From contig JAHEJN010000004.1 in the NCBI GenBank assembly GCA_024638845.1, positions 13,748 through 77,747 on the forward strand: a DNA stretch of 64,000 nt, given 5' to 3'. The position numbers and the translations under genes are program-made. Shown piece by piece: positions 1-64,000 of the stretch (position 1 is the stretch's first letter; each line of letters starts with the position of its first letter). This DNA is from Acidimicrobiales bacterium (lineage in GTDB: Bacteria > Actinomycetota > Acidimicrobiia > Acidimicrobiales > JAHEJN01). A model generated the notes under the pieces. It worked only from the letters and a program-made list of their open reading frames with translations, had not been told where the DNA came from and did not search any database.

Positions 1-531
1 ATCCTCGCCGCTGATGGTGCCGGCCTGCACCGACAGCAACGTTCCGTCGGCGGCGATGAACGCGGTGCTCGGCATGACCCCCAGATCGGCGACCTCGCGG
101 TGGATGGCCCCGTTCGGGTCGAGACCGACCGGAAAGGTGACCCCGGTCTCGACGAGCAGCGCTTCGGTGTCCTCGATCCGGTCGCTGACGCTCAGGCCGA
201 TCACGTTCACCTGACCGGCGAAGATCTCCGAGGCGGCTTGGATGTCGGGAAGCTCACGAATGCAGGGCGCACACCATGACGCAAAGAAGTTGACCACGGT
301 GGGCTGGCCTCGAAACGCCGCGAAGGTGGTCGAGCCGCCGTCGAGCAGCTCGAAGGAGACCTCGGGAGGCGGGTCGCCGACGGGTACGTCGGAGTCATCG
401 GCCAGCACGGCGTTGAGCACGAGGAACCCGCTGAGGAGCGCCAGGAAACCACCGACGAGCCACGGCACCGGAGACCGGCGAACGGGCTCGTCGCCGACGT
501 CGTCGTCAGAGGCGTCGATCTCGTGTTCCAT
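1..531 (-). CDS. TlpA/ResA-like thiol-disulfide oxidoreductase (thioredoxin fold), membrane anchored; 3' end runs off the window
   Basis: Own minus-strand translation (absent from the ORF track because there is no stop in the window): MEHEIDASDDDVGDEPVRRSPVPWLVGGFLALLSGFLVLNAV...GQPTVVNFFASWCAPCIRELPDIQ... Shows an N-terminal TM helix and a WCAPC redox motif. Confidence 0.8.
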   Translation of the reverse strand, partial: MEHEIDASDDDVGDEPVRRSPVPWLVGGFLALLSGFLVLNAVLADDSDVPVGDPPPEVSFELLDGGSTTFAAFRGQPTVVNFFASWCAPCIRELPDIQAASEIFAGQVNVIGLSVSDRIEDTEALLVETGVTFPVGLDPNGAIHREVADLGVMPSTAFIAADGTLLSVQAGTISGED

Positions 532-708
532 GGGTTCTCCGACGCTAGCTGGGGGTCGAACGCATTGGGAACGCCGCAGCAACCCGGAATGTTCCGTGAC
601 GATCGGTCCGGTTGCCCAGGACGGACCGGGGATCGAGCCAGGCGAGGAGGGGGATCTCGCCGGTCGTCACCCCGGTCCGTCGGATCGTGAGCGGCCGAAG
701 CCGCCGGC

Positions 709-1056
709 TCAAGCCGTCCGGAGCAGAGGCCGGAGGTGCTCGGGGACCGGGACATCCGGTAGGTGATCCTCGGGCCGTGGCACCTTCGGCGGCCGACCGC
801 GCCGCCGTTTCTGCATGAGCACCTTGCCGTTGAGGAACAACTGCCCGCCCCAGACGCCGTAGGGCTCTTCCCGCTCGATGGCCCCGGCAAGGCACTCGGC
901 CATCACCGGGCACTCGGCGCAGATCGCCTTGGCCCGCGCGATGTCGTGGAGCTCCTCGGAGAAGAACAGGTCAGCAAGGGGCTCGGGGGAGGTCGCACAA
1001 CGGCTGAGAGCACGCCAGCCGTCGTCAGGGACGATGAGTTGCTCGATTCCGAGCAT
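709..1056 (-). CDS. whiB7: WhiB7/WblC-like Wbl transcription factor
   Basis: 115-aa ORF with four Wbl cysteines (C20, C46, C49, C55), a GVWGG turn, EPY (EPW-like) just before it, and a C-terminal AT-hook KRRRGRPPK as in WhiB7. Confidence 0.75.
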   Translation of the reverse strand: MLGIEQLIVPDDGWRALSRCATSPEPLADLFFSEELHDIARAKAICAECPVMAECLAGAIEREEPYGVWGGQLFLNGKVLMQKRRRGRPPKVPRPEDHLPDVPVPEHLRPLLRTA

Positions 1057-1094
1057 TTCGGATCCTGCTTTCGTGGGATTCGTGATTCGAGGAG

Positions 1095-1138
1095 GAGTCG
1101 GAAAAACGGAAAGGCCGCCGGATCGAATCCGACGGCCT
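1095..1138 (-). terminator. Intrinsic terminator/attenuator between the uORF and whiB7
   Basis: On the minus strand, AGGCCGTCGGAT-TCG-ATCCGGCGGCCT (12-bp stem, one mismatch) is followed by TTTCCGTTTTTCC. It lies 28 nt after the uORF stop and about 40 nt before the whiB7 ATG. Confidence 0.6.
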
Positions 1139-1166
1139 CAGGAGGAGGGTTGACTTCGACTGCACC

Positions 1167-1331
1167 CTAGGTGGGTGGTGAAGCCTCCTTCGGCCGCTGG
1201 TGGTGGGGCTTGGGGGTTCCCGTCGCCATCGGATCGGTGGTGCCGAAGAACACGGTGTTCCACCCACACGGCGCAGAGACGCGCGAGCTCGGGGCGGTGA
1301 CGACAGCGGAGATGTTCGTGGTGATCAGCAT
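1167..1331 (-). CDS. 54-codon upstream ORF (leader peptide candidate) in the whiB7 leader
   Basis: Internal Met of track ORF 1167..1397: MLITTNISAVVTAPSSRVSAPCGWNTVFFGTTDPMATGTPKPHHQRPKEASPPT. Preceded by GAGAGGAGG 9 nt upstream; third-position G/C strongly enriched. Confidence 0.45.
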   Translation of the reverse strand: MLITTNISAVVTAPSSRVSAPCGWNTVFFGTTDPMATGTPKPHHQRPKEASPPT

Positions 1332-1368
1332 CGTCGGTCGCCTCCTCTCGGCGTCGCGGGGATCTCCA

Positions 1369-1405
1369 AGCCTGACCATGGGCGGAGAGGCTGTCAAGGG
1401 AATTA
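1369..1405 (-). promoter_or_regulatory. Candidate whiB7 promoter: AT-rich patch, -35 TTGACA, 17-nt spacer, -10 CAGGCT
   Basis: The minus strand reads GGTAATTCCCTTGACA-N17-CAGGCT directly after the MBL gene stop. The AT-rich TAATT sits 3 nt upstream of the -35, the layout described for WhiB7-dependent promoters. Confidence 0.4.
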
Positions 1406-1416
1406 CCGCGGCGGGG

Positions 1417-2493
1417 TCAGTGGTGACGGGGAGCGAAGGTGGCCGGGCCGTCGGATTCGACGCGATCGATCTCGCCCAGAGCGGCGAGATGCACGAGGTG
1501 GGCGAAGGTCTCGCTCTCGGCCATGACGCCCCATGAACGCTCGCGAAACAGCAGCCTCATGTGGGCGACCACGTCGGCGGTGCCCAGCCGGCGGACCGAC
1601 GAGCGGATGTGGTCGAGTCGCTGTCGGTGATGATCGACGATGGCGTCGGCTCGGCCGGCGAGATCGGTGAACGGATCGCCGTGAGCGGGCAGGGCGACGG
1701 TCACGTCGCCGACGGCGGCCACCCGTTGCAGGGAGGTGATGAAGTCGGCGAGCGCGTCGGTGTCGGGTTGCCAGCCGCCGATGTGGGGCGTGATGGTCGG
1801 CAGCACGTGATCTCCCGAGAGCATCACGCCGTGGGTCGGGTCGTAGAGGCAGAGATGGTCATGAGTGTGACCTGGGGTGTGCAGCGCGAACCAGTCGCGA
1901 TCGGCAAGGGCCACTGGCTGGTCGTCGGCAAGCGCGAGATCGGGGCGCAGGGTCGGAAACCGTTGATTGGGGCGGCGCTCCTCGAGCATGAGCCGGGTCA
2001 GCTGGGGCGCGGCCTCGGAACGAACTGTGCCCCAGGGCGTGAGGCCACGGAAGTGATCGAGGAACTCCTCGGCCGCTTCGACCTCGTTGAGGTCGAGCGC
2101 CGCGGAGTCCTCGTGTTCGTGGAGCTCGTCGGTCTCCCAGAACAGGCGAAACGACTCGTGCGTCACCACTCGGGCCCCCGTTTCGGCTGCGAGCCGTATC
2201 GCCCCGCCGAAGTGATCGGGGTGGGAGTGGGTGATGATGGCCGTGTGCACTCGGGCCAAGGGGATCCCGGCCCGACCGAGCCGGTCGAGCAGGTTCCGCC
2301 ACGAGGTGGTTCCGGGCAGACCGGGGTCGATCAGCGCAAACCCCTGGCTGTCCTCGATGGCGTAGCAGTTGACGTGGCCGAGGCCGGGCATGTCGACCGG
2401 CAGCTGCAGACGGAGCACCCCCGGAGCGACCTCGGTGACATCGTGGTCGGCTCGACGCTGCTCTTGGCGGGGCGGCCGAGCCCACGTGTTCAT
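1417..2493 (-). CDS. MBL-fold metallo-hydrolase
   Basis: 358-aa ORF with HSHPDHFGG (HxHxDH) and later His/Asp ligands. Its ATG overlaps the orn stop (ATGA). Confidence 0.8.
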   Translation of the reverse strand: MNTWARPPRQEQRRADHDVTEVAPGVLRLQLPVDMPGLGHVNCYAIEDSQGFALIDPGLPGTTSWRNLLDRLGRAGIPLARVHTAIITHSHPDHFGGAIRLAAETGARVVTHESFRLFWETDELHEHEDSAALDLNEVEAAEEFLDHFRGLTPWGTVRSEAAPQLTRLMLEERRPNQRFPTLRPDLALADDQPVALADRDWFALHTPGHTHDHLCLYDPTHGVMLSGDHVLPTITPHIGGWQPDTDALADFITSLQRVAAVGDVTVALPAHGDPFTDLAGRADAIVDHHRQRLDHIRSSVRRLGTADVVAHMRLLFRERSWGVMAESETFAHLVHLAALGEIDRVESDGPATFAPRHH

Positions 2494-3056
2494 GGCGACG
2501 GCTTGCGGGCCGTGCCGTCGGTGTCGAGCACGAAGAACCGGTCGCGGTAGTACCGGAGCTCTTCGAGGCTCTCCCGTATGTCGTCGAGCGCGCGGTGGCC
2601 GAGCTCCTTGTTGGGACGCACGTCGAGCACCTTCGGTGCCCAGCGCCGGGCGAGCTCCTTGACGGTGGAGACATCGACGGACCGGTAGTGCAGGTAGTCC
2701 TCGATCTCGGGCAGGTAGGCGGCGAGGAAGCGACGGTCGGTACCGATCGAGTTCCCACAGAGGGGAACGGTCTGCGCCTCCGGGATGTGCTCTTTCAGAA
2801 ATTCGAGCGTGGCTGCTCCGGCCTCCTCGAGGCTGATGGTCGACGCTGTGATCTGGGGCAGGAGGCCGCTGGTCGTGTGCATGGTGCGCACGAAGTCATC
2901 CATCGTGGCCAACGCCTCGGCCGGCTGGTGGATCACCAGATCGGGGCCTTCGGCCACCAGCTCGAGGTCGTCATCGGTGATGAGTGTGGCGATCTCGACG
3001 ATCACGTGACGCGTGGGGTCGAGTCCGGTCATCTCGAGATCCATCCAGGCCAGCAT
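2490..3056 (-). CDS. orn: Oligoribonuclease
   Basis: [31 protein letters not shown]...[11 protein letters not shown]...HRALDDI. Start chosen at the Met 7 nt downstream of a TACCCT -10 (leaderless). The track ORF extends to 3239, but that N-terminus is not protein-like. Confidence 0.85.
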
Positions 3057-3063
3057 CGGCAGG

Positions 3064-3073
3064 AGGGTAGCCT
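3064..3073. promoter_or_regulatory. Back-to-back -10 hexamers for divergent leaderless orn and dut
   Basis: AGGGTAGCCT: plus-strand TAGCCT is 8 nt before the dut ATG (3082). Minus-strand TACCCT is 7 nt before the orn ATG (3056). The hexamers share the central TA. Confidence 0.45.
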
Positions 3074-3081
3074 GCGACACC

Positions 3082-3519
3082 ATGCTCTCGATTCCGATCA
3101 CCCGACTGCATGCCGACCTCCCGCTGCCGGAATACGCTCGGCTCGGGGATGCCGGCGCCGACCTCGTGGCCGCCGAGGATGCGGTGTTGGCGCCGGGTGG
3201 GGGCCGAGCGCTGGTGGGCACGGGCATCGCCCTGGCCATCCCTCACGGCTTCGCCGGGTTCGTGCAGCCTCGCAGTGGCCTGGCCGTCCGACACGGAGTG
3301 ACCTGCCTGAACACGCCCGGCCTCATCGACGCGGGCTATCGGGGTGAGCTGAAGGTTCTCTTGGTCAACACCGACCCCGCCGAGGCATTCGAGGTGCGGC
3401 GCGGCGAGCGCATCGCCCAACTGGTGATCCAACCGATCGAGCATGTTGATTTCGTCGCAGTACAGGAGCTCCCCGACTCCGAGCGAGGCGCAGGCGGTTT
3501 CGGTTCGACCGGGCGTTGA
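3082..3519 (+). CDS. dut: dUTP diphosphatase
   Basis: [30 protein letters not shown]...[11 protein letters not shown]...RIAQLV...[12 protein letters not shown], the classic trimeric dUTPase motifs. Confidence 0.9.
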
Positions 3520-3526
3520 CTCGGGC

Positions 3527-3922
3527 TCAGCGGTGAGGACTCGCGTGTCGCTTGAGGACTCGTACGGATCGCTCGTCGGCGTTCACGTCGATCTCGTCGG
3601 CCAGGCCGGCGGTGATCTCCGAGAAGCGCGTGATGCGATCGTCGGGCAGCGGCCGGGGTTCCTCGTCGAGCCAGCTCACCATCTCGACATCGACCACCGC
3701 AGGCCCCAGGCGGTACCCGATCTCGATACGGCCCGATCGGGGCGACGGACCGAGCAACATGATCACGGCTTCGTCGATGGCCATGCGCAGGTCGTCGATC
3801 TCGCCGAGGGTGAATCCCCGGCGATGGGCGAGATGAGCTGCGCCCACACGGGCGACGCGTCCGTATTCGGGCCGACCGGGTATCACAAGGGAGATGTCGG
3901 CCGATCCGGACGCCGCTGCCAT
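3527..3922 (-). CDS. Hypothetical protein; weak resemblance to RsbW-type anti-sigma/HATPase-like regulators
   Basis: ORF 3527..3973. An N-terminal pattern ISLVIPGRPEYGRVARVGAAHLA followed by acidic helices recalls anti-sigma regulatory factors, but no ATP-binding motifs were seen. Start (Met1 at 3973 or Met18 at 3922) is uncertain. Confidence 0.35.
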   Translation of the reverse strand: MAAASGSADISLVIPGRPEYGRVARVGAAHLAHRRGFTLGEIDDLRMAIDEAVIMLLGPSPRSGRIEIGYRLGPAVVDVEMVSWLDEEPRPLPDDRITRFSEITAGLADEIDVNADERSVRVLKRHASPHR

Positions 3923-3975
3923 GCACAGAGAATGCCACGTCCGTGCCCCGAGATCGGCTATCGGCCGACGCATTC

Positions 3976-4542
3976 ATGACGATCCTCCTCGACGAACCAC
4001 GCTGGGAATGGCACGGCACGAGGTGGTCGCACCTGGTGAGTGACGCGAGCCTGGGTGAGCTGCACGACTTCGCACGTGCCGTACGCATGCGCTACCTGTC
4101 GTACCAGGGGGATCACTACGACCTCCCGGTGGCCCTCTTCGACGCCGCTCTGCGTGCGGGCGCCGAGCTCGTCGACTCGCGCGAGCTGGTGCGTCGGCTG
4201 CGCGCAGCGGGGCTGCGTCGCCGAGCGGGCAAGGCGGCCACGGCGTGGATGGTCGTGGTCGAAGGCGACCCAAAGGCGGTGGCCGATCATCTCGATGCGA
4301 CTGCGGCTCGGCTCTTGATGTCGGTGGCCCGTCGCCACGGCCCGATCCATTCGGCCACGCTCCTGCAGCGTCAGGATGAGCGGGTCGGGCTCCTGGCCCT
4401 GGCCGATCAGAAGTCACGCATCGACCGCGGGGTCGAGATCGTCGACGACGACCGAGCCATCGTGGAGTCGCATGACCCCCGGGGCCACACCCTCGAGGTC
4501 ATCTGGCGGTCAGGGGCAGGCAGGGAACTCGATCATCGGTAG
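3976..4542 (+). CDS. DUF4031-like protein
   Basis: MTILLDEPRWEWHGTRWSHLVSDASLGELHDFARAV...GDHYDL matches my memory of the DUF4031 N-terminal signature. The C-terminal half is unassigned. Confidence 0.55.
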   Translation: MTILLDEPRWEWHGTRWSHLVSDASLGELHDFARAVRMRYLSYQGDHYDLPVALFDAALRAGAELVDSRELVRRLRAAGLRRRAGKAATAWMVVVEGDPKAVADHLDATAARLLMSVARRHGPIHSATLLQRQDERVGLLALADQKSRIDRGVEIVDDDRAIVESHDPRGHTLEVIWRSGAGRELDHR

Positions 4543-5241
4543 CCGCCCGGCTCGATACGAGCTGACGACGCCGTCGGTGATCTCGAAGAAGATCCGGAAG
4601 TTCGCGTCGCCTTCGTCGGTGGGGACGAACGCCAGCATGGTCGGGTCGGACTCGTCGAGCAGCGCTCCGAACAGCTCCCGGAGCTCTTCGGGGGTGGAGC
4701 CGACTCCCGCGCCCGAACGGGTGGTGATGAGCTCGGTGGTCACGTCGACGCGCTCGACGCCGCCGTTCCACATCATGAACGAGACGCCGACCGGCCCGTT
4801 CACCGGATCGGCGAACCAACACTCGCTCGTGACCGAGCCGTCGGTCGTCCAGGCCGTGGCCGCGGCGGCGGCGGCATCGGCGGCGGTCATGCCGAAGAAC
4901 ACCTCGTCGAGACCGACCGTCGAGACCTTGGACGCCTCGGTGAAGGCGGGCTTGCTGAGGTCGATGTCGGGGTCGGGTGTGGTCGACGATGCCGGATCGT
5001 CGGTGCCGGGTCGGTCACCGTTCGCCTCGATGTCGACTTCGGCGTCGGCGGTCGGGTCGGCCTCGACCGGTGCCTCGGCCGGTTCCCCGGGGGTTTCCTG
5101 GAGCGGCAACGGTGTCGGCGTCGGCTCTTCGACCGCTTCGAGGGTGGCGCCATCGTCGCTACCTCCCGAACAGGCGCTCGCGACGAACGCGAGAGCGGCC
5201 AAGACGAGCAGCGGCTTCCTGATGAGCTGGGCGACCAACAC
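4510..5241 (-). CDS. Lipoprotein, unknown function
   Basis: Signal peptide plus lipobox (LAFVASAC), then an acidic Pro/Thr-rich linker and a globular C-terminal domain. 33-bp convergent overlap with the previous gene. Confidence 0.6.
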   Translation of the reverse strand: MLVAQLIRKPLLVLAALAFVASACSGGSDDGATLEAVEEPTPTPLPLQETPGEPAEAPVEADPTADAEVDIEANGDRPGTDDPASSTTPDPDIDLSKPAFTEASKVSTVGLDEVFFGMTAADAAAAAATAWTTDGSVTSECWFADPVNGPVGVSFMMWNGGVERVDVTTELITTRSGAGVGSTPEELRELFGALLDESDPTMLAFVPTDEGDANFRIFFEITDGVVSSYRAGRLPMIEFPACP

Positions 5242-5345
5242 CGTGCGAGACCTCCTCGGGCGAACTCGCCCAGTGAATCACAGCGTGCGTCGGATTCCCG
5301 GTCATGCCGTTGTCGACTCTGAACGGAGTCGACGCGGGCGGTGCG

Positions 5346-5420
5346 TGCCCCTGGTGGGATTCGAACCCACGATCTTCGGATTAAAAGTCCGCTGCCGTGA
5401 CCAACTTGGCTACAGGGGCG
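5346..5420 (-). tRNA. tRNA-Lys (anticodon TTT)
   Basis: Minus strand GCCCCTGTAGCCAAGTTGGTCACGGCAGCGGACTTTTAATCCGAAGATCGTGGGTTCGAATCCCACCAGGGGCA: 7-bp acceptor stem, TTCGAAT T-loop, anticodon loop CTTTTAA. CCA is not encoded. Confidence 0.9.
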
Positions 5421-5462
5421 GCTCGATTATGCCGGATAACCGGCCGGGTAGCCTCTGGTTCG

Positions 5463-6422
5463 ATGAGAGTTGCCGTGGTGCTCGCCGGCGGATCCGGCCA
5501 ACGAACCGGAATCGACGCCAACAAGGTGCTCGTCGAAGTGGCAGGGGTGTCGGTGCTGCGTCGCTCGGTCGACGCCATGGTCGCCGGTGGGGCCGACGCG
5601 GTGATCGTCGTGATCCGACCCCAGGACCGTACGGCGGTCGCCGCGGCGCTCGGCCCGGTCGAGCACGTGCTGGTACACGGCGGCGCTACCCGCCAACAGA
5701 GCGAAGCGGCAGGGATACTCGCCGCTGAGGCGCTCGGGGCGGCCACGCCCGGCGACGTGATCGCGGTGCACGACGCCGCCCGTCCATTGGTGTCGCCCGA
5801 GGTGGTGGCGAGCGTCTTCGACGCGGCGAGCGAGGGCGCGGCCTATCCCGCGGTCGAGCGTCACGATCTGTGGCACACCGACATCGACGGTCGTCCACGC
5901 ACGCCGGCTGTGGGCCCGATGCTCGCGGCCCAGACCCCCCAGGCGGTGCGGGCCGACCTGGCGATCGCCGCGGTTCGTGATGGCGGTGAGGCGGCCGCTG
6001 ATGCCACCGACACCGTCGACGTGGTGTGCCGGTTCGTGCCGAAGCTGCGTGTCATTGTCGTCGAGGGTCAGGCCACCAATCTCAAGGTGACCTGGCCCGG
6101 CGACTTCGCCACCGCCGAACGCGTACTGGCCCATGCCGCAACCGTCGATGACTCGTCGGCACCGGCGACCCCGGTAGAGTCCACCGTCGTGCAGGATGGT
6201 GACGCCTTCGACTCCGCGACGGTTGGCGACGATCCCGGGGTCTCCGACGACTACGGCACCCTCGGTGAGGTCGAACGCCAGGTCGCCGACTCACAGGTCG
6301 CCCTCGACTGCCTCGCCGTCGAAGGCACGGCGATCTGCACCACCTGCCAGGCCGCCGAAGCCGACGGCACTCTTGCCGACCGCCCGGCCCTCGCTCGCTG
6401 CGTGGCGGCCAAACGGGCCTGA
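5463..6422 (+). CDS. ispD: IspD-type MEP cytidylyltransferase with a ~95-aa acidic, Cys-containing C-terminal extension
   Basis: MRVAVVLAGGSGQRTG...VHDAARPL...AAQTPQA...NLKVTWPGD match IspD motifs. The extra tail ends ...LDCLAVEGTAICTTCQ...LARCVAAKRA. The track start at 5397 would overlap the tRNA, so it was rejected. Confidence 0.7.
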   Translation: MRVAVVLAGGSGQRTGIDANKVLVEVAGVSVLRRSVDAMVAGGADAVIVVIRPQDRTAVAAALGPVEHVLVHGGATRQQSEAAGILAAEALGAATPGDVIAVHDAARPLVSPEVVASVFDAASEGAAYPAVERHDLWHTDIDGRPRTPAVGPMLAAQTPQAVRADLAIAAVRDGGEAAADATDTVDVVCRFVPKLRVIVVEGQATNLKVTWPGDFATAERVLAHAATVDDSSAPATPVESTVVQDGDAFDSATVGDDPGVSDDYGTLGEVERQVADSQVALDCLAVEGTAICTTCQAAEADGTLADRPALARCVAAKRA

Positions 6423-6435
6423 CGTCGCCGACGAC

Positions 6436-7032
6436 TCAGGGTTGGTCGGGCTGGGTCGCCTCGACCTTGGCGGTATCGATCAGCAACACTCGCTCGCCGG
6501 CGACGATGCCCGATGGCGACAGGTCGATCCAGCGACCACCGAGGTTCGGGATGCGTTCGAAGGGGACGCCGGCCAAGCCCTCGACGGCGTAGATGACCCC
6601 GGCATGGACCACCACGAGCGCCTCGCCCTCGCCGGTGATCGCCGCGATCCGAGCGAGTGCCCCGACGGCGCGGGCGCTCACCGACTCGTCGTCCTCGTAC
6701 CCGTCGGGCCGGCGGCCATCGGCGAGGAACCCGGGATAGTCCCGCTCGATCTCGGGCTTGGTGAGCCCTTCCCATCCGCCGGCGTGGCGTTCTCGGAGGT
6801 CGGGATCGACCAGCACCGGACCGACGCCACTGCCGTCGGCGATGATCTCGGCGGTGCGGCGCGCCCGTTCGAGGTCCGAAGATGCCACGATGTCGAAGCC
6901 GCCGACCGCCTCGGCGGCGACCATGGCCTGACGGCGACCGAGGTCGCTGAGCGGAGGGTCGGCCTGACCCTGCCATCGACCGCTCGCGTTCCACTCGGAC
7001 TGGCCGTGTCGAACCAACAGCAGGCGACTCAC
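6436..7032 (-). CDS. Histidine phosphatase family protein (phosphoglycerate-mutase-like)
   Basis: VSRLLLVRHGQSEWNASGRWQGQADPPLSDLGRRQA (RHG motif). GTG start lies 8 nt after a TACGGT hexamer. Confidence 0.8.
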   Translation of the reverse strand: MSRLLLVRHGQSEWNASGRWQGQADPPLSDLGRRQAMVAAEAVGGFDIVASSDLERARRTAEIIADGSGVGPVLVDPDLRERHAGGWEGLTKPEIERDYPGFLADGRRPDGYEDDESVSARAVGALARIAAITGEGEALVVVHAGVIYAVEGLAGVPFERIPNLGGRWIDLSPSGIVAGERVLLIDTAKVEATQPDQP

Positions 7033-7070
7033 GGTGCCACACCGTATCGTCGGACCCCTAGGGTGACGCG

Positions 7071-7307
7071 ATGGCTCGCCTCCGCTTGTTCGCCGCAATC
7101 CGTGAGGCGGCGGGAACTACTGTCGCCGAGGTGCCGGGTGCCACGGTGGGCGAGGTCATCCATGCCGCAATCGAGCGATTCGGGCCGACCTTCGCCGATC
7201 AGGTCCCGGTGTGCAGGGTGTGGGTGAACGGCGAGCCCGCCGACGATGCCCACGCAGTGGTCGATACCGACGAGGTGGCCCTGCTCCCACCGGTATCGGG
7301 AGGTTGA
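7071..7307 (+). CDS. MoaD/ThiS-family sulfur-carrier protein
   Basis: 78 aa ending ...VALLPPVSGG (C-terminal Gly-Gly). A TAGGGT hexamer (7059..7064) lies 6 nt upstream of the ATG. Confidence 0.7.
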   Translation: MARLRLFAAIREAAGTTVAEVPGATVGEVIHAAIERFGPTFADQVPVCRVWVNGEPADDAHAVVDTDEVALLPPVSGG

Positions 7308-7333
7308 CGTTCTCGCCAGGTACGATCGTGCAG

Positions 7334-7867
7334 ATGCCCGTCGACTTCGACCGTCTCACTGCTCCCGGCTACCTGTCAGACCTCACCGAGCGCCCTCTCG
7401 AGGACGTCCGCGCCATGCGTACCGAGTGTCAGATCGTCGAGAACGCGCTCTCCCTGGTTCGTCGGGTGCTGCACGGACGGCTCGACATCTTCGGTGCCGA
7501 GATCGCCCGTCGCAACGAGGGCCGCGATCCGTCGACCCTCACCGAGCTGGTCGAGTCGCTCCCGGGTCTGCTCGCCGACCCGCCCCGCCGAGACGGCAAT
7601 CCCCGTCCCCCGCAGACCATCGACGTGTCCGATGTGGCCGACCAGCTGCTCGACGAGCTCGGGCCGGTGGTCACCGCGACCCAGCTCGGTGATCTCGTCG
7701 AGCTCGACGACGCCGCCATCACCCGGAGGTTCGAGACCCTCGAGCTCTATGAGCAGACCGTCTCGGATCGTCGTCGGGCGATGCACACGACCATCGACAC
7801 ACTCCAGGCCGAGATCACCCGGCGCTACCGCACCGGCGAGGCCAGCGTCGACTCGCTGCTCTCGTGA
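7334..7867 (+). CDS. RsiG-like anti-sigma factor candidate (c-di-GMP-binding coiled-coil type)
   Basis: Two helix motifs, ENALSLVRRVLHGRLD and EQTVSDRRRAMHTTID, fit E-x3-S-x2-R-x3-(Q/H)-x3-D. Overall pattern (..RRVLHGRLDIFGAEIARR .. DTLQAEITRRYRTGEASVDSLL) resembles RsiG. Confidence 0.55.
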   Translation: MPVDFDRLTAPGYLSDLTERPLEDVRAMRTECQIVENALSLVRRVLHGRLDIFGAEIARRNEGRDPSTLTELVESLPGLLADPPRRDGNPRPPQTIDVSDVADQLLDELGPVVTATQLGDLVELDDAAITRRFETLELYEQTVSDRRRAMHTTIDTLQAEITRRYRTGEASVDSLLS

Positions 7868-7931
7868 TCCTCTGGCCGTTTCGGTTCGGCCCGCAGATGT
7901 GAGTTTCGGAGTGGCCAACTAGCGTGGTGGG

Positions 7932-8288
7932 GTGAGCGACGCCCCTCGATGGACCGATGTCGGCTCTTTCATACGAGAGCAACGACGCACGGCGGAGCTG
8001 TCACTGCGACGGCTGTCGGAGCTCGCTGGTGTCTCGAACCCCTATCTGAGCCAGATCGAGCGGGGCCTGCGCAAGCCGTCGGCCGACATCTTGAACCAGA
8101 TCGCCAAGGCGCTCCATATCTCGTCGGAGACGCTCTATGTCCGGGCCGGCATCCTCGACGAGCGCGAGTCGGGGGCCACCGGGGTCATCGAGGCCGTGAT
8201 GGCCGATCCGATCATGAGTGACGAGCAGAAGCGAAGTCTGTTGCGGATCTACGAGTCGTTCGTCGCCGAAGCCGAGCGAGAGGAGTGA
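7932..8288 (+). CDS. XRE-family helix-turn-helix transcriptional regulator
   Basis: ELSLRRLSELAGVSNPYLSQIERGLRKPSADILNQIAKAL is a canonical Cro/C1 HTH. Confidence 0.8.
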   Translation: MSDAPRWTDVGSFIREQRRTAELSLRRLSELAGVSNPYLSQIERGLRKPSADILNQIAKALHISSETLYVRAGILDERESGATGVIEAVMADPIMSDEQKRSLLRIYESFVAEAEREE

Positions 8289-8290
8289 AG

Positions 8291-9508
8291 ATGTCGACCG
8301 CCGGCCGCATCGCGATGCTGTCGCTCCACACCTCGCCGTTGGCCCAGCCCGGCTCGGGCGACAGCGGCGGCATGAACGTCTACGTACGCGAGCTGGTGGC
8401 CGGTCTGGCCCACACCGGCCTCGACTGCTCGGTGTACGTGCGTCGGTGGTCTGCGGATCTGCCCGACGAGGTGGTGATCGAGCCGGGCGTTCGCGTCGTG
8501 CACGTCGATGCCGGCCACCCCAGTCTGCAGAAGGACGAGCTGTACGACGTGGTCGACACCTTCGCCGATGGAGTACGCGCCGATCTGGTCGACCGACCGG
8601 CCGAGGTCATTCACGCCAACTACTGGTTGTCGGCGGTTGCCGGCCACCGCCTGAAGCACGAGCTCGAGCTACCACTGGTGTCGACCTTTCACACCCTGGC
8701 TCGGGTGAAGGCCGAAACCGGGGATCACGAGCCGGCCCGGCGGGCCCACGCCGAGAGCGAAGTGGTGCGCTGCTCCGATGTGATCACCGCGTCGTGTGTG
8801 CCCGAGCAGCATCAGCTCGAGCGGCTGTACGACGCACCGAGCGAGCGAATCGAATTGGTTACACCTGGTGTGGAACACGCGCTGTTCTCACCCGGCAACC
8901 AGGCCGGCGCCCGGCGGGCGCTCGGCCTGGGTACCGGTCCGATCGTGTTGTTCGTCGGTCGACTCCAGCCCCTGAAGGGCGTCGACGTCGCAGTCGAGGC
9001 GTTTGCCGCACTCGATGACCGCAACGCTCGCCTGGTGATCGTCGGGGGTGCTTCGGGAGCCGAGGGTGATGCCGAGGTCGGCCGTGTCATGGCCATGATC
9101 GACGGGCTCGACATCGGCCATCAGGTGGAGTTCCACCCACCCCAGCCGCACCATCGGTTGGGTACCTACTACCGGGCGGCCGACGTGTGTGTGGTCCCGA
9201 GCCGCAGCGAGTCCTTCGGCCTCGTGGCGCTCGAGGCCGCAGCGTGCGGACTGCCGGTGGTCGCCGCGGCCGTCGGGGGTCTCCGCACGCTCGTCGATCA
9301 CGGCCGCACCGGATTCCTGGTGGCTCGTCGCGACCCGACGCTGTTCGCGGCCTACCTCGCGGAGATCCTCGACAATCCGATCGTGGCCGCGCAGATGGCC
9401 TTCAACGCCGCCGAACGGGCTCGCCGCTACACCTGGGCGTCGACCGCTCGCCAGCTCGGCGAGGTCTACCACCGCCTGGCCGATCGGGTTCCGGTCGACT
9501 GTGTCTGA
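8291..9508 (+). CDS. mshA: D-inositol-3-phosphate glycosyltransferase (mycothiol biosynthesis)
   Basis: RIAMLSLHTSPLAQPGSGDSGGMNVYVRELVAGLA plus a GT4 C-terminal half (ESFGLVALEAAACGLPVV). ATG at 8291 follows GAGAGGAG; GTG at 8285 is also possible. Confidence 0.85.
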   Translation: MSTAGRIAMLSLHTSPLAQPGSGDSGGMNVYVRELVAGLAHTGLDCSVYVRRWSADLPDEVVIEPGVRVVHVDAGHPSLQKDELYDVVDTFADGVRADLVDRPAEVIHANYWLSAVAGHRLKHELELPLVSTFHTLARVKAETGDHEPARRAHAESEVVRCSDVITASCVPEQHQLERLYDAPSERIELVTPGVEHALFSPGNQAGARRALGLGTGPIVLFVGRLQPLKGVDVAVEAFAALDDRNARLVIVGGASGAEGDAEVGRVMAMIDGLDIGHQVEFHPPQPHHRLGTYYRAADVCVVPSRSESFGLVALEAAACGLPVVAAAVGGLRTLVDHGRTGFLVARRDPTLFAAYLAEILDNPIVAAQMAFNAAERARRYTWASTARQLGEVYHRLADRVPVDCV

Positions 9509-9976
9509 GTGCCGACCCCGTTGACCGCACCGCCACCACCGTCGACTCGCGTCGCTGTCGAGGGTCGCCTCGACGGCTGGCTGAAGCGCCAGCTCGACGA
9601 GAACCCCGCCATGGTGGGCATCGAGCGGGGCGAACCCGACGAACATCTGTGGATCGCCCGACTCGCCGGCGAGGCCAAGGAGCGCTTCGCCGTGCGGTTC
9701 ATGGTGGGACAGCGGACGATGCGGGCCGAGACCTATGTGATTCCGGTGCCCGTCCACCACCGAGAGGAAACCTACGACTTCCTGCTGCGTGCCAATCACG
9801 ACCTCTACGGGGTCGGGTTCGAGATCGGTCCCGAAGCGGGTATCTACCTGGCCGGCCAGCTCGACCTCCGTGCCGTCGACGACGACGAGCTCGACCGGCT
9901 CCTCGGCACCCTCTTCGCCGCGACCGAACGGGCGTTTCCTCGCCTCCTCCGGCTGTTCACTGCCGCGACCGGGTGA
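9509..9976 (+). CDS. YbjN-domain (chaperone-like) protein
   Basis: 155-aa ORF starting directly after mshA, as the Rv0487-type gene does in mycobacteria. The sequence is compatible with a YbjN-like fold; the call is by synteny and memory only. Confidence 0.5.
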   Translation: MPTPLTAPPPPSTRVAVEGRLDGWLKRQLDENPAMVGIERGEPDEHLWIARLAGEAKERFAVRFMVGQRTMRAETYVIPVPVHHREETYDFLLRANHDLYGVGFEIGPEAGIYLAGQLDLRAVDDDELDRLLGTLFAATERAFPRLLRLFTAATG

Positions 9977-10181
9977 TATTTCGGTAAGTATGATTGCTTT
10001 TCACACTTCGATTCACTACGGTCGAGCACGTCGTGGGGCGAACGGCCGACGTTCGTTCGGGGAAGTGCGAATCTCGATCCGGCCGCCTCACGACATCGTC
10101 GCTGTCGCTTCATCCTCGCGCCAGCCAACCCGGCACCGAACACGCAGAAGAACATTGCAGTCGTGTTACGCTGCCGGCCGG

Positions 10182-11465
10182 ATGAGTAGGGATCGGCGAC
10201 TCGGGTCGCGTCATCGTGGACTTGCCCTCGGGCTGGCCTTGGTGATTGCCTCGACCGTCGCTCCTGCCGCCCAGGCCCAGACCGGGGACATCGAGCAGGC
10301 TCGCGCCGAGCGGGAAGAGATCCGCCGCGAGCGGGCGGCCGTAGCCGCCGAGCTCGATCCTCTACTGGCCCGCGATGCCGAGCTCGAACAAGCCGTCGCC
10401 GACCTCGATGCCCTCCGTGTCCTGCAGGAGGCCAAGCTCGACGCCACCCGCCAGGCCATCACGGTGGCCGAGCAGTCGTTGGCGGAGGCCAATGTGCGTA
10501 TCGCCGACAAGCAACTCGAGATCGTCGCGCTCCGTGATCTGGCCCGGGCTCAGGCCGTGCAGGCCTATGTGCACCCCAACGGCGATGTCGTCGAACAAGT
10601 GCTACGCGCCGACGACCTCACCACCGCCGAGCGCCGCCGAGCGCTCCTGCGCAGTGTCAGTACCCGCCAGGCCGACGTGGTCGACCAGCTCAGAGCAGCC
10701 GAGGACGACCTCGAGGTTGCCCGCAACGACGTCGCCACCGCCTTGGCCGAGATCGAGGCGCGCAAGGTCGACGAGGAGAACCAGCTGGCCGAGCTCCAGC
10801 GGACCCGGGAACAGCTCGAAGAACTTCGAGCCGCGCTGGCCGAACGCATCGCAGATTTCCAGGCCGAGATCGACGGCCTCAACGAGGACGAGGCCGTCAT
10901 CACGGCCACCCTGACCTCGCTCATCGCCGAGGAGGATGCGCGCCGTCGAGCCGAGGAGGAGGCGCAGCGCCGCATCGAGCTCGAGCGTCTGCTCGCGGAG
11001 CAGACCCAGGCGCCCGATCCCCAGCAGTCGACCCCTGGAGCCGATCCGTCGCCCACGCCGGTGATCCCTCCTCCCACCCAGACCCCCCCGGCCAGCGCGT
11101 CCGGTCTGATCTGGCCCACCAGCGGCATCGTGACCTCGCCCTTCGGTCCGCGGTGGGGTCGCCTCCATCGCGGCATCGACATCAACGCGCCCACCGGCAC
11201 ACCGATCGTGGCGGCCAAGGGAGGGACCGTGGTCTCCGCCGGCGACAACGGCGGCTTCGGCCTGAACGTCATCATCGACCACGGCGGTGGGTTCGCAACC
11301 GTGTACGCGCATCTGTCGCAGCTCTCGGTGAGCGAGGGTCAGTCGGTTGCCCAGGGAGCAGGCGTCGGCCTCTCGGGCTGCAGCGGCAGCTGTACCGGTT
11401 CGCATCTGCATTTCGAGACCAGGGTCAACGGCGAGGCTCAGGACCCGATGCTCTTCCTCCCGTGA
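10182..11465 (+). CDS. Secreted coiled-coil M23 metallopeptidase
   Basis: Signal peptide (LALVIASTVAPAAQA), a long Glu/Ala/Arg coiled coil, a Pro-rich linker, then HRGIDINAPTGTPIVAA...VIIDHGGGFATVYAHLS...GSHLHFE (M23 motifs). Confidence 0.85.
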   Translation: MSRDRRLGSRHRGLALGLALVIASTVAPAAQAQTGDIEQARAEREEIRRERAAVAAELDPLLARDAELEQAVADLDALRVLQEAKLDATRQAITVAEQSLAEANVRIADKQLEIVALRDLARAQAVQAYVHPNGDVVEQVLRADDLTTAERRRALLRSVSTRQADVVDQLRAAEDDLEVARNDVATALAEIEARKVDEENQLAELQRTREQLEELRAALAERIADFQAEIDGLNEDEAVITATLTSLIAEEDARRRAEEEAQRRIELERLLAEQTQAPDPQQSTPGADPSPTPVIPPPTQTPPASASGLIWPTSGIVTSPFGPRWGRLHRGIDINAPTGTPIVAAKGGTVVSAGDNGGFGLNVIIDHGGGFATVYAHLSQLSVSEGQSVAQGAGVGLSGCSGSCTGSHLHFETRVNGEAQDPMLFLP

Positions 11466-12262
11466 CCGCGGCCTTGCGCCTCCAGTTCCTCGGCGGCGGC
11501 AAGATGGCAGAAGCATTGGTCGGTGGGTTGTTGTCGGCCGGATGGGCCGCCCCAGACCAGCTCGCGGTGGTCGAGCGTTACCCCGAGCGACGCGACTACC
11601 TGAAGACCTCAGTGCCCGGGCTCGGGGTGGCCGACGCACCCCTCGCCGCCACCCCCACTCTGGTCGCCGTGAAGCCGCAGGACATCGACGAGGCACTGAC
11701 TTCACTGCGCGGACTCGTTCCGGGCCGAGTGCTCTCGATCGCGGCCGGGATCACGACCGCTCGACTCGAAGCGGCGCTCGATCCAGGGACGGTCGTGGTC
11801 CGCTGCATGCCCAACACCCCGGCGTTGGTGGGCAAGGGAGCGTCGGCGATTGCCGGCGGAACGCTGGCCGAGGCGGACGATCTCGACTGGGCGGCGTCGA
11901 TTCTCGAAGCCGTCGGGATCGTCGAGCGGGTCGATGAACCGGCGATCGATGCCGTCACGGGCCTCTCGGGCTCCGGTCCGGCCTACGTGTTCCTGCTTGC
12001 CGAGCTGTTGGCCGACGCTGGTGTGGCCGAGGGCCTCGAGCCCGATGCCGCCATCCGGCTGGCCAACCAGACGGTGATAGGCGCGGCTCGTCTGCTCGAC
12101 GAGAGCCACCAGGAGCCAGCAAGCCTGCGGGCGAATGTGACCTCGCCCGGCGGGACCACCGCGGCGGGGCTGGCGTCGTTCGCGGCCGACGATCTCGCGG
12201 CCGTGGTCGAGCGGGCCGTTCGGGCCGCCGCGGCGCGGTCGCGTGAGCTGGGCGCCGGTTGA
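11462..12262 (+). CDS. proC: Pyrroline-5-carboxylate reductase
   Basis: VTAALRLQFLGGGKMAEALVGGL...MPNTPALVGKGASA...LSGSGPAYVF...VTSPGGTT. The GTG overlaps the M23 stop (GTGA). Confidence 0.85.
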   Translation: MTAALRLQFLGGGKMAEALVGGLLSAGWAAPDQLAVVERYPERRDYLKTSVPGLGVADAPLAATPTLVAVKPQDIDEALTSLRGLVPGRVLSIAAGITTARLEAALDPGTVVVRCMPNTPALVGKGASAIAGGTLAEADDLDWAASILEAVGIVERVDEPAIDAVTGLSGSGPAYVFLLAELLADAGVAEGLEPDAAIRLANQTVIGAARLLDESHQEPASLRANVTSPGGTTAAGLASFAADDLAAVVERAVRAAAARSRELGAG

Positions 12263-12366
12263 CCCAGGCGCGACGGCGGTTGTCCCCACGGGCCCCATCG
12301 ACCACATTGTGCCCATGGGCCCCAATGACGTAACGTGAGGGCTGTCTCTTGGAGTAGGGGTGTGAC

Positions 12367-12561
12367 ATGACTCAGTCCGTCGGACGGACGCGGTTCATGA
12401 CGGTGGCCGAGGTCGCTCAGTTGATGCGCGTCTCGACCATGACCGTCTATCGCTTGATAAAGGCCGGTGAACTGCCCTCGGTCCGCGTCGGCAAGTCGTA
12501 TCGAATCCGCGAGGACGACATCGATCGTTACCTCGCGACTCGCTATACCGAAGCGGGTTGA
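12367..12561 (+). CDS. Small excisionase/MerR-type HTH DNA-binding protein
   Basis: FMTVAEVAQLMRVSTMTVYRLIKAGELPSVRVGKSYRIREDDIDRYL. Its position after proC mirrors the mycobacterial Rv0500A arrangement. An SD (GGAGTAGGGG) precedes the ATG. Confidence 0.75.
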   Translation: MTQSVGRTRFMTVAEVAQLMRVSTMTVYRLIKAGELPSVRVGKSYRIREDDIDRYLATRYTEAG

Positions 12562-12598
12562 CCGCTCGGCTCGATGCGCCGGGCACACTTCGGTTCTG

Positions 12599-13480
12599 TT
12601 GACACACGACACCATCACCTTCCTCTCCGACTACGGCCACGCCGACGAGTTCGTCGGCGTCGTCCACTCGGTCCTGCATTCCCTGGCGCCCGATGTGCGC
12701 GTGATCGACCTGACCCACGAGATCGCCCCCTACGACGTCCGCGGTGCCGGGCTGCTCCTGGCGCGCAGCGCCCCGTACCTGAGCCCTGGCGTGGTGCTGG
12801 CCGTCGTCGACCCGGGTGTGGGAACCGAGCGTCGTGCCGTCGCCATCGAGGTCGGAGGTGGTGCCTCGGTTCTCGTGGGCCCCGACAACGGTCTGTTCGC
12901 ACCGGCCGTGGCGATGGTCGGTGGAGCCGAGCGAGCGGTCGAGCTGACCAACCCCCGGCTTCGGCTCGACGCCATGGGTACCACCTTCGACGGCCGTGAC
13001 GTGTTCGCACCTGCCGCCGCGCACTTGGCCAACGGTGTCCTCCTCGACGACCTCGGCCCCCGAATCGATACGGCCTCGCTGCTCCCGGGCACGCTCCCCG
13101 TTTCGCATGCCGACGGCGACGAGCTGGTGGCGGAGGTCTTGTGGGTCGACCGCTTCGGGAACGCCCAGCTCAACGTCGATATCGACGACATCGCGCATCT
13201 CGGTGCCGTCGGCCTCGGAGATCGGGTCGGGATTCGTGTTGGTCAGAACCGACGGACGACGGCGCTGGTTGCCAGCTTCGACGCAATCGGTACTGGCGAT
13301 TTCGGCCTCATCATCGACTCGTCGGGCCTCCTCGCCATCGTCGCCGCCCGGACGTCGGCGGCCGATGCGCTCGGCCTCGGCCCCGGGACCGAGGTGGTCG
13401 TGTCGGGGGTCGGCCGGCCCGATGGCGTGACCACCAGTGTCGAGTTCGGGCGCCGGGCCGGGAACGGAGATCACCTATGA
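12599..13480 (+). CDS. SAM hydrolase / SAM-dependent halogenase family protein (DUF62)
   Basis: TITFLSDYGHADEFVGVVHSVL...VIDLTHEI...VVDPGVGTERRAVA...VLWVDRFGNAQLN. The only plausible in-frame start is TTG at 12599 (start uncertain). Confidence 0.7.
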   Translation: MTHDTITFLSDYGHADEFVGVVHSVLHSLAPDVRVIDLTHEIAPYDVRGAGLLLARSAPYLSPGVVLAVVDPGVGTERRAVAIEVGGGASVLVGPDNGLFAPAVAMVGGAERAVELTNPRLRLDAMGTTFDGRDVFAPAAAHLANGVLLDDLGPRIDTASLLPGTLPVSHADGDELVAEVLWVDRFGNAQLNVDIDDIAHLGAVGLGDRVGIRVGQNRRTTALVASFDAIGTGDFGLIIDSSGLLAIVAARTSAADALGLGPGTEVVVSGVGRPDGVTTSVEFGRRAGNGDHL

Positions 13481-13566
13481 GACCAGGCACGACTCTCGCC
13501 TTGGCGATACTGCTCCTCGTCATCCTGGGTGCTGCGGTGCTCCAGATCTTCGTGTTGTCGCGCTGA
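13477..13566 (+). CDS. 29-aa hydrophobic micro-ORF (possible small membrane protein)
   Basis: MRPGTTLALAILLLVILGAAVLQIFVLSR. The ATG overlaps the upstream stop (ATGA). Contains some rare codons (AGA, ATA). Confidence 0.25.
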   Translation: MRPGTTLALAILLLVILGAAVLQIFVLSR

Positions 13567-13610
13567 GACGTGTCGTGGTCCTGCCCGCCAGGCGCACTAC
13601 CTTGTCGCAG

Positions 13611-15098
13611 GTGTTCCCGCCCCGACTCCGCCTACTGACCTGCGCGCTCGTCGCCGTGTTCGTGCTCGGGGCCTGCGATGTCGACATCACTGTCGACGTC
13701 GATGTCGCCACCAACGGCTCCGGCGTCGTCGAGGTTCAGGTGGTTCTCGACGAGGAGGCGGCCCAGCGCATTCCCGATCTGCAGAGCCAACTGCGTCTCG
13801 ACGACCTGATCGCTGCCGACTGGCAGATCGTCGGCCCCGACGAGACGCCTGACGACGGCATCGAGGTCAGAGCCAGCAAGACCTTCGACGGTCCCGAGCA
13901 GCTCCAGGCGGTGCTCGATGAGATCACCGGGCCCGAGGGCGCACTCCGGGACTTCACGCTGTCGCGCTCCACCGAGTTCGCCCAGGTCGACCTCGATCTC
14001 GCCGGCACGGTCGACCTCAGCCGGGGCCTGGCGCTGTTCACCGACGCCGAGCTGGTCGAGGCGCTCGACGGACGCCCGCTCGGCATCGATCTCGATGCGC
14101 TCGAGGCCGAGATCGGCCCGGCGGCCGATGCCGTCGACTTCACGTTCAGGGTGCGGCTGCCCGGCAGCACCGAGGATTCCGACGAGGGGGCCGAGGTGTC
14201 CGTTTCGCCGGCCCTCGGCGACCCGCCGGTGCCCGTCTCGCTGTCGACCACCGACGAGGACGCCCTCGCGAAGATCCTCCGACTGGTGGGTTTCGCGGCG
14301 GCGGCTCTGGCTGCGGTCGCGATGCTCATCAATGTCGTGATCTGGACCGTCGAGTGGCGGCGACGTCGCCTCGTGCCCGACATCTTGACCCCCGAGCCCG
14401 TCCGCCCGGTGCCGGCACCGATGGCCCTGGCCACCGCCGGGTCGGTCACCGGTGCGTCGCCCGGAGGCTCGGGCGGCTACGGCCGGAGCGGCCCGCGCCT
14501 GGCCCTGGTCGTGGTCGACGCCAACGGCGTGCTCTACGAGCCGATGCTCGGCCCGCTGGTCACGTTCGTGAAGGCGCGTGGTTCGACCCTCGATCGATCC
14601 GAGATCACCGCTCTCTACAACGAGGCGTGCGAGGGTCGCCGCAGCATCGCCGAGCTGTGGGCCGACGCCGGTGTGTCCGGCGACCCGGCCGAGCTCGACG
14701 TGGCGTTCCTCTCCAGCGTGCGAGTGCGCTCGGGAGCGATCGACTTCGTGCGGGAGCTTCGTCGGCGCGGCATGCACGTGGCCGCGATCGCCAACACCGT
14801 CTCGCCGTGGAGCAACGCGCTGCGAGCACGCGACGGGCTCGCCGATGTCGAGCCCTGGGTGTCCAGCAGCGATGCCGGGGTGACCAGTCCTCATCCGGGG
14901 CTGTACGAAGCGCTGCGCCGGGCCACGGGCGTGCCGTTCGAAGACTGGCTGATCATCCATGCCGACCTCGAGTCGCTCGACGCGGCCAAGACCCTCGGCA
15001 TGTCGACGGTGTGGTTCACCCGTGAGCTCCCACCGGCCAACCAGCGGCCCCCCCACGCGCTGGTGGCGGGCTTCGCCGACTTCTTCAAGCGGCGTTGA
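13611..15098 (+). CDS. LppM/DUF3153-like lipoprotein domain, TM helix and HAD-family hydrolase domain in one protein
   Basis: Lipobox VFVLGAC, an extracytoplasmic acidic domain, a TM helix (LVGFAAAALAAVAMLINVVIWTV), then an HAD-like domain (LALVVVDANGVLYEP...). GTG start lies 7 nt after a TACCTT hexamer (13598..13603). Confidence 0.6.
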   Translation: MFPPRLRLLTCALVAVFVLGACDVDITVDVDVATNGSGVVEVQVVLDEEAAQRIPDLQSQLRLDDLIAADWQIVGPDETPDDGIEVRASKTFDGPEQLQAVLDEITGPEGALRDFTLSRSTEFAQVDLDLAGTVDLSRGLALFTDAELVEALDGRPLGIDLDALEAEIGPAADAVDFTFRVRLPGSTEDSDEGAEVSVSPALGDPPVPVSLSTTDEDALAKILRLVGFAAAALAAVAMLINVVIWTVEWRRRRLVPDILTPEPVRPVPAPMALATAGSVTGASPGGSGGYGRSGPRLALVVVDANGVLYEPMLGPLVTFVKARGSTLDRSEITALYNEACEGRRSIAELWADAGVSGDPAELDVAFLSSVRVRSGAIDFVRELRRRGMHVAAIANTVSPWSNALRARDGLADVEPWVSSSDAGVTSPHPGLYEALRRATGVPFEDWLIIHADLESLDAAKTLGMSTVWFTRELPPANQRPPHALVAGFADFFKRR

Positions 15099-15133
15099 CG
15101 CCCACTGTCTCACGCTCGGTTTAGGGTCGGGTG

Positions 15134-16486
15134 ATGGCTCGAGCCAAGGTGGTCCACCGCTGTCGTGCGTGCGGCGCGCAGTCGGCGTCGTGGCTCGGTC
15201 GCTGCCCCGGATGCGACGAATGGAACACCCTCGAGCTGGTCGAGTCGCCGACACCCCTGCAATCGGTGTCGGTCATCGCCTCTCGGGTGGCACCGATCGG
15301 AGCCATCGAGTCCCCGCCGACAGTCGCCGTTCCCACTGCGGTTCCCGAGATCGATCGTGCCCTCGGTGGTGGGCTTCATCGGGGCTCGGTCACCCTGCTC
15401 GGTGGGCCTCCCGGCATCGGCAAGAGCACGCTGCTGCTCCAGCTCGCCGCTCAGGTGGCCGAGCATCGAGGAACCGTGTTGTACGTCTCCGCCGAGGAGT
15501 CGCCGTCTCAGGTGCGGCACCGGGCAGAACGGCTCGGTTGCCTGCACGAGCGACTGCTCGTGGCCTCCGACACCGATCTCGATGCCGTGACCGCAGTGCT
15601 CGAGCGCGAGGTCCCCGAGGTCGCGGTCGTCGATTCGGTACAGACGGTTGCCGATGCCTCGCTGCCGTCGGCGGCGGGGTCGGTGGTGCAGGTCCGTCAC
15701 GTCGCCCTGCACCTCAGCCGGGTCGCCAAGCGGCTCGGCATCACGCTCGTGCTCGTCGGCCACGTCACCAAGGACGGCGTCCTGGCCGGGCCGCGGGTTC
15801 TCGAGCATCTCGTCGACACCGTGCTGTCTTTCGAAGGCGATCGCACCGGCGATCTCCGCCTACTCCGAGCAGTCAAGCACCGCTTCGGGCCGACCAGCGA
15901 GGTCGGCCTGTTCGAGATGACCGCCGCGGGTCTGGCGTCGGTGGTCGATGCCAGCGGTCGGTTCCTGGCCGATCGCCGCACGGGCCAGTCGGGCTCCCTG
16001 GTCACACCGACGATGGAGGGCCAGCGACCGATGCTCGTCGAGGTCCAGGCTCTCGTCGCCCCCAACGAGGGTGGCTCGCCCCGACGCTCGGCCCAGGGCA
16101 TCGACGGCGCCCGCTTGGCCATGCTGTTGGCGGTGCTCGACCGGCGGGCCGGTCTCTCGACGGCCGCGCTCGACGTGTACGTCTCGGTGGCAGGTGGCGC
16201 CCGGGCCGCCGAACCCGCGGCCGACCTCGCCATCGCCCTCGCCGTCGCGTCCTCGGCCACCGATGTCGCCCTGCCCGGCGGGCTCGTCGCCCTCGGCGAG
16301 ATCGGCCTGGCCGGTGAGTTGCGGCGGGTGGGAGAGCTCGACCGTCGCCTGCTCGAGGCCAAGCGACTGGGCTTCGATACGGCTGCCGTTCCGGCCGGCA
16401 GCGATGTCGACGAGCCCCCCGGCATCCGTCTTCAACGGTGCTCTGACCTGTCCGACGCCGTCTGCAACTTCCTCCCTCTCGACTGA
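15134..16486 (+). CDS. radA: DNA repair protein RadA
   Basis: MARAKVVHRCRACGAQSASWLGRCPGCDEWNTL zinc finger, Walker A GGPPGIGKST, KNRFG-like KHRFGPT, Lon-like C-terminus. TAGGGT hexamer lies 6 nt upstream of the ATG. Confidence 0.9.
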   Translation: MARAKVVHRCRACGAQSASWLGRCPGCDEWNTLELVESPTPLQSVSVIASRVAPIGAIESPPTVAVPTAVPEIDRALGGGLHRGSVTLLGGPPGIGKSTLLLQLAAQVAEHRGTVLYVSAEESPSQVRHRAERLGCLHERLLVASDTDLDAVTAVLEREVPEVAVVDSVQTVADASLPSAAGSVVQVRHVALHLSRVAKRLGITLVLVGHVTKDGVLAGPRVLEHLVDTVLSFEGDRTGDLRLLRAVKHRFGPTSEVGLFEMTAAGLASVVDASGRFLADRRTGQSGSLVTPTMEGQRPMLVEVQALVAPNEGGSPRRSAQGIDGARLAMLLAVLDRRAGLSTAALDVYVSVAGGARAAEPAADLAIALAVASSATDVALPGGLVALGEIGLAGELRRVGELDRRLLEAKRLGFDTAAVPAGSDVDEPPGIRLQRCSDLSDAVCNFLPLD

Positions 16487-16487
16487 A

Positions 16488-17246
16488 TCAGCCCTGCGCC
16501 GCGTACCCGCCGTCGACGGGAATGGCCGCACCAGTCACGAAGTCCGACGCCGAGCTGGCGAGGAACACCGCGATCCCGGCCAGGTCGGCCGGCTGGCCCC
16601 ACACGCCGGCGGGGGTCCGACTCACCACCATTCCGTCGAGCTCGGGCACGGCGTCGCGCAGACCTCGGGTGAGGTCGGTGTCGATCCATCCGGGCAGTAC
16701 CGCGTTCGCCTGGATGTTGTCGGCCGCCCAACCACAGGCGATGGCCTTCGTGTACTGCACGATGGCGCCCTTGCTCGCGGCATAGGCCGGCGCGAAGCCG
16801 TGCCCGAACAGCGACATCATCGATCCGATGTTGATGATCTTCCCGCTCCCGCCCGCTCGCATGGCTGGATACGCGGCTTGGCAGCAGTAGTGCGCGCCGG
16901 TGATGTTCACGGCGAGCACGAGGGCCCACTCGTCGGGTGTGATGTCGGCCGCGCCACCACCGGCATCGACACCGGCGTTGTTCACGAGGATGTCGAGCCG
17001 CCCGAACTGCCCGAGCGTGGCCGCCATCATGGCGTCGACGGCCACCTTGTCGGCCACGTCGGTTGCTACCGCCATGGCCTGGCCCCCACGTTTCTCGATG
17101 GTCGAGACCGCCTCGGCCGACTTGTCGGGGTTGCGGGCGGCCACCACGATCGACGCACCAGCGTCGGCCAGGCCGATGGCCATGCCCAGGCCGATTCCGC
17201 CGTTGCCTCCGGTGACGACGGCCACCCGGCCAGTCAGATCGAACAC
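16488..17246 (-). CDS. SDR-family oxidoreductase
   Basis: VFDLTGRVAVVTGGNGGIGLG (TGxxxGxG), NNAG, YAASKGA. GTG start is preceded by AAAGGAG. Confidence 0.85.
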   Translation of the reverse strand: MFDLTGRVAVVTGGNGGIGLGMAIGLADAGASIVVAARNPDKSAEAVSTIEKRGGQAMAVATDVADKVAVDAMMAATLGQFGRLDILVNNAGVDAGGGAADITPDEWALVLAVNITGAHYCCQAAYPAMRAGGSGKIINIGSMMSLFGHGFAPAYAASKGAIVQYTKAIACGWAADNIQANAVLPGWIDTDLTRGLRDAVPELDGMVVSRTPAGVWGQPADLAGIAVFLASSASDFVTGAAIPVDGGYAAQG

Positions 17247-17277
17247 GGTGAGCTCCTTTCGATGGGTGTCGAAGGGA

Positions 17278-17958
17278 TCAGCGTGACCGGAGAGCCAGCT
17301 GATCGCGATTCGTGATGATGTAGCGCCGATCACGCTGTTCGAGCCAGCCCAGCCGGACGAACGATGCGATGGCCTTGTTCACCCGCTCGCGACTCGCTCC
17401 CACCATCCCAGCAAGCTCTTCCTGGGTGATGGGCAACAGGAACTCCTCGTCGTCTCCCGCCAGCTCGAGCAGGCGCTTGGCCGTGCGTCCGGAGACATCG
17501 AGGAAGACCGAATCGGCGAGGGCAGTGTCCATCGTTCGCAAACGGTGGGCCAGGAGCGCGACGACGCGCCAGAGGTGTCGGGGTTCTCGCTCGTAGATCC
17601 CCCGTACCGGTTCGTACGGTACGCGTGCCACCGTCGAGGGTTCGAGGGCCCGCGCCTCGGCGGAACGACCCCGGTGGTCGAACAGGCCCATCTCGCCGAA
17701 GAGGTCGCCGGGACCCATCAGGGCCACCATCGACTCGCGACCGTCGACCGAGCGATTGGAGATGGCGACCCGACCCGACTGCATGACGAAGAGCGCGTCG
17801 GTGTCGTCGTCCTCCTGGAAGAGCACCTCGTTCCGGTCGAGATCGATCATGGTGGTCACCGCAGTGATCTCGTCGACCAGATCCATCGGCAGGTCGCCGA
17901 AGAGCTCGGTGTGGGTGAGCAGGGTGTGGACGGTCATATTGGGCGCCATGCTAGTCAC
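17278..17958 (-). CDS. crp: Crp/Fnr-family transcriptional regulator (cAMP receptor-like)
   Basis: cNMP-binding domain (LFQEDDDTDALFVMQSGRVAI...GPGDLFGEMGLFD) and a C-terminal HTH (TQEELAGMVGASRERVNKAIASF). Start could be Met1, Met4 or Met8. Confidence 0.85.
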   Translation of the reverse strand: MTSMAPNMTVHTLLTHTELFGDLPMDLVDEITAVTTMIDLDRNEVLFQEDDDTDALFVMQSGRVAISNRSVDGRESMVALMGPGDLFGEMGLFDHRGRSAEARALEPSTVARVPYEPVRGIYEREPRHLWRVVALLAHRLRTMDTALADSVFLDVSGRTAKRLLELAGDDEEFLLPITQEELAGMVGASRERVNKAIASFVRLGWLEQRDRRYIITNRDQLALRSR

Positions 17959-17959
17959 C

Positions 17960-18457
17960 GTGCCGCAGCCCGTAGGTCCGAGCTCATCGAGTGAATGGCC
18001 CCGACTGGTACTGCCGGCCTCGAGCCGGGAGATCGATCACGGCGCGGGGGCGTTCCGGACCGCACTCGCCGACGCGCGGGAGCGGGAGTCGCCGCTGGTG
18101 ATCGAGGCCGAAGACCGACCGCACGTGTCCCAAGCACTGCTCCAGGCCGCCCGGAGTGCTCTTGGTGTCGCGGGCGCGGTCGTCGTGATCTCCCCGGTCA
18201 CCGACACGATTCGGTCCGCCGACGGCCGGCTGGTCGATCGCCGTGCGCTCGTGGAGGTCGGTTCCCCGATGGTGCTGGGCGGTGACGCCGTTGCCGCCCT
18301 GGTCGCCGATTCGAGCGTCGGCCCTTCGATCGCGTCGATCCTCGACGCCCTCCTCGCCAGTGGCGTCGAGATCGTCACCGTTCCCGGTGACGGGAGCGAC
18401 GGTTGGGCCGCCGCTCCCGATCACGCCGCGCTCACCCGTGCAAGAGTGGGTCGATGA
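17960..18457 (+). CDS. Short, degenerate IspD-like protein translationally coupled to ispF
   Basis: Keeps an IspD-like middle segment (ISPVTDTIRSADGRLVDRRALVEVGSPMVL) but lacks the AAGxGxR and HDAARP motifs. About 166 aa from a GTG. Its stop overlaps the ispF ATG (ATGA). Confidence 0.4.
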   Translation: MPQPVGPSSSSEWPRLVLPASSREIDHGAGAFRTALADARERESPLVIEAEDRPHVSQALLQAARSALGVAGAVVVISPVTDTIRSADGRLVDRRALVEVGSPMVLGGDAVAALVADSSVGPSIASILDALLASGVEIVTVPGDGSDGWAAAPDHAALTRARVGR

Positions 18458-18930
18458 CCCCTACCGTTCGAGTTGGCCAAGGCTTCGACATCCACCCGTT
18501 CAGTTCCGATCCGGACCGAGTGATGGTCCTCGGCGGCATCGAGTTCGACGGTCCGGGTCTGGCCGGTCACTCCGACGCCGACGTCGTCGCCCATGCGGTG
18601 ATCGACGCGCTGCTCGGCGCCGCTGGTCTGGGCGACATCGGTGCGCTGTTCCCTGACTCGGATCCGGCGTTGGCGGGGGCCGACAGCATGTCGCTGTTGA
18701 CCGACGCGGTGCTTCGGGTGACCGACGCCGGTTTCACGGTGGGCAATGTCGACTGCACTGTCGTCATGGAGGCTCCCAAGCTGGCGCCGCGACGGGCAGA
18801 GGTCGAGGCGAGCCTGACTGCGGCCGTCGGCGCCCCGGTCACGGTCAAGGGCAAACGCGCCGAGGGCCTCGGAGCCCTCGGGCGTCGGGAAGGGGTGGCC
18901 TGCATGGCTGTCGCATTGGTGTCGAGATGA
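18454..18930 (+). CDS. ispF: 2-C-methyl-D-erythritol 2,4-cyclodiphosphate synthase
   Basis: MTPTVRVGQGFDIHPF...LGGIEF...GLAGHSDADVVAHAVIDALLGAAGLGDIG. Confidence 0.9.
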   Translation: MTPTVRVGQGFDIHPFSSDPDRVMVLGGIEFDGPGLAGHSDADVVAHAVIDALLGAAGLGDIGALFPDSDPALAGADSMSLLTDAVLRVTDAGFTVGNVDCTVVMEAPKLAPRRAEVEASLTAAVGAPVTVKGKRAEGLGALGRREGVACMAVALVSR

Positions 18931-19823
18931 GCAGCAAGGGTCGAGGTCGAGGCACGCAACGAAGGCGGCGCTCTGGTCCGAGTCGGGCCGGGGGCAGCTC
19001 GCGCACCCGATCAGGGTCCTCGCCCACCGAGCCGACGTCGTCGGGACCGCGGCCGGGCGCGATGAAGAAGGGGCTCGGCGGCGAGCAGATCGAGGGTCGC
19101 CACGCTGTGCGCGAACTGCTGATGGCCGGCAGCCGTCGGGTTCGTGAAGTCGTGTTGGCCGACGATCTCGATCCGGCCGCCATCATCGACGAGATCGTGG
19201 TGCTCGCCGACGAGGCGAAGGTCTCGCTCAAACGGGTGCCCCGCAAGAAGTTCGAGGCGGCCGCGCGTACCACCGGTCCGCAGGGTGTCATGGCCTCGGC
19301 TGCTGCGCTCGAACCCGTGGCGCTCGCCCAGCTGATCGAGTCCAGCCCCGTCGCCCCCTTCCTGCTTCTCGTCGACGGTGTCACCGATCCGGGCAATCTG
19401 GGAGCGCTGTTGCGCACCGCCGAATGCGCCGGTGTGACGGGCGTGGTGTTGCCTCGGCATCGCGCCGTCCACATCACGCCGACCGTGGCCAAGGCCGCGG
19501 CGGGTGCGATCGAACACCTGCGGTTCGCCACGGTGAGCGGGCTGCCGGCCGCGATCTCCGAGCTGTCGGCGATGGGGGTGTGGACCGTCGGACTCGACGT
19601 CGCCTCCGAACATCCGTTGTGGGACTTCTCCATGGCCACCGACCCCGTGGCGCTGGTGCTCGGGGCCGAGGGGAAGGGCATGAGCCGCCTGGTACGCGAG
19701 CGCTGCGATCTCATCGTGACGATCCCCATGGCCGGGAGCCTCGAGTCGCTCAACGTGAGCGCGGCCGGTGCCCTGGCCATGTTCGAGGTCACCAGGGCGC
19801 GACGGGCCCAGCCGCAGCCCTGA
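18927..19823 (+). CDS. rlmB: 23S rRNA (guanosine-2'-O)-methyltransferase RlmB (SpoU/TrmH family)
   Basis: Basic N-terminus, GRHAVRELL, C-terminal SpoU motifs (GNLGALLRTAECAGV...LVLGAEGKGMS...IPMAGSLESLNVSAA). The ATG overlaps the ispF stop. Confidence 0.85.
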   Translation: MSSKGRGRGTQRRRRSGPSRAGGSSRTRSGSSPTEPTSSGPRPGAMKKGLGGEQIEGRHAVRELLMAGSRRVREVVLADDLDPAAIIDEIVVLADEAKVSLKRVPRKKFEAAARTTGPQGVMASAAALEPVALAQLIESSPVAPFLLLVDGVTDPGNLGALLRTAECAGVTGVVLPRHRAVHITPTVAKAAAGAIEHLRFATVSGLPAAISELSAMGVWTVGLDVASEHPLWDFSMATDPVALVLGAEGKGMSRLVRERCDLIVTIPMAGSLESLNVSAAGALAMFEVTRARRAQPQP

Positions 19824-19847
19824 CGGGTCGCTACGCTTGCTGCCGAC

Positions 19848-19920
<73 letters not shown>

Positions 19921-19966
19921 CTTCACCATCCGCGTCCGGAGGCGGTGCGTCGTCCACCCTTGTCCG

Positions 19967-20227
19967 GTGACCCTGACGCCGCGGGAGCAGGCCATCATCG
20001 ACTTCGAACGGGTGTGGTGGCGCGAGCCGGGTTCGAAGGAGTCGGCGATTCGTCAGCGATTCTCGCTGTCGACGAGTCGGTACTACCACCTGCTCGGCCG
20101 GCTGCTGGAGACCCCCGAGGCCCTGGCCTACGATCCGTTGGTCGTGCGCCGGCTCCGCCGCGAGCGACTGCGACGGAGAAGGGTGAAGTTCGAGGGCCGT
20201 TCGGACTACGGGGCGAAGGGGCGCTAG
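19967..20227 (+). CDS. DUF3263-domain protein
   Basis: LTPREQAIIDFERVWWREPGSKESAIRQRFSLSTSRYYHLLGRLLETPEALAYDPLVVRRLRR. Confidence 0.7.
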   Translation: MTLTPREQAIIDFERVWWREPGSKESAIRQRFSLSTSRYYHLLGRLLETPEALAYDPLVVRRLRRERLRRRRVKFEGRSDYGAKGR

Positions 20228-20254
20228 ATTCATTCCCATGACAGGGAACTGCAT

Positions 20255-20917
20255 ATGAACACATCTGCCTCCCGGGGCGCAATCCTGGTCGTCGCGGGCA
20301 TCATCGTCGGCGCGTTCGTGCTCGGACGCGGTCTGGACTCAGGTGGGGGGTCCTTCACCGTCGTGGAGGTCGGGGCGGTCACGGTCGACGAGACCGCCGA
20401 TGGCACGCAGACCACCGCTACCGGGGCCGTGATAGAGGAGATCGACACCGACGGCGACGGCGAGCCCGACACGACGGCAATCGACACCGACGGCGACGGC
20501 GCAGCCGACACCGAGGCGATCGACACCGACGCGGACGGTGTGGTCGACACCCCGATCGACACGGCACCACCGCTGACGCCCCAGGCCCGGCCACCGGCGG
20601 AGGTCCGGGTACTCGTGGCCAACGGCACATCGATCAACGGTGCGGCCGGTGTGGCCACCGACAAGCTCATCGCTCGCAACTACGCGACCCTCACGCCCAC
20701 CAACGCCGAAACCGTCGACGTCACCGTGATCTACTACGAAGCCGACTACGAGGCCGATGCGGTGCTGGTCGCGCAGTACCTCTCGGCCCGGCCCGATCAG
20801 GTCGCACCGCTGCCGGCGACCGATCCGGGTGGTGTCGATCGCCGCGGCGCCAACATCTTGGTCATTCTCGGTGCCGACGAGGTCACCCAGCCCGCGGCCG
20901 AAGAGACCACGGGCTGA
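20255..20917 (+). CDS. Membrane-anchored LytR_C-domain protein with Asp-rich calcium-binding-type repeats
   Basis: N-terminal TM helix, IDTDGDGxxDTxA repeats, then VRVLVANGTSINGAAGVATDKLIARNY...VIYY (LytR C-terminal domain). Confidence 0.7.
   Translation: MNTSASRGAILVVAGIIVGAFVLGRGLDSGGGSFTVVEVGAVTVDETADGTQTTATGAVIEEIDTDGDGEPDTTAIDTDGDGAADTEAIDTDADGVVDTPIDTAPPLTPQARPPAEVRVLVANGTSINGAAGVATDKLIARNYATLTPTNAETVDVTVIYYEADYEADAVLVAQYLSARPDQVAPLPATDPGGVDRRGANILVILGADEVTQPAAEETTG
20441..20566 (+). repeat. In-frame 39/39/36-bp tandem repeats encoding IDTDGDG-type (DxDxDG) units
   Basis: ATCGACACCGAC recurs at 20441, 20480, 20519 and 20555. Confidence 0.8.
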
Positions 20918-20988
20918 GCCGTCCCTGACCGGCGCCGGCCGAGGTCGGCGATCCGGCGAGGGCATCGATGGTGCGCAAGGATGGGTCG

Positions 20989-21972
20989 ATGCGCGTGGTC
21001 ATCGCCCCCGACAAGTTCCGTGGCAGCGCGGCGGCCGACGAGGTCGTGACCGCAGCCTGCCGGGGGGCCAGTTCGGCTGGTTGGGAGTGCGACGGGATTG
21101 CCCTGGCCGACGGTGGCGAAGGCATGTTGGCCGCCTTCGGTGGGCCGAACCGCGAGTCGACCGTCACCGGCCCGCTGGGTGATCCGGTCAGCGCCGGTTG
21201 GCGCCTCGACAACAAGACGGCGGTGGTGGAGATGGCGCAGGCGTCGGGGCTGGACCTGGTGGAGGAGAACGACCCCATGGCCGCCACCACCTATGGAACC
21301 GGCGAGCTGATCGAACAAGCAGTGCAGAGGGGGGCATCCCGGGTGATCGTGGGGCTCGGGGGGAGTGCCACGACCGACGGCGGTCTCGGCGCGCTCCGAG
21401 CGCTGCACCCCGCGCAGCGCCTCCGCGGCGTCGACATGGTCGTGGCCTGTGACGTCACCACGCGCTTCGTCGATGCCGCCCAGATCTTCGGTCCCCAGAA
21501 GGGGGCAACGCCGGCCCAGGTCGAGCTCTTGCGTCGTCGCCTCGAACGCCTGGTGCAGATGTACATAGAGGATCACGAGGTCGACGTGTCGGCGCTTCCG
21601 GGCGCGGGGGCAGCAGGGGGTCTCGCCGGTGGTCTGGCGGCCATCGGCGCTCGGCTCGTGCCCGGTTTCGAGCTCATAGCCGACGAGCTCGGGCTGGCCG
21701 AGCTGGTCGAGGGCGCCGATCTGGTGATAACCGGTGAGGGTCTGGTCGACGACCAGTCGTTCAGGGGCAAGGTCGTCGGCGGGGTGATCGAGATCGCCGA
21801 GGAGCTCGGGGTGCCGGTGGTGATCGTGTGCGGCGCCGCCGAGGTCGAGGCACCCGGTGACGTGAAGCTGGTGTCGATCTCGGAGACATACGGAGAAGAA
21901 CGCAGCTGGAACGACACGTTGGCGTGCATCGAGGACGCGGTGGCCACCGAGCTCCGGGCGCGCCGGGCGTGA
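20989..21972 (+). CDS. glxK: Glycerate kinase
   Basis: MRVVIAPDKFRGSAAADEV...ALADGGEGM...VGLGGSATTDGGLGALRAL...VITGEG. Confidence 0.8.
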   Translation: MRVVIAPDKFRGSAAADEVVTAACRGASSAGWECDGIALADGGEGMLAAFGGPNRESTVTGPLGDPVSAGWRLDNKTAVVEMAQASGLDLVEENDPMAATTYGTGELIEQAVQRGASRVIVGLGGSATTDGGLGALRALHPAQRLRGVDMVVACDVTTRFVDAAQIFGPQKGATPAQVELLRRRLERLVQMYIEDHEVDVSALPGAGAAGGLAGGLAAIGARLVPGFELIADELGLAELVEGADLVITGEGLVDDQSFRGKVVGGVIEIAEELGVPVVIVCGAAEVEAPGDVKLVSISETYGEERSWNDTLACIEDAVATELRARRA

Positions 21973-22002
21973 CTCCTCATCGCCTCCGGTACAATCCCGA
22001 CC

Positions 22003-22278
22003 ATGTCAGTCATCATTCGCATCCCCACCACGCTCCGCACGCTCACCGCCGGCGAGGCCGAAGTCGAGGTCGACTCGGGCTCGGTGGGTGACGTCCTGGG
22101 CCGCCTCGACGCCGCTCACCCGGGATTCACCCAACGAATCCTCGACGACGACGGCAATCTCCGACGCTTCGTGAACGTCTTCGTTTCCGACGACGATGTG
22201 CGCTTTCTCGACGGTATGGACACGCCCGTTTCCGACGGCGACACCGTCGCCATCATCCCGGCTGTCGCCGGAGGCTGA
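22003..22278 (+). CDS. CysO/MoaD/ThiS-family sulfur-carrier protein
   Basis: 91 aa, [23 protein letters not shown]...[10 protein letters not shown] (C-terminal GG). TACAAT hexamer lies 7 nt upstream of the ATG. Confidence 0.7.
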
Positions 22279-24021
<1,743 letters not shown>

Positions 24022-24047
24022 CCGCCCCTTTCGCTGAACGTCTTTGC

Positions 24048-24075
24048 GGTGCCCCGGCCTGGCCGCCGGGGCACC
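24048..24075 (+). terminator. GC-rich hairpin downstream of groEL
   Basis: GGTGCCCCGGC-ctggcc-GCCGGGGCACC (11-bp stem). No clear U-tract. Confidence 0.5.
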
Positions 24076-24117
24076 GCCGCGTCCGGGGTCGCCGACGACG
24101 GCGGCGGAGCGTCCGGA

Positions 24118-24282
24118 TCAGATCGAGCGGCGGGCGACGTCACGGGTCGCATCGAGAACCGTGCGTGACTGGAACAGGCTGGCGACGTCGGCACCGCTCG
24201 TGCGGAGATCCTGATGATGGTTCCACCGGGCGAGCAGCTCGGTGAAAACCTGGTCGTTCTGAGGTGTCCATGTCGTGATCAT
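24118..24282 (-). CDS. 54-aa hypothetical small protein, probably leaderless
   Basis: Own translation (below the track length cut-off): MITTWTPQNDQVFTELLARWNHHQDLRTSGADVASLFQSRTVLDATRDVARRSI. TTGAAG-N16-TATCGT ends 7 nt before the ATG. GC3-rich. Confidence 0.35.
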   Translation of the reverse strand: MITTWTPQNDQVFTELLARWNHHQDLRTSGADVASLFQSRTVLDATRDVARRSI

Positions 24283-24347
24283 GAAGGCGACGATAGCGAG
24301 CAGCCTCGAACCTTCAACTTCGGAACAATTGCGTTATCGTCCAATTG

Positions 24348-24362
24348 CTTTTGAATCAAAAG
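24348..24362. promoter_or_regulatory. Perfect 15-bp palindrome in an AT-rich intergenic region (candidate operator)
   Basis: CTTTTGA-A-TCAAAAG, between the divergent small ORF and the Lrp/AsnC regulator gene. Confidence 0.3.
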
Positions 24363-24451
24363 TAGAAATCGACAAACAGCAGGGGAATTGCCGATAGGGT
24401 GGCAGGAGGAAGGCGCTCACTTCACGAAACCACCTTCGGAGAGTTTCTCGC

Positions 24452-24913
24452 GTGGCTCTCGACGACATCGACATCCTTCTCATCGACGCCCTGCAGGACG
24501 ATGCGCGGGCGAGCTACCGAGAGCTCGGCGAGCGCGTCGGCCTGACCCCGCCCGCGGTCGCGGCCCGGATGCGCCGGCTGGAGAACACCGGGGTCATTCG
24601 CGGGTACACCGTCTCGATCGAACCGGCCGCCATCGGCTACCCCCTCCTCGGCATCATGCGGGTGAACTCGCCGGGTGCCCGCCACGAGATCGACGAGATC
24701 GCCGTCACCATGCCCGAGGTCGTCGAGTGCCGCCGGGTCACCGGAGCCGAGAGCCACGTGTTGCGCGTGTGGCTGCGCGACACGAACCACCTCGAGGAGG
24801 TGCTCGACCGCCTCCAGCCCTACGGCGAGACGATCACGAACATCGTCACGTCGTCGCCGGTTCCCCGACGGGAGTTGCGTCCCAGCCAGCTTCCTGGGGT
24901 GACCCGCCGCTGA
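24452..24913 (+). CDS. lrp: Lrp/AsnC-family transcriptional regulator
   Basis: LDDIDILLIDALQDDARASYRELGERVGLTPPAVAARMRRLENTGVIRGY plus an RAM-like C-terminal domain. GTG start with GGAGAG upstream. Confidence 0.85.
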   Translation: MALDDIDILLIDALQDDARASYRELGERVGLTPPAVAARMRRLENTGVIRGYTVSIEPAAIGYPLLGIMRVNSPGARHEIDEIAVTMPEVVECRRVTGAESHVLRVWLRDTNHLEEVLDRLQPYGETITNIVTSSPVPRRELRPSQLPGVTRR

Positions 24914-24948
24914 GTCGTGGCGTCGGTGCCGACCTACGCTTCGACGTG

Positions 24949-25743
24949 ATGGCTCGAGGACGCACCCGCACGGTTCTCGCCCGCCGGTGGTCGGGCCGGC
25001 AGTCGTCGCGTGGACCGGCCGAGCTCATCATCGAGGAGCCGCTCACGATCCACCGCGACGGTGACCTGGTCGCAACCACCATGCGCACGCCCGGCAACGA
25101 CTTCGAGCTGGCTGTCGGATTCCTCCACGCGGAGGGTGCGCTCGACGGGGCGACGATCACGACGGTCCGGTACTGCGGCACCGGCGGCGCTGTCGAGACC
25201 GAGTTCAACGTGGTCACGGTCGACACCGACGGATCGGGGCCGGAGCTGGCGCCTCGCCTCCAGACCGTCACCTCGGCGTGTGGCCTGTGCGGCGCCGATG
25301 ACATCGCCGAGCTCCGGGCGCGGCTGGGGCGACTCCCGGCGGCTGTCCCGTGGCCGCCGGAGATGCTCGCAACGGTCGGGAACCGCGCCCGGGCCGAACA
25401 GGGCCTGTTCGATGCCACCGGTTCGGTTCACGCGGCGGCCGTCTTCGATCGCGAGGGGCGGCTGCAGTCGGTGCGGGAAGACATCGGCCGACACAACGCC
25501 GTCGACAAGGTCGTCGGCCAATTGCGCCTCGGGGATCGTTTGCCGGCGATCGATCTGGGGCTCTTCGTCAGTGGCCGGGCATCGTTCGAGATGGTGAGCA
25601 AGGCGTGGGCTGCGGGTTTCGAGGTACTGGTCGCGGTGAGCGGACCGTCGGCGTTGGCCGTCGAGGCCGCACGGACCGCCGGCCTGGGGCTGGCCGCATT
25701 CGCCCGGGGCGACTCGGTCACCGTGTACAGCCCTGACCGCTAG
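24949..25743 (+). CDS. fdhD: Formate dehydrogenase accessory sulfurtransferase FdhD
   Basis: ...EEPLTIHRDGDLVATTMRTPGNDFELAVGFLHAEG...TSACGLCG...REDIGRHNAVDKVVG...SGRASFEMVSKA. Confidence 0.85.
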   Translation: MARGRTRTVLARRWSGRQSSRGPAELIIEEPLTIHRDGDLVATTMRTPGNDFELAVGFLHAEGALDGATITTVRYCGTGGAVETEFNVVTVDTDGSGPELAPRLQTVTSACGLCGADDIAELRARLGRLPAAVPWPPEMLATVGNRARAEQGLFDATGSVHAAAVFDREGRLQSVREDIGRHNAVDKVVGQLRLGDRLPAIDLGLFVSGRASFEMVSKAWAAGFEVLVAVSGPSALAVEAARTAGLGLAAFARGDSVTVYSPDR

Positions 25744-25785
25744 GGCCCGGTCGGCGCAGCCAGAGCTGCTCGTACACTCGGACCC

Positions 25786-26487
25786 ATGACCGACTCCGCC
25801 GCCACCGCGGTCACGCCGAATACCGGCCTGGTCGTGGTCCATCTGTTCTGCACTGCCGGCCTCCTGGTCGACCGGGATGCCATCGCCGCCGCGGTCGACT
25901 CGGCCACGGCCGCCGATGTACAGGTGATTCCCATCGCGATTCTCGGCCACAAGGCCGATCTCGCCTTCATGGGTCTCTGCACCGACATGTGGCAGCTCCG
26001 CCGCTTCCAGACCGACCTCCAGCGGGCCGGCCTGGTCGTGGTCGACAGCTACGTGTCGATCACCGAGGTGAGCGAGTACGCCGCCGGCGTGCCCGACGAA
26101 ATGAAGAACATGCGGCTCTACCCCGAGCTTCCCCCCGAGGGCAAGGCCGCCTGGTGCTTCTACCCCATGTCGAAGCGGCGAGGGGAGACCGACAACTGGT
26201 TCACCCTCGATTTCGACCGCCGCAAGGAGCTGATGATCGAACACGGCGCCAGCGGTCGCACCTTCGCGGGCCGAGTGGTCCAGCTCATCACTGGCAGTGC
26301 CGGTCTCGACGACTACGAATGGGGCGTCACCCTCTTCTGCACCCACGTCGACGATCTCAAGGACGTGGTCTACACGATGCGCTTCGACGAGGCTTCGGCG
26401 GTGTACGCCGAGTTCGGTCCGTTCTACACCGGCACCGTCGACACCCTCGAGCGGATCCTCGCCGAGGTCCTGGGCCCCGTCGACTGA
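25786..26487 (+). CDS. hemQ: Coproheme decarboxylase (chlorite-dismutase family, HemQ/ChdC)
   Basis: 233 aa; ...VVHLFC...[31 protein letters not shown]...[25 protein letters not shown] hexamer lies 7 nt before the ATG. Confidence 0.8.
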
Positions 26488-26564
26488 GCCGGTTCACCCC
26501 TGGCGACGATGTCCTTTGCGGGCGGGGCGATCGCCTTCGTGGGAATTCGGTCCTATCGTGGTTA

Positions 26565-26612
26565 CCCGGCACAGCCGAAGCTGTCCGGGCTGCACAGGCC
26601 CGGCATCGTTTT
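26565..26612 (+). promoter_or_regulatory. Two overlapping, mutually exclusive hairpins; the second is terminator-like (attenuator candidate)
   Basis: Hairpin A: CCCGGCACAGC-cgaa-GCTGTCCGGG. Hairpin B: CCGGGC-tgcacag-GCCCGG followed by CATCGTTTTCC. A's 3' arm and B's 5' arm share CCGGG. Located just before the SBP gene's RBS. Confidence 0.3.
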
Positions 26613-26632
26613 CCAGGAGAGGGAATCCCCAC

Positions 26633-27481
26633 ATGCGTACCAACTTGTTGCGGCTGCTCGCGATGCTCATGGCCTTCGGCCTCATCGCCACAGCTTGCGG
26701 ATCCGACAGCGACGAGCCCAGTGCATCGGCCGACGCGCCATCCGAGAGCGGCCTGCCCGACCTCGGAGGTCGCACCGTCAGCATCGCCATCGAGAACGCC
26801 TATCTCCCGTTCAACTACATCGATGCGGCCGACGGTGAGGCCAAGGGCTGGGACTACGACGCCATCGACGAGATGTGCACTCGCCTCAACTGCGTACCCG
26901 ACTACCAGACCTTCGGTTGGGACGGCATGATCCAGGCCGTGTCCGACGGACAGTTCGACATGGCCGCCGACGGCATCACCATCACCGCCGAGCGGGCCGA
27001 GGTGGTCGACTACTCGGTCGGCTACATCAACATCGACCAGCGCATCCTGGTGGGCATCGACGAGGAGGAGATCGTCGACATCGATGCCCTGGTCGCCTCC
27101 GACTGCAACGTCGGTACCCAGCCCGGTACCACGAACTACGACAAGGCGGTCGACACAGTCGGCGAAGGTCGCGTGCAGGGCTTCGAGACCTTCGGGTTTG
27201 CGGTCCAGGCGCTCATCAGCGGCGACGTGTGTGCCGTGTTCATCGACGAGACCGCCGGCCAGGGTTATCTCGGCGAGAATGCCGACAAGGTGAAGCTCGT
27301 GGGCGAGTCGCTCAGCTCCGACGAGCTGGGCTTCATCTTCCCCAAGGGCTCCGACCTGGTCGAGCCGTTCAACGCCGCCATCAACTCGATGAAGGCCGAT
27401 GGCTCGCTCGACGCGCTGGCCCAGACCTACTTCGGCAGCTCCTTCACCATCACCTACGACGACATCGCCGAGGTCGAGTGA
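26633..27481 (+). CDS. Polar amino acid ABC transporter substrate-binding lipoprotein (family 3)
   Basis: [25 protein letters not shown] lipobox; ...[12 protein letters not shown]...[11 protein letters not shown]...[13 protein letters not shown] is AGGAGAGGG. Confidence 0.85.
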
Positions 27482-27496
27482 TGTGACGACTTCGGT

Positions 27497-27527
27497 GACG
27501 AGGCCCGGCCCGGTGCCGGGCCTCGTC
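27497..27527. terminator. Hairpin terminator between convergent ABC genes
   Basis: GACGAGGCCCGGC-ccggt-GCCGGGCCTCGTC (13-bp stem) followed by CCGTTTTCGGG. Confidence 0.7.
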
Positions 27528-27538
27528 CCGTTTTCGGG

Positions 27539-27718
27539 CTAGTGCGACAGAACCTTGTCTCTGGCTCTTCGCCCGAGGGCTCATCGCGGTGCGCTCCTGC
27601 TCGGAGCGCCGTTCTGTCGCTAGTGCGACAGAACCTTGTCTCTGGCTCTTCGCCCGAGGGCTCATCGCGGTGCGCTCCTGCTCGGAGCGCCGTTCTGTCG
27701 CTAGTGCGACAGAACCTT
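27539..27718. repeat. Exact 81-bp tandem repeat: 2 full copies plus an 18-bp third copy that is the 3' end of the ABC ATPase CDS
   Basis: Units 27539..27619 and 27620..27700 are identical by eye. Each starts CTAGTGCGACAGAACCTT, the reverse complement of ...KVLSH-stop. The same 18 nt at 27701..27718 is the real gene end. Confidence 0.9.
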
Positions 27719-28444
27719 CTCGAAGAACTCGATGGTGCGAGGGTTCTGGGCGTTGTCGAACAGGTCCTCGGGCGTTCCGGCCTCGACGATGCGACCCTCG
27801 TCCATGAAGATCACCCGGTCGGCGGCCGCGCGTGCGAAACCCATCTCGTGGGTGACCACGACCATCGTCATTCCCTCGGCGGCGAGCTCGAGCATCACGT
27901 CGAGCACTTCTTTGATCATCTCGGGGTCGAGGGCGCTGGTGGGCTCGTCGAAAAGCATCACCTTCGGGCCCATGGCCAGTGAGCGGGCAATGGCCACCCG
28001 CTGTTGTTGCCCGCCCGAGAGCTGCCGCGGGTACGAGTCGGCCTTCTCGGGAATGCCCACCCGGGTGAGCTGACGCATTGCCTCGTCCTTCGCCTCGGAC
28101 TTCGAACGGTTCCGCACCTTGCGTTGGGCCAGGGTGACATTCTCCAGCACGGTCAGATGCGAGAACAGGTTGAAACTCTGGAACACCATGCCCATCTCGG
28201 CCCGGGCCAGATCGAGATCGGCTTGGCGATCGGTGAGCACGACGCCATCGATGGTGATGGTCCCCTGCGTGGGGGTCTCGAGCAGGTTCATGCATCGCAG
28301 CACGGTGCTCTTGCCGCTGCCCGAAGGGCCGACGATCACCACCACCTCTCCGGTGCCCACATCCAGATCGACGCCGCGGACGGCGTGGACCTGCGAGCCG
28401 AACGACTTGTGCAAATCGGTCACGGTGATCATCGACGAGGTCAT
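27701..28444 (-). CDS. Amino acid ABC transporter ATP-binding protein
   Basis: Walker [10 protein letters not shown], signature [14 protein letters not shown], Walker [11 protein letters not shown], ...FFEKVLSH. Confidence 0.9.
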
Positions 28445-29367
28445 CGTGCGCCCTGCCGGTCCTTGGAGAGGTGCCGCTCGAGCCGGTCGAGCAGGAACGA
28501 CAAGACGATGGTGAGGGTGAGGTAGATCAAGGTGAGCACCAGATAGCCCTCACGGAACTTGAAGCTCGAGTTGGCGAACTGCTTGGCCCGCTGGGTGATC
28601 TCCAGGATCCCCAGGACCGACAGAAGCGACGTGTCCTTCAGGATGGCGATGAAGTCGTTGCCGAGCGGAGGAATGACCGAACGCAGCGCCTGGGGCATGA
28701 CGATCGACCGGGTCGTCGCGCCGCGGCTCAGGCCGAGGGATCGGCTCGCCTCGATCTGTCCGTGGTCGACCGATTGGATTCCGCCACGAATGATCTCGGC
28801 GATGTATCCGGAGTAGATGAGGGCCAAGGCAATGATGGCGCGCCATTCGAACGAGATCAGGCCCTGCACACCCAGGGCCTCGGTGGCAGGAGGAATGATC
28901 ACCAACGCCACGGTGAAGATCAGGGGCAGGATCGGAATGCCCCGGATGAACTCGACGTAGGCCCGGCACAGGTTCCGTACGGCGATCTTCACGACCCGCG
29001 CCGCCGGGTTGGTGCGATCATCGGCCTTCAACGAACGGCCGAGGCCCAACAGCGCCCCGAAGACCGAAGCGATGAGGAACGCTCGCAGCGTGGCCGTGAT
29101 CGTGAGCCACACGCCGGGATAGATGCGGGCCCATGCCAGGTCGTAGTCGGGGTCGAACACGACCTTGGCCACCAGGGCGATCCACAGCGCGGCGATGATC
29201 ACCGCCCACCATGCGAAGCCGTCGTACCACGGCTCCTCGTCGTTTCGCTCGGTCCAGCCCGGCTCGCCGGCGCTGATCCAATGCTGCTGCGACACGTCGA
29301 GAGGGTCGCCGACGTAGTGGCCAGGATGGCCTCGCTCGGCCTCGGATGCCCCTCCTCCGGTTGTCAT
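28441..29367 (-). CDS. Amino acid ABC transporter permease (His/Glu/Gln/Arg/opine family)
   Basis: ...[12 protein letters not shown]...[43 protein letters not shown]. Start at MTTGG with GAGGAG upstream; an unusually long N-terminal region precedes the first TM helix. Confidence 0.8.
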
Positions 29368-29456
29368 GGTTCTCCTCACGCTCCGCGACGCGCCAATGAC
29401 ACCACACCCTGACGGCAAGCGCCATGTCGACGCCGCGGCGCCGGTAGATTGCCGTT

Positions 29457-30275
29457 GTGGCACCGGCTACCGCCGCCCGGCTCACCCAGCTGCGCCGGAT
29501 CCTCGGCGACCTCGACTCGGTGGTCGTCGCCTTCAGTGGCGGCGCCGACTCGGCCTTTCTCGCCTGGATGGCCAACGACACGCTCGGTTCCGACCGAGCG
29601 ACTGCGGTCACCGCGGTGTCGCCCAGTCTGGCCGGCGAAGAGCTCGACGACTGTCGTGCGCTCGCCGCCGAGTGGGGACTGAGCTGGCTGACGGTCGAAA
29701 CCGACGAGATGGCCAACGCCGCGTATCGCATCAACGACACCGACCGGTGCTATTGGTGCAAGGACGCGCTGATGGCCGAACTGGTACCGGTGGCGGCCCG
29801 GTTCGATGCGACCGTCGTATTGGGTGTGAACCTCGATGACCTCGACGATCACCGTCCCGGTCAGCGCGCCGCTTCCGAACGGGGCGCCGCTTTTCCGTTG
29901 GTCGACGCCGGGTTCGACAAGTCGGCCATCAGGAACGCGTCGTACGAGCTGGGTCTGCGGACGTGGGACAAGCCTGCTGCCGCGTGTCTCGCGTCTCGGC
30001 TCCCCTACGGCACGGAGGTGCGCCTGGCCACCCTCACTGCGGTCGAACGGGCTGAACGAAGCCTGCACCGCATCGGCTTCGCGTCGCTGCGCGTGCGGCA
30101 CTACGGCACCACGGCACGTATCGAGGTCCCGATCGCCGACATCGATCGCTTGATCGCCTGTCGCAGACGCGTGGTCGAGGCCGTGAAGGCTGCGGGCTAC
30201 CGGTATGTCACCGTGGATCTCGAAGGACTTCGCTCGGGCAATCTCAACGACGGGGCCGCTCCGAAACACCCATGA
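29457..30275 (+). CDS. larE: LarE-type PP-loop ATP-dependent sulfur transferase (TIGR00268-like)
   Basis: VVAFSGGADSAFLA (SGGxDS), DRCYWCK, PAAACLASRLPYG. TAGATT hexamer lies 6 nt before the GTG. Confidence 0.7.
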   Translation: MAPATAARLTQLRRILGDLDSVVVAFSGGADSAFLAWMANDTLGSDRATAVTAVSPSLAGEELDDCRALAAEWGLSWLTVETDEMANAAYRINDTDRCYWCKDALMAELVPVAARFDATVVLGVNLDDLDDHRPGQRAASERGAAFPLVDAGFDKSAIRNASYELGLRTWDKPAAACLASRLPYGTEVRLATLTAVERAERSLHRIGFASLRVRHYGTTARIEVPIADIDRLIACRRRVVEAVKAAGYRYVTVDLEGLRSGNLNDGAAPKHP

Positions 30276-30507
30276 TCCGATGAGGCCGATCGGCCCATCG
30301 GCGAGGGATTTGCTCATTTCCTGCGAGCCGGAAATCCGCCACCATGAGGCCTGACGGATACAGGAGGGCGGTCCTGGCCCGTCATCCGGACCTCGCCAGT
30401 GGGCAGCCGCGAGTGGGGTCCGGATTCACAGCTCGCTGTGAGGTTCTGGCCACCGGCATCGCCGGTGGCCAGGCCGCGTTCAGTGGTCGCCGCACTAGTT
30501 TGTCGCC

Positions 30508-32808
30508 ATGGCCCCTGTCCTCGACCGTCACGAGCTGTTCGCCGATCGGTCGCTGGTGGGCACGGTCTTCTGTCGCGCCTACAGCCGGCGCGTCGACGAG
30601 TGGCTTGCCGCGATGTTCGACGAGGTCGCAAGGGGCCGAACCGACGTGGCTCTGGCCGCGGTCGGTGGGTACGGGCGGGCCGAGCTGAGCCCGCAGAGCG
30701 ACATCGACGTGATGCTGTTGCACGAGAAGGGCGCCGACGTGGGTGATCTCGCCACCACGCTCTGGTATCCGATCTGGGACGAGGGACTCAAGCTCGGTCA
30801 CAGTGTCCGCAGCCCTCGCGAAGCGCTCTCGCTGGCGGCAACCGATCTCGAGACCGCCACCTCGATGCTCTCGTTGCGACATGTCGCCGGCGACAAGGCG
30901 CTCGTGCGCAAGCTGCGCGATGCCGCCGCGGCGCAGTGGGTCCGCAAGGCGAAGCGCTGGCTGCCCACCATGTTCGAACGCTTCCAGCAGCGCCACGAGG
31001 AGTTCGGCGAGCTCGCCTTCCTCCTCGAACCCGATCTCAAATCGTCCGAAGGTGGACTGCGCGACGCCCACGTCCTGAGTTGGCTCGCCGCGGCCGACTC
31101 CCGCCTCCACACCGAGGTCCCGGACACCTCCTCGCACGCGTACGAAGTGCTGCTGGCGGCTCGTGTCGAGCTCCACCGCTCGACCAACCGGCTCAGCAAC
31201 GTGATGCTGCTCGAGGAGCAGGATGCCGTTGCCGCCGCGCTGCACTACGACGACGCCGATCTGCTCATGGCTGACATCGCGGCATCGGCCCGTGAGATCG
31301 CGTGGACCGCGGGCGAGGCCTGGCGGGCGGTGTCGTCGAGCCGATCCTTTCCCTTCCGTTCGCCGAAACCTCGGGTGCTGACGGCGGGCCTGGGCGAGCT
31401 CGACGGCTCGATCGTCCTGCTCGAGGGCGTCGATCTCGACGATCCGCTGCTCACGTTGCGAGTCGTCGAGCTCGCCGCCCGCAACGCCCTCGTACTGCCC
31501 CGAGCGACGCTCGAGCGCTTGGCCTTCGAGGCGGTGCCGCTGACCGAGCCGTGGCCCGACGAGGCCCGCCGGCTGTTCGAGGACACCCTCCTCGCCGGCC
31601 ACCAGGCGATCCCGGTGCTCGAGAGCCTCGATCACTTCGGGCTGCTCCATCGGCTCGTTCCCGAGTGGGAGCCCAATCGAAGTCGACCCCAGCGAAACGC
31701 CTACCACCGCTTCACCGTCGATCGTCATCTGCTAGAGACCGCGGCCCAGGCGGCTCTGGTGGTCGATCGCGTCAGCCGACCCGGGCTGTTGGTGGTGGGA
31801 GCGCTTCTACACGACATCGGCAAGGGCTACCCCGGCGATCACACCGAGGTCGGCATCGAGATGATCCCGACGATTGCCCGGCGCATGGGTTATCCCGACG
31901 ACGATGTCGCGCTGCTGGTCGACATGTGTCGCCATCACCTCCTGTTACCCGACGTGGCCACGCGCCGAGACATCGGCGACCCCGACATCATCGTGTGGGT
32001 GGCCGATCAGGTGGGCTCGATCACCACCCTCGAGCTCCTCGGCGCTCTCACCGAGGCCGACTCGATCGCCACCGGGCCGTCGGCGTGGAGCCGCTGGAAG
32101 GCGGGACTGGTTCGCAGCCTGGTCGACCGAACCCGCCTCGCTCTCGACTCGGGTGATGTCTCGACGCTGACGAGCGGGTTCCCGTCGTCCGAGCAGCTGG
32201 CTCTCATGGCCGCCGGCGAACGACAGGTGATCGTCGACGCCGACACCATCACCGTGGTGATGCCCGACGCCCACGCATCGCTGTGGCGGGTTGCGGGGAC
32301 ACTCGCGCTGCACGGGCTCGACGTCCTGCAGGCCGACGTGCACTCCGAGGACGGAATGGGCATCGAGGTGTACCGGGTCGAGGCGATCTTCGGTGCCGTC
32401 GACGCCGACCAGCTCACCCACGACGTGTGGAGGGCTCTCGACGGACGCCTGGCTGTCTTCGCCCGCCTCGACGAGCGGGTCAGGGTGTATGAGCCCGCGG
32501 TGCGGAAGGAGTCGACGCGTCCGACGCTTCCCACCAGCGTGTCGTTCGACAACGTCAGCTCCACGACGGCCACCGTGGTGGAGGTCGCAGCCGCCGACAG
32601 CCTGGGTCTGCTGTGTCGTCTGGCCCATGCGCTGTCCGAACAGGGCCTCGATATCAGTCGTTCGAGGGTGCAGACCTTGGGCGAGAGCGCGGTCGATTCC
32701 TTCTACGTCACCGACATCCACGGCAACAAGATCACCGACGCCGAGCACCTCGAGGAGATTCGCACCAGCATCGAACACAGCCTCCAGCGCCGAGAGTCGC
32801 GATCGTGA
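30508..32808 (+). CDS. glnD: [Protein-PII] uridylyltransferase/uridylyl-removing enzyme
   Basis: 766 aa: nucleotidyltransferase region (GGYGRAELSPQSDIDVMLL), HD domain (ALLHDIGKG..DH), two C-terminal ACT-like domains. TAGTTT hexamer lies 6 nt before the ATG. Confidence 0.85.
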   Translation: MAPVLDRHELFADRSLVGTVFCRAYSRRVDEWLAAMFDEVARGRTDVALAAVGGYGRAELSPQSDIDVMLLHEKGADVGDLATTLWYPIWDEGLKLGHSVRSPREALSLAATDLETATSMLSLRHVAGDKALVRKLRDAAAAQWVRKAKRWLPTMFERFQQRHEEFGELAFLLEPDLKSSEGGLRDAHVLSWLAAADSRLHTEVPDTSSHAYEVLLAARVELHRSTNRLSNVMLLEEQDAVAAALHYDDADLLMADIAASAREIAWTAGEAWRAVSSSRSFPFRSPKPRVLTAGLGELDGSIVLLEGVDLDDPLLTLRVVELAARNALVLPRATLERLAFEAVPLTEPWPDEARRLFEDTLLAGHQAIPVLESLDHFGLLHRLVPEWEPNRSRPQRNAYHRFTVDRHLLETAAQAALVVDRVSRPGLLVVGALLHDIGKGYPGDHTEVGIEMIPTIARRMGYPDDDVALLVDMCRHHLLLPDVATRRDIGDPDIIVWVADQVGSITTLELLGALTEADSIATGPSAWSRWKAGLVRSLVDRTRLALDSGDVSTLTSGFPSSEQLALMAAGERQVIVDADTITVVMPDAHASLWRVAGTLALHGLDVLQADVHSEDGMGIEVYRVEAIFGAVDADQLTHDVWRALDGRLAVFARLDERVRVYEPAVRKESTRPTLPTSVSFDNVSSTTATVVEVAAADSLGLLCRLAHALSEQGLDISRSRVQTLGESAVDSFYVTDIHGNKITDAEHLEEIRTSIEHSLQRRESRS

Positions 32809-33506
32809 GCGGTCACGATGCCGCCGCGGGCAAGGTCGACGAAGCCACGCTCCTCCGCTGGAGCGAGTCGCTCGCCGCCATCGCCCGGACCGGGCTCGGC
32901 TTCACCGAGAGCCTGTACGAGCGTGAACGGTTCGAGGAGGTGCTTGCAGTCGCCGCCGACATCCGTGCGGCCATCGAGGAGGGCGTCGATCCCGACACCC
33001 GTGTCATCGAGTGGCTACGTCTTGTCGGCGACGGTGTGGCGGGCTACGTCACCCCGAAGGCAACCGTCGGTGCAGTGGTCGGAAACGACAACGGCGAGAT
33101 CCTGCTGGTGCAGCGAGCCGACTCGGGGGTGTGGCTGTATCCGACCGGCTGGGCCGACGTCGGGTACTCGCCGTCGGAGGTGGCGGTGAAGGAAGTGAAG
33201 GAGGAGACCGGCATCGAGTGCGAGGTGGTGCGCATGATCTCGGTGCTCGACGGCATGCGGATGGGGTTCACCCGCATTCCGCTCTACTCGATCGTCTTCC
33301 ACTGCCGGGCGGTGGGCGGCGAGTTGCGGGCGCATCCTCTCGAGACGTCGGCGGTGGGTTTCTTCGCCCCCGATGCACTACCTCATCCAACGGTCGGCGT
33401 CGACCGGTGGGGTCCCTTGGCCTTCGCCGCGATTCGAGGCGAACCGATCGAGGTGTTGTTCGACCAACCCCGCTCCGAACCTTGGCGGCCCGGCGATTTG
33501 GCATGA
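32805..33506 (+). CDS. NUDIX hydrolase with N-terminal NUDIX-associated domain
   Basis: Nudix box GWADVGYSPSEVAVKEVKEETGIE. The GTG overlaps the glnD stop (GTGA). Confidence 0.75.
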   Translation: MSGHDAAAGKVDEATLLRWSESLAAIARTGLGFTESLYERERFEEVLAVAADIRAAIEEGVDPDTRVIEWLRLVGDGVAGYVTPKATVGAVVGNDNGEILLVQRADSGVWLYPTGWADVGYSPSEVAVKEVKEETGIECEVVRMISVLDGMRMGFTRIPLYSIVFHCRAVGGELRAHPLETSAVGFFAPDALPHPTVGVDRWGPLAFAAIRGEPIEVLFDQPRSEPWRPGDLA

Positions 33507-33513
33507 TGCATCA

Positions 33514-34362
33514 ATGAACAGTCCTTCACCCACCACGTATCAACCCACCAGCATCGTCGAGCTGGGCGCCACCCGTACCGGTGTGATCCAGTTGCGGCGT
33601 GAGTGGCCGACCACCGATCCGAAGGCCGTCGTGGTGATCTCCCACGGGATCTCCGAGCACAGCGGACGCTACGAACACGTCGGGCAGTACCTCACCGAGC
33701 ACGGCTTCGGTGTCGTGGCCTTCGACCACCGCGGCTTCGGCCAGAGCGGCGGACGACGAGGTTGGATCGCCTCGTTCGAGGACTACCTCGACGATCTCGA
33801 AGATCATCTCGCCGAGGCCCGGCGGGTGGGCGTGCCGGTGATCCTCCTCGGGCACTCCCTCGGCGGGTTGATGGTCGCCAAGTATGCCGAGAGCCAGCGA
33901 CCGCGGCCTGACCTCTTCGTCGTGAGCGGACCTCCGATCGCGTCCGCCGCCCCGAACCCTGCGCTCGATCCGCTTCCCGGCCTGGTGGCGCCGCTCTTCG
34001 GTGGGCTCCGAGTCTCGTCGGGATTGCCCACGTCGCTGCTGAGTCGCGACCAAGCGGTGTGTGAGGCCTACGACGCCGATCCACTCGTCGACACCAAGAG
34101 CACGCTCGATCTCATCGCCGCCTTCGTGGAAGCGGTTGAGGACACCCGTGCCAACCTCGATCGCATCCGCACCCCGATGCTGGCGATGGCCGGCGAAGAC
34201 GACGTATGGGTCCCTCCGGCCTCGACCCGGTTGCTCGAGGGTCGCCCCGGCGTCGACGTGATCTTCTATCCCGAGCACCGCCACGAGATCTTCAACGAGC
34301 TCGACTGGCAGCACGTGCTCGACGACATGATCGCCTGGATCGAGAGGAACCTGTCCGGCTAG
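33514..34362 (+). CDS. Alpha/beta hydrolase (lysophospholipase / monoacylglycerol lipase-like)
   Basis: VVISHGISEHSGRYEHVG...FDHRGFGQSGG...LLGHSLGG (GxSxG)...HEIFNE. Confidence 0.8.
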   Translation: MNSPSPTTYQPTSIVELGATRTGVIQLRREWPTTDPKAVVVISHGISEHSGRYEHVGQYLTEHGFGVVAFDHRGFGQSGGRRGWIASFEDYLDDLEDHLAEARRVGVPVILLGHSLGGLMVAKYAESQRPRPDLFVVSGPPIASAAPNPALDPLPGLVAPLFGGLRVSSGLPTSLLSRDQAVCEAYDADPLVDTKSTLDLIAAFVEAVEDTRANLDRIRTPMLAMAGEDDVWVPPASTRLLEGRPGVDVIFYPEHRHEIFNELDWQHVLDDMIAWIERNLSG

Positions 34363-35228
34363 TCCGGCTGTTGGCGGAGGAAGTTCTCGACCTCGGCCAA
34401 CAAGATGTCGACCGACTCCTCGGGCGGGTCGGCCGAGTCGTAGTGCTCCTCGAGCTCGAGAACGTACTCGGCGGTGTCGTCGTCGCCGGCGATCATCTCG
34501 CTCACCTGTCGTTCATAGGCCAGTGCCGCGACCTCGAGCTCGGTGGTCTCGATATCGAAATCGAGGAGGAGCTGGAGGCGGTCGAGCAGCGCCAGCGCCG
34601 CCTTGGGGCTGCCGGCACCGGGCACGTAGGCGGGAACGGCCGCCCAGAGCGAAGCGGTCGGGAAACCAGCGTCGCGACACAGCGAAGCCAGCACGCCGAC
34701 GATGCCGGTTGGACCTTCGTAGCGCGAGCGGCTGAGCTGAAGGCGGCCGACGAGGGCGTCGTCGTCGGACGTGCCGTACACCTCGACGGGCCGGGTGTGG
34801 GGCACGTCGGCCAACAACGCGCCCATCGTGATCACCATCGACGCTCCGGTTGCCTCGGCGAAGGCGATGAGCCGGGACGCGAAGGTCTTCCATCTCAGCG
34901 CCGGCTCGGTGCCCTCGACGAACACGATGGGTCGGTCGGCACCCGGCAGCGTGGCCACCGAGAGCCGGGTTCTCGGCCACTCGATCTGGCGGCTGCTGTC
35001 TTCGTCGAGGACGACCAGCGGCCGGTCGGTGGTGAAGTCGACGAAGTGCTCGGGATCGATGGCGGCCACCGGCGTCGCCCGAGTGCGTTGGCGGAGGTAC
35101 TTCACGGCCTGGCTGGCGGCATCTCCGGCGTCGTTCCAGCCGGTGAAGGCGGCCACTATGACCGGACCACGGGGAAGCGACTCGTCGTGCCAGACGATGT
35201 CGGGAATGTCGGGAGGACCCACCCCCAC
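34359..35228 (-). CDS. PAC2-family (proteasome assembly chaperone-like) protein
   Basis: ...VIVAAFTGWNDAGDAASQAVKYL...MVITMGALLADVPHTRP... plus an acidic C-terminus. Confidence 0.65.
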   Translation of the reverse strand: MGVGPPDIPDIVWHDESLPRGPVIVAAFTGWNDAGDAASQAVKYLRQRTRATPVAAIDPEHFVDFTTDRPLVVLDEDSSRQIEWPRTRLSVATLPGADRPIVFVEGTEPALRWKTFASRLIAFAEATGASMVITMGALLADVPHTRPVEVYGTSDDDALVGRLQLSRSRYEGPTGIVGVLASLCRDAGFPTASLWAAVPAYVPGAGSPKAALALLDRLQLLLDFDIETTELEVAALAYERQVSEMIAGDDDTAEYVLELEEHYDSADPPEESVDILLAEVENFLRQQPD

Positions 35229-35295
35229 ACGCTATCCGGAACCCTTCGGGCCCCGGTAGCGGATCGGGTCGTGCGGCCCAGCCTAGGATCTTCGG

Positions 35296-35724
35296 GTGAT
35301 CACCGTCGAAGAGGCCACCGTCGTCTCCGAACAGCTCGTCGAGGCGATGCAGCGGCTCGTCCCGCAGCTCTCCCGATCGAGCCCGCCGCCCGACGCGGCC
35401 GCCCTGCAACAGATCGTCGACTCGGACGCGAGCATCCTGTTCGTGGCCCTCGACGACGAAGCCATCGTGGGAAGCCTGACCTTGGCCGTGTTCGGCATCC
35501 CGACCGGCACGCGTGCGTGGATCGAAGACGTGGTGGTCGACGAGAAGGTCCGGGGCAAGGGTGTGGGTGCGGCGCTGAACGGCGTCGCACTGGCCCGGGC
35601 CGCGGCCGAGGGTGCCCGAACCGTCGATCTCACCTCGCGTCCGTCGCGCGAGGCGGCCAATCGCTTGTACCGGCGGCTCGGATTCGTGGCCCGCGACACC
35701 AATGTGTACCGCTTCGAGCTCTGA
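35296..35724 (+). CDS. GNAT-family N-acetyltransferase
   Basis: ...WIEDVVVDEKVRGKGVGAALNGVALARAAAEGARTVDLTSRPSREAANRLYRRLGF. TAGGAT hexamer lies 6 nt before the GTG. Confidence 0.8.
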   Translation: MITVEEATVVSEQLVEAMQRLVPQLSRSSPPPDAAALQQIVDSDASILFVALDDEAIVGSLTLAVFGIPTGTRAWIEDVVVDEKVRGKGVGAALNGVALARAAAEGARTVDLTSRPSREAANRLYRRLGFVARDTNVYRFEL

Positions 35725-37038
35725 TCAGCTCACCGTGATGCGCTGGATCTCACCGGACTCGAGCAGCACCAGGACCTCTCCACCGTGGCCCACGCCGAAC
35801 GAGACCGGGTTGCTCTCGACACGGCCGAGCTCTGCTTCGCTCGAGACGTCGACCGAGCCGTCGGAAACGATGAGTCCGCGAATCCATCGCCCGCAGTAGT
35901 CGGCGTACAGGTAGACGCCTTCGAGCGCCGGATCCGTGCCGCGTGCCACCACGCCGCCGGTGATGGAGCAGCCTTCGTCGTGGGTGTACTGGGAGATCGG
36001 TTCGATCGCGTCGGCCGGGTTCCCCACGCCGAAGGGCACGGTTCCCTCGAAGGCCGACCAGCCGAGATTGGCGCCCGACCCGGCGGCCGCGCCGTCGAAA
36101 CTGCGGAGGAGGTCGACCTCCTCGATCGACCCCTGGCCGACGTCGCCGATCCACAGGTCGCCGGTAGCGGGGTCGAACGAGAACCGCCACGGGTTGCGGA
36201 GGCCGTACGCGAACACCTCGGGGCGGGCATCGGCGCGACCGACGAAGGGATTGTCGGCCGGGATGGCGTAGGTGTCGCCATCGGGGTCGGGGGCGATCCG
36301 CAAGATCGAGCCGAGGAGATCGCTCGGATCCTGGCCGGTGGCGAGCGGGTCGCCGGCGCTGCCACCGTCGCCGAGCCCGTAGTAGAGGTAACCGTCGGGC
36401 CCGAAGGCGAGATGTCCGCCGTTGTGGTTGGGGTAGGGCTGCTCTACCAGCAGGAGCTCTCGTTCGCCCGTGCCGTCGATGGTGAGCTCCACCAGTCGAT
36501 TGTTGCCGTCGACGTCGGTGTACACGATGTACATGTACCGGCCATCCGGGGCGACGGCGAGGCCGAGCAGGCCCTGTTCGTTGCCCGTCGAGGTTCGCCC
36601 GCGCAGGTCGATCAGCAGCGGCTCGACGCGGTCGTAGGTGCCGTCGGGTTGCGGAGTCCATCGGGCGAGGACGCCGGTCTTCTCGGCGACGATCAGCGAC
36701 TCGCCGTCGGGGTGGAGCGCCACGGCGAGGGGAACGCCGTCGAGCTCGATCACCGTGTCGAAGTCGAGGGCCACCCCGTCGAGTGAGGTGGCCGGGGATG
36801 GAAGAGCCGACGTGGGCTCGGTCGTAGGGGTCCCTTCCGCAGGCGGTGAGGGCTGCGGTGTCGGCGCGTCTTCGGTTGACGGTGCGGTGGTGGGATCCGT
36901 TTCTTCGGCGATGGGCGTGGTCGTCGGGACATCGAGCGCGAGCCCCGAGTCGGTCGGCGCGTCGGTGGCGCACGCGGCGACGAGCGTCAACGCGGGCACG
37001 GCCGCGAGGAGATGAAGGAATGGTCGGGGGGAGGTCAC
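35725..37038 (-). CDS. PQQ-dependent sugar dehydrogenase (sorbosone/glucose dehydrogenase family) lipoprotein
   Basis: Lipobox LTLVAAC, Pro/Thr-rich linker, ...NHNGGHLAFGPDGYLYYGLGDGGSAGDP...GLRNPWRFSFD. Start GTG 37038 or ATG 37104. Confidence 0.75.
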   Translation of the reverse strand: MTSPRPFLHLLAAVPALTLVAACATDAPTDSGLALDVPTTTPIAEETDPTTAPSTEDAPTPQPSPPAEGTPTTEPTSALPSPATSLDGVALDFDTVIELDGVPLAVALHPDGESLIVAEKTGVLARWTPQPDGTYDRVEPLLIDLRGRTSTGNEQGLLGLAVAPDGRYMYIVYTDVDGNNRLVELTIDGTGERELLLVEQPYPNHNGGHLAFGPDGYLYYGLGDGGSAGDPLATGQDPSDLLGSILRIAPDPDGDTYAIPADNPFVGRADARPEVFAYGLRNPWRFSFDPATGDLWIGDVGQGSIEEVDLLRSFDGAAAGSGANLGWSAFEGTVPFGVGNPADAIEPISQYTHDEGCSITGGVVARGTDPALEGVYLYADYCGRWIRGLIVSDGSVDVSSEAELGRVESNPVSFGVGHGGEVLVLLESGEIQRITVS

Positions 37039-37060
37039 GCAGCTCAACTCAGTCGATAGT

Positions 37061-37555
37061 GTGGTCGACTGTACCGCTATGCAGCTGCCCGAATTCGTCC
37101 CCACGCTCGTGCTCGGACACGGCCCGCGATTCCTGCGCTACGCGGGGGTCTCGGTCATCGCGGTCGTCTTCGCCCAAGCGATGCTCGTGGTGTTGTACGC
37201 AGGCTTCGGCATGTCGGCGGTGGCGGCCAACGTCGTGTCGTCCTCGCTCGGTTCCGTACCTGCCTATGTGCTCAACCGGTACTGGGTGTGGAAGAAGACC
37301 TCCCGGAACCTCTTCTGGAGCGAGATCGTGCCGTTCTGGGGCATGGCCCTGCTCGGTCTGGTACTTTCCACCGCGCTCGTGGCCGTCGTTTCGGCTCGCT
37401 GGGACACCGTGTTCGCGGTGTCGGCCGCGAGTTTGACCGCCTTCGGCTCCATCTGGGTCGGGAAGTACTTCGTCTTGCACCACGTGCTCTTCGCGGCAGC
37501 TCACGCCGACTCGTCGGCTGATGTCGACTCGCCGACACCAGCCATTGAAACCTGA
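37061..37555 (+). CDS. GtrA-family membrane protein
   Basis: RFLRYAGVSVIAVVFAQAMLVVL...SSLGSVPAYVLNRYWVWKK; four predicted TM helices. Start GTG 37061 or ATG 37079. Confidence 0.7.
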   Translation: MVDCTAMQLPEFVPTLVLGHGPRFLRYAGVSVIAVVFAQAMLVVLYAGFGMSAVAANVVSSSLGSVPAYVLNRYWVWKKTSRNLFWSEIVPFWGMALLGLVLSTALVAVVSARWDTVFAVSAASLTAFGSIWVGKYFVLHHVLFAAAHADSSADVDSPTPAIET

Positions 37556-38180
37556 GCTGTCGCCCGACCGACGGGCCGCAGCCGAGGCGGCGCGTGGGTT
37601 CATGCCCACCGGCGAGGGGTTGGCGTTGTACGCCGCCGCAGCCGCAGTGGCAATCTCCGGGCCGTTCCTCGAAGTCGGAAGCTACTGCGGAAAATCGGCC
37701 GTGTATCTCGGATCGGCCGCCGAGCAGCGAGGAGCGCTTCTGTACGCGCTCGATCATCATCGAGGCAGCGAGGAGAACCAACCCGGCTGGGAATGGCACG
37801 AGCCCGATCTCGTCGATCCGCGAGTCGGCCGCATCGACACGCTCCCGCACTTCCGAGCGACCGTTCACGATGCGGGTCTCGAGTCGGTGGTGGTCGCGCT
37901 GGTCGGGGAATCGCAGCGAATTGCGGTGAACTGGACGACCGACCTCGCCTTGTTGTTCATCGACGGCGGGCACGGGCACGAGATCGCCCACGCAGACTAC
38001 GACGGTTGGGTGCCCAAGCTCGCCGTGGGCGGCACCCTCGCGATCCACGACGTGTTCCCCGATCCCGCCGACGGAGGCCGCCCTCCCTTCGAGCTGTTCC
38101 TGCGAGCGGTCGATTCCGGCGACTTCGTCGAGACCGGAGCGGTTGGCTCGCTGCGCGTACTCACGCGCACCGGACGCTAG
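37521..38180 (+). CDS. Class I SAM-dependent (cation-dependent O-methyltransferase-like) methyltransferase
   Basis: LEVGSYCGKSAVYLGSAA...LLFIDGGHGHE...LAIHDVF. Start uncertain (37521, overlapping gtrA, or Met at 37602). Confidence 0.65.
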   Translation: MSTRRHQPLKPELSPDRRAAAEAARGFMPTGEGLALYAAAAAVAISGPFLEVGSYCGKSAVYLGSAAEQRGALLYALDHHRGSEENQPGWEWHEPDLVDPRVGRIDTLPHFRATVHDAGLESVVVALVGESQRIAVNWTTDLALLFIDGGHGHEIAHADYDGWVPKLAVGGTLAIHDVFPDPADGGRPPFELFLRAVDSGDFVETGAVGSLRVLTRTGR

Positions 38181-38196
38181 AGCCCTGGTCCGACGA

Positions 38197-39270
38197 TCAG
38201 TGGGTCGGTTCGCCGGCGCGTGCGTCGCTACCTGGCAGATCGATGAGCACGGGGAGAGCCCGTTCGTCCCACAACAGGCCGCTGGCCGGAGTGGTACCGC
38301 TCAGGGCATCGGCCGTGAGGACGATCGCAGCCGCGGTGTACGACGAGCGTTCGTCGGCCGGAAACGTCACTCGCTGCGGATGCACCATTCCGGTGAAGTA
38401 ATCGTGCGACTCGGTACGCATCTTGTGTGACCACGCGAAGAGCGCCAGCGCGATGTCGATCTCGCCCACTGCCAGGTGGGCCATGGCACACTCGCAGGTC
38501 TCGGCGGCGGTGACCCACGGCTTGTCGCTCACGCAACGTACGCCCTCGCCGTCGATGACGAACTCGTCGAATCGAGCTGCGAGGCGCGACCGGCTGGCCG
38601 GAGCGGACAGCGCCCCCGACAGGACCGGGTAGTACCAGTCCATCGCCCAGCGATCCTTGGGAGCGAACGCCTTGGGGACCTCGCGAATGACTCGACCCAA
38701 GAGGGCTGCGCTGAGCTCCCAGTCGGGTCGGCTCTCGCCGATCTGTCCGGCCACGGCAATGGCCGACCGCAGACTGTGGCACATGCTCGACGAACCGGTG
38801 AGCAGGGCGAAGGACCAGGGAGTGCCGTCGGCGTGGCGGGCCCACCGGATCTCGCCCCGCGGAGTCTGGAGGTCGAGCACCCAGTCGATGGCTCGCTCGA
38901 CGACAGGCCACATCCGTTCGAGGAAACCATCGTCGCGGGTGATGGTGTGGTGGTGGAGGACTCCGGTGGCGATGTAGGCGACGCAGTTGGCATCGAGCTT
39001 GTCTTGCTCGATCGAATCGGCGAGGTAGTACTGATGCCACGCTCCGTCGGGCCGTTGCTGATCGTGGAGCCATTGGTAGGCCGCCTCGGCCTCGGCGAGT
39101 AGTCCGACGGTGGTGAGCGCCATGGCCGCCTCGACGTGGTTCCAAGGGTCGGCGTGACCGCCGGGGAACCACGGGATCATGCCGGAGGGCAACTGGAGGT
39201 CGACGATGGTGTCGGCGGTTGCTCGGATCTGCGCTGCGGTGATGACACCGCTGACCTCAGGCAGCAACAT
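38197..39270 (-). CDS. (alpha/alpha)6-barrel protein (prenyltransferase/squalene-oxidase-repeat-like); possible polysaccharide hydrolase
   Basis: 357 aa with recurring helix-pair repeats rich in W/D (PWNHVEAAMAL, DGAWHQYY, RGEIRWARHADGTPW, DRWAMDWYYPV). Overlaps the upstream methyltransferase gene by 14 nt. Confidence 0.5.
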   Translation of the reverse strand: MLLPEVSGVITAAQIRATADTIVDLQLPSGMIPWFPGGHADPWNHVEAAMALTTVGLLAEAEAAYQWLHDQQRPDGAWHQYYLADSIEQDKLDANCVAYIATGVLHHHTITRDDGFLERMWPVVERAIDWVLDLQTPRGEIRWARHADGTPWSFALLTGSSSMCHSLRSAIAVAGQIGESRPDWELSAALLGRVIREVPKAFAPKDRWAMDWYYPVLSGALSAPASRSRLAARFDEFVIDGEGVRCVSDKPWVTAAETCECAMAHLAVGEIDIALALFAWSHKMRTESHDYFTGMVHPQRVTFPADERSSYTAAAIVLTADALSGTTPASGLLWDERALPVLIDLPGSDARAGEPTH

Positions 39271-40009
39271 CGGCCGCTCCGGTCGAGACGGGTTCGGGCT
39301 TGCGGGCGTACTGCACCAGGCTCTTTCCCAGCACCGGATCGAGGAGGCGCTCGGCGGTCCGGGTCAGTCGGGGCTGCTTCATGATGTCCCATTCGAGCAA
39401 CCTCGTGTAGGGCCGCACGAGGAGATGACGGTCGTTCTGGGGGCCGACGGTGCAGCGCAACCACCAGTACGCCGAGTGCAGGGCATGGGCTCGGTGGGAG
39501 GTGAACGGGGTGAGACCGGTGTGGGTCATGAGCTCCTGGAGGTCGTCGTGGGCGTAGATGCGGACATGGCCGCCGTCGACAGCCGGTGCGTGGTACTCGT
39601 TGCTCAACCTCCAGCAGATCTTCTCCGGCAGTTCGGCCGGCACGGTCACGGCGACGATTCCTCCCGGTGCCAGCACGCGCGTGAGCTCGGCCATCGCGGC
39701 GTGGTCGTCGCCGACGTGCTCCATCACCTCGCTGGCGATGATCCGATCGAAGCTCGCATCACGGAAGGGCAGTCGCGTTGCGTCACCGGCGACCGCCGAA
39801 GAGAGCCGGTGGTGCGAAAGCTCACCCGCGTCGATCATGGCGGCGGCGGTGTCGATGACCGTTCCGAGCTCGGGCAAGGCCATGTCACAGGCGACAACGT
39901 CGGCCCCGCGCCTCAGCGCCTCGAAGGCGTGCCGGCCGAAACCGCAGCCCAGGTCGAGGACCCGCATTCCCGGACGCAGGTCGAGACGGTCGTAGTCGAC
40001 GGTGAGCAC
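39257..40009 (-). CDS. Class I SAM-dependent methyltransferase (Methyltransf_11-like)
   Basis: MRVLDLGCGFGRHAFEALRRGADVVACD...FDRIIASEVMEHV...LAPGGIVAVTVP. Confidence 0.8.
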   Translation of the reverse strand: MLTVDYDRLDLRPGMRVLDLGCGFGRHAFEALRRGADVVACDMALPELGTVIDTAAAMIDAGELSHHRLSSAVAGDATRLPFRDASFDRIIASEVMEHVGDDHAAMAELTRVLAPGGIVAVTVPAELPEKICWRLSNEYHAPAVDGGHVRIYAHDDLQELMTHTGLTPFTSHRAHALHSAYWWLRCTVGPQNDRHLLVRPYTRLLEWDIMKQPRLTRTAERLLDPVLGKSLVQYARKPEPVSTGAADVAA

Positions 40010-40012
40010 GAT

Positions 40013-41302
40013 TCAGGCCGGGGTGGGTGCCGACGTCCCAGCCTGCAGATCGAGGAGAATGCGGTACTGCTCGACAGTGCGCTCGGCCGTGTGTCGCCAG
40101 CTCCATTGATCGATCACCCGCTGACGGCCAGCAGCCCCGATGCGCGCCCGCATGGCCGGGTCATCGAGCGCCGTACCGATCATGGTGGCCAATGCCTCGC
40201 TGTCTCCTGGCTCGACGAGCAGCGCCGTTTCGTCGTGGTGACCGACCACCTCGGGTAGCGCACCACCGGTCGTGGCTACGAGCGGAATGCCCGTCGCCAT
40301 GGCCTCGATGGCCGGCAGCGAGAAACCCTCGTAGAGCGAGGGGACCACCGCCAGCTCGGACTCGTTGTACAGCTCGACGATCCGCTCGTCGGTCACCCCG
40401 CTCACCCAACTGACGGCATCGGTGAGGCCCAGGCGATCGATGGTGGCCTCGGCTGTGCCACCTTCCTTCACCCTGCCGATCACCACGAGGTTCACGTCGC
40501 GCTCGGTCCGCAGCTTGGCCACGGCCTCGAGCAGGTAGCGCAGGCCCTTGAGAGCCACGTCGGCCGATGCCGTCGTGAGGATCTGACCGGGCGTGCGAGT
40601 GACGGCCGGGTCGGGTCCGAACAGATCGGGATCGACGCCGACGGGCACGACCGCCATCCGCTCGAACGGCACCCGATGGTCGTTGTGGATGTCGGAGAGG
40701 GAGTTCTCGCTCACCGTGATCACGCGCTGCAGGCGCGTGGCGACTCGTGTCTGCATCTTCGTGAAGGCGTACCACCGACGCTTGCCCCACCGTTCCATTC
40801 GGGTGCGGGCATGTTCGATCTCGAGGCGGCGGTCGACGGTGATGGGGTGGTGAATGGTGCCGATCACGGGCAGACCGAGTCTCTGGATGGCGAGGATGCC
40901 GTATCCGAGGGTCTGGTTGTCCTGCACGAGGTCGAAGTCGGCGACACGAGGCTTGAGAGCCTGGTAGGCGCGGAGGCTGAAGGCGAGGGGCTCGGAGAAG
41001 GTGCCGAGCGTGAACTGCGACGTCTCGACGAAGTCGGCGAAGCTCTTGATCTCCCAGAACGCCGGCGTCCGCCCCGGGAAGTGGTCGTTGAAGATGTCGA
41101 GGCTCTCGAGACGGTGCAGAGGCACGGCGTCGTCGACCCTGGGGTAGGGCTGACCGCTGAACACCTCGACGTGGTGCCCCAGGTCGACGAGCGCCTTCGA
41201 CAGGTGGCGGACGTACACGCCCTGGCCGCCACAGTGCGGCTTGCCCCGATACGACAACAGCGCGATGCGCAGTGATTCGGGGGAGTGGGGGGAAATCACC
41301 AC
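40013..41302 (-). CDS. GT4-family glycosyltransferase
   Basis: RIALLSYRGKPHCGGQGVYVRHLSKALVDLGHHVEVF...PSLYEGFSLPAIEAMATGIPLVATTGGALPEVV. Confidence 0.85.
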   Translation of the reverse strand: MVISPHSPESLRIALLSYRGKPHCGGQGVYVRHLSKALVDLGHHVEVFSGQPYPRVDDAVPLHRLESLDIFNDHFPGRTPAFWEIKSFADFVETSQFTLGTFSEPLAFSLRAYQALKPRVADFDLVQDNQTLGYGILAIQRLGLPVIGTIHHPITVDRRLEIEHARTRMERWGKRRWYAFTKMQTRVATRLQRVITVSENSLSDIHNDHRVPFERMAVVPVGVDPDLFGPDPAVTRTPGQILTTASADVALKGLRYLLEAVAKLRTERDVNLVVIGRVKEGGTAEATIDRLGLTDAVSWVSGVTDERIVELYNESELAVVPSLYEGFSLPAIEAMATGIPLVATTGGALPEVVGHHDETALLVEPGDSEALATMIGTALDDPAMRARIGAAGRQRVIDQWSWRHTAERTVEQYRILLDLQAGTSAPTPA

Positions 41303-41419
41303 AACAGGCTCCAGTAATTCTCGTTATCCGTCAACCGGATCACTTGACGGTAGGACAGTACGGCGTCAATCCCTCGCGAGCAGGGCGAGGGCGGCACCCC
41401 CAGAGCTACCGTTGCCCCG

Positions 41420-41857
41420 GTGCGTGCCCTGTTGCAGCGAGTGTCCGAGGCGTCGGTGAGCGTCGACGGAGAGACCGTGGGGGCCATCGGCGCCGGGTTG
41501 TGTGCCTTCGTCGGGGTCAGCCACGACGACGACATCGCCGCGGCGGAGAGACTGGCCGGCAAGATCTGGAACCTGCGGGTGTTCGACGACGCCGACGGCG
41601 TGATGAACCTGCCGGTCGGTGAGGCCGGCGGCGCCGTGCTGGTGATCAGCCAGTTCACGCTCTACGGCGACACCCGCAAGGGACGGCGGCCGTCGTACGT
41701 CTCCGCCGCGCGCCCCGAGCAGGCCGAACCTCTCGTCACGGCCGTCGTCGAGCGGCTGCGGGCCCTCGGAGCCACGGTGGCAACCGGTCGATTCCGGGCC
41801 GAGATGGCGGTGGCGTTGGTGAACGACGGTCCGGTGACCCTCAGCCTCGAGGTCTAG
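41420..41857 (+). CDS. dtd: D-aminoacyl-tRNA deacylase
   Basis: VRALLQRVSEASVSVDGETVGAIGAGLCAFVGV...VISQFTLYGDTRKGRRPSY. TACCGT hexamer lies 7 nt before the GTG. Confidence 0.9.
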   Translation: MRALLQRVSEASVSVDGETVGAIGAGLCAFVGVSHDDDIAAAERLAGKIWNLRVFDDADGVMNLPVGEAGGAVLVISQFTLYGDTRKGRRPSYVSAARPEQAEPLVTAVVERLRALGATVATGRFRAEMAVALVNDGPVTLSLEV

Positions 41858-43295
41858 GTCGTCGGTCGCGGCGGCGGAGGCCCTCGCCGATCGCAACCAG
41901 GACCACGGCGATACCGAGCATCGGCCATGGTCCGAAGGCGACCGCCCACGTCTTGCCCTCGCGGAGCTCGACGGTTCCCTGGACCACTGCTCGTTCCGAC
42001 ACCGCCGTGCGATCGAGCACGTCGCCATCGGGGGTGATGATGGCGGTGAAACCCGTCGGGGACGCCTGGAGCACGTAGCGATCGGTCTCGAGGGCCCGCA
42101 ACTGCGACGAGGCCACCTGCTGGGTCTGCACGATGGTGAGCCAGTACGACGAGCCGTTGGTGGGGTTTGCCAGTATCTGGGCGCCGTCATCTACGGCTGC
42201 GACCGCCCGGCGAGCGAAGAAGATCTCCCATGACACGGCGACGCCGAGGTCGCCCACGGGCGTCGTGAGCACGGCGTCGGTTCGCCCTTCGGCTGCGTCG
42301 CGGCGCGGGAGGTAGTCGGGGGCCAAGGGTTCGATGAACGAACGAAAGGGCACGAACTCGCCGAAGGGCACCCGAATCCGCTTCTCGTACCGATCGAGCG
42401 AGTCGCCCTCGGGCGAGATGGCGACCTGCGAGTTGACGAAGGCCGTGTCGGAGATGTCCTCGGTGACCCCGACGACCAGGACGGCGTCGAGTCGTCGCGC
42501 CAGGTCGGTGAGCACCGGCCACTTGGCGGTGTTCTCGAGCAGATCCGGCGTGTCGATGGCATTCTCGGGCCAGATCACCACATCGACGGGGAGCTCGACG
42601 AGCTCCGACGCCTCGAGATGGCGGTCGAAGACGTCCTCGGGATCGGTGTCGATGGCCCGGGTGCCCTGCTCGCCGCCTCCTTGCACCAGGGCAACATCGA
42701 GGGTGCCGACGACCTCGGCCCGCGGCGCCACGGCGGCCAGGGCGACGGCGAGAATGACCACGCCTGCGGCCAGGCCGGCCACCGCCGGCTGCCGTTGGGC
42801 CAGCCCGGAGAGACCCATGGCGACGGTCACGGTGAGGGCCACGAGCAGAAGTGGGCCGAAGACGCGCACGGTCGGAAGGAGTGGTCCGCCGACCTGGCTC
42901 ATCGCGAGCGTGGCGAGCGGCACGCCCCCGAAGGGCACCGACCATCGCACGAGCTCCCATACGACGACGACGGCAACGAGGGAGGGTCGCCGCCCGGGAC
43001 CGTGAGGAACCAGTGCGACGAGCCCGCCGAGCGTGGCCGCGATCAAGGGTCCGACCACCAGGTAGCCCGGAGGGGTGAGGGCCCACATCCAGAGAGTCGC
43101 CGGCATCAGCCACGCCAGGGCGAAGAGCGACGCTCGGCGGAAACGATGCCAACGGCTCGGCACGGCGATGAGGTGATCGAGGATGGCCAGCCCGACGAAG
43201 GCGCACGGCCACCATCCCCACGGCGGCATCGAGAACGCGACCAGCCCCCCGCCGGCCACGCACCGAGCAGCGACGGCGAGCCGTCGAGAGGTCAT
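41841..43295 (-). CDS. lnt: Apolipoprotein N-acyltransferase
   Basis: 484 aa: multi-TM N-terminal half plus a CN-hydrolase domain (VVIWPENAI...VGVTE...VSWEIFF). 17-bp convergent overlap with dtd. Confidence 0.8.
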   Translation of the reverse strand: MTSRRLAVAARCVAGGGLVAFSMPPWGWWPCAFVGLAILDHLIAVPSRWHRFRRASLFALAWLMPATLWMWALTPPGYLVVGPLIAATLGGLVALVPHGPGRRPSLVAVVVVWELVRWSVPFGGVPLATLAMSQVGGPLLPTVRVFGPLLLVALTVTVAMGLSGLAQRQPAVAGLAAGVVILAVALAAVAPRAEVVGTLDVALVQGGGEQGTRAIDTDPEDVFDRHLEASELVELPVDVVIWPENAIDTPDLLENTAKWPVLTDLARRLDAVLVVGVTEDISDTAFVNSQVAISPEGDSLDRYEKRIRVPFGEFVPFRSFIEPLAPDYLPRRDAAEGRTDAVLTTPVGDLGVAVSWEIFFARRAVAAVDDGAQILANPTNGSSYWLTIVQTQQVASSQLRALETDRYVLQASPTGFTAIITPDGDVLDRTAVSERAVVQGTVELREGKTWAVAFGPWPMLGIAVVLVAIGEGLRRRDRRPRPRG

Positions 43296-43325
43296 CGACT
43301 GCGCCTGGCCGGGGCGCGGTGGTCG

Positions 43326-43601
43326 TTACTCGGAGAGCTCGATCGTGAGCTTGCGGCCCAACAGACCGCCGGTGTCGACCGTGATGGCCGACGCCATGCC
43401 GGGAAGCTCCTTGGCCACGAGAATCCGCAGGTCATCGATGCGAACTCGCCGGTAGGGGGCCAGGTTCTTGTGCTTGACGTTGGTGTCGACCGACACCTCG
43501 GCGACCTTGCCTCAACCGGTGGGGCGAATGAAGTCGATGGCCATGGTGCCACCCCGGCTTCGCAGCACCTGGGCGGCTCTAGGGGTGATGTCGACGTCCA
43601 T
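43326..43601 (-). CDS. HesB/IscA-like small protein with an in-frame TGA (candidate selenocysteine) at codon 30
   Basis: Own translation: MDVDITPRAAQVLRSRGGTMAIDFIRPTG-[TGA]-GKVAEVSVDTNVKHKNLAPYRRVRIDDLRILVAKELPGMASAITVDTGGLLGRKLTIELSE. GGAG lies 8 nt before the ATG. Both halves are GC3-rich. RPTG(U)GK aligns with the IscA RTSGCSG Cys motif. Confidence 0.45.
43482..43497 (-). promoter_or_regulatory. SECIS-like hairpin 14 nt downstream of the in-frame UGA
   Basis: The mRNA reads UGA-N14-GGUGUC-GGUC-GACACC: a 6-bp stem with apical loop GGUC, which from memory is the same loop as the E. coli fdhF SECIS. Confidence 0.4.
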
Positions 43602-43679
43602 GGGGAGCACTCCGATTCGTGGCAGACGCAGTGAGAACCCGAGCGGTTCCATATGGATTCCACCACAGCGACCAGCATC

Positions 43680-45029
43680 TCAGACCATCGCGGCGATGCG
43701 ACGAGCGGCGATGTCCGCGCCGTGGATACAGGTGGGGATGCCGATGCCCGCTGTCGCGGCGCCGGCAACGGCGATTCGGGTATCGGCCAGCTCGGCGGTG
43801 ACGGCGGCGAGCCGATCGAGATGGCCCGGGCGGTATCGGGGAAAGGACTTCGGCCAGCGGGAGATGCGGACCTCCTCCGGCGAGCCCGTGATGTGCATCA
43901 TCTCTCGGAGATCGTCGACGACCGTCGTCCGGATGGTCTGGTCATCGGCCGCCACGATCGCGTCGTCGTCGGCTCGGCCGACCGCAGCCCGCACCACGAC
44001 CGAGCCCTCGGCCAGATGCGGCCACTTGACCGAGGTCCACGAGCATGCAGTGACGGTGTGGCCGGCGGCTGCGGGCACGAGGAACCCCGATCGATCCAGT
44101 GGCACGCCGATCGTGTCTGGGTCGAAGGCCACGGTGACGAAGGCAACCGACACGGGATCGAGCGCGAAGGCCGACGCCGCAGGTGATGCACCGAGGAGGC
44201 CGCCGGTGACGTGCGTCGGAGTGGCGATGATCACCGCGTCGAAGACCGAGGTGTCGTCAGGGCCGACGACCTCGACCCCCGAGCTCGCCACGGTCAGTCG
44301 TTCCACCGGCGAAGCGAATCGGATCCGCGGACCGAGACGGTGAGCCAGCGCGTCGGTCAGCTCCTGCATGCCGCCGCGCGGCGCAGCGAAGATCGGCGTC
44401 GCTGTCTCATGCGACGCGGCCGCCGCATCGGCCAGGGCCCGTGTGAAGCTGGGTGCTCGTGCGGCGTCGGCGAACTGGGGGGTCACGGTGGCCAGACTCA
44501 GTTGGTCGACCGGAGCCGCGTAGACACCGTGCAACAGCGGTTCGACGATGCGCTCGGTGAGCTCGTCGCCCAGTCGCGCGCGAAGCAGTGCGCCGAGTGA
44601 GTCGGCGGGATCGACGACCGGCGAGCGTGCCTCGGCGTCGGCCATGAGGGCGGCGACGGCGTCGTCGCCGACGAGCGGTGATCTCGCGAGCGCCGCTGGG
44701 TCGACCGGAACGCCCATCACGTGCGGGGTGGGCAGGTCGTGGATGGCGCCCGACGCGTAGATACCGGCCGGGAGCCCCGACGGGTGGACGAGCTGATCGG
44801 CGAGGCCGAGCTCGGCGCACAACTCGAGCGCCCACGGGACCCGGGTCAAGAAGGCGTCGGCGGCCTCGTCGATCGGTCGCCCGGCAAAGGGCGACGTCTT
44901 GATGTTGCCTCCGACGCGACCGGACGCCTCGTGGACCTCCACGTCGACGCTGGGGTCGAGGGTCATCAGGCGATGAGCGGCGGTCAAGCCGGCGATGCCG
45001 CCTCCGATCACGGCAACGCGGCTCGTCAC
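43680..45029 (-). CDS. hemY: Protoporphyrinogen/coproporphyrinogen III oxidase (HemY/CgoX)
   Basis: VTSRVAVIGGGIAGLTAAHRL (FAD GxGxxG)...C-terminal GAATAGIGIPTCI. The GTG overlaps the hemE stop (GTGA). Confidence 0.8.
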   Translation of the reverse strand: MTSRVAVIGGGIAGLTAAHRLMTLDPSVDVEVHEASGRVGGNIKTSPFAGRPIDEAADAFLTRVPWALELCAELGLADQLVHPSGLPAGIYASGAIHDLPTPHVMGVPVDPAALARSPLVGDDAVAALMADAEARSPVVDPADSLGALLRARLGDELTERIVEPLLHGVYAAPVDQLSLATVTPQFADAARAPSFTRALADAAAASHETATPIFAAPRGGMQELTDALAHRLGPRIRFASPVERLTVASSGVEVVGPDDTSVFDAVIIATPTHVTGGLLGASPAASAFALDPVSVAFVTVAFDPDTIGVPLDRSGFLVPAAAGHTVTACSWTSVKWPHLAEGSVVVRAAVGRADDDAIVAADDQTIRTTVVDDLREMMHITGSPEEVRISRWPKSFPRYRPGHLDRLAAVTAELADTRIAVAGAATAGIGIPTCIHGADIAARRIAAMV

Positions 45030-46084
45030 GATGCGGTCGGGCCGGGAGGCCAGGCATGAACGAGCTCGACCAAACGCTCGAGCACCTCCGGGTCGGAATC
45101 GGGCAGAACGCCGTGACCAAGGTTGAAGATGTGGCCTGGTCGTCCTGCGTTGCGGGTGAGGATGTCGGCTGCCTCGCCCTCGACCGCCTCCCAACCGGCG
45201 AGAACGACGGCCGGGTCGAGGTTGCCCTGCACCGCATACGTCGGGCCGAGTCGATCGCGGGCGACGTCGAGGGGCACCCGCCAGTCGACGCCCATCACAT
45301 CGGCGCCGGCCGCACCCATGAGCGTGAGCAGCTCACCGGTGCCGACACCGAAGTGGATTCGGGGCACGTCCAGGGACGCGACCGCCTCGAGGACCTTGGT
45401 CGACGCCGGCAGGACGTGGCGCTCGTACATCGCCGGGGTGAGGCTGCCGGCCCAGCTGTCGAAGAGCTGGATGGCTCGGGCCCCGCTCTCCACCTGCGAG
45501 GTCAACGAGGTGATGGCGAGATCGGCGAGGCGGTCGCACAGATCGGCCCAGAGCGCGGGATCGCCCAGCATCAAGGACTTGGTGCGGCCATGGTTCTTCG
45601 ACGGACCACCCTCGATGAGATAGCTGGCGACGGTGAAGGGAGCACCCGCGAAGCCGATCAGCGGCACTTCGAGCTCGGCCGCCAGGTTGCGCACGGTTTC
45701 GAGCACGTAGGGCGTGTCGGCCTCGGGTTCGAGATCTCGGAGCCGCCCCAGATCGTCGCGGCTCCGAAACGGTGTGGCGACAACCGGACCGATGCCCGGC
45801 TCGACGGTGACGCCGAAGCCGATGGCGTGCACGGGCGTGACGATGTCGGAGTAGAGAATGGCGGCGTCGACTCCGTAGCGACGGACCGGCTGGAGAGTGA
45901 TCTCCGTGGCCCGATCGGGGTCGGCGATGGCGTCGACGATCGATCCCTCGCCCCGGACCGCCTTGTACTCGGGTAGCGAGCGTCCGGCCTGACGCATGAA
46001 CCACACGGGAGTGGCGTCGGTGGGCTCCTGCCGACACGCCCGCAGGAAACGGCTGTCGTCGTGGGAGGGCCCAGGGGTGGTCAC
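45026..46084 (-). CDS. hemE: Uroporphyrinogen decarboxylase
   Basis: ...FLRACRQEPTDATPVWFMRQAGRSLPEY...ILYSDI...FNLGHGV. TACCGT hexamer lies 8 nt before the GTG. Confidence 0.9.
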   Translation of the reverse strand: MTTPGPSHDDSRFLRACRQEPTDATPVWFMRQAGRSLPEYKAVRGEGSIVDAIADPDRATEITLQPVRRYGVDAAILYSDIVTPVHAIGFGVTVEPGIGPVVATPFRSRDDLGRLRDLEPEADTPYVLETVRNLAAELEVPLIGFAGAPFTVASYLIEGGPSKNHGRTKSLMLGDPALWADLCDRLADLAITSLTSQVESGARAIQLFDSWAGSLTPAMYERHVLPASTKVLEAVASLDVPRIHFGVGTGELLTLMGAAGADVMGVDWRVPLDVARDRLGPTYAVQGNLDPAVVLAGWEAVEGEAADILTRNAGRPGHIFNLGHGVLPDSDPEVLERLVELVHAWPPGPTAS

Positions 46085-46248
46085 GAGCGAAAACGGTACC
46101 GGTGTGGCCTCGGCGAACGGAGCCGATAGCGTGAACGGCTACCAAAAAGCCGCCGTCAACTCCCCCCGAGCGAGTCGCCATCCACTCCGATTTCGACACC
46201 GAACAGGCGTACATCCACCATGCACACGAGTGCCTCGAGGAGGCCCGT

Positions 46249-48279
46249 GTGGCGGCACGACGCGTGCAGGACAGTGCCGAAGTGGGTCGAGGCGGCACGC
46301 ACCAAGCCCGCTACGAGCGTGACGTGATTCGCGATTCGGTTTCCTCGCGTCTCGATCAGCTCGACCTCGGCGGTGCTTCGCTCGTGTTCGGGCGCATCGA
46401 CGTCACCGCCGACGCGATCTCGTTGGCCAATGGTGGCGACGCCGACGGCGACTCGTACTACATCGGCCGCGTCGCGGTGTGGGACGACGAACAGGATCCG
46501 GTGGTCGTCGACTGGCGTGCCCCTGTTGCCGAGCCGTTCTACCGCGCCACCGGGCAAGAGCCGCTGGGTTTGGTGCGTCGCCGTCATTTCTCCACCCGCG
46601 GCCGGACCCTGCTGGGGCTCGAGGACGAGTACTTCGGCGAAGGCAGCACCGAGCGCAGTGCCGCAGCGCTCGAATCGCAGCTGCGGGGGGAGCAGACGCT
46701 GCGAACGTCGCTCGAGTCGGCTCGCACCGGCCGCCTGGGCGACATCGTCGCCACCATCCAGTCCGAACAAGACGAGATCATCCGAGCGCCGTTGCCGGGG
46801 GTTCTGGTCGTGCAGGGCGGGCCCGGAACGGGCAAGACCGTCGTGGCTCTGCATCGGGCCGCGTATCTGCTCTACACACATCGGTTCCCCCTCGAGGGCC
46901 AGGGCGTGCTCGTGGTCGGTCCGAATCGGGTGTTCCTCACCTACATCGAGCAGGTTCTGCCGGCGCTCGGCGAGGCGGGAATCGAGCTCGGTGTGCTCGC
47001 CGATCTGATTCCCGAGACCAAGGTCATGGGACGTGACATCGAGGCGGTCGCCAGGGTCAAGGGCGACGAGCGCATGGCCGAGGTGCTCCGGCGGGCGATG
47101 CTCGACCGCGAACGATCCTTGCGCGAGGACTTCGTGCTCGGGTATGGCCTTCAGCGCCTCCATCTCTCGGTGGCCGACAGCTCGGCGGTGGTGCGTGACG
47201 CCCGGCGCCGGTCGCGCAACCACAACATCGGACGCAAGATCGTCGAGGACCTCGTGTACGAGAAGCTGGCGGCGAGCGCACGTTCGCCGATCGACCCGGC
47301 CGAGGTTCGTGAGTCCGTCCACGGCACGATCGAGATGCGCGAGGTGCTCGAGTGGATGTGGCCCGTCCTCACGCCGATGCAGTTCCTGCACGATCTCCTC
47401 GGTTCGAAGGCGCTGCTGCGTTCGGCGGCGTCCGGCGTCGTCGAACTCGACGAGATCGAGGCGATACACCGGAAGCGGTCGGCCCACAGTGACGACGTGA
47501 CCTGGACCGTCGACGACGTGCCTCTCCTCGACGAGGCCCGCTGGCTCCTCGGCGCCCGGCCGGGGAAGGGCAAGCAAGAGGCGGTCCGAACCTATGGCCA
47601 CATCGTGGTCGACGAGGCGCAGGACCTGTCACCGATGCAGCTTCGCATGCTCGATCGGCGCTCGCTGAGCGGCTCCCTCACCATCGTCGGCGATATCGGT
47701 CAGGCCACTGGCGCCTGGGCCCACGACGACTGGGAGAGCATCCTCGACCATCTCCCCGACAAGCACCCACCCCGACACGCCGAGCTCACCGTTGGCTATC
47801 GCCTGCCCGGACCGACGATGACGGTCGCGGCGAAGGTGTTGGCCGTCGCCGCACCAGAGCTGACGCCACCTCGAGCGGTGCGGGCCGAGGGGGTCGAACC
47901 GCGCTTCGTGGCCACGGAGGCCGACTCGCGTACGGCTGCCGTCATCGATGCCGTCGGCGCGGAGATCGCTTCGGTCGGGACCGGCAACCTTGCGATCATC
48001 ACACCGGCCTCGATCAGTCTCGAGGTCTCCGATGCGCTCGATGCGGCCGGGATCAGCCATGGCGAGGCGTATCGAGGAGCGCTCAACCAGCAGATCACCG
48101 TCGTGCCCATCGGCCTCGTGAAGGGCCTCGAGCTCGACGCGGCGATCGTCGTCGAGCCTGCCCGAATCGTCGCCGAGCAGCGGCAGGGTCTGCGGGCGCT
48201 CTACGTGGCCTTGACCCGTGCCACCCAGCGACTCACCGTCGTCCATGCCGAACCCCTTCCGTGGTTCCTGACCGACTGA
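46249..48279 (+). CDS. helD: HelD-type UvrD-like helicase/RNA polymerase-associated ATPase
   Basis: ...YIGRVAVWDDEQDPVVVDWRAPVAEPFY..., Walker A GGPGTGKTVVALHRAAYLL, VVDEAQDLSPMQ, C-terminal VKGLELDA. GAGGAGG lies 5 nt before the GTG. Confidence 0.8.
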   Translation: MAARRVQDSAEVGRGGTHQARYERDVIRDSVSSRLDQLDLGGASLVFGRIDVTADAISLANGGDADGDSYYIGRVAVWDDEQDPVVVDWRAPVAEPFYRATGQEPLGLVRRRHFSTRGRTLLGLEDEYFGEGSTERSAAALESQLRGEQTLRTSLESARTGRLGDIVATIQSEQDEIIRAPLPGVLVVQGGPGTGKTVVALHRAAYLLYTHRFPLEGQGVLVVGPNRVFLTYIEQVLPALGEAGIELGVLADLIPETKVMGRDIEAVARVKGDERMAEVLRRAMLDRERSLREDFVLGYGLQRLHLSVADSSAVVRDARRRSRNHNIGRKIVEDLVYEKLAASARSPIDPAEVRESVHGTIEMREVLEWMWPVLTPMQFLHDLLGSKALLRSAASGVVELDEIEAIHRKRSAHSDDVTWTVDDVPLLDEARWLLGARPGKGKQEAVRTYGHIVVDEAQDLSPMQLRMLDRRSLSGSLTIVGDIGQATGAWAHDDWESILDHLPDKHPPRHAELTVGYRLPGPTMTVAAKVLAVAAPELTPPRAVRAEGVEPRFVATEADSRTAAVIDAVGAEIASVGTGNLAIITPASISLEVSDALDAAGISHGEAYRGALNQQITVVPIGLVKGLELDAAIVVEPARIVAEQRQGLRALYVALTRATQRLTVVHAEPLPWFLTD

Positions 48280-48328
48280 CTTCCTCGCTCACGGGGCTTG
48301 CCCTGGCCCCTCGATACCCTCTGCAGTC

Positions 48329-49414
48329 ATGAGCCGGCCCGTTACCGAGCCCTCGGCTTCCCGAGCCGCCGCCATCGAAGTGGTCGGCGCGTCGGTGGCC
48401 TACGACGCCGATTTGGTGCTCGATCAGATCGACCTCCGGGTGGATGCCGGCTCCATGGTGGCGCTGCTCGGTCCGAGCGGCTGTGGCAAGACCACGCTCC
48501 TGCGCGCCATCGCCGGCCTGGAACCCATCACCGCCGGTGCCATACAGGTGGGAGGCGAGGTCATGTCCGGAGCCGGCACCCACGTTGCCCCCGAACGGCG
48601 TCGCGTGGGCATGGTGTTCCAGGACTGGGCGCTGTTTCCGCACCTCACCGTGCGCAAGAACGTCGCCTATGGGCTGCATCGCATGCCGGGTGCCGGTGAA
48701 CGGGTCGACGAGGTGATGGCGATGGTCGGGCTCACCGGATTCGACGATCGTCTGCCCCACACGTTGTCGGGTGGTCAACAACAGCGGGTCGCCCTGGCGC
48801 GGGCCCTGGCCCCGAGGCCGTCGGTGCTCCTGCTCGACGAGCCCTTCTCCAATCTCGATACGTCGCTGCGGGTGGAGATCCGAACCGATGTGCATCGCCT
48901 GCTCTCCGACCTCGACGTCACGTCGGTCTTCGTCACCCACGATCAGGACGAGGCCTTCGTCCTGGGCGACGATGTGGCGGTGATGCAGTCCGGACACATC
49001 GTTCAGGTGGGTTCGCCGTCCCAGCTCTACGCCCAACCGTCGGACCCCTGGGTTGCGACCTTCGTCGGTGAGGCGAACCTGCTCACGGCGGCGGTGGCCG
49101 AGGGGTTGGCGGCCACGTCAGTGGGTTCGGTAGCGGTCGAGGTGGTGGGTGACTCGCCGGCAAACGGTCGTTTCGATGCCGAGGTGCTCATCCGTCCCGA
49201 AGACCTCGATGTGCAGCCCGGCGGCGTCGGCGAGGTGCGATTGATCGAGTACTACGGACACGACACGACCTATGAGATCGACATCGGCGGCGAGCTGGTT
49301 CGGGCCCGGCTGGCGTCGGCGCCCCGTTTCCAACGAGGCGATCAGGTCACGGTCCGCTACACGGGTTCCTCGACCGTGGCCTATCCCGAAGTCGGCCATC
49401 TTCCGGCGCAATGA
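48329..49414 (+). CDS. ABC transporter ATP-binding protein (Fe3+/polyamine importer type, with C-terminal TOBE-like domain)
   Basis: [39 protein letters not shown] hexamer lies 8 nt before the ATG. Confidence 0.85.
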   Translation: MSRPVTEPSASRAAAIEVVGASVAYDADLVLDQIDLRVDAGSMVALLGPSGCGKTTLLRAIAGLEPITAGAIQVGGEVMSGAGTHVAPERRRVGMVFQDWALFPHLTVRKNVAYGLHRMPGAGERVDEVMAMVGLTGFDDRLPHTLSGGQQQRVALARALAPRPSVLLLDEPFSNLDTSLRVEIRTDVHRLLSDLDVTSVFVTHDQDEAFVLGDDVAVMQSGHIVQVGSPSQLYAQPSDPWVATFVGEANLLTAAVAEGLAATSVGSVAVEVVGDSPANGRFDAEVLIRPEDLDVQPGGVGEVRLIEYYGHDTTYEIDIGGELVRARLASAPRFQRGDQVTVRYTGSSTVAYPEVGHLPAQ

Positions 49415-49480
49415 CGGCGAATCCGCGAAATGTTAGGCATGCTTGACGTTTTTTGAAAACGACCTCTACCCTTCGCCTTC

Positions 49481-50527
49481 ATGCATCGAACCTTCCCACG
49501 CTTCGTCGGGCTCGTCGTCTCCCTCGGTTTGGTTGCGGCGGCCTGCGGTTCCGACGGCTCCGAGAGTGACGCCACCGGCGACGGGTCCCTCGAAGGTGTG
49601 ACCATCACGGTGTACACGGGACGCGGCGAAGATCTCATCGGCCCGGTCTTCGACCTCTTCGAAGAACGCACCGGAGCGACCGTCGACGCCCGCTACGGCG
49701 GGTCGGCCGACCAGGCGCTGCTCATCGACACCGAGGGCGATCGGTCGCCGGCCGACGTGTTCATCTCCCAGAGCCCTGGCGCCGTCGGATTCCTCGACCA
49801 ACAAGGGCGTCTCGCCCCGCTGTCGGCCGACACCCTCGACCTGGTCGACGCGGCGTACCAGGGCAGCGACGGCAATTGGGTCGGCATCACCGCACGCGTT
49901 CGGGTGCTCGTGTACAACCCCGACCTCGTCGACGAGTCGGAGCTGCCGTCGTCGGTTCTCGACCTCACCGACTCCGAGTATGCGGGTCGGGTGGGCGTGG
50001 CCCCCGGAAACGGATCGTTCCAGGACTTCGTCACCGCCATGCGCGCCGAGCTCGGTGACGACGCCACCGGAGCGTGGCTGGAGGGGCTGGCGGCCAACGA
50101 CTCGCCGAACTACACCAACAACGGCGCCATCCTCGATGCCGTGGCCCGCGGTGAGGTCGACATGGGCCTGGTCAACCACTACTACCTCGCCGAGGCCATC
50201 GAGGAGGACCCCGACATCTCGGCGGTCAACTACTTCTTCCCGGCCGGCGACCTCGGATCGTTGCTCATCGTCAGCGCGGCGGGTGTGATCGACTCGTCCG
50301 ACGATCCGGCGGCGGCCGAGGCGCTGGTGCAATTCCTCCTGTCCGACGAGGCCCAGCGGCTCTCCGCATCGGCCGAGAAGGAGTATCCGCTGGTCGCAGG
50401 TGTGGCCGTTCCCGAGGGACTGGCCCCCCTGGCCGACGTCGTTGCCGTGACCGTCGACCTCGACGTTCTCGCCGAGGGCCTGCTGGGCACAGCCGACCTG
50501 ATCGACGCGAGTGGCATCCAGCGCTGA
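49481..50527 (+). CDS. Iron(III)-type ABC transporter substrate-binding lipoprotein
   Basis: Lipobox LVAAACGSD; ...TITVYTGRGEDLIGPVFDLFEE...VGVAPGNGSFQDFV...VNHYYL. Confidence 0.75.
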   Translation: MHRTFPRFVGLVVSLGLVAAACGSDGSESDATGDGSLEGVTITVYTGRGEDLIGPVFDLFEERTGATVDARYGGSADQALLIDTEGDRSPADVFISQSPGAVGFLDQQGRLAPLSADTLDLVDAAYQGSDGNWVGITARVRVLVYNPDLVDESELPSSVLDLTDSEYAGRVGVAPGNGSFQDFVTAMRAELGDDATGAWLEGLAANDSPNYTNNGAILDAVARGEVDMGLVNHYYLAEAIEEDPDISAVNYFFPAGDLGSLLIVSAAGVIDSSDDPAAAEALVQFLLSDEAQRLSASAEKEYPLVAGVAVPEGLAPLADVVAVTVDLDVLAEGLLGTADLIDASGIQR

Positions 50528-52172
50528 CCCGTCGCTCGTCGTGCAGCTCCCTGCGGCACGGCGGCGTAGCGGCCCGCGCGCGGTGGCCCCGACCACCTCG
50601 CACCGATGGGCGTCGGCGTCGGTTCTGGTCATCGGTGCGCTGTTCGTGGCCCCGTTTGTGTATGTCGTCATCGAGAACGTGCGGCTCGGTGCCGACTTCG
50701 TCGACATCTTCGCCAGCGCCGACACCTGGCAGCCCCTGCGCCGCTCGCTGCAGCTGGCGGTGGCCGTCTCCCTGTCGGCTGCGATCGTGGGCACGGGCCT
50801 CGCCTGGCTGGTCGCACGCACTGACCTCCCGGCCAAGCGACTGTTCGCGGTGCTGTTGCCGTTGCCGCTCGTCTTTCCCTCTTTCGTCGGGGCCACTGCG
50901 CTGATCTCGGGCTTCGCCAAGGGCGGTCTGCTCGATCGGGTGGCCGCACCGCTCGGTATCGAGCTGCCGGTCCTGGCCGGCTTCCGTGCGGCGTGGCTGG
51001 TGTTGACCGTGTTCACCTATCCGTACGTGTACCTCACGGTTCTGGCGCGCCTTCGGCGGTTGCCGTCGTCGGTGGAGGAGAGTGCTCGACTGCTCGGGCG
51101 TCGTCCATGGCAGGTCTTCGTCACGGTCGTGGTCCCTCAGGCCCGCTCGGCGATCTCCGCCGGGGCGCTGTTGGTGTTCTTGTACACGATCAGCGACTTC
51201 GGTGCCGTCCAGCTGTTGCGCTACGACACGCTCACCAGGGTGATCTTCTCGAACAGCCTGGCCGACCGTCCCACATCGATGGCCCTCAGCTTGCTGCTCG
51301 GCACGTTGGCCCTGCTCGTCGTCGCCGCCGAGCGAGGAATCATGCGAAGCGACGTACCCGACGGCTCCAACCGACGCGGGATGGCCCTCATCACGCCGCT
51401 CGGTCGCTTGCGTGCTCCGGTGACTGTCGGGCTGGTCGTGTTCATCGGCTTCGTCATCGTGGGACCGGTGGCGTCGCTCGCCAATTGGACGATCCGTGGC
51501 GTCGCCAGTACCCGAACCTCCGGGTCGCTCGCGGTGAGCGGCGACAGCCTCGCCCCCGCCATTGTGAACACCGTGATCGTGAGTCTGGCGGCGGCCGTTG
51601 TCACCGTTGCGGTCGTCTTGCCCATTGCCTACGCAACCGTGCGGCGCCGTAGTCGTTCCGCCGATGTGGCCAATGCGTTCGTCATCGGCGGCTTTGCCCT
51701 TCCCGGCCTGGTCACCGCCCTGGCGCTGGTGTTCTGGGTGCTCAGCAACGACGTGTTGGCCGGCCTCTACCAGACCTTCCCGCTGCTCATCCTCGCCTAT
51801 GTGGTGCACTTCGGGGCCCAGGGGAGTCGGGCCTCACAGGTGGCCGTGGGTGCGGTGTCGCAGCGTCTCGACGATGCAGGCCGAATGCTCGGGGCCGGGA
51901 GGCTGCGCCGGTTCGTCAGCATCGAGCTGCCGCTCATGTTGCCGGGGCTGGGAGCGGCCGCCGGACTGGTGCTGCTGTCGACCATGAAGGAGCTCCCGGC
52001 CACGCTGTTCCTCGCTCCCACCGGCTTTCGTACGCTCGCCACCGAGATCTGGTTCTCGATGGAGACGGTCAGCTACGCCCAGGCCGGCCTCGAGTCGATG
52101 GTGTTGCTCGCCGTGTCGGCGGTGCTCACCTGGCTCCTGGTGATCCGCTCGGCCGATCGCCTCGACGGATGA
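50511..52172 (+). CDS. Iron ABC transporter permease (duplicated two-domain FbpB type)
   Basis: 553 aa with two permease repeats, each carrying an EAA-like loop (VEESARLLGRRPWQVF; LDDAGRMLGAGRLRRF). Confidence 0.8.
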   Translation: MASSADPSLVVQLPAARRRSGPRAVAPTTSHRWASASVLVIGALFVAPFVYVVIENVRLGADFVDIFASADTWQPLRRSLQLAVAVSLSAAIVGTGLAWLVARTDLPAKRLFAVLLPLPLVFPSFVGATALISGFAKGGLLDRVAAPLGIELPVLAGFRAAWLVLTVFTYPYVYLTVLARLRRLPSSVEESARLLGRRPWQVFVTVVVPQARSAISAGALLVFLYTISDFGAVQLLRYDTLTRVIFSNSLADRPTSMALSLLLGTLALLVVAAERGIMRSDVPDGSNRRGMALITPLGRLRAPVTVGLVVFIGFVIVGPVASLANWTIRGVASTRTSGSLAVSGDSLAPAIVNTVIVSLAAAVVTVAVVLPIAYATVRRRSRSADVANAFVIGGFALPGLVTALALVFWVLSNDVLAGLYQTFPLLILAYVVHFGAQGSRASQVAVGAVSQRLDDAGRMLGAGRLRRFVSIELPLMLPGLGAAAGLVLLSTMKELPATLFLAPTGFRTLATEIWFSMETVSYAQAGLESMVLLAVSAVLTWLLVIRSADRLDG

Positions 52173-52193
52173 CCTCTGCGACTGGTCTTCCAC

Positions 52194-52862
52194 TCAGTCG
52201 GTGGTGACCAGGATCCGCTCGCTGGCGAAGGCGCCGACGCCGATGTGATTGCCGTCGATCTCGACGGTGGTCGTTCCGTCGGGTGAGGTGGCGGTGAGCC
52301 GGCCGGCCCGACCCGGCACGACATGGGACGCCTCGAGGAAGTCGAGCAGGCCCTCGGTGAACTCGAGCTCCTCGGGAATGCGAGAGACCACGAAGGTCGT
52401 TCCGGTCGGGACCTCCGACAACGACACCGTCTCCGGTTCACGGTAGCCGCTGCCGGGAATGGGGTTGCCGTGCGGGCACGTCGTCGGGTCACCGAGCTCG
52501 CGAACGAGGGCCGCCTCGACCGCCGGTGAGATCACGTGCTCCCACTTCCCGGCCTCGAGATGGGCATCGGCCCATGACAGACCGAGGATGTCGGTGAGGA
52601 AACGCTCGGCCAGGCGGTGCCGGCGCACCAGTGCCTCGGCCAGTTCGAGCCCGCTGGTGGTGAGCCTTACCTGACGATCGACCTCGACGAGACCCTCGGC
52701 GGTCATGCGGCGGATCATCTCGCTCACCGCCGGACGGGAGACCCGGAGGCGCTCGGCGATTCGGGCCTGGATGACATCGACGTCGTCCTCGGCCAGCTCG
52801 AAGATGGTCTCGCAGTACTCCTCGAAGGCCGGGTGGTACTCGGGCGAGGTGTAACCATCCAT
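52194..52862 (-). CDS. DtxR/IdeR/MntR-family metal-dependent repressor
   Basis: EEYCETIFELAEDDVDVIQARIAERLRVSRPAVSEMIRRMTAEGLV...RHRLAERFL...EHVISP...CPHGNPIP, plus an SH3-like C-terminal domain. Confidence 0.85.
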   Translation of the reverse strand: MDGYTSPEYHPAFEEYCETIFELAEDDVDVIQARIAERLRVSRPAVSEMIRRMTAEGLVEVDRQVRLTTSGLELAEALVRRHRLAERFLTDILGLSWADAHLEAGKWEHVISPAVEAALVRELGDPTTCPHGNPIPGSGYREPETVSLSEVPTGTTFVVSRIPEELEFTEGLLDFLEASHVVPGRAGRLTATSPDGTTTVEIDGNHIGVGAFASERILVTTD

Positions 52863-52868
52863 GCCCGC

Positions 52869-52878
52869 ACTCTACCGT
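52869..52878. promoter_or_regulatory. Back-to-back -10 hexamers for divergent leaderless dtxR-family gene and lhr
   Basis: ACTCTACCGT: plus-strand TACCGT is 8 nt before the lhr ATG (52887). Minus-strand TAGAGT is 6 nt before the repressor ATG (52862). The intergenic region is only 24 bp. Confidence 0.45.
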
Positions 52879-52886
52879 TGAGCGGC

Positions 52887-55800
52887 ATGGTGCTCGACCG
52901 CTTCTCGCCCGTCGTGCGGGAGTGGTTCACCACCACATTTCCCGAGCCCACGGCCGCCCAGACCAAGGGATGGCCGGCCATCGCCGATGGTGATCACACC
53001 CTCGTCCTGGCGCCTACGGGTTCGGGCAAGACCCTGGCGGCGTTCCTGTGGGCCATCGATCGGCTGGTGACCCGGCCTCCCGATCCCGACACACGCACGA
53101 CCAAGGTCCTCTACCTGTCACCGCTTCGCGCCCTGGCCGTCGACGTCGAGAAGAACCTGCGGTCGCCGTTGCGCGGGATCGCACTGGCGGCCGAACGTCG
53201 GGGCGAGCCCGTACGCGAGCCCACGGTGGGCCTCCGATCGGGGGATACGCCGACCGACGAGCGCCGGCGGCTGGTGCGGCATCCGCCCGACATCCTCATC
53301 ACCACCCCCGAGTCCTTGTTCTTGATGCTCACCTCCAAGGCGCGCGAGACGCTGCGCGGCGTCGAGCACGTGATCATCGACGAGATCCACGCACTTGCGC
53401 CGACCAAACGGGGCACCCACATGGCGCTGTCGCTCGAACGGCTGGAAGAGCTGTGCGACCAGCCCCCGCAACGCATCGGCCTCTCGGCGACCCAACGACC
53501 ACTCGACGAGATCGCCCGGTTCCTCGGTGGTCACGACGGTGGGCGACACCGAGCAGTCACCATCATCGATGCGGGGGTCAGCAAGACCCTCGACGTCGAG
53601 ATCGTCGTGCCGGTCGACGACATGGGCGCCCTCGGCGAGGGCGGTGGCGGCGACGAGGGTGGCCCCGAGCGGCGCAGCATCTGGCCCGCCATCCATCCCC
53701 GGCTGCTCGAGCTGATCGAAGGGCACGCGTCGACGCTGATCTTCGTGAATGCCCGCCGGTTGGCCGAGCGCCTGGCCGCCCGCCTGAACGAGCTGGCCTT
53801 CGAACAGGCGCGTGAGCAGGAAGAGTCCTTCGAACCGGTCGACGACGGTGCCGACCCACCGGCCGCGGTCCCTGAGGTCGTTCGGGCCCACCACGGCTCG
53901 CTGAGTCGTGACCGGCGACTCCAGATCGAGGACGACCTCAAGCGGGGTGAGCTGAAGGCCATCGTGTGCACCAGCTCGCTCGAGCTCGGCATCGACATGG
54001 GTGCGGTCGATCTGGTGATCCAGGTCGAGTCCCCAGGAGCGGTCAGCCGGGGTCTCCAGCGAATCGGTCGCGCCGGTCATCAGGTCGGCCAGGCCAGCCG
54101 GGGCCGGATCTTCCCCAAGCATCGCATCGACCTCGTCGAGGCTGCGGTGGTGCTCGATGGCATGCAGCACGGCCGGATCGAGTCGACTCGGTACCCGCGC
54201 AACCCTCTCGACGTCCTGTCTCAGCACATCGTTGCCATGTGCGCCATGGACGACTGGCCCGTCGACCGCCTCGTCTCGCTGGTTCGACGGGCTGCGCCCT
54301 ACGTCGAGCTCAGCGACGACGTGTTCCGGAACGTACTCGATCTGCTGGCCGGTCGGTATCCGAGCGAGGAGTTCTCCGAGCTGCGACCACGAGTCGTGTG
54401 GGACAGGGTGGCCGATATCGTCGCCGGTCGGCCGGGCGCCCAACGGCTGGCGGTGATATCCGGCGGAACCATTCCCGATCGCGGCCTGTTCGGCGTCTTC
54501 CTGCCCGACGGGACGCGAGTCGGCGAGCTCGACGAGGAGATGGTGTACGAGAGCCGACCGGGCGAGACCTTCCTGCTTGGTGCCAGTACCTGGCGCATCC
54601 AGGAGATCACCTTCGAACGGGTCATCGTCACGCCGGCACCCGGTGAGCCCGGACGCATGCCGTTCTGGCACGGCGACGGGCCGGGTCGTCCCATCGAGCT
54701 CGGCCAGGCGATGGGTGCCTTCATACGACGGGTCCGCGACCAGCGGGACGACGCCTGGCTGGTCGACGAGGTCGGGCTGGACCGGCGCGCGGCAGCCAAC
54801 CTGCGGTCGTTCATCGCCGAGCAGGCCGAGGCGACCGGGGTCGTGCCCGACGACCGCACCATCGTCGTCGAGCGCTTTCGCGACGAGATCGGCGACTGGC
54901 GGGTCTGTGTTCTGTCACCGTTCGGCGCCCAGATCCATGCGCCGTGGGCGATGGCCCTGCAGGCGCGACTCGGGGAACGGTGGGGCAGTGAGCCCGAGAT
55001 GATCTGGAGCGACGACGGCATCGTGTTGCGCCTGCCCGAGGCGATCGACCAGGTACCCATCGAGGACCTGCTGCTCGATCCGGCCGAGATCGATCAGCTG
55101 GTGATCGCCCATCTCCCCAACACGGCGATGTTCGCGGCGCGGTTCCGCGAGTGCGCGGCCCGGGCGCTGCTCCTGCCCCGTCGTCGACCCGATCAGCGCA
55201 CGCCTCTGTGGCAACAGCGCCAGCGGGCGGCGGATCTCTTGCGGGTGGCGGCCGACTATGCCGACTTCCCGGTCCTGCTCGAAACCACGCGCGAGTGCTG
55301 CAACGACGTGTTCGATCTGCCTGCACTCCGCACGCTGCTTGCCGATCTCCAGAGCCGCAAGGTGCGAGCCGTCGCGGTCGACACCGATCGGGCGTCGCCG
55401 TTCGCTCAGTCGCTGCTGTTCTCGTGGATCGCGACGTACATGTACGAGGGTGATGCGCCGCTGGCCGAACGGAGGGCGGCGGCCCTCGCCCTCGATCGTG
55501 ACCTCCTCCGGGAGCTCCTCGGATCCGAGGAGCTGCGCGAGCTGCTCGACGGCGACGTTCTGGTCGAGCTCGAGCTCGAGCTCCAGTTCCTCACCGAGGA
55601 GCGTCGCGTGCACGATGCCGAAGGCGTGGCCGACCTGCTGCGGCGCATCGGGCCGCTGTCACTGCTCGATTTGAGCACCCGCGTCGACGGTGACGCGACG
55701 GCGATGTCGACCTCGCTGATCGACGCCCGTCGGGTGATCGAGGTCGGAATCGCCGGCGAGACGCGTCTCGCCGTGGCCGAGGATGCGGGGCGCCTCCGCG

Positions 55801-57350
55801 ATGCGCTGGGCGTTGCGCTGCCGGTCGGTCTGCCGGCGGCGTTCACCGATCCGGTCGCCACGCCGCTCCGTGATCTCGTGCTGCGGTACGCGCGCAGTCA
55901 TGGTCCCTTCGTCATCGACTCGCTGGCCGAGTGGCTGGGCGGTGAGGTGCCGAATCTGCGGGTCACCGTCGAGCAGCTGACTACCGACGGCTTGCTCGTG
56001 CACGGCGAGTTTCGACCCAACGGGGTCGAACGGGAGTGGTGCGATCCTGAGGTGCTTCGGCGACTGCGCCGACGATCGTTGGCCGCGCTCCGACATGAGG
56101 TCGAACCGGTCGATGTAGAAGCCCTTGCCCGGTTCCTGCCGGTCTGGCAGGGGCTCGGCGGCACGCGGCGAGGCGTCGATGCGCTGGTGGAAACGATCGG
56201 TGTGCTCCAGGGAGCCCCGATTGTCGCATCGACGCTGGAGAACGACGTGCTCGCGAGCCGCATCGACGGATACGAGTCGTCGATGCTCGACCAGCTCGCT
56301 TCGATGGGTGACGTCGTGTGGCTGGGAGGTGGGTCGATCGGTGCCCGCGACGGCCGGATCCGGCTGGTCTTTCGCGACCAGGTCAGGCTTTTCGTCGACG
56401 CGAGCGGCGACGAAGGGCCCGACGACCCACTGCACGATGCCATTCGGTCGCACCTTGTGGAGCGGGGCGCATCGTTCTGGACCGAGATCCAGGCGGCAGC
56501 ATCGGCGGCGGGCCTCTCCTATCAGTCCGAGGCAGTGGTTGCGGCGCTGTGGGATCTCGTCTGGGCCGGTGAGGTCACCAACGACACGCTCGCCCCGGTG
56601 CGGGCCCTCGCCATGCGCCGCGGTCGCGGGGGCAAGACTCGTGGGGTCCGAGCCCGACGACCTGGTCGTCTCACCAGCAGCGGGCCGCCGAGCGCAGTGG
56701 GCCGGTGGTCACTCGTGTCGACGCTGGTAGGAGCACCGGCCACACCGACCGAGATGGCCCATGCCCGGGCCGTCCAGTTGCTCGAGCGCTACGGCGTGCT
56801 CACCAGGGAGATGGCCCTCGGCGAGGGGGCAACGGGTGGATTTGCTGGCGTCTATCCCATCCTCCGGGCCCTCGAAGAGCAGGGGAAGGTGCGGCGGGGG
56901 TACTTCGTGGCGGGCCTCGGCGCAGCCCAGTTCGCCCTTCCGGGTGCCGTCGATCGCCTCCGCGATCACCGCGAGAGCGCCGATCCGGCGCCGGCCCTGG
57001 TACTCGCGGCCACCGACCCGGCCCAACCCTTCGGCGCTGCGGTTCCCTGGCCCGAAACCGAGCATCGGCCCAGCCGCTCGGCGAGGGCCTATGTCGTGAT
57101 CGACGACGGTCGTGCCGTCGCCTTCCTCGAGCGCGGCGGCCGCAGCGTCGTTGTCCTCGATGGCGACGCCGACCCGGCCCGGTGGATTGGGGGATTGCGC
57201 GATCTGGTGGCTTCGGGTCGGGTGTCCAAGCTCGAGATCGCCAAGATCGACGGCGAGGCTGCTGGCGCCTCGCCGCTGGTTCCTGCATTCGAGTCGGTGG
57301 GGTTCTCCCGGGGCTATCGAGGACTCCTGCTGCGTCACGGCGGGCTCTGA
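52887..57350 (+). CDS. lhr: Lhr-family ATP-dependent DNA/RNA helicase (long form)
   Basis: MVLDRFSPVVREWFTTTFPEPTAAQTKGWPAIADGDHTLVLAPTGSGKTLAAF, DEIH box, HHGSLS, about 1487 aa. Confidence 0.9.
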   Translation: MVLDRFSPVVREWFTTTFPEPTAAQTKGWPAIADGDHTLVLAPTGSGKTLAAFLWAIDRLVTRPPDPDTRTTKVLYLSPLRALAVDVEKNLRSPLRGIALAAERRGEPVREPTVGLRSGDTPTDERRRLVRHPPDILITTPESLFLMLTSKARETLRGVEHVIIDEIHALAPTKRGTHMALSLERLEELCDQPPQRIGLSATQRPLDEIARFLGGHDGGRHRAVTIIDAGVSKTLDVEIVVPVDDMGALGEGGGGDEGGPERRSIWPAIHPRLLELIEGHASTLIFVNARRLAERLAARLNELAFEQAREQEESFEPVDDGADPPAAVPEVVRAHHGSLSRDRRLQIEDDLKRGELKAIVCTSSLELGIDMGAVDLVIQVESPGAVSRGLQRIGRAGHQVGQASRGRIFPKHRIDLVEAAVVLDGMQHGRIESTRYPRNPLDVLSQHIVAMCAMDDWPVDRLVSLVRRAAPYVELSDDVFRNVLDLLAGRYPSEEFSELRPRVVWDRVADIVAGRPGAQRLAVISGGTIPDRGLFGVFLPDGTRVGELDEEMVYESRPGETFLLGASTWRIQEITFERVIVTPAPGEPGRMPFWHGDGPGRPIELGQAMGAFIRRVRDQRDDAWLVDEVGLDRRAAANLRSFIAEQAEATGVVPDDRTIVVERFRDEIGDWRVCVLSPFGAQIHAPWAMALQARLGERWGSEPEMIWSDDGIVLRLPEAIDQVPIEDLLLDPAEIDQLVIAHLPNTAMFAARFRECAARALLLPRRRPDQRTPLWQQRQRAADLLRVAADYADFPVLLETTRECCNDVFDLPALRTLLADLQSRKVRAVAVDTDRASPFAQSLLFSWIATYMYEGDAPLAERRAAALALDRDLLRELLGSEELRELLDGDVLVELELELQFLTEERRVHDAEGVADLLRRIGPLSLLDLSTRVDGDATAMSTSLIDARRVIEVGIAGETRLAVAEDAGRLRDALGVALPVGLPAAFTDPVATPLRDLVLRYARSHGPFVIDSLAEWLGGEVPNLRVTVEQLTTDGLLVHGEFRPNGVEREWCDPEVLRRLRRRSLAALRHEVEPVDVEALARFLPVWQGLGGTRRGVDALVETIGVLQGAPIVASTLENDVLASRIDGYESSMLDQLASMGDVVWLGGGSIGARDGRIRLVFRDQVRLFVDASGDEGPDDPLHDAIRSHLVERGASFWTEIQAAASAAGLSYQSEAVVAALWDLVWAGEVTNDTLAPVRALAMRRGRGGKTRGVRARRPGRLTSSGPPSAVGRWSLVSTLVGAPATPTEMAHARAVQLLERYGVLTREMALGEGATGGFAGVYPILRALEEQGKVRRGYFVAGLGAAQFALPGAVDRLRDHRESADPAPALVLAATDPAQPFGAAVPWPETEHRPSRSARAYVVIDDGRAVAFLERGGRSVVVLDGDADPARWIGGLRDLVASGRVSKLEIAKIDGEAAGASPLVPAFESVGFSRGYRGLLLRHGGL

Positions 57351-57674
57351 GACAGCAGGGCTTCTGCCGGATTGCCGACCGTCGCCGGCTGGCGGCGGCC
57401 GCCGCCCGTAGGACCAACGGCCCAGACCGGAAGAAAGTCCTCAACCTCGGGCGGGATGGGTCCGATTGATTGCATGTCCCCGGAAAACACCGGGAACGCA
57501 CAATCGAGACCGCAAGGGTTGAGCTTGTCGGTGCCTATCGCATCGGGTCGGAAAACGGCTCGAAGCGGACGGCGGCCGGCCTCCTGGGCGGCCGGCGTCG
57601 TTCGGTCGAACCGTGAGCTCCGACCCGAGCACCTCGAGGACAACATCCTGTTGAATCGGAAGGAACCCGAAAAA

Positions 57675-57872
57675 ATGAAGACCTACATCCGCATCCAGAA
57701 CATGCTTGCTCAGCTCAAGGAGTCCGAGCGTGGCGCCACCGCCGTCGAGTACGGCCTCATCGTGGCCCTCATCGCTGCTGTCATCGTCGCCCTCGTGGCC
57801 GCGGTTGGTAGTGGCGTCAAGGAAGGCTTCGACACCGTCAACGGCGAGCTGACCAAGGCCAACACCAACTGA
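57675..57872 (+). CDS. flp: Flp-family type IVb pilin
   Basis: MKTYIRIQNMLAQLKESERGATAVEYGLIVALIAAVIVALV... (G/ATAVEYGLI Flp motif). SD-like GGAAGGAA upstream. Confidence 0.85.
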   Translation: MKTYIRIQNMLAQLKESERGATAVEYGLIVALIAAVIVALVAAVGSGVKEGFDTVNGELTKANTN

Positions 57873-57927
57873 TCTGACGAAGACCTGATGGTCGGCCTTC
57901 TGTAGCCGGCCAGCACTTCACACCGCA

Positions 57928-57955
57928 GGGCGGGGACGAGATCTCGTCCCCGCCC
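57928..57955 (+). terminator. Perfect 13-bp-stem hairpin between flp and cpaB
   Basis: GGGCGGGGACGAG-AT-CTCGTCCCCGCCC; only a weak U-tract follows (partial terminator/processing site candidate). Confidence 0.55.
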
Positions 57956-58070
57956 CGCTGTGTTCCACCGGCATCGTCGAACGATCCGGTCTGCAACGAC
58001 CCGAGACATCGGGTCGAAACCGGGGAGTGCCCAAGGTGGGCCCCTCGGCCTCCACGTGAAAGGACCGCAC

Positions 58071-58892
58071 ATGAAGCGCAAGATCGGGTTTGCCGTCGCC
58101 GGAGTAATGGCGACCTTCGGCGCCCTCCTCGTATTCCTCTATCTTCGAGACAACCGCAGCACCACGACTGCGGCGCCAGAGCCGGCCGCCGATGTGGCCA
58201 TCGCTGATGATGTCATCGCCCCCGAGCCGCTTCCGGTCTCGACCGACGATCCCGACGCCGATCCGTTGACCGTCGATCCGGTCATCGAGAACGGATCGTT
58301 GACCGCGGTCACGGCCACGAACCAGATCATCGAACTGGGCGATCCGGTCGTGGTCCCACCCGACTACCTCCAGGTGAGCTTCACCATGGGGACCGAGCGG
58401 GCTCTTGGTGGCCGCGTTCGTCCCGGTGACACCGTGGCGGTCATCGCCTCGTTCAACGAGGCGCTTCCGACCGCTGACGGTACGAGCACGGAGACCGTGC
58501 AGACCACCGATGTCCTGCTGCACAAAGCGCTCGTTGCCGACGTCCAGGTCCAAGACGTTCTCGGCGCGACCACCAGCTCGGCAGGCGTTGCGGTCGAAGT
58601 CCCCGAAGGCGCCCTGAACGCCACCAACTCACAGGCCTACACGATCACGATTGCGGTTCCGGCCACCCAGGTCGAGCGCCTCGTGTACGCGCTCGAGTAC
58701 GGCTCGGTATGGCTTGCCTACCAGGGTGCCGAAGCGGGCGAGACCACCAACGGCATCGTGACCGCCACCAACATCCATCAAGAGGTCAGCATCTTCATCG
58801 ACCGCGACGACCTCGCTGCACTGAGTGAAGACGCTCCGGCCGACCTCGCCTTCGAAGGCGATGCCGAGCCCGTTGTCGAAGGCGAGGGCTGA
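58071..58892 (+). CDS. cpaB: Flp pilus assembly protein CpaB/RcpC-like
   Basis: N-terminal TM helix (FAVAGVMATFGALLVFLYL), then VVPPDYLQVSFTMGTERALGGRVRPGDTVAVIASF (beta-clip-like) and an acidic C-terminus. Confidence 0.6.
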   Translation: MKRKIGFAVAGVMATFGALLVFLYLRDNRSTTTAAPEPAADVAIADDVIAPEPLPVSTDDPDADPLTVDPVIENGSLTAVTATNQIIELGDPVVVPPDYLQVSFTMGTERALGGRVRPGDTVAVIASFNEALPTADGTSTETVQTTDVLLHKALVADVQVQDVLGATTSSAGVAVEVPEGALNATNSQAYTITIAVPATQVERLVYALEYGSVWLAYQGAEAGETTNGIVTATNIHQEVSIFIDRDDLAALSEDAPADLAFEGDAEPVVEGEG

Positions 58893-58897
58893 TCATC

Positions 58898-60721
58898 ATG
58901 GGCCGCAAAGACGAGAATGCAGACGACAAGAAGGGCCGTAAGCTCTTCGGGGGGCGCAAGGATCCCGAGAAGGTCATCTTCGGTGAGCATGCCGTGTCGA
59001 GTGATGCGCTGCTCGGAGGTGACGGGTTCGACTTCGGTCTGAACGACCCGTTCCATACTGCAGAGCCGGCGGCTCCGGCCGCGGCGGCACCACCGCCTCC
59101 CGCTCCGGCGGCTGCGGCGCCTGGTTTCGACGACGACTTGCTGCTCGACCACGAGGCGGAGATGAATCCGCTTCCGCCTCGGGCCGAGATCCCCGTGATC
59201 GGCGGACAGGCCGTGATCGACGCCCCGCCGGTACCGGTTGCCGCAAGTGCACCGACCGCTCCCCCTGCCCCGCCCGCGCCGGCCGCGGCTCCGGCGCCCG
59301 CCGCCGCTCCGGCGCCCGCCGCCGCTCCGGCGCAGGCCCACGACGGCACCGCCCAACGCACTCCCGCGCCCGAACCGCCCAAGGGTGGCACCACCGCCGT
59401 CTTGAAGGGCACAGGGTCGAAGTTGTCGCCCGAGATGGTGCAGCTCAAGGCCCGTGCGCACGAAGAGCTCATCGGCCGGTTGAGCACCCGCCTCTTCAAC
59501 GCCACCGCTGACGAGTCCGAGCTCGAGCCTGTGGTGATCGAGGAGTTCGCCGCCTTCCTCGTCGAGGAAGGCATCCACCTCACCGAGTCGGAGCGGGCTG
59601 ATCTCGCCGAAGAGCTGATCAACGACGTGCTCCGTCACGGACCGATCGAACCGTTGCTGCAGGATCCCGACGTGTCGGAAGTCATGGTGAATGGCCCCGA
59701 GAATGTCTACGTCGAGAAGAGTGGTCGGCTGTACCGGACCGAGGCGGTCTTCACCTCCGAGGACGCCCTTCGCCAGGTGATTCAGCGGATGGCATCGAAG
59801 GTCGGTCGTCGTATCGACGAGTCGTCTCCCATGGTGGATGCTCGTCTCCCGGACGGTTCTCGTGTGAACTCCATCATCCCGCCGCTGGCGGTCGACGGAT
59901 CATCGCTCACCATTCGAAAGTTCTCGAAGGATCCGCTCACCGTCGATGATCTCGTCCGCTTCGGGTCGATCACGTTGGAGACCGCAGGCCTTCTCGACGC
60001 ATGCGTTCGCGGCAAGCTGAACATGCTCGTCTCGGGTGGTACCGGTTCGGGTAAGACGACACTGTTGAACGTGTTGTCGTCGTTCATCCCCGACGACGAA
60101 CGCATCGTCACCATCGAGGACTCGGTCGAGCTCCAGCTCGGGCAGGAACACATCGTTCGGCTCGAAACCCGACCGGCCAACCTCGAGGGCCGTGGCTCCA
60201 TCGAGATCCGTGACCTCGTGAAGAACTCGCTGCGCATGCGCCCCGACCGCATCGTCGTCGGTGAGTGTCGTGGCGGCGAGGCCCTGGACATGCTCCAGGC
60301 GATGAACACCGGTCACGATGGGTCGCTTTCGACCCTTCACGCCAACAGCCCCCGAGATGCGCTCAGCCGCCTCGAGACGATGGTGCTCATGGCGGGCATG
60401 GAGTTGCCCGCTCGTGCGATCCGTGAACAGATCGCCTCGGCGGTCGACGTGATCGTCCAGCTGAGCCGTCTGCGGGACGGCACCCGTCGGGTGATGGCCA
60501 TCAGCGAAGTCGTCGGCATGGAGGGTGACGTGATCACCCTCAACGAGATCTTCGCCTTCGACTTCGATGCCGGCATCGACGACGATGGTCGCTTCCTCGG
60601 CTACATCAAGCCCACCGGGTTGCGCCCGAAGTTCAGCGAGAAGCTCGAGGACTACGGCGTCAAGCTCGATCCGAGCCTGTTCTCGAACGGCCCGGTCGAC
60701 CTGCTGGGAGGCGAGTGGTGA
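58898..60721 (+). CDS. cpaF: CpaF/TadA secretion ATPase with a ~190-aa Pro/Ala-rich N-terminal extension
   Basis: Walker A SGGTGSGKTTLLN, IVTIEDSVEL, RMRPDRIVVGECRG, HDGSLSTLHANS. The N-terminus includes 18-bp repeats (59288..59334) encoding APAPAA units. Confidence 0.85.
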   Translation: MGRKDENADDKKGRKLFGGRKDPEKVIFGEHAVSSDALLGGDGFDFGLNDPFHTAEPAAPAAAAPPPPAPAAAAPGFDDDLLLDHEAEMNPLPPRAEIPVIGGQAVIDAPPVPVAASAPTAPPAPPAPAAAPAPAAAPAPAAAPAQAHDGTAQRTPAPEPPKGGTTAVLKGTGSKLSPEMVQLKARAHEELIGRLSTRLFNATADESELEPVVIEEFAAFLVEEGIHLTESERADLAEELINDVLRHGPIEPLLQDPDVSEVMVNGPENVYVEKSGRLYRTEAVFTSEDALRQVIQRMASKVGRRIDESSPMVDARLPDGSRVNSIIPPLAVDGSSLTIRKFSKDPLTVDDLVRFGSITLETAGLLDACVRGKLNMLVSGGTGSGKTTLLNVLSSFIPDDERIVTIEDSVELQLGQEHIVRLETRPANLEGRGSIEIRDLVKNSLRMRPDRIVVGECRGGEALDMLQAMNTGHDGSLSTLHANSPRDALSRLETMVLMAGMELPARAIREQIASAVDVIVQLSRLRDGTRRVMAISEVVGMEGDVITLNEIFAFDFDAGIDDDGRFLGYIKPTGLRPKFSEKLEDYGVKLDPSLFSNGPVDLLGGEW

Positions 60722-61671
60722 TCCTCTCCCTCGCTCTCCCAACCATCGGGGGAATCGACCCGTACCTGTTCTGGGGCGGACTCCTCGTGCTCGCCGGCGC
60801 AGGCGCAGCCTTCGCCATCGAGTCGGCCACCCGAGAGATCGACGCCGAGGCCGCAGCTGACGCAAGCCTGCTCGAGAAGTTCCGTTCCGGCGTCGGTGAC
60901 GCCGCTGATCGTCGGCTCGAGCGATCGGGTCTGGCCGAGGCGGTGCGAACCAAGCTCGAAGTTGTCGGCGCCAAGATGCGTCCGGTCGAGTTCTTCGGCA
61001 TCGTCGCCCTGGCCTCGGTCCTGTTCGGCGTTCTCGGCCTGTTCTTCGCGGGATCGACGGCGCTCATCGCCGGCATTCTCCTCCCGCCGGTGCTGGCCAT
61101 CATCGTCCTCAATCGCAAGGTCAAGCAACAGCGCAAGGCCTTCAGCGATCAGCTGCCCGAGATGTTGCAGTTGCTCGGTGGATCGCTGCGGGCGGGCATG
61201 AGCTTCACCCAAGCCATGAGTGCGGTCGGTCACGAGTCACCGCCGCCGGCCAAGGAGGAGATCCGCAAGGTTCTCACCGAGAACCGGCTCGGGCGGAGCT
61301 TCGTCGAGTCGATGCGCGACGTGGCCCATCGCATGGACAGCCAGGACTTCGAGTGGGTCGTGTCCGCCGTCGAGGTCCACGAGGACGTCGGTGGCAACCT
61401 CGCCGATGTTCTCGACCGAGTGGCCCAAACCATCCGGGCCCGCAACCGTGTTCGTGGTCAGGTCCGTGCCCTCAGCGCAGAGGGTCGCATGTCGGGTCAC
61501 GTCATGACGGCGCTTCCGCCGGGCGTGGTCCTCATCATGTGGGTCTCGAATCGGCCCTACATCGAAGAGCTCACCACGACGTCGCTGGGCCACAAGCTCA
61601 TCGGGGTCGCATTGCTCCTGTTGGCCATGGGTTCTCTCTGGCTGCGCAAGATGGCCGCCTTCAAGTTCTGA
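60715..61671 (+). CDS. tadB: TadB (type II secretion system F-family membrane protein)
   Basis: ...FSDQLPEMLQLLGGSLRAGMSFTQAM...GGNLADVLDRVAQTIRARNRVRGQVRALSAEGRMSG. The GTG overlaps the cpaF end. Confidence 0.8.
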   Translation: MVILSLALPTIGGIDPYLFWGGLLVLAGAGAAFAIESATREIDAEAAADASLLEKFRSGVGDAADRRLERSGLAEAVRTKLEVVGAKMRPVEFFGIVALASVLFGVLGLFFAGSTALIAGILLPPVLAIIVLNRKVKQQRKAFSDQLPEMLQLLGGSLRAGMSFTQAMSAVGHESPPPAKEEIRKVLTENRLGRSFVESMRDVAHRMDSQDFEWVVSAVEVHEDVGGNLADVLDRVAQTIRARNRVRGQVRALSAEGRMSGHVMTALPPGVVLIMWVSNRPYIEELTTTSLGHKLIGVALLLLAMGSLWLRKMAAFKF

Positions 61672-61678
61672 GGAGACT

Positions 61679-62620
61679 GTGATGATCGAACTACTCTCTG
61701 ATCTGCTCAGCGGCCCCAACGTGTTGTTGGTTGGCGCGGCCATGTTCCTCGTCGCCGGTGCCGTCACCTATTTCACGGTGCAGGCTCCCGATCCGGTCGA
61801 CGTCAATCCCGGAATGCTCGGGATCCACGATGCCATTCTGCAGCTTTCGGCCCGCAAGCGTCTGGTGAATCCCGGTCTGAAGTGGCTGGCCGACCTCGCG
61901 GGCAAGTTCAACCCCACCGAGCGGGTGGCCCTGCTCGAGAAGCGTGTTGCCATGGCCGGCATGTCGGTCAACTGGCCCATCGAGCGGGTGCAACTCTACA
62001 AGCTCGTGTTCGGTGTGGTCGGACTCTTGTTCGGTACCGCCGTCTTCTTCACGACATCGACCCCGGTGAACATCACGCTCGGGCCCGCGATTGCGGCGGC
62101 GGGCTGGATGGGCTTCGACTACGTGCTCGACAAGAAGGCCAAGGCGCGACAACAGACCATCGAGTACGCGCTGCCCGACATCCTCGATCAGCTCACCATC
62201 ATCGTCGAGGCGGGCCTGGGCTTCGAAGGTGCGTTCCAGCGGGTCATCGAGTCGAATGACACTCCCCTGGTGGAGGAGTTCGCCCGAGTGCTGCGGAGCA
62301 TTCGTCTCGGCATGTCCCGGAACGAAGCGATGAACCAGCTGCTCGAACGCACCGACGTGGTCCAGCTCCGCATGTTCGTGCGGGCGCTGAACCAGGCCGA
62401 CCGCTCGGGAATCCCGATCGGACAGGTCTTCCGGGTTCAGGCTGACGAAGCTCGCGAGAAGCGACGTCAGCGAGCCGAGGAGAAGGCGATGCAGCTCCCT
62501 GTGAAGTTGTTGTTCCCGCTGGTGCTGTTCATTCTTCCGTCGTTGTTCATCGCCATCCTCGGCCCGGCCGTGGTTCGTGTCCAGGGCAACGGCGGTATCA
62601 ACGGCGGCGGCGGCGGCTGA
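61679..62620 (+). CDS. tadC: TadC (type II secretion system F-family membrane protein)
   Basis: ...YALPDILDQLTIIVEAGLGFEGAF...IPIGQVFRVQADEAREKRRQRAEEKAMQLPVKLLFPLV. AGGAG upstream. Confidence 0.8.
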   Translation: MMIELLSDLLSGPNVLLVGAAMFLVAGAVTYFTVQAPDPVDVNPGMLGIHDAILQLSARKRLVNPGLKWLADLAGKFNPTERVALLEKRVAMAGMSVNWPIERVQLYKLVFGVVGLLFGTAVFFTTSTPVNITLGPAIAAAGWMGFDYVLDKKAKARQQTIEYALPDILDQLTIIVEAGLGFEGAFQRVIESNDTPLVEEFARVLRSIRLGMSRNEAMNQLLERTDVVQLRMFVRALNQADRSGIPIGQVFRVQADEAREKRRQRAEEKAMQLPVKLLFPLVLFILPSLFIAILGPAVVRVQGNGGINGGGGG

Positions 62621-62663
62621 GCCCGACACCGACCTCGACGCGGGGTCGGCCCCAATCGCGGCG

Positions 62664-62697
62664 GGTTCACATGGTCAGCGGTCCGACCATGTGAGCC
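62664..62697. terminator. Hairpin 1 between convergent tadC and the FtsX-type permease gene
   Basis: GGTTCACATGGTC-agcggtcc-GACCATGTGAGCC. Confidence 0.5.
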
Positions 62698-62716
62698 CGT
62701 CGTGTTAGTTCTGTCA

Positions 62717-62745
62717 CATTGGCTCGGCTGTTGGCCGAGCCAATG
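62717..62745. terminator. Hairpin 2 between convergent tadC and the FtsX-type permease gene
   Basis: CATTGGCTCGGC-tgttg-GCCGAGCCAATG (12-bp perfect stem). Confidence 0.5.
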
Positions 62746-62772
62746 ACGGGCGAGGCGGGCTGACGCCCCAGT

Positions 62773-64000
62773 TCAGTCGTGGTTGATGGCCTCGAGGACG
62801 TTGAGCTTCGATGCCCGCCGGGCCGGGAGGGCGGCCGCGAACAGGCCTGCGACTGCGGCAACTGCCACGAACACCGCGAGTTGTCCAATGGGGACGTCGA
62901 GTCGGCTGACGAAGCTGTCGGGGATGACCTCGACCGCGATCGTGCCGAGTACCAGGCCCAGACCAACGCCGAGCAGTCCACCGAATATCGAGACGATCAC
63001 GCCTTCGAACCTCACCATCCGACGCATCTGGCGCCCGGTCATGCCGACCGCACGCATCAGGCCCAGTTCACGGGTCCGTTCGAACACCGACAGCGCGAGA
63101 GTGTTGGTCACGCCGACGAGGGCGATCACGATGGCCAGGCCGAGCAACACGTTGACGACGATCAACAGATTGTCGACGGCCGAGGCCACCGAGTCGCGGA
63201 ACTCCTCGACGGTTTGGATCGAGAGCTGAGGGAAGTCGACTCCGATGCCGGTGCCGAGCGCTTGACGGACCTCGTCCTCGTCGAACCCGTCGGCGGCGAT
63301 GGCCGAGAGGAACTGGTCGCTCGTCGAGGTGAACTTGCGGTCCCAGAGGTCGAGATCGACGACGCGGTCACCCAGGATCGAGTTGTCGTCGTACAGCGCC
63401 GCCACGGTCAGGGTTTCCGAGGAGCCGTCGGCGAACTCGACGTCGAGCATCGAACCGACGTCGAGCCCTCTGTCGGTCGCGAAGCCGTCGAACAACAGAA
63501 CGGCATTCGGCCCGATGAGGTCGTCGTTGCGTTCGACGTAGTCGAGGTCGATGTGCCGATCGACCTGGGCGAGATCGGTGGCCTGACCGTCGAACACCTC
63601 CCCTCCGATGCGGAATGCCTCCTGGCTGAAACGGTACGACAACACCTGTTCGATCTCGGGAAGGCCGCTGGCGCGGTCGGCGACCTCGGTGCTGAACGCC
63701 TGTGAGGGGTCGGTGTTGTTCTCGGGCGAGATGAACCAGTCGGCGATGACGGCTTCTTCGAGCACGTCGGAGAAGGTGGCCTTGAGCGACGACCCGACCA
63801 CCGAGGCCGCGGTCACCAAGGCAAGCCCGATCATCAAGGCGGCCGCGGTTGCGGCCGTTCGTTCCGGACTGCGGCTGGCGTTCTCACGCGCCATGCGGCC
63901 GCCCACCCGGAAGCCTGCGGGAACCGTGTCGACGGCAAGCCAGGAGGCGATACCGAACAGCGCCGCCGGAACCAGGAGGAACAATCCCGCTGGCAGGTTC
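62773..64000 (-). CDS. FtsX/MacB-like ABC transporter permease, C-terminal half; 5' end outside the window
   Basis: ...RSPERTAATAAALMIGLALVTAA..., large extracytoplasmic domain, ...LSVFERTRELGLMRAVGMTGRQMRRMV...RRASKLNVLEAINHD. The reading frame stays open to the window edge. Confidence 0.8.
   Translation of the reverse strand, partial: NLPAGLFLLVPAALFGIASWLAVDTVPAGFRVGGRMARENASRSPERTAATAAALMIGLALVTAASVVGSSLKATFSDVLEEAVIADWFISPENNTDPSQAFSTEVADRASGLPEIEQVLSYRFSQEAFRIGGEVFDGQATDLAQVDRHIDLDYVERNDDLIGPNAVLLFDGFATDRGLDVGSMLDVEFADGSSETLTVAALYDDNSILGDRVVDLDLWDRKFTSTSDQFLSAIAADGFDEDEVRQALGTGIGVDFPQLSIQTVEEFRDSVASAVDNLLIVVNVLLGLAIVIALVGVTNTLALSVFERTRELGLMRAVGMTGRQMRRMVRFEGVIVSIFGGLLGVGLGLVLGTIAVEVIPDSFVSRLDVPIGQLAVFVAVAAVAGLFAAALPARRASKLNVLEAINHD

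What the first reader, a model, noticed from the sequence alone, without database searches (positions are those of the whole stretch)
43326..43680. Candidate selenoprotein: HesB/IscA-like ORF downstream of hemY with one in-frame UGA and a SECIS-like hairpin
Between hemY and lnt, on the same strand, a 92-codon frame has an SD (GGAG, 8 nt upstream) and strong third-position G/C bias on both sides of a single TGA at 43512..43514. The flanking peptide ...AIDFIRPTG[UGA]GKVAEVSV... puts the UGA where IscA/HesB proteins carry their first conserved Cys (RTSGCSG). Fourteen nt after the UGA the mRNA forms GGUGUC-GGUC-GACACC. From memory, its GGUC loop matches the apical loop of the E. coli fdhF SECIS, with similar spacing. 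HesB-like selenoproteins are a described family. Finding one in an actinobacterium, inserted into the hemE-hemY block where hemQ usually sits, would be notable. fdhD elsewhere in the window is weak support, because formate dehydrogenases are often Sec enzymes. The ORF track misses this gene and shows only an out-of-frame ORF.
Basis: partly seen in the sequence, partly recalled or inferred. Interest (0 to 1): 0.78.

Follow-up and report, generated by a model that had tools for sequence, protein, structure and literature searches.

The report
Unannotated small selenoprotein, HesB/IscA-like
Between hemY and lnt lies one real 91-codon gene whose internal UGA almost certainly encodes selenocysteine; it belongs to a widespread marine actinobacterial family that public annotation always cuts in half as a "hypothetical protein".

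Summary
On the minus strand, ATG 43601 to TAA 43326 is one reading frame of 91 sense codons. It has an in-frame TGA at 43514..43512. Fourteen nt further on comes the hairpin GGUGUC-GGUC-GACACC.

About 120 related loci were recovered. Most are Acidimicrobiia/Ilumatobacter; some are Dehalococcoidia, and one is the cultured Ilumatobacter coccineus YM16-304. Every locus that covers the site keeps TGA there, never TGC, TGT, TAA or TAG. The peptide is conserved on both sides of it. The hairpin is nucleotide-identical in all but three loci, and synonymous variation is suppressed only inside it. The hairpin meets all four criteria of the published bacterial SECIS model. Published tables list SelA, SelB and SelD, and 10-15 selenoproteins, for Ilumatobacter.

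The NCBIfam model NF041239 (CC/Se motif selenoprotein) matches across both halves, but below its cutoff. A profile comparison with IscA/SufA also spans both halves (hhalign 76%, P 2e-5) and puts Sec on IscA Cys35.

No Cys-containing form was found, even among 1.84 billion representative proteins.

Verdict: a genuine, unannotated selenoprotein family. It is a new variant of a known kind. The biochemical function is only inferred. The window organism's own Sec machinery could not be checked.

The parts
43326..43601 (-). Complete coding sequence of the selenoprotein. It has 91 sense codons (Sec at codon 30) and the stop TAA at 43328..43326.
   Evidence: Translation. Homologues start at the equivalent ATG and are conserved on both sides of the UGA. 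The NF041239 HMM aligns residues 1-88 as one domain.
43610..43613 (-). Shine-Dalgarno-like GGAG, 8 nt upstream of the ATG.
   Evidence: Sequence. A GGAG/AGGAG lies at the same place in L001-L003.
43512..43514 (-). In-frame UGA, read as selenocysteine (codon 30).
   Evidence: TGA in 42/42 and 80/80 related loci; never TGC, TGT, TAA or TAG. Replacing the residue at this position by Ala costs 5.0 bits against NF041239. It aligns on IscA Cys35.
43482..43497 (-). bSECIS hairpin: 6-bp stem GGUGUC/GACACC with apical loop GGUC (43491..43488). The loop starts 20 nt after the UGA.
   Evidence: -9.6 kcal/mol. It is the RNAalifold consensus, with all 6 pairs kept in 41/42 sequences. It is identical in 79/80 metagenome loci. 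Synonymous variation is suppressed. It meets the bSECIS model criteria quoted.
43326..43496 (-). The 56-aa C-terminal half. This is the only part that public gene calls report (P0001, from a GTG inside the hairpin).
43680..45194 (-). Upstream neighbour hemY (protoporphyrinogen/coproporphyrinogen oxidase). This is context only.
   Evidence: PF01593 Amino_oxidase on the identical gene in L048; ORF. The true start is probably downstream of 45194.
41841..43295 (-). Downstream neighbour lnt (apolipoprotein N-acyltransferase), starting 30 nt after the stop. This is context only.
   Evidence: PF20154 + PF00795 on the identical gene in L048.

Best explanation
**What it is.** 43601..43326 (minus strand) is a single gene for a 91-residue selenoprotein.

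**Translation (inferred from the anatomy).** When the ribosome reaches UGA at codon 30, the hairpin GGUGUC-GGUC-GACACC sits 14 nt downstream. It acts as a bacterial SECIS. SelB-GTP-Sec-tRNA(Sec) binds its GGUC loop and delivers selenocysteine, so translation does not stop. The product is MDVDITPRAAQVLRSRGGTMAIDFIRPTG-U-GKVAEVSVDT...IELSE.

**Fold (my estimate about 0.65).** The protein is a very divergent relative of the A-type carrier (HesB/IscA/SufA) fold. Sec occupies the position of the first cluster-ligand cysteine, IscA Cys35.

**C-terminal tail.** In most family members a flexible Gly/Asp/Ala-rich C-terminal tail ends in CC-x, C-x-x-C, C-x-[IL]-stop or HxHGPxCxH. This lies where IscA carries its C-terminal Cys-Gly-Cys. 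The window's own clade has lost this tail and has no cysteine at all.

**Function (inferred, about 0.4).** Sec, together with the tail Cys/His or with a second protomer, binds a metal or Fe-S centre. Alternatively it carries a persulfide/selenide-type adduct for transfer, as A-type carriers do.

**What is shown.** The single gene, the conserved UGA, the conserved SECIS-type hairpin and the family relationships.

**What is inferred.** Actual Sec insertion in this organism, the fold and the chemistry.
For: 1. The in-frame TGA is conserved in every related locus that covers the site. This holds for 37 species-representative genomes (one further locus starts downstream of the site), 80 metagenome contigs, I. 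coccineus AP012057.1 and the divergent L041/L043/L047. Terminal stops of the same genes vary: TGA 27, TAG 12, TAA 3.
2. The peptide is conserved on both sides, with synonymous variation in the N-terminal half (G18, T19 and P27 codons vary).
3. The hairpin is identical down to 37-47% protein identity. One change is G-C to G-U (L016). One sequence loses only the outer pair (L025). RNAalifold picks this hairpin. Synonymous entropy is 0.08 against 0.91 bit, p = 1e-4.
4. The bSECIS model is fully met: loop 3-9 nt, stem 4-16 bp, G in the first two loop positions, 16-37 nt from the UGA, MFE <= -7.5 kcal/mol. Here the values are 4 nt, 6 bp, GG, 20 nt and -9.6 kcal/mol.
5. One-domain models span the UGA. 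NF041239 matches residues 1-88 to profile positions 1-89/91 in 27/27 members. hhalign against IscA/SufA aligns 1-91 with 1-94 at probability 76%, P 2.3e-5. Reversed or shuffled controls give at most 3.6%.
6. The U column is a Cys-preferring column of NF041239 (C to A costs 5 bits).
7. The genus that carries the gene has SelD, SelA and SelB and 10-15 known selenoproteins (Peng et al. 2016, PMC5029168, Tables S1/S2). Another order of the same class has selA/B/C/D (bioRxiv 10.64898/2026.04.03.716425).
Against: - No tRNA-Sec, selA, selB or selD lies in the window or in 1.19 Mb of related flanks. The window organism's own Sec machinery is therefore unverified.
- The hairpin never varies, so there is no compensatory covariation. 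Its invariance overlaps an invariant peptide (EVSVDT).
- Folding of the wider 76-nt region is not better than shuffles (z = +0.92). No Rfam SECIS model matches.
- Fold assignment rests on one profile-profile comparison against a four-sequence IscA/SufA profile. Pfam PF01521, TIGR01911 and a PDB sequence-profile search give nothing. No structure prediction could be run.
- No Cys homologue is available to show that the position is a functional thiol/selenol site.
- Gene neighbourhoods are not conserved, so they give no functional hint.
Confidence: 0.86

Rival explanations
1. The same selenoprotein has a different chemistry. It would be a selenol/thiol oxidoreductase in which Sec30 forms a selenenylsulfide with the Cys of the flexible C-terminal tail, as in the C-terminal arm of thioredoxin reductase. 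It would not be a metal or Fe-S carrier.
For: - Most prokaryotic selenoproteins are redox proteins (review PMC13188914).
- Most members carry a C-terminal Cys two or three residues from the end on a Gly/Asp-rich tail.
- The nearest curated family, NF041239, is described with a CxxU redox-type motif.
Against: - The window's clade has no Cys at all, so no intramolecular partner.
- Divergent members have His-rich tails (HxHGPxCxH), which look like metal ligands.
- The Sec and tail-Cys positions parallel the three cluster ligands of IscA.
- No CxxU or UxxC motif is present; position -3 is Pro.
Confidence: 0.3
2. The UGA is recoded, but not to selenocysteine. The hairpin would stimulate stop-codon readthrough, for example near-cognate Trp or Cys insertion, independently of SelB.
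For: Sec machinery was not found in the held sequence of the window's lineage. Downstream hairpins can stimulate readthrough in other systems (general knowledge).
Against: - The hairpin fits the SelB-type bSECIS model in loop sequence, size and spacing.
- The carrier genus has SelA/B/D.
- The position is a Cys/Sec column in NF041239 and aligns on a ligand Cys of IscA.
- If Cys or Trp were acceptable, some of about 120 loci should encode it directly. None does.
Confidence: 0.05
3. These are two separate small genes: a 29-aa peptide ending at a true TGA stop, and a 56-70-aa protein starting at the GTG/ATG inside the hairpin. This is how all public annotations call them.
For: Gene callers predict exactly this. 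TGA is the commonest stop in this genome, 41/47.
Against: - The two parts are always in the same frame and exactly 5 codons apart, with no indel in about 120 loci.
- The stop is never TAG or TAA although terminal stops are.
- The 5 'intergenic' codons are conserved as amino acids (G-K-[VI]-A-E).
- One-domain profiles (NF041239, IscA/SufA) run colinearly through the junction.
- No SD precedes the internal GTG.
Confidence: 0.04
4. It is a pseudogene: a HesB-like gene inactivated by a nonsense mutation.
For: A single in-frame stop in an otherwise intact frame is what a recent nonsense mutation looks like in one genome.
Against: The same stop is present in every homologue across Acidimicrobiia and Dehalococcoidia, down to 37% identity. 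Purifying selection is visible on both halves.
Confidence: 0.01

Closest known systems
NCBIfam NF041239, 'CC/Se motif family (seleno)protein' (the hypothetical selenoprotein first predicted in Moorella thermoacetica)
   Same: - It has the same size: the profile is 91 positions and the alignment is full-length and colinear (1-88 against 1-89).
- All 27 tested members hit it, and it is the only consistent hit.
- The Sec position falls on a Cys-preferring column.
- It is also a small selenoprotein of unknown function.
   Different: - Scores are 20-30 bits against a curated cutoff of 40, so NCBI's pipeline does not name these genes.
- The family motif is given as CxxU. Here position -3 is Pro and the motif is R-P-[TV]-G-U-G-K.
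- NF041239 has Cys forms. None was found here.
HesB-like selenoprotein (TIGR01911, motif UxGP) and A-type Fe-S carriers IscA/SufA/ErpA (Pfam PF01521)
   Same: - The size is about 90-110 aa.
- The N-terminus is M-x-I-x-[IL]-T-x-x-A.
- Sec aligns on the first ligand Cys (IscA Cys35; hhalign 76%, P 2.3e-5).
- Most members have a C-terminal Cys pair about 10-15 residues after the last strand, where IscA has CGC.
- HesB-like proteins already include an experimentally verified selenoprotein family.
   Different: - TIGR01911 does not hit. PF01521 hits 1/27 members at E 0.16. The PDB sequence-profile search finds nothing.
- The motif is UGK[VI], not UxGP or CSG.
- The window protein lacks the C-terminal cysteines altogether.
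E. coli fdhF-type bacterial SECIS / bSECISearch consensus model
   Same: It is a hairpin immediately downstream of the UGA inside the coding sequence. The small apical loop begins with GG and then U. The loop is 20 nt from the UGA, and the energy is -9.6 kcal/mol. All four model criteria are met. From my own recollection, the fdhF apical loop also contains GGUC with G23/U24 contacting SelB. This was not checked here.
   Different: No bulged U is present in the conserved stem. The stem has only 6 bp. There is no conserved lower stem including the UGA. No Rfam SECIS model matches.

Membership tests
Bacterial selenoprotein gene (UGA + bSECIS) | In-frame UGA with coding conservation on both sides, conserved among homologues. 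| tested here: met
   TGA in 42/42 and 80/80 loci. Both halves are conserved, with synonymous variation.
Bacterial selenoprotein gene (UGA + bSECIS) | bSECIS consensus: apical loop 3-9 nt, upper stem 4-16 bp, G in the first two loop positions, 16-37 nt between UGA and loop, MFE <= -7.5 kcal/mol (PMC13188914, Fig. 2). | tested here: met
   Loop GGUC (4 nt), stem 6 bp, GG, 20 nt, -9.6 kcal/mol. It is conserved in 41/42 and 79/80 sequences.
Bacterial selenoprotein gene (UGA + bSECIS) | The genome encodes selA, selB, selC (tRNA-Sec) and selD. | not testable with these tools
   None is found in the 64-kb window or in 1.19 Mb of related flanks. Literature lists SelD/SelA/SelB for I. coccineus and I. 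nonamiensis, which carry or are congeneric with carriers of the gene.
Bacterial selenoprotein gene (UGA + bSECIS) | Cys-containing homologues align Cys with the UGA (the usual Sec/Cys-pair criterion). | tested here: not met
   No close Cys form exists in about 120 loci. All real hits among 1.84e9 representative proteins begin just after the UGA. Only distant profiles (NF041239, IscA) place a Cys there.
Bacterial selenoprotein gene (UGA + bSECIS) | Selenium is actually incorporated (75Se labelling or mass spectrometry). | not testable with these tools
   An experiment is needed. I. coccineus YM16-304 is cultured.
NF041239 CC/Se motif family (seleno)protein | Score at or above the curated cutoff (40 bits). 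| tested here: not met
   25.2 bits for the window protein. The best E-value among 27 members is 1.9e-7, below cutoff.
NF041239 CC/Se motif family (seleno)protein | CxxU / CC-type motif at the Sec site. | tested here: not met
   The sequence is R-P-T-G-U-G-K, with no Cys within 3 residues. Introducing Cys at -3 or +1 raises the score by 2.2 and 3.7 bits, so the model expects Cys there.
HesB-like selenoprotein (TIGR01911) | Match to TIGR01911 and the UxGP motif. | tested here: not met
   No TIGR01911 hit at E <= 1-10 for 27 members. The motif is U-G-K-[VI].
A-type carrier / HesB-IscA domain (PF01521) | Match to Pfam PF01521 at the gathering threshold. | tested here: not met
   0 hits for the window protein; 1/27 members at E 0.16.
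A-type carrier / HesB-IscA domain (PF01521) | Domain-wide colinear similarity, with the first ligand Cys aligned. | tested here: met
   hhalign gives probability 76%, P 2.3e-5, 86 columns, U30 on Cys35. Reversed and shuffled controls give at most 3.6%. A thinner alignment gave 14%, P 0.0019.
A-type carrier / HesB-IscA domain (PF01521) | C-terminal Cys-x-Cys ligand pair. | tested here: inconclusive
   Most members end in CC-x, CxxC, Cx[IL] or HxHGPxCxH. The window protein and its closest relatives have no Cys.
A-type carrier / HesB-IscA domain (PF01521) | IscA-like three-dimensional fold. | not testable with these tools

The most novel reading that the evidence does not exclude
This is an undescribed selenoprotein family that is obligately selenocysteine-dependent.
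- It is a HesB/IscA-like small protein in which Sec replaces the first cluster-ligand Cys.
- No Cys-containing orthologue exists anywhere in public data.
- Its SECIS hairpin is frozen to the nucleotide across Actinomycetota and Chloroflexota.
- It is abundant in marine Acidimicrobiia.
- It has been overlooked because Sec/Cys-pair searches cannot see it and gene callers split it.

It may use a selenolate ligand for a metal, Fe-S or selenium-trafficking role that sulfur cannot fill.
Probability: 0.5. Interest if true: 0.65.

Novelty: new variant of a known kind. Interest (0 to 1): 0.58.

Why it matters
**Annotation.** The finding adds a real, widespread selenoprotein family. It has at least 410 clusters at 90% identity and about 48 clusters at 50%. 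Every public record annotates it as a truncated 56-73-aa hypothetical protein, including the complete genome of the cultured Ilumatobacter coccineus.

**Method.** The case shows a blind spot of Sec/Cys-pair-based selenoprotein discovery, because no Cys form exists for this family.

**Biology.** A Sec-only HesB/IscA-like protein would be a handle on what selenium does at an A-type-carrier ligand site. That question is still open even for the known HesB-like selenoproteins.

**Testability.** It can be tested directly in I. coccineus by 75Se labelling or mass spectrometry.

**Perspective.** New bacterial selenoprotein families are found regularly; 119 are listed in a 2026 review. The result is useful rather than revolutionary.

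Tried and rejected
- **Rfam.** At gathering threshold on the whole window it finds only two tRNAs. At E <= 10 on 43380..43620 it finds only a spurious mir-138 match on the other strand. No SECIS model hits, which is expected for bSECIS.
- **Sec machinery.** ARAGORN found no tRNA-Sec, and motif scans found no SelA (GDKLLGGPQ), SelD (GxGCxxK) or SelB (GHVDHGK), in the window plus 130 loci (1.19 Mb).
- **Other selenoprotein genes.** A scan of the window for other in-frame TGAs gave only two ordinary same-frame gene junctions (9506, 21970). A scan for other TGA + GGUC-loop hairpins in the loci gave one likely chance hit.
- **Pfam and PDB.** Pfam on the U-to-C protein gave nothing. A PDB sequence-profile search gave 0 hits.
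- **Alternative hairpin.** An 8-bp hairpin with loop GGUG and a bulged U is the minimum-energy fold of the window sequence in a 42-nt context. I rejected it because it is fully formable in only 23/42 homologues and collapses in divergent ones.
- **Lower stem.** I considered a possible lower stem, UUGA/UCAA. I dropped it because codon 42 is not conserved.
- **Upstream start.** The upstream in-frame ATG at 43652 (the 46-aa call) was rejected as the start, because conservation begins at 43601.
- **Genomic context.** It is not conserved between clades, so it gives no functional clue.
- **Literature.** I found no description of this family. The 2026 review table, the deep-Sep paper, the GOS paper and Peng 2016 list none with this motif. 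I could not find out whether Peng et al. counted it among the 15 I. coccineus selenoproteins.
Full report
**1. The observation**

Reading the minus strand of 43200..43800 and translating 43652..43326 gives
MEPLGFSLRLPRIGVLP-MDVDITPRAAQVLRSRGGTMAIDFIRPTG*GKVAEVSVDTNVKHKNLAPYRRVRIDDLRILVAKELPGMASAITVDTGGLLGRKLTIELSE*.

Exact coordinates:
- ATG at 43601
- GGAG at 43613..43610, 8 nt upstream
- TGA at 43514..43512 (codon 30)
- hairpin GGTGTC-GGTC-GACACC at 43497..43482, starting 14 nt after the TGA
- stop TAA at 43328..43326

The mechanical ORF list shows only the two halves (46 aa and 56 aa) and an out-of-frame 158-aa ORF.

**2. Is it more than chance? Related sequences**

*First protein search.* A search with the U-to-C protein returned only four proteins, all C-terminal halves of 56-66 aa. 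Their contigs (L001-L003) carry the missing N-terminal half in the same frame, behind the same TGA, followed by the same hairpin.

*Genome scan.* A scan of one genome per species (GTDB) gave 38 loci.
- Almost all are Acidimicrobiia/Ilumatobacteraceae MAGs.
- L004 is 97% identical to the window.
- One locus is a Dehalococcoidia MAG (L041).
- Every locus that covers the site has the in-frame stop at the same codon.

*Metagenome scan.* It added 80 loci. All 80 have TGA, and 79/80 have the identical 16-nt hairpin.

*Cultured carrier.* Ilumatobacter coccineus YM16-304, with a complete genome (AP012057.1), carries the gene. Its ATG is at L042:9896 and its TGA at 9984..9986.

*Stop codons.* Across the window plus 41 loci the internal stop is TGA 42/42. 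The terminal stop of the same genes is TGA 27, TAG 12, TAA 3. TGA is the commonest stop in this 68% G+C window, at 41 of 47 likely genes. That weakens the argument a little but does not cancel it.

*Coding signal.* The N-terminal half shows amino-acid conservation with synonymous variation. The codons for G18, T19, P27 and A34 each use three synonymous codons. It is therefore translated.

**3. The hairpin**

- Codons 35-40 (GAG GTG TCG GTC GAC ACC) have almost no synonymous variation. Mean codon entropy is 0.08 bit, against 0.91 bit for 24 other amino-acid-conserved codons (Mann-Whitney one-sided p = 1e-4).
- The hairpin is nucleotide-identical in loci whose proteins are only 37-47% identical to the window protein (L041, L043, L047).
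- The few variants are one G-C to G-U change (L016) and one simultaneous loss of the outer pair (L025, plus one metagenome contig).
- RNAalifold on 42 distinct sequences returns exactly this stem-loop, and 41/42 keep all six pairs.
- A competing 8-bp hairpin is the minimum-energy fold of the window sequence in a 42-nt context. It is fully formable in only 23/42 sequences and is lost in divergent members.
- The hairpin alone folds at -9.6 kcal/mol.
- The published bacterial SECIS consensus is quoted in the 2026 review PMC13188914, Fig. 2. It requires a 3-9-nt loop, a 4-16-bp stem, a G in the first two loop positions, 16-37 nt between the UGA and the loop, and MFE <= -7.5 kcal/mol. Here the values are 4 nt (GGUC), 6 bp, GG, 20 nt and -9.6 kcal/mol, so all criteria are met.
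- Because the stem never varies there is no compensatory covariation. The support is conservation at synonymous sites.
- Rfam has no matching model.

**4. One gene, not two**

- The two halves are always in frame and exactly five codons apart.
- Those five codons are conserved as G-K-[VI]-A-E.
- Single-domain profiles run through the junction:
  - NCBIfam NF041239 (CC/Se motif family (seleno)protein) aligns residues 1-88 to profile positions 1-89 of 91 in all 27 members tested. Its best E-value is 1.9e-7, and it is the only consistent hit.
  - An IscA/SufA profile aligns 1-91 with 1-94.

This excludes the annotated two-ORF picture and a pseudogene.

**5. Selenocysteine machinery**

Neither the window nor 1.19 Mb of related flanks contains tRNA-Sec or recognisable selA, selB or selD. 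The window organism's own machinery could not be checked.

The literature fills part of the gap.
- Peng et al. 2016 (PMC5029168) list I. coccineus and I. nonamiensis as SelD+, SelA+ and SelB+ in Table S1. Table S2 gives them 15 and 10 known selenoproteins.
- A 2026 preprint reports selA/B/C/D in all complete Actinomarina genomes, another order of Acidimicrobiia.

A selenoprotein in this lineage is therefore plausible and not in itself surprising.

**6. What the protein is**

*Library searches.*
- Pfam finds nothing for the window protein. PF01521 (Fe-S_biosyn, the HesB/IscA domain) appears for 1/27 members at E 0.16.
- TIGR01911, the described HesB-like selenoprotein model, does not hit.
- A PDB sequence-profile search finds nothing.

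*Relation to NF041239.* The match is consistent but below the curated cutoff (25.2 against 40 bits). I scored point mutants of the window protein against this model.

| Change | Effect on score |
|---|---|
| Cys to Ala at the U position | -5.0 bits |
| Cys placed at +1 | +3.7 bits |
| Cys placed at -3 | +2.2 bits |

The U therefore falls on a Cys/Sec-preferring column. However, the CxxU/CC motif that defines that family is absent. Here the site is R-P-[TV]-G-U-G-K.

*Relation to IscA/SufA.* I took IscA, SufA, AQ_1857 and HI1723 sequences from PDB alignments and built a small profile.
- Against the 27-member family alignment, hhalign gave 14% probability and P 0.0019.
- Against a broader 84-sequence alignment that includes the divergent members, it gave 76% probability, P 2.3e-5, score 32.9 and 86 aligned columns. 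U30 aligned on IscA Cys35.
- Controls were far lower. The reversed template gave 0.4%. Forty column shuffles gave at most 0.8%. Forty block shuffles gave at most 3.6%.

The protein is nevertheless not a member of the curated HesB families.

*C-terminal tail.* Most members carry a 10-20-residue Gly/Asp/Ala-rich C-terminal tail. It ends in CC-[ITLV], C-x-V-C or C-x-[IL]-stop. In divergent members it ends in HxHGPxCxH. This matches the position of IscA's C-terminal Cys-Gly-Cys ligands.

The window's clade (window, L002, L004, L007, L027) has lost the tail. The window protein contains no cysteine at all, so Sec is its only chalcogen side chain.

**7. No cysteine form**

- The profile search of 5.8 billion proteins gave 410 hits. 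The best 120 are all 66-73 aa C-terminal halves.
- An exhaustive HMMER search of 1.84 billion representatives used the C-terminal-half profile. It gave 50 hits at E <= 1e-3. Apart from two roughly 2,300-2,400-aa proteins, every hit begins at or within three residues of the [MV]SVDT that follows the UGA.
- The metagenome scan used one pattern written for the Cys version and one neutral pattern. It found only TGA.

[quoted passage not shown] This may explain why the family has no model and is always annotated as a truncated hypothetical protein. That includes I. coccineus (P0083).

**8. Context**

- In the window's clade the order is UvrD-like helicase / hemE - hemY - X - lnt / dtd / GT4.
- No promoter-like or terminator-like site lies around the gene. 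Co-transcription with hemE-hemY-lnt is therefore plausible but only inferred.
- In Ilumatobacter the gene lies between RNase E/G and rplU-rpmA.
- In L043 it follows amtB-glnB-glnA and a nitroreductase. In L047 it is near a phosphate transporter.
- There is no conserved neighbourhood, so the heme link is incidental.
- hemQ (PF06778) is present at 25786..26487, directly after fdhD at 24949..25743.

**9. Mechanism**

- *Shown:* a single conserved gene with a conserved UGA and a conserved SECIS-type hairpin.
- *Inferred, about 0.86-0.9:* SelB-dependent Sec insertion at codon 30.
- *Inferred, about 0.65:* an A-type-carrier-like fold with Sec at the first ligand position.
- *Inferred, about 0.4:* Sec, with the tail Cys/His or a second protomer, ligates a metal or Fe-S centre, or carries a transferable S/Se adduct.
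- *Main functional rival, about 0.3:* a selenenylsulfide redox couple between Sec and the tail Cys.

**10. Novelty and verdict**

The kind of thing, a bacterial selenoprotein with an in-frame bSECIS, is well known. HesB-like selenoproteins are a described family. This particular family differs in several ways.
- No curated model captures it.
- It is absent from the 119-family table of the 2026 review.
- It lacks the defining motifs of its nearest relatives.
- It has no Cys forms.
- It is mis-annotated everywhere.

I rate it a new variant of a known kind, with interest 0.58. The main open points are the Sec machinery in the window's own genome, direct proof of selenium incorporation, the three-dimensional fold and the chemistry.

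Noticed in passing
window 24949..26487 (+): fdhD (PF02634, E 6e-57) is followed 43 nt later by hemQ/ChdC (Chlorite dismutase family PF06778, E 6e-46). The coproheme decarboxylase gene is thus detached from hemE-hemY and sits next to fdhD. No formate dehydrogenase catalytic subunit was noticed in the window.
   Followed up: partly
L009-L038, L051-L130 (C-termini of the family genes): Most family members end in a Gly/Asp/Ala-rich tail with Cys two or three residues from the C-terminus (CCI, CAI, CEI, CxVC). Divergent members end in HxHGPxCxH. The window clade has no tail and no Cys. The 'Cxx-stop' ending resembles, with Cys in place of Sec, the 'UXX-star' selenoprotein endings listed in PMC13188914.
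   Followed up: partly
window 43515..43517 and 43509..43511 (-); all loci: The codon before the UGA is GGT in 41 of 42 sequences, despite strong G/C third-position bias. The codon after it is almost always GGC. The immediate context GGU-UGA-GGC is conserved at the nucleotide level, beyond what the Gly residues require.
   Followed up: no
L015, L018, L040: Three contigs labelled Gammaproteobacteria or Candidatus Azotimanducaceae MAGs carry family genes nearly identical to those of Ilumatobacter. They are probably mis-binned Ilumatobacter contigs rather than gammaproteobacterial carriers.
   Followed up: no
P0127, P0131, P0156 (representative-library hits): Three family hits match only over their first 25-39 residues and then diverge into unrelated sequence. 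They are probably frameshifted copies or assembly errors.
   Followed up: no
window 43482..43505 (-): In the window sequence, an alternative 8-bp hairpin (loop GGUG, bulged U) competes with the conserved 6-bp GGUC hairpin. It is the minimum-energy fold in a 42-nt context. It is not conserved in divergent homologues.
   Followed up: yes
window 48329..52862 and 52617..57350: Next to the heme genes lie an ABC importer (ATPase, solute-binding protein, permease), a DtxR/IdeR-type iron-dependent repressor (52194..52862, -) and a large Lhr-type helicase (1577 aa). The same order is seen in L048.
   Followed up: partly
bioRxiv 10.64898/2026.04.03.716425 (Actinomarina genomes): The preprint reports an uncharacterised 78-aa predicted selenoprotein as the most abundant family in Actinomarina, which belongs to the same class.
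   Followed up: no
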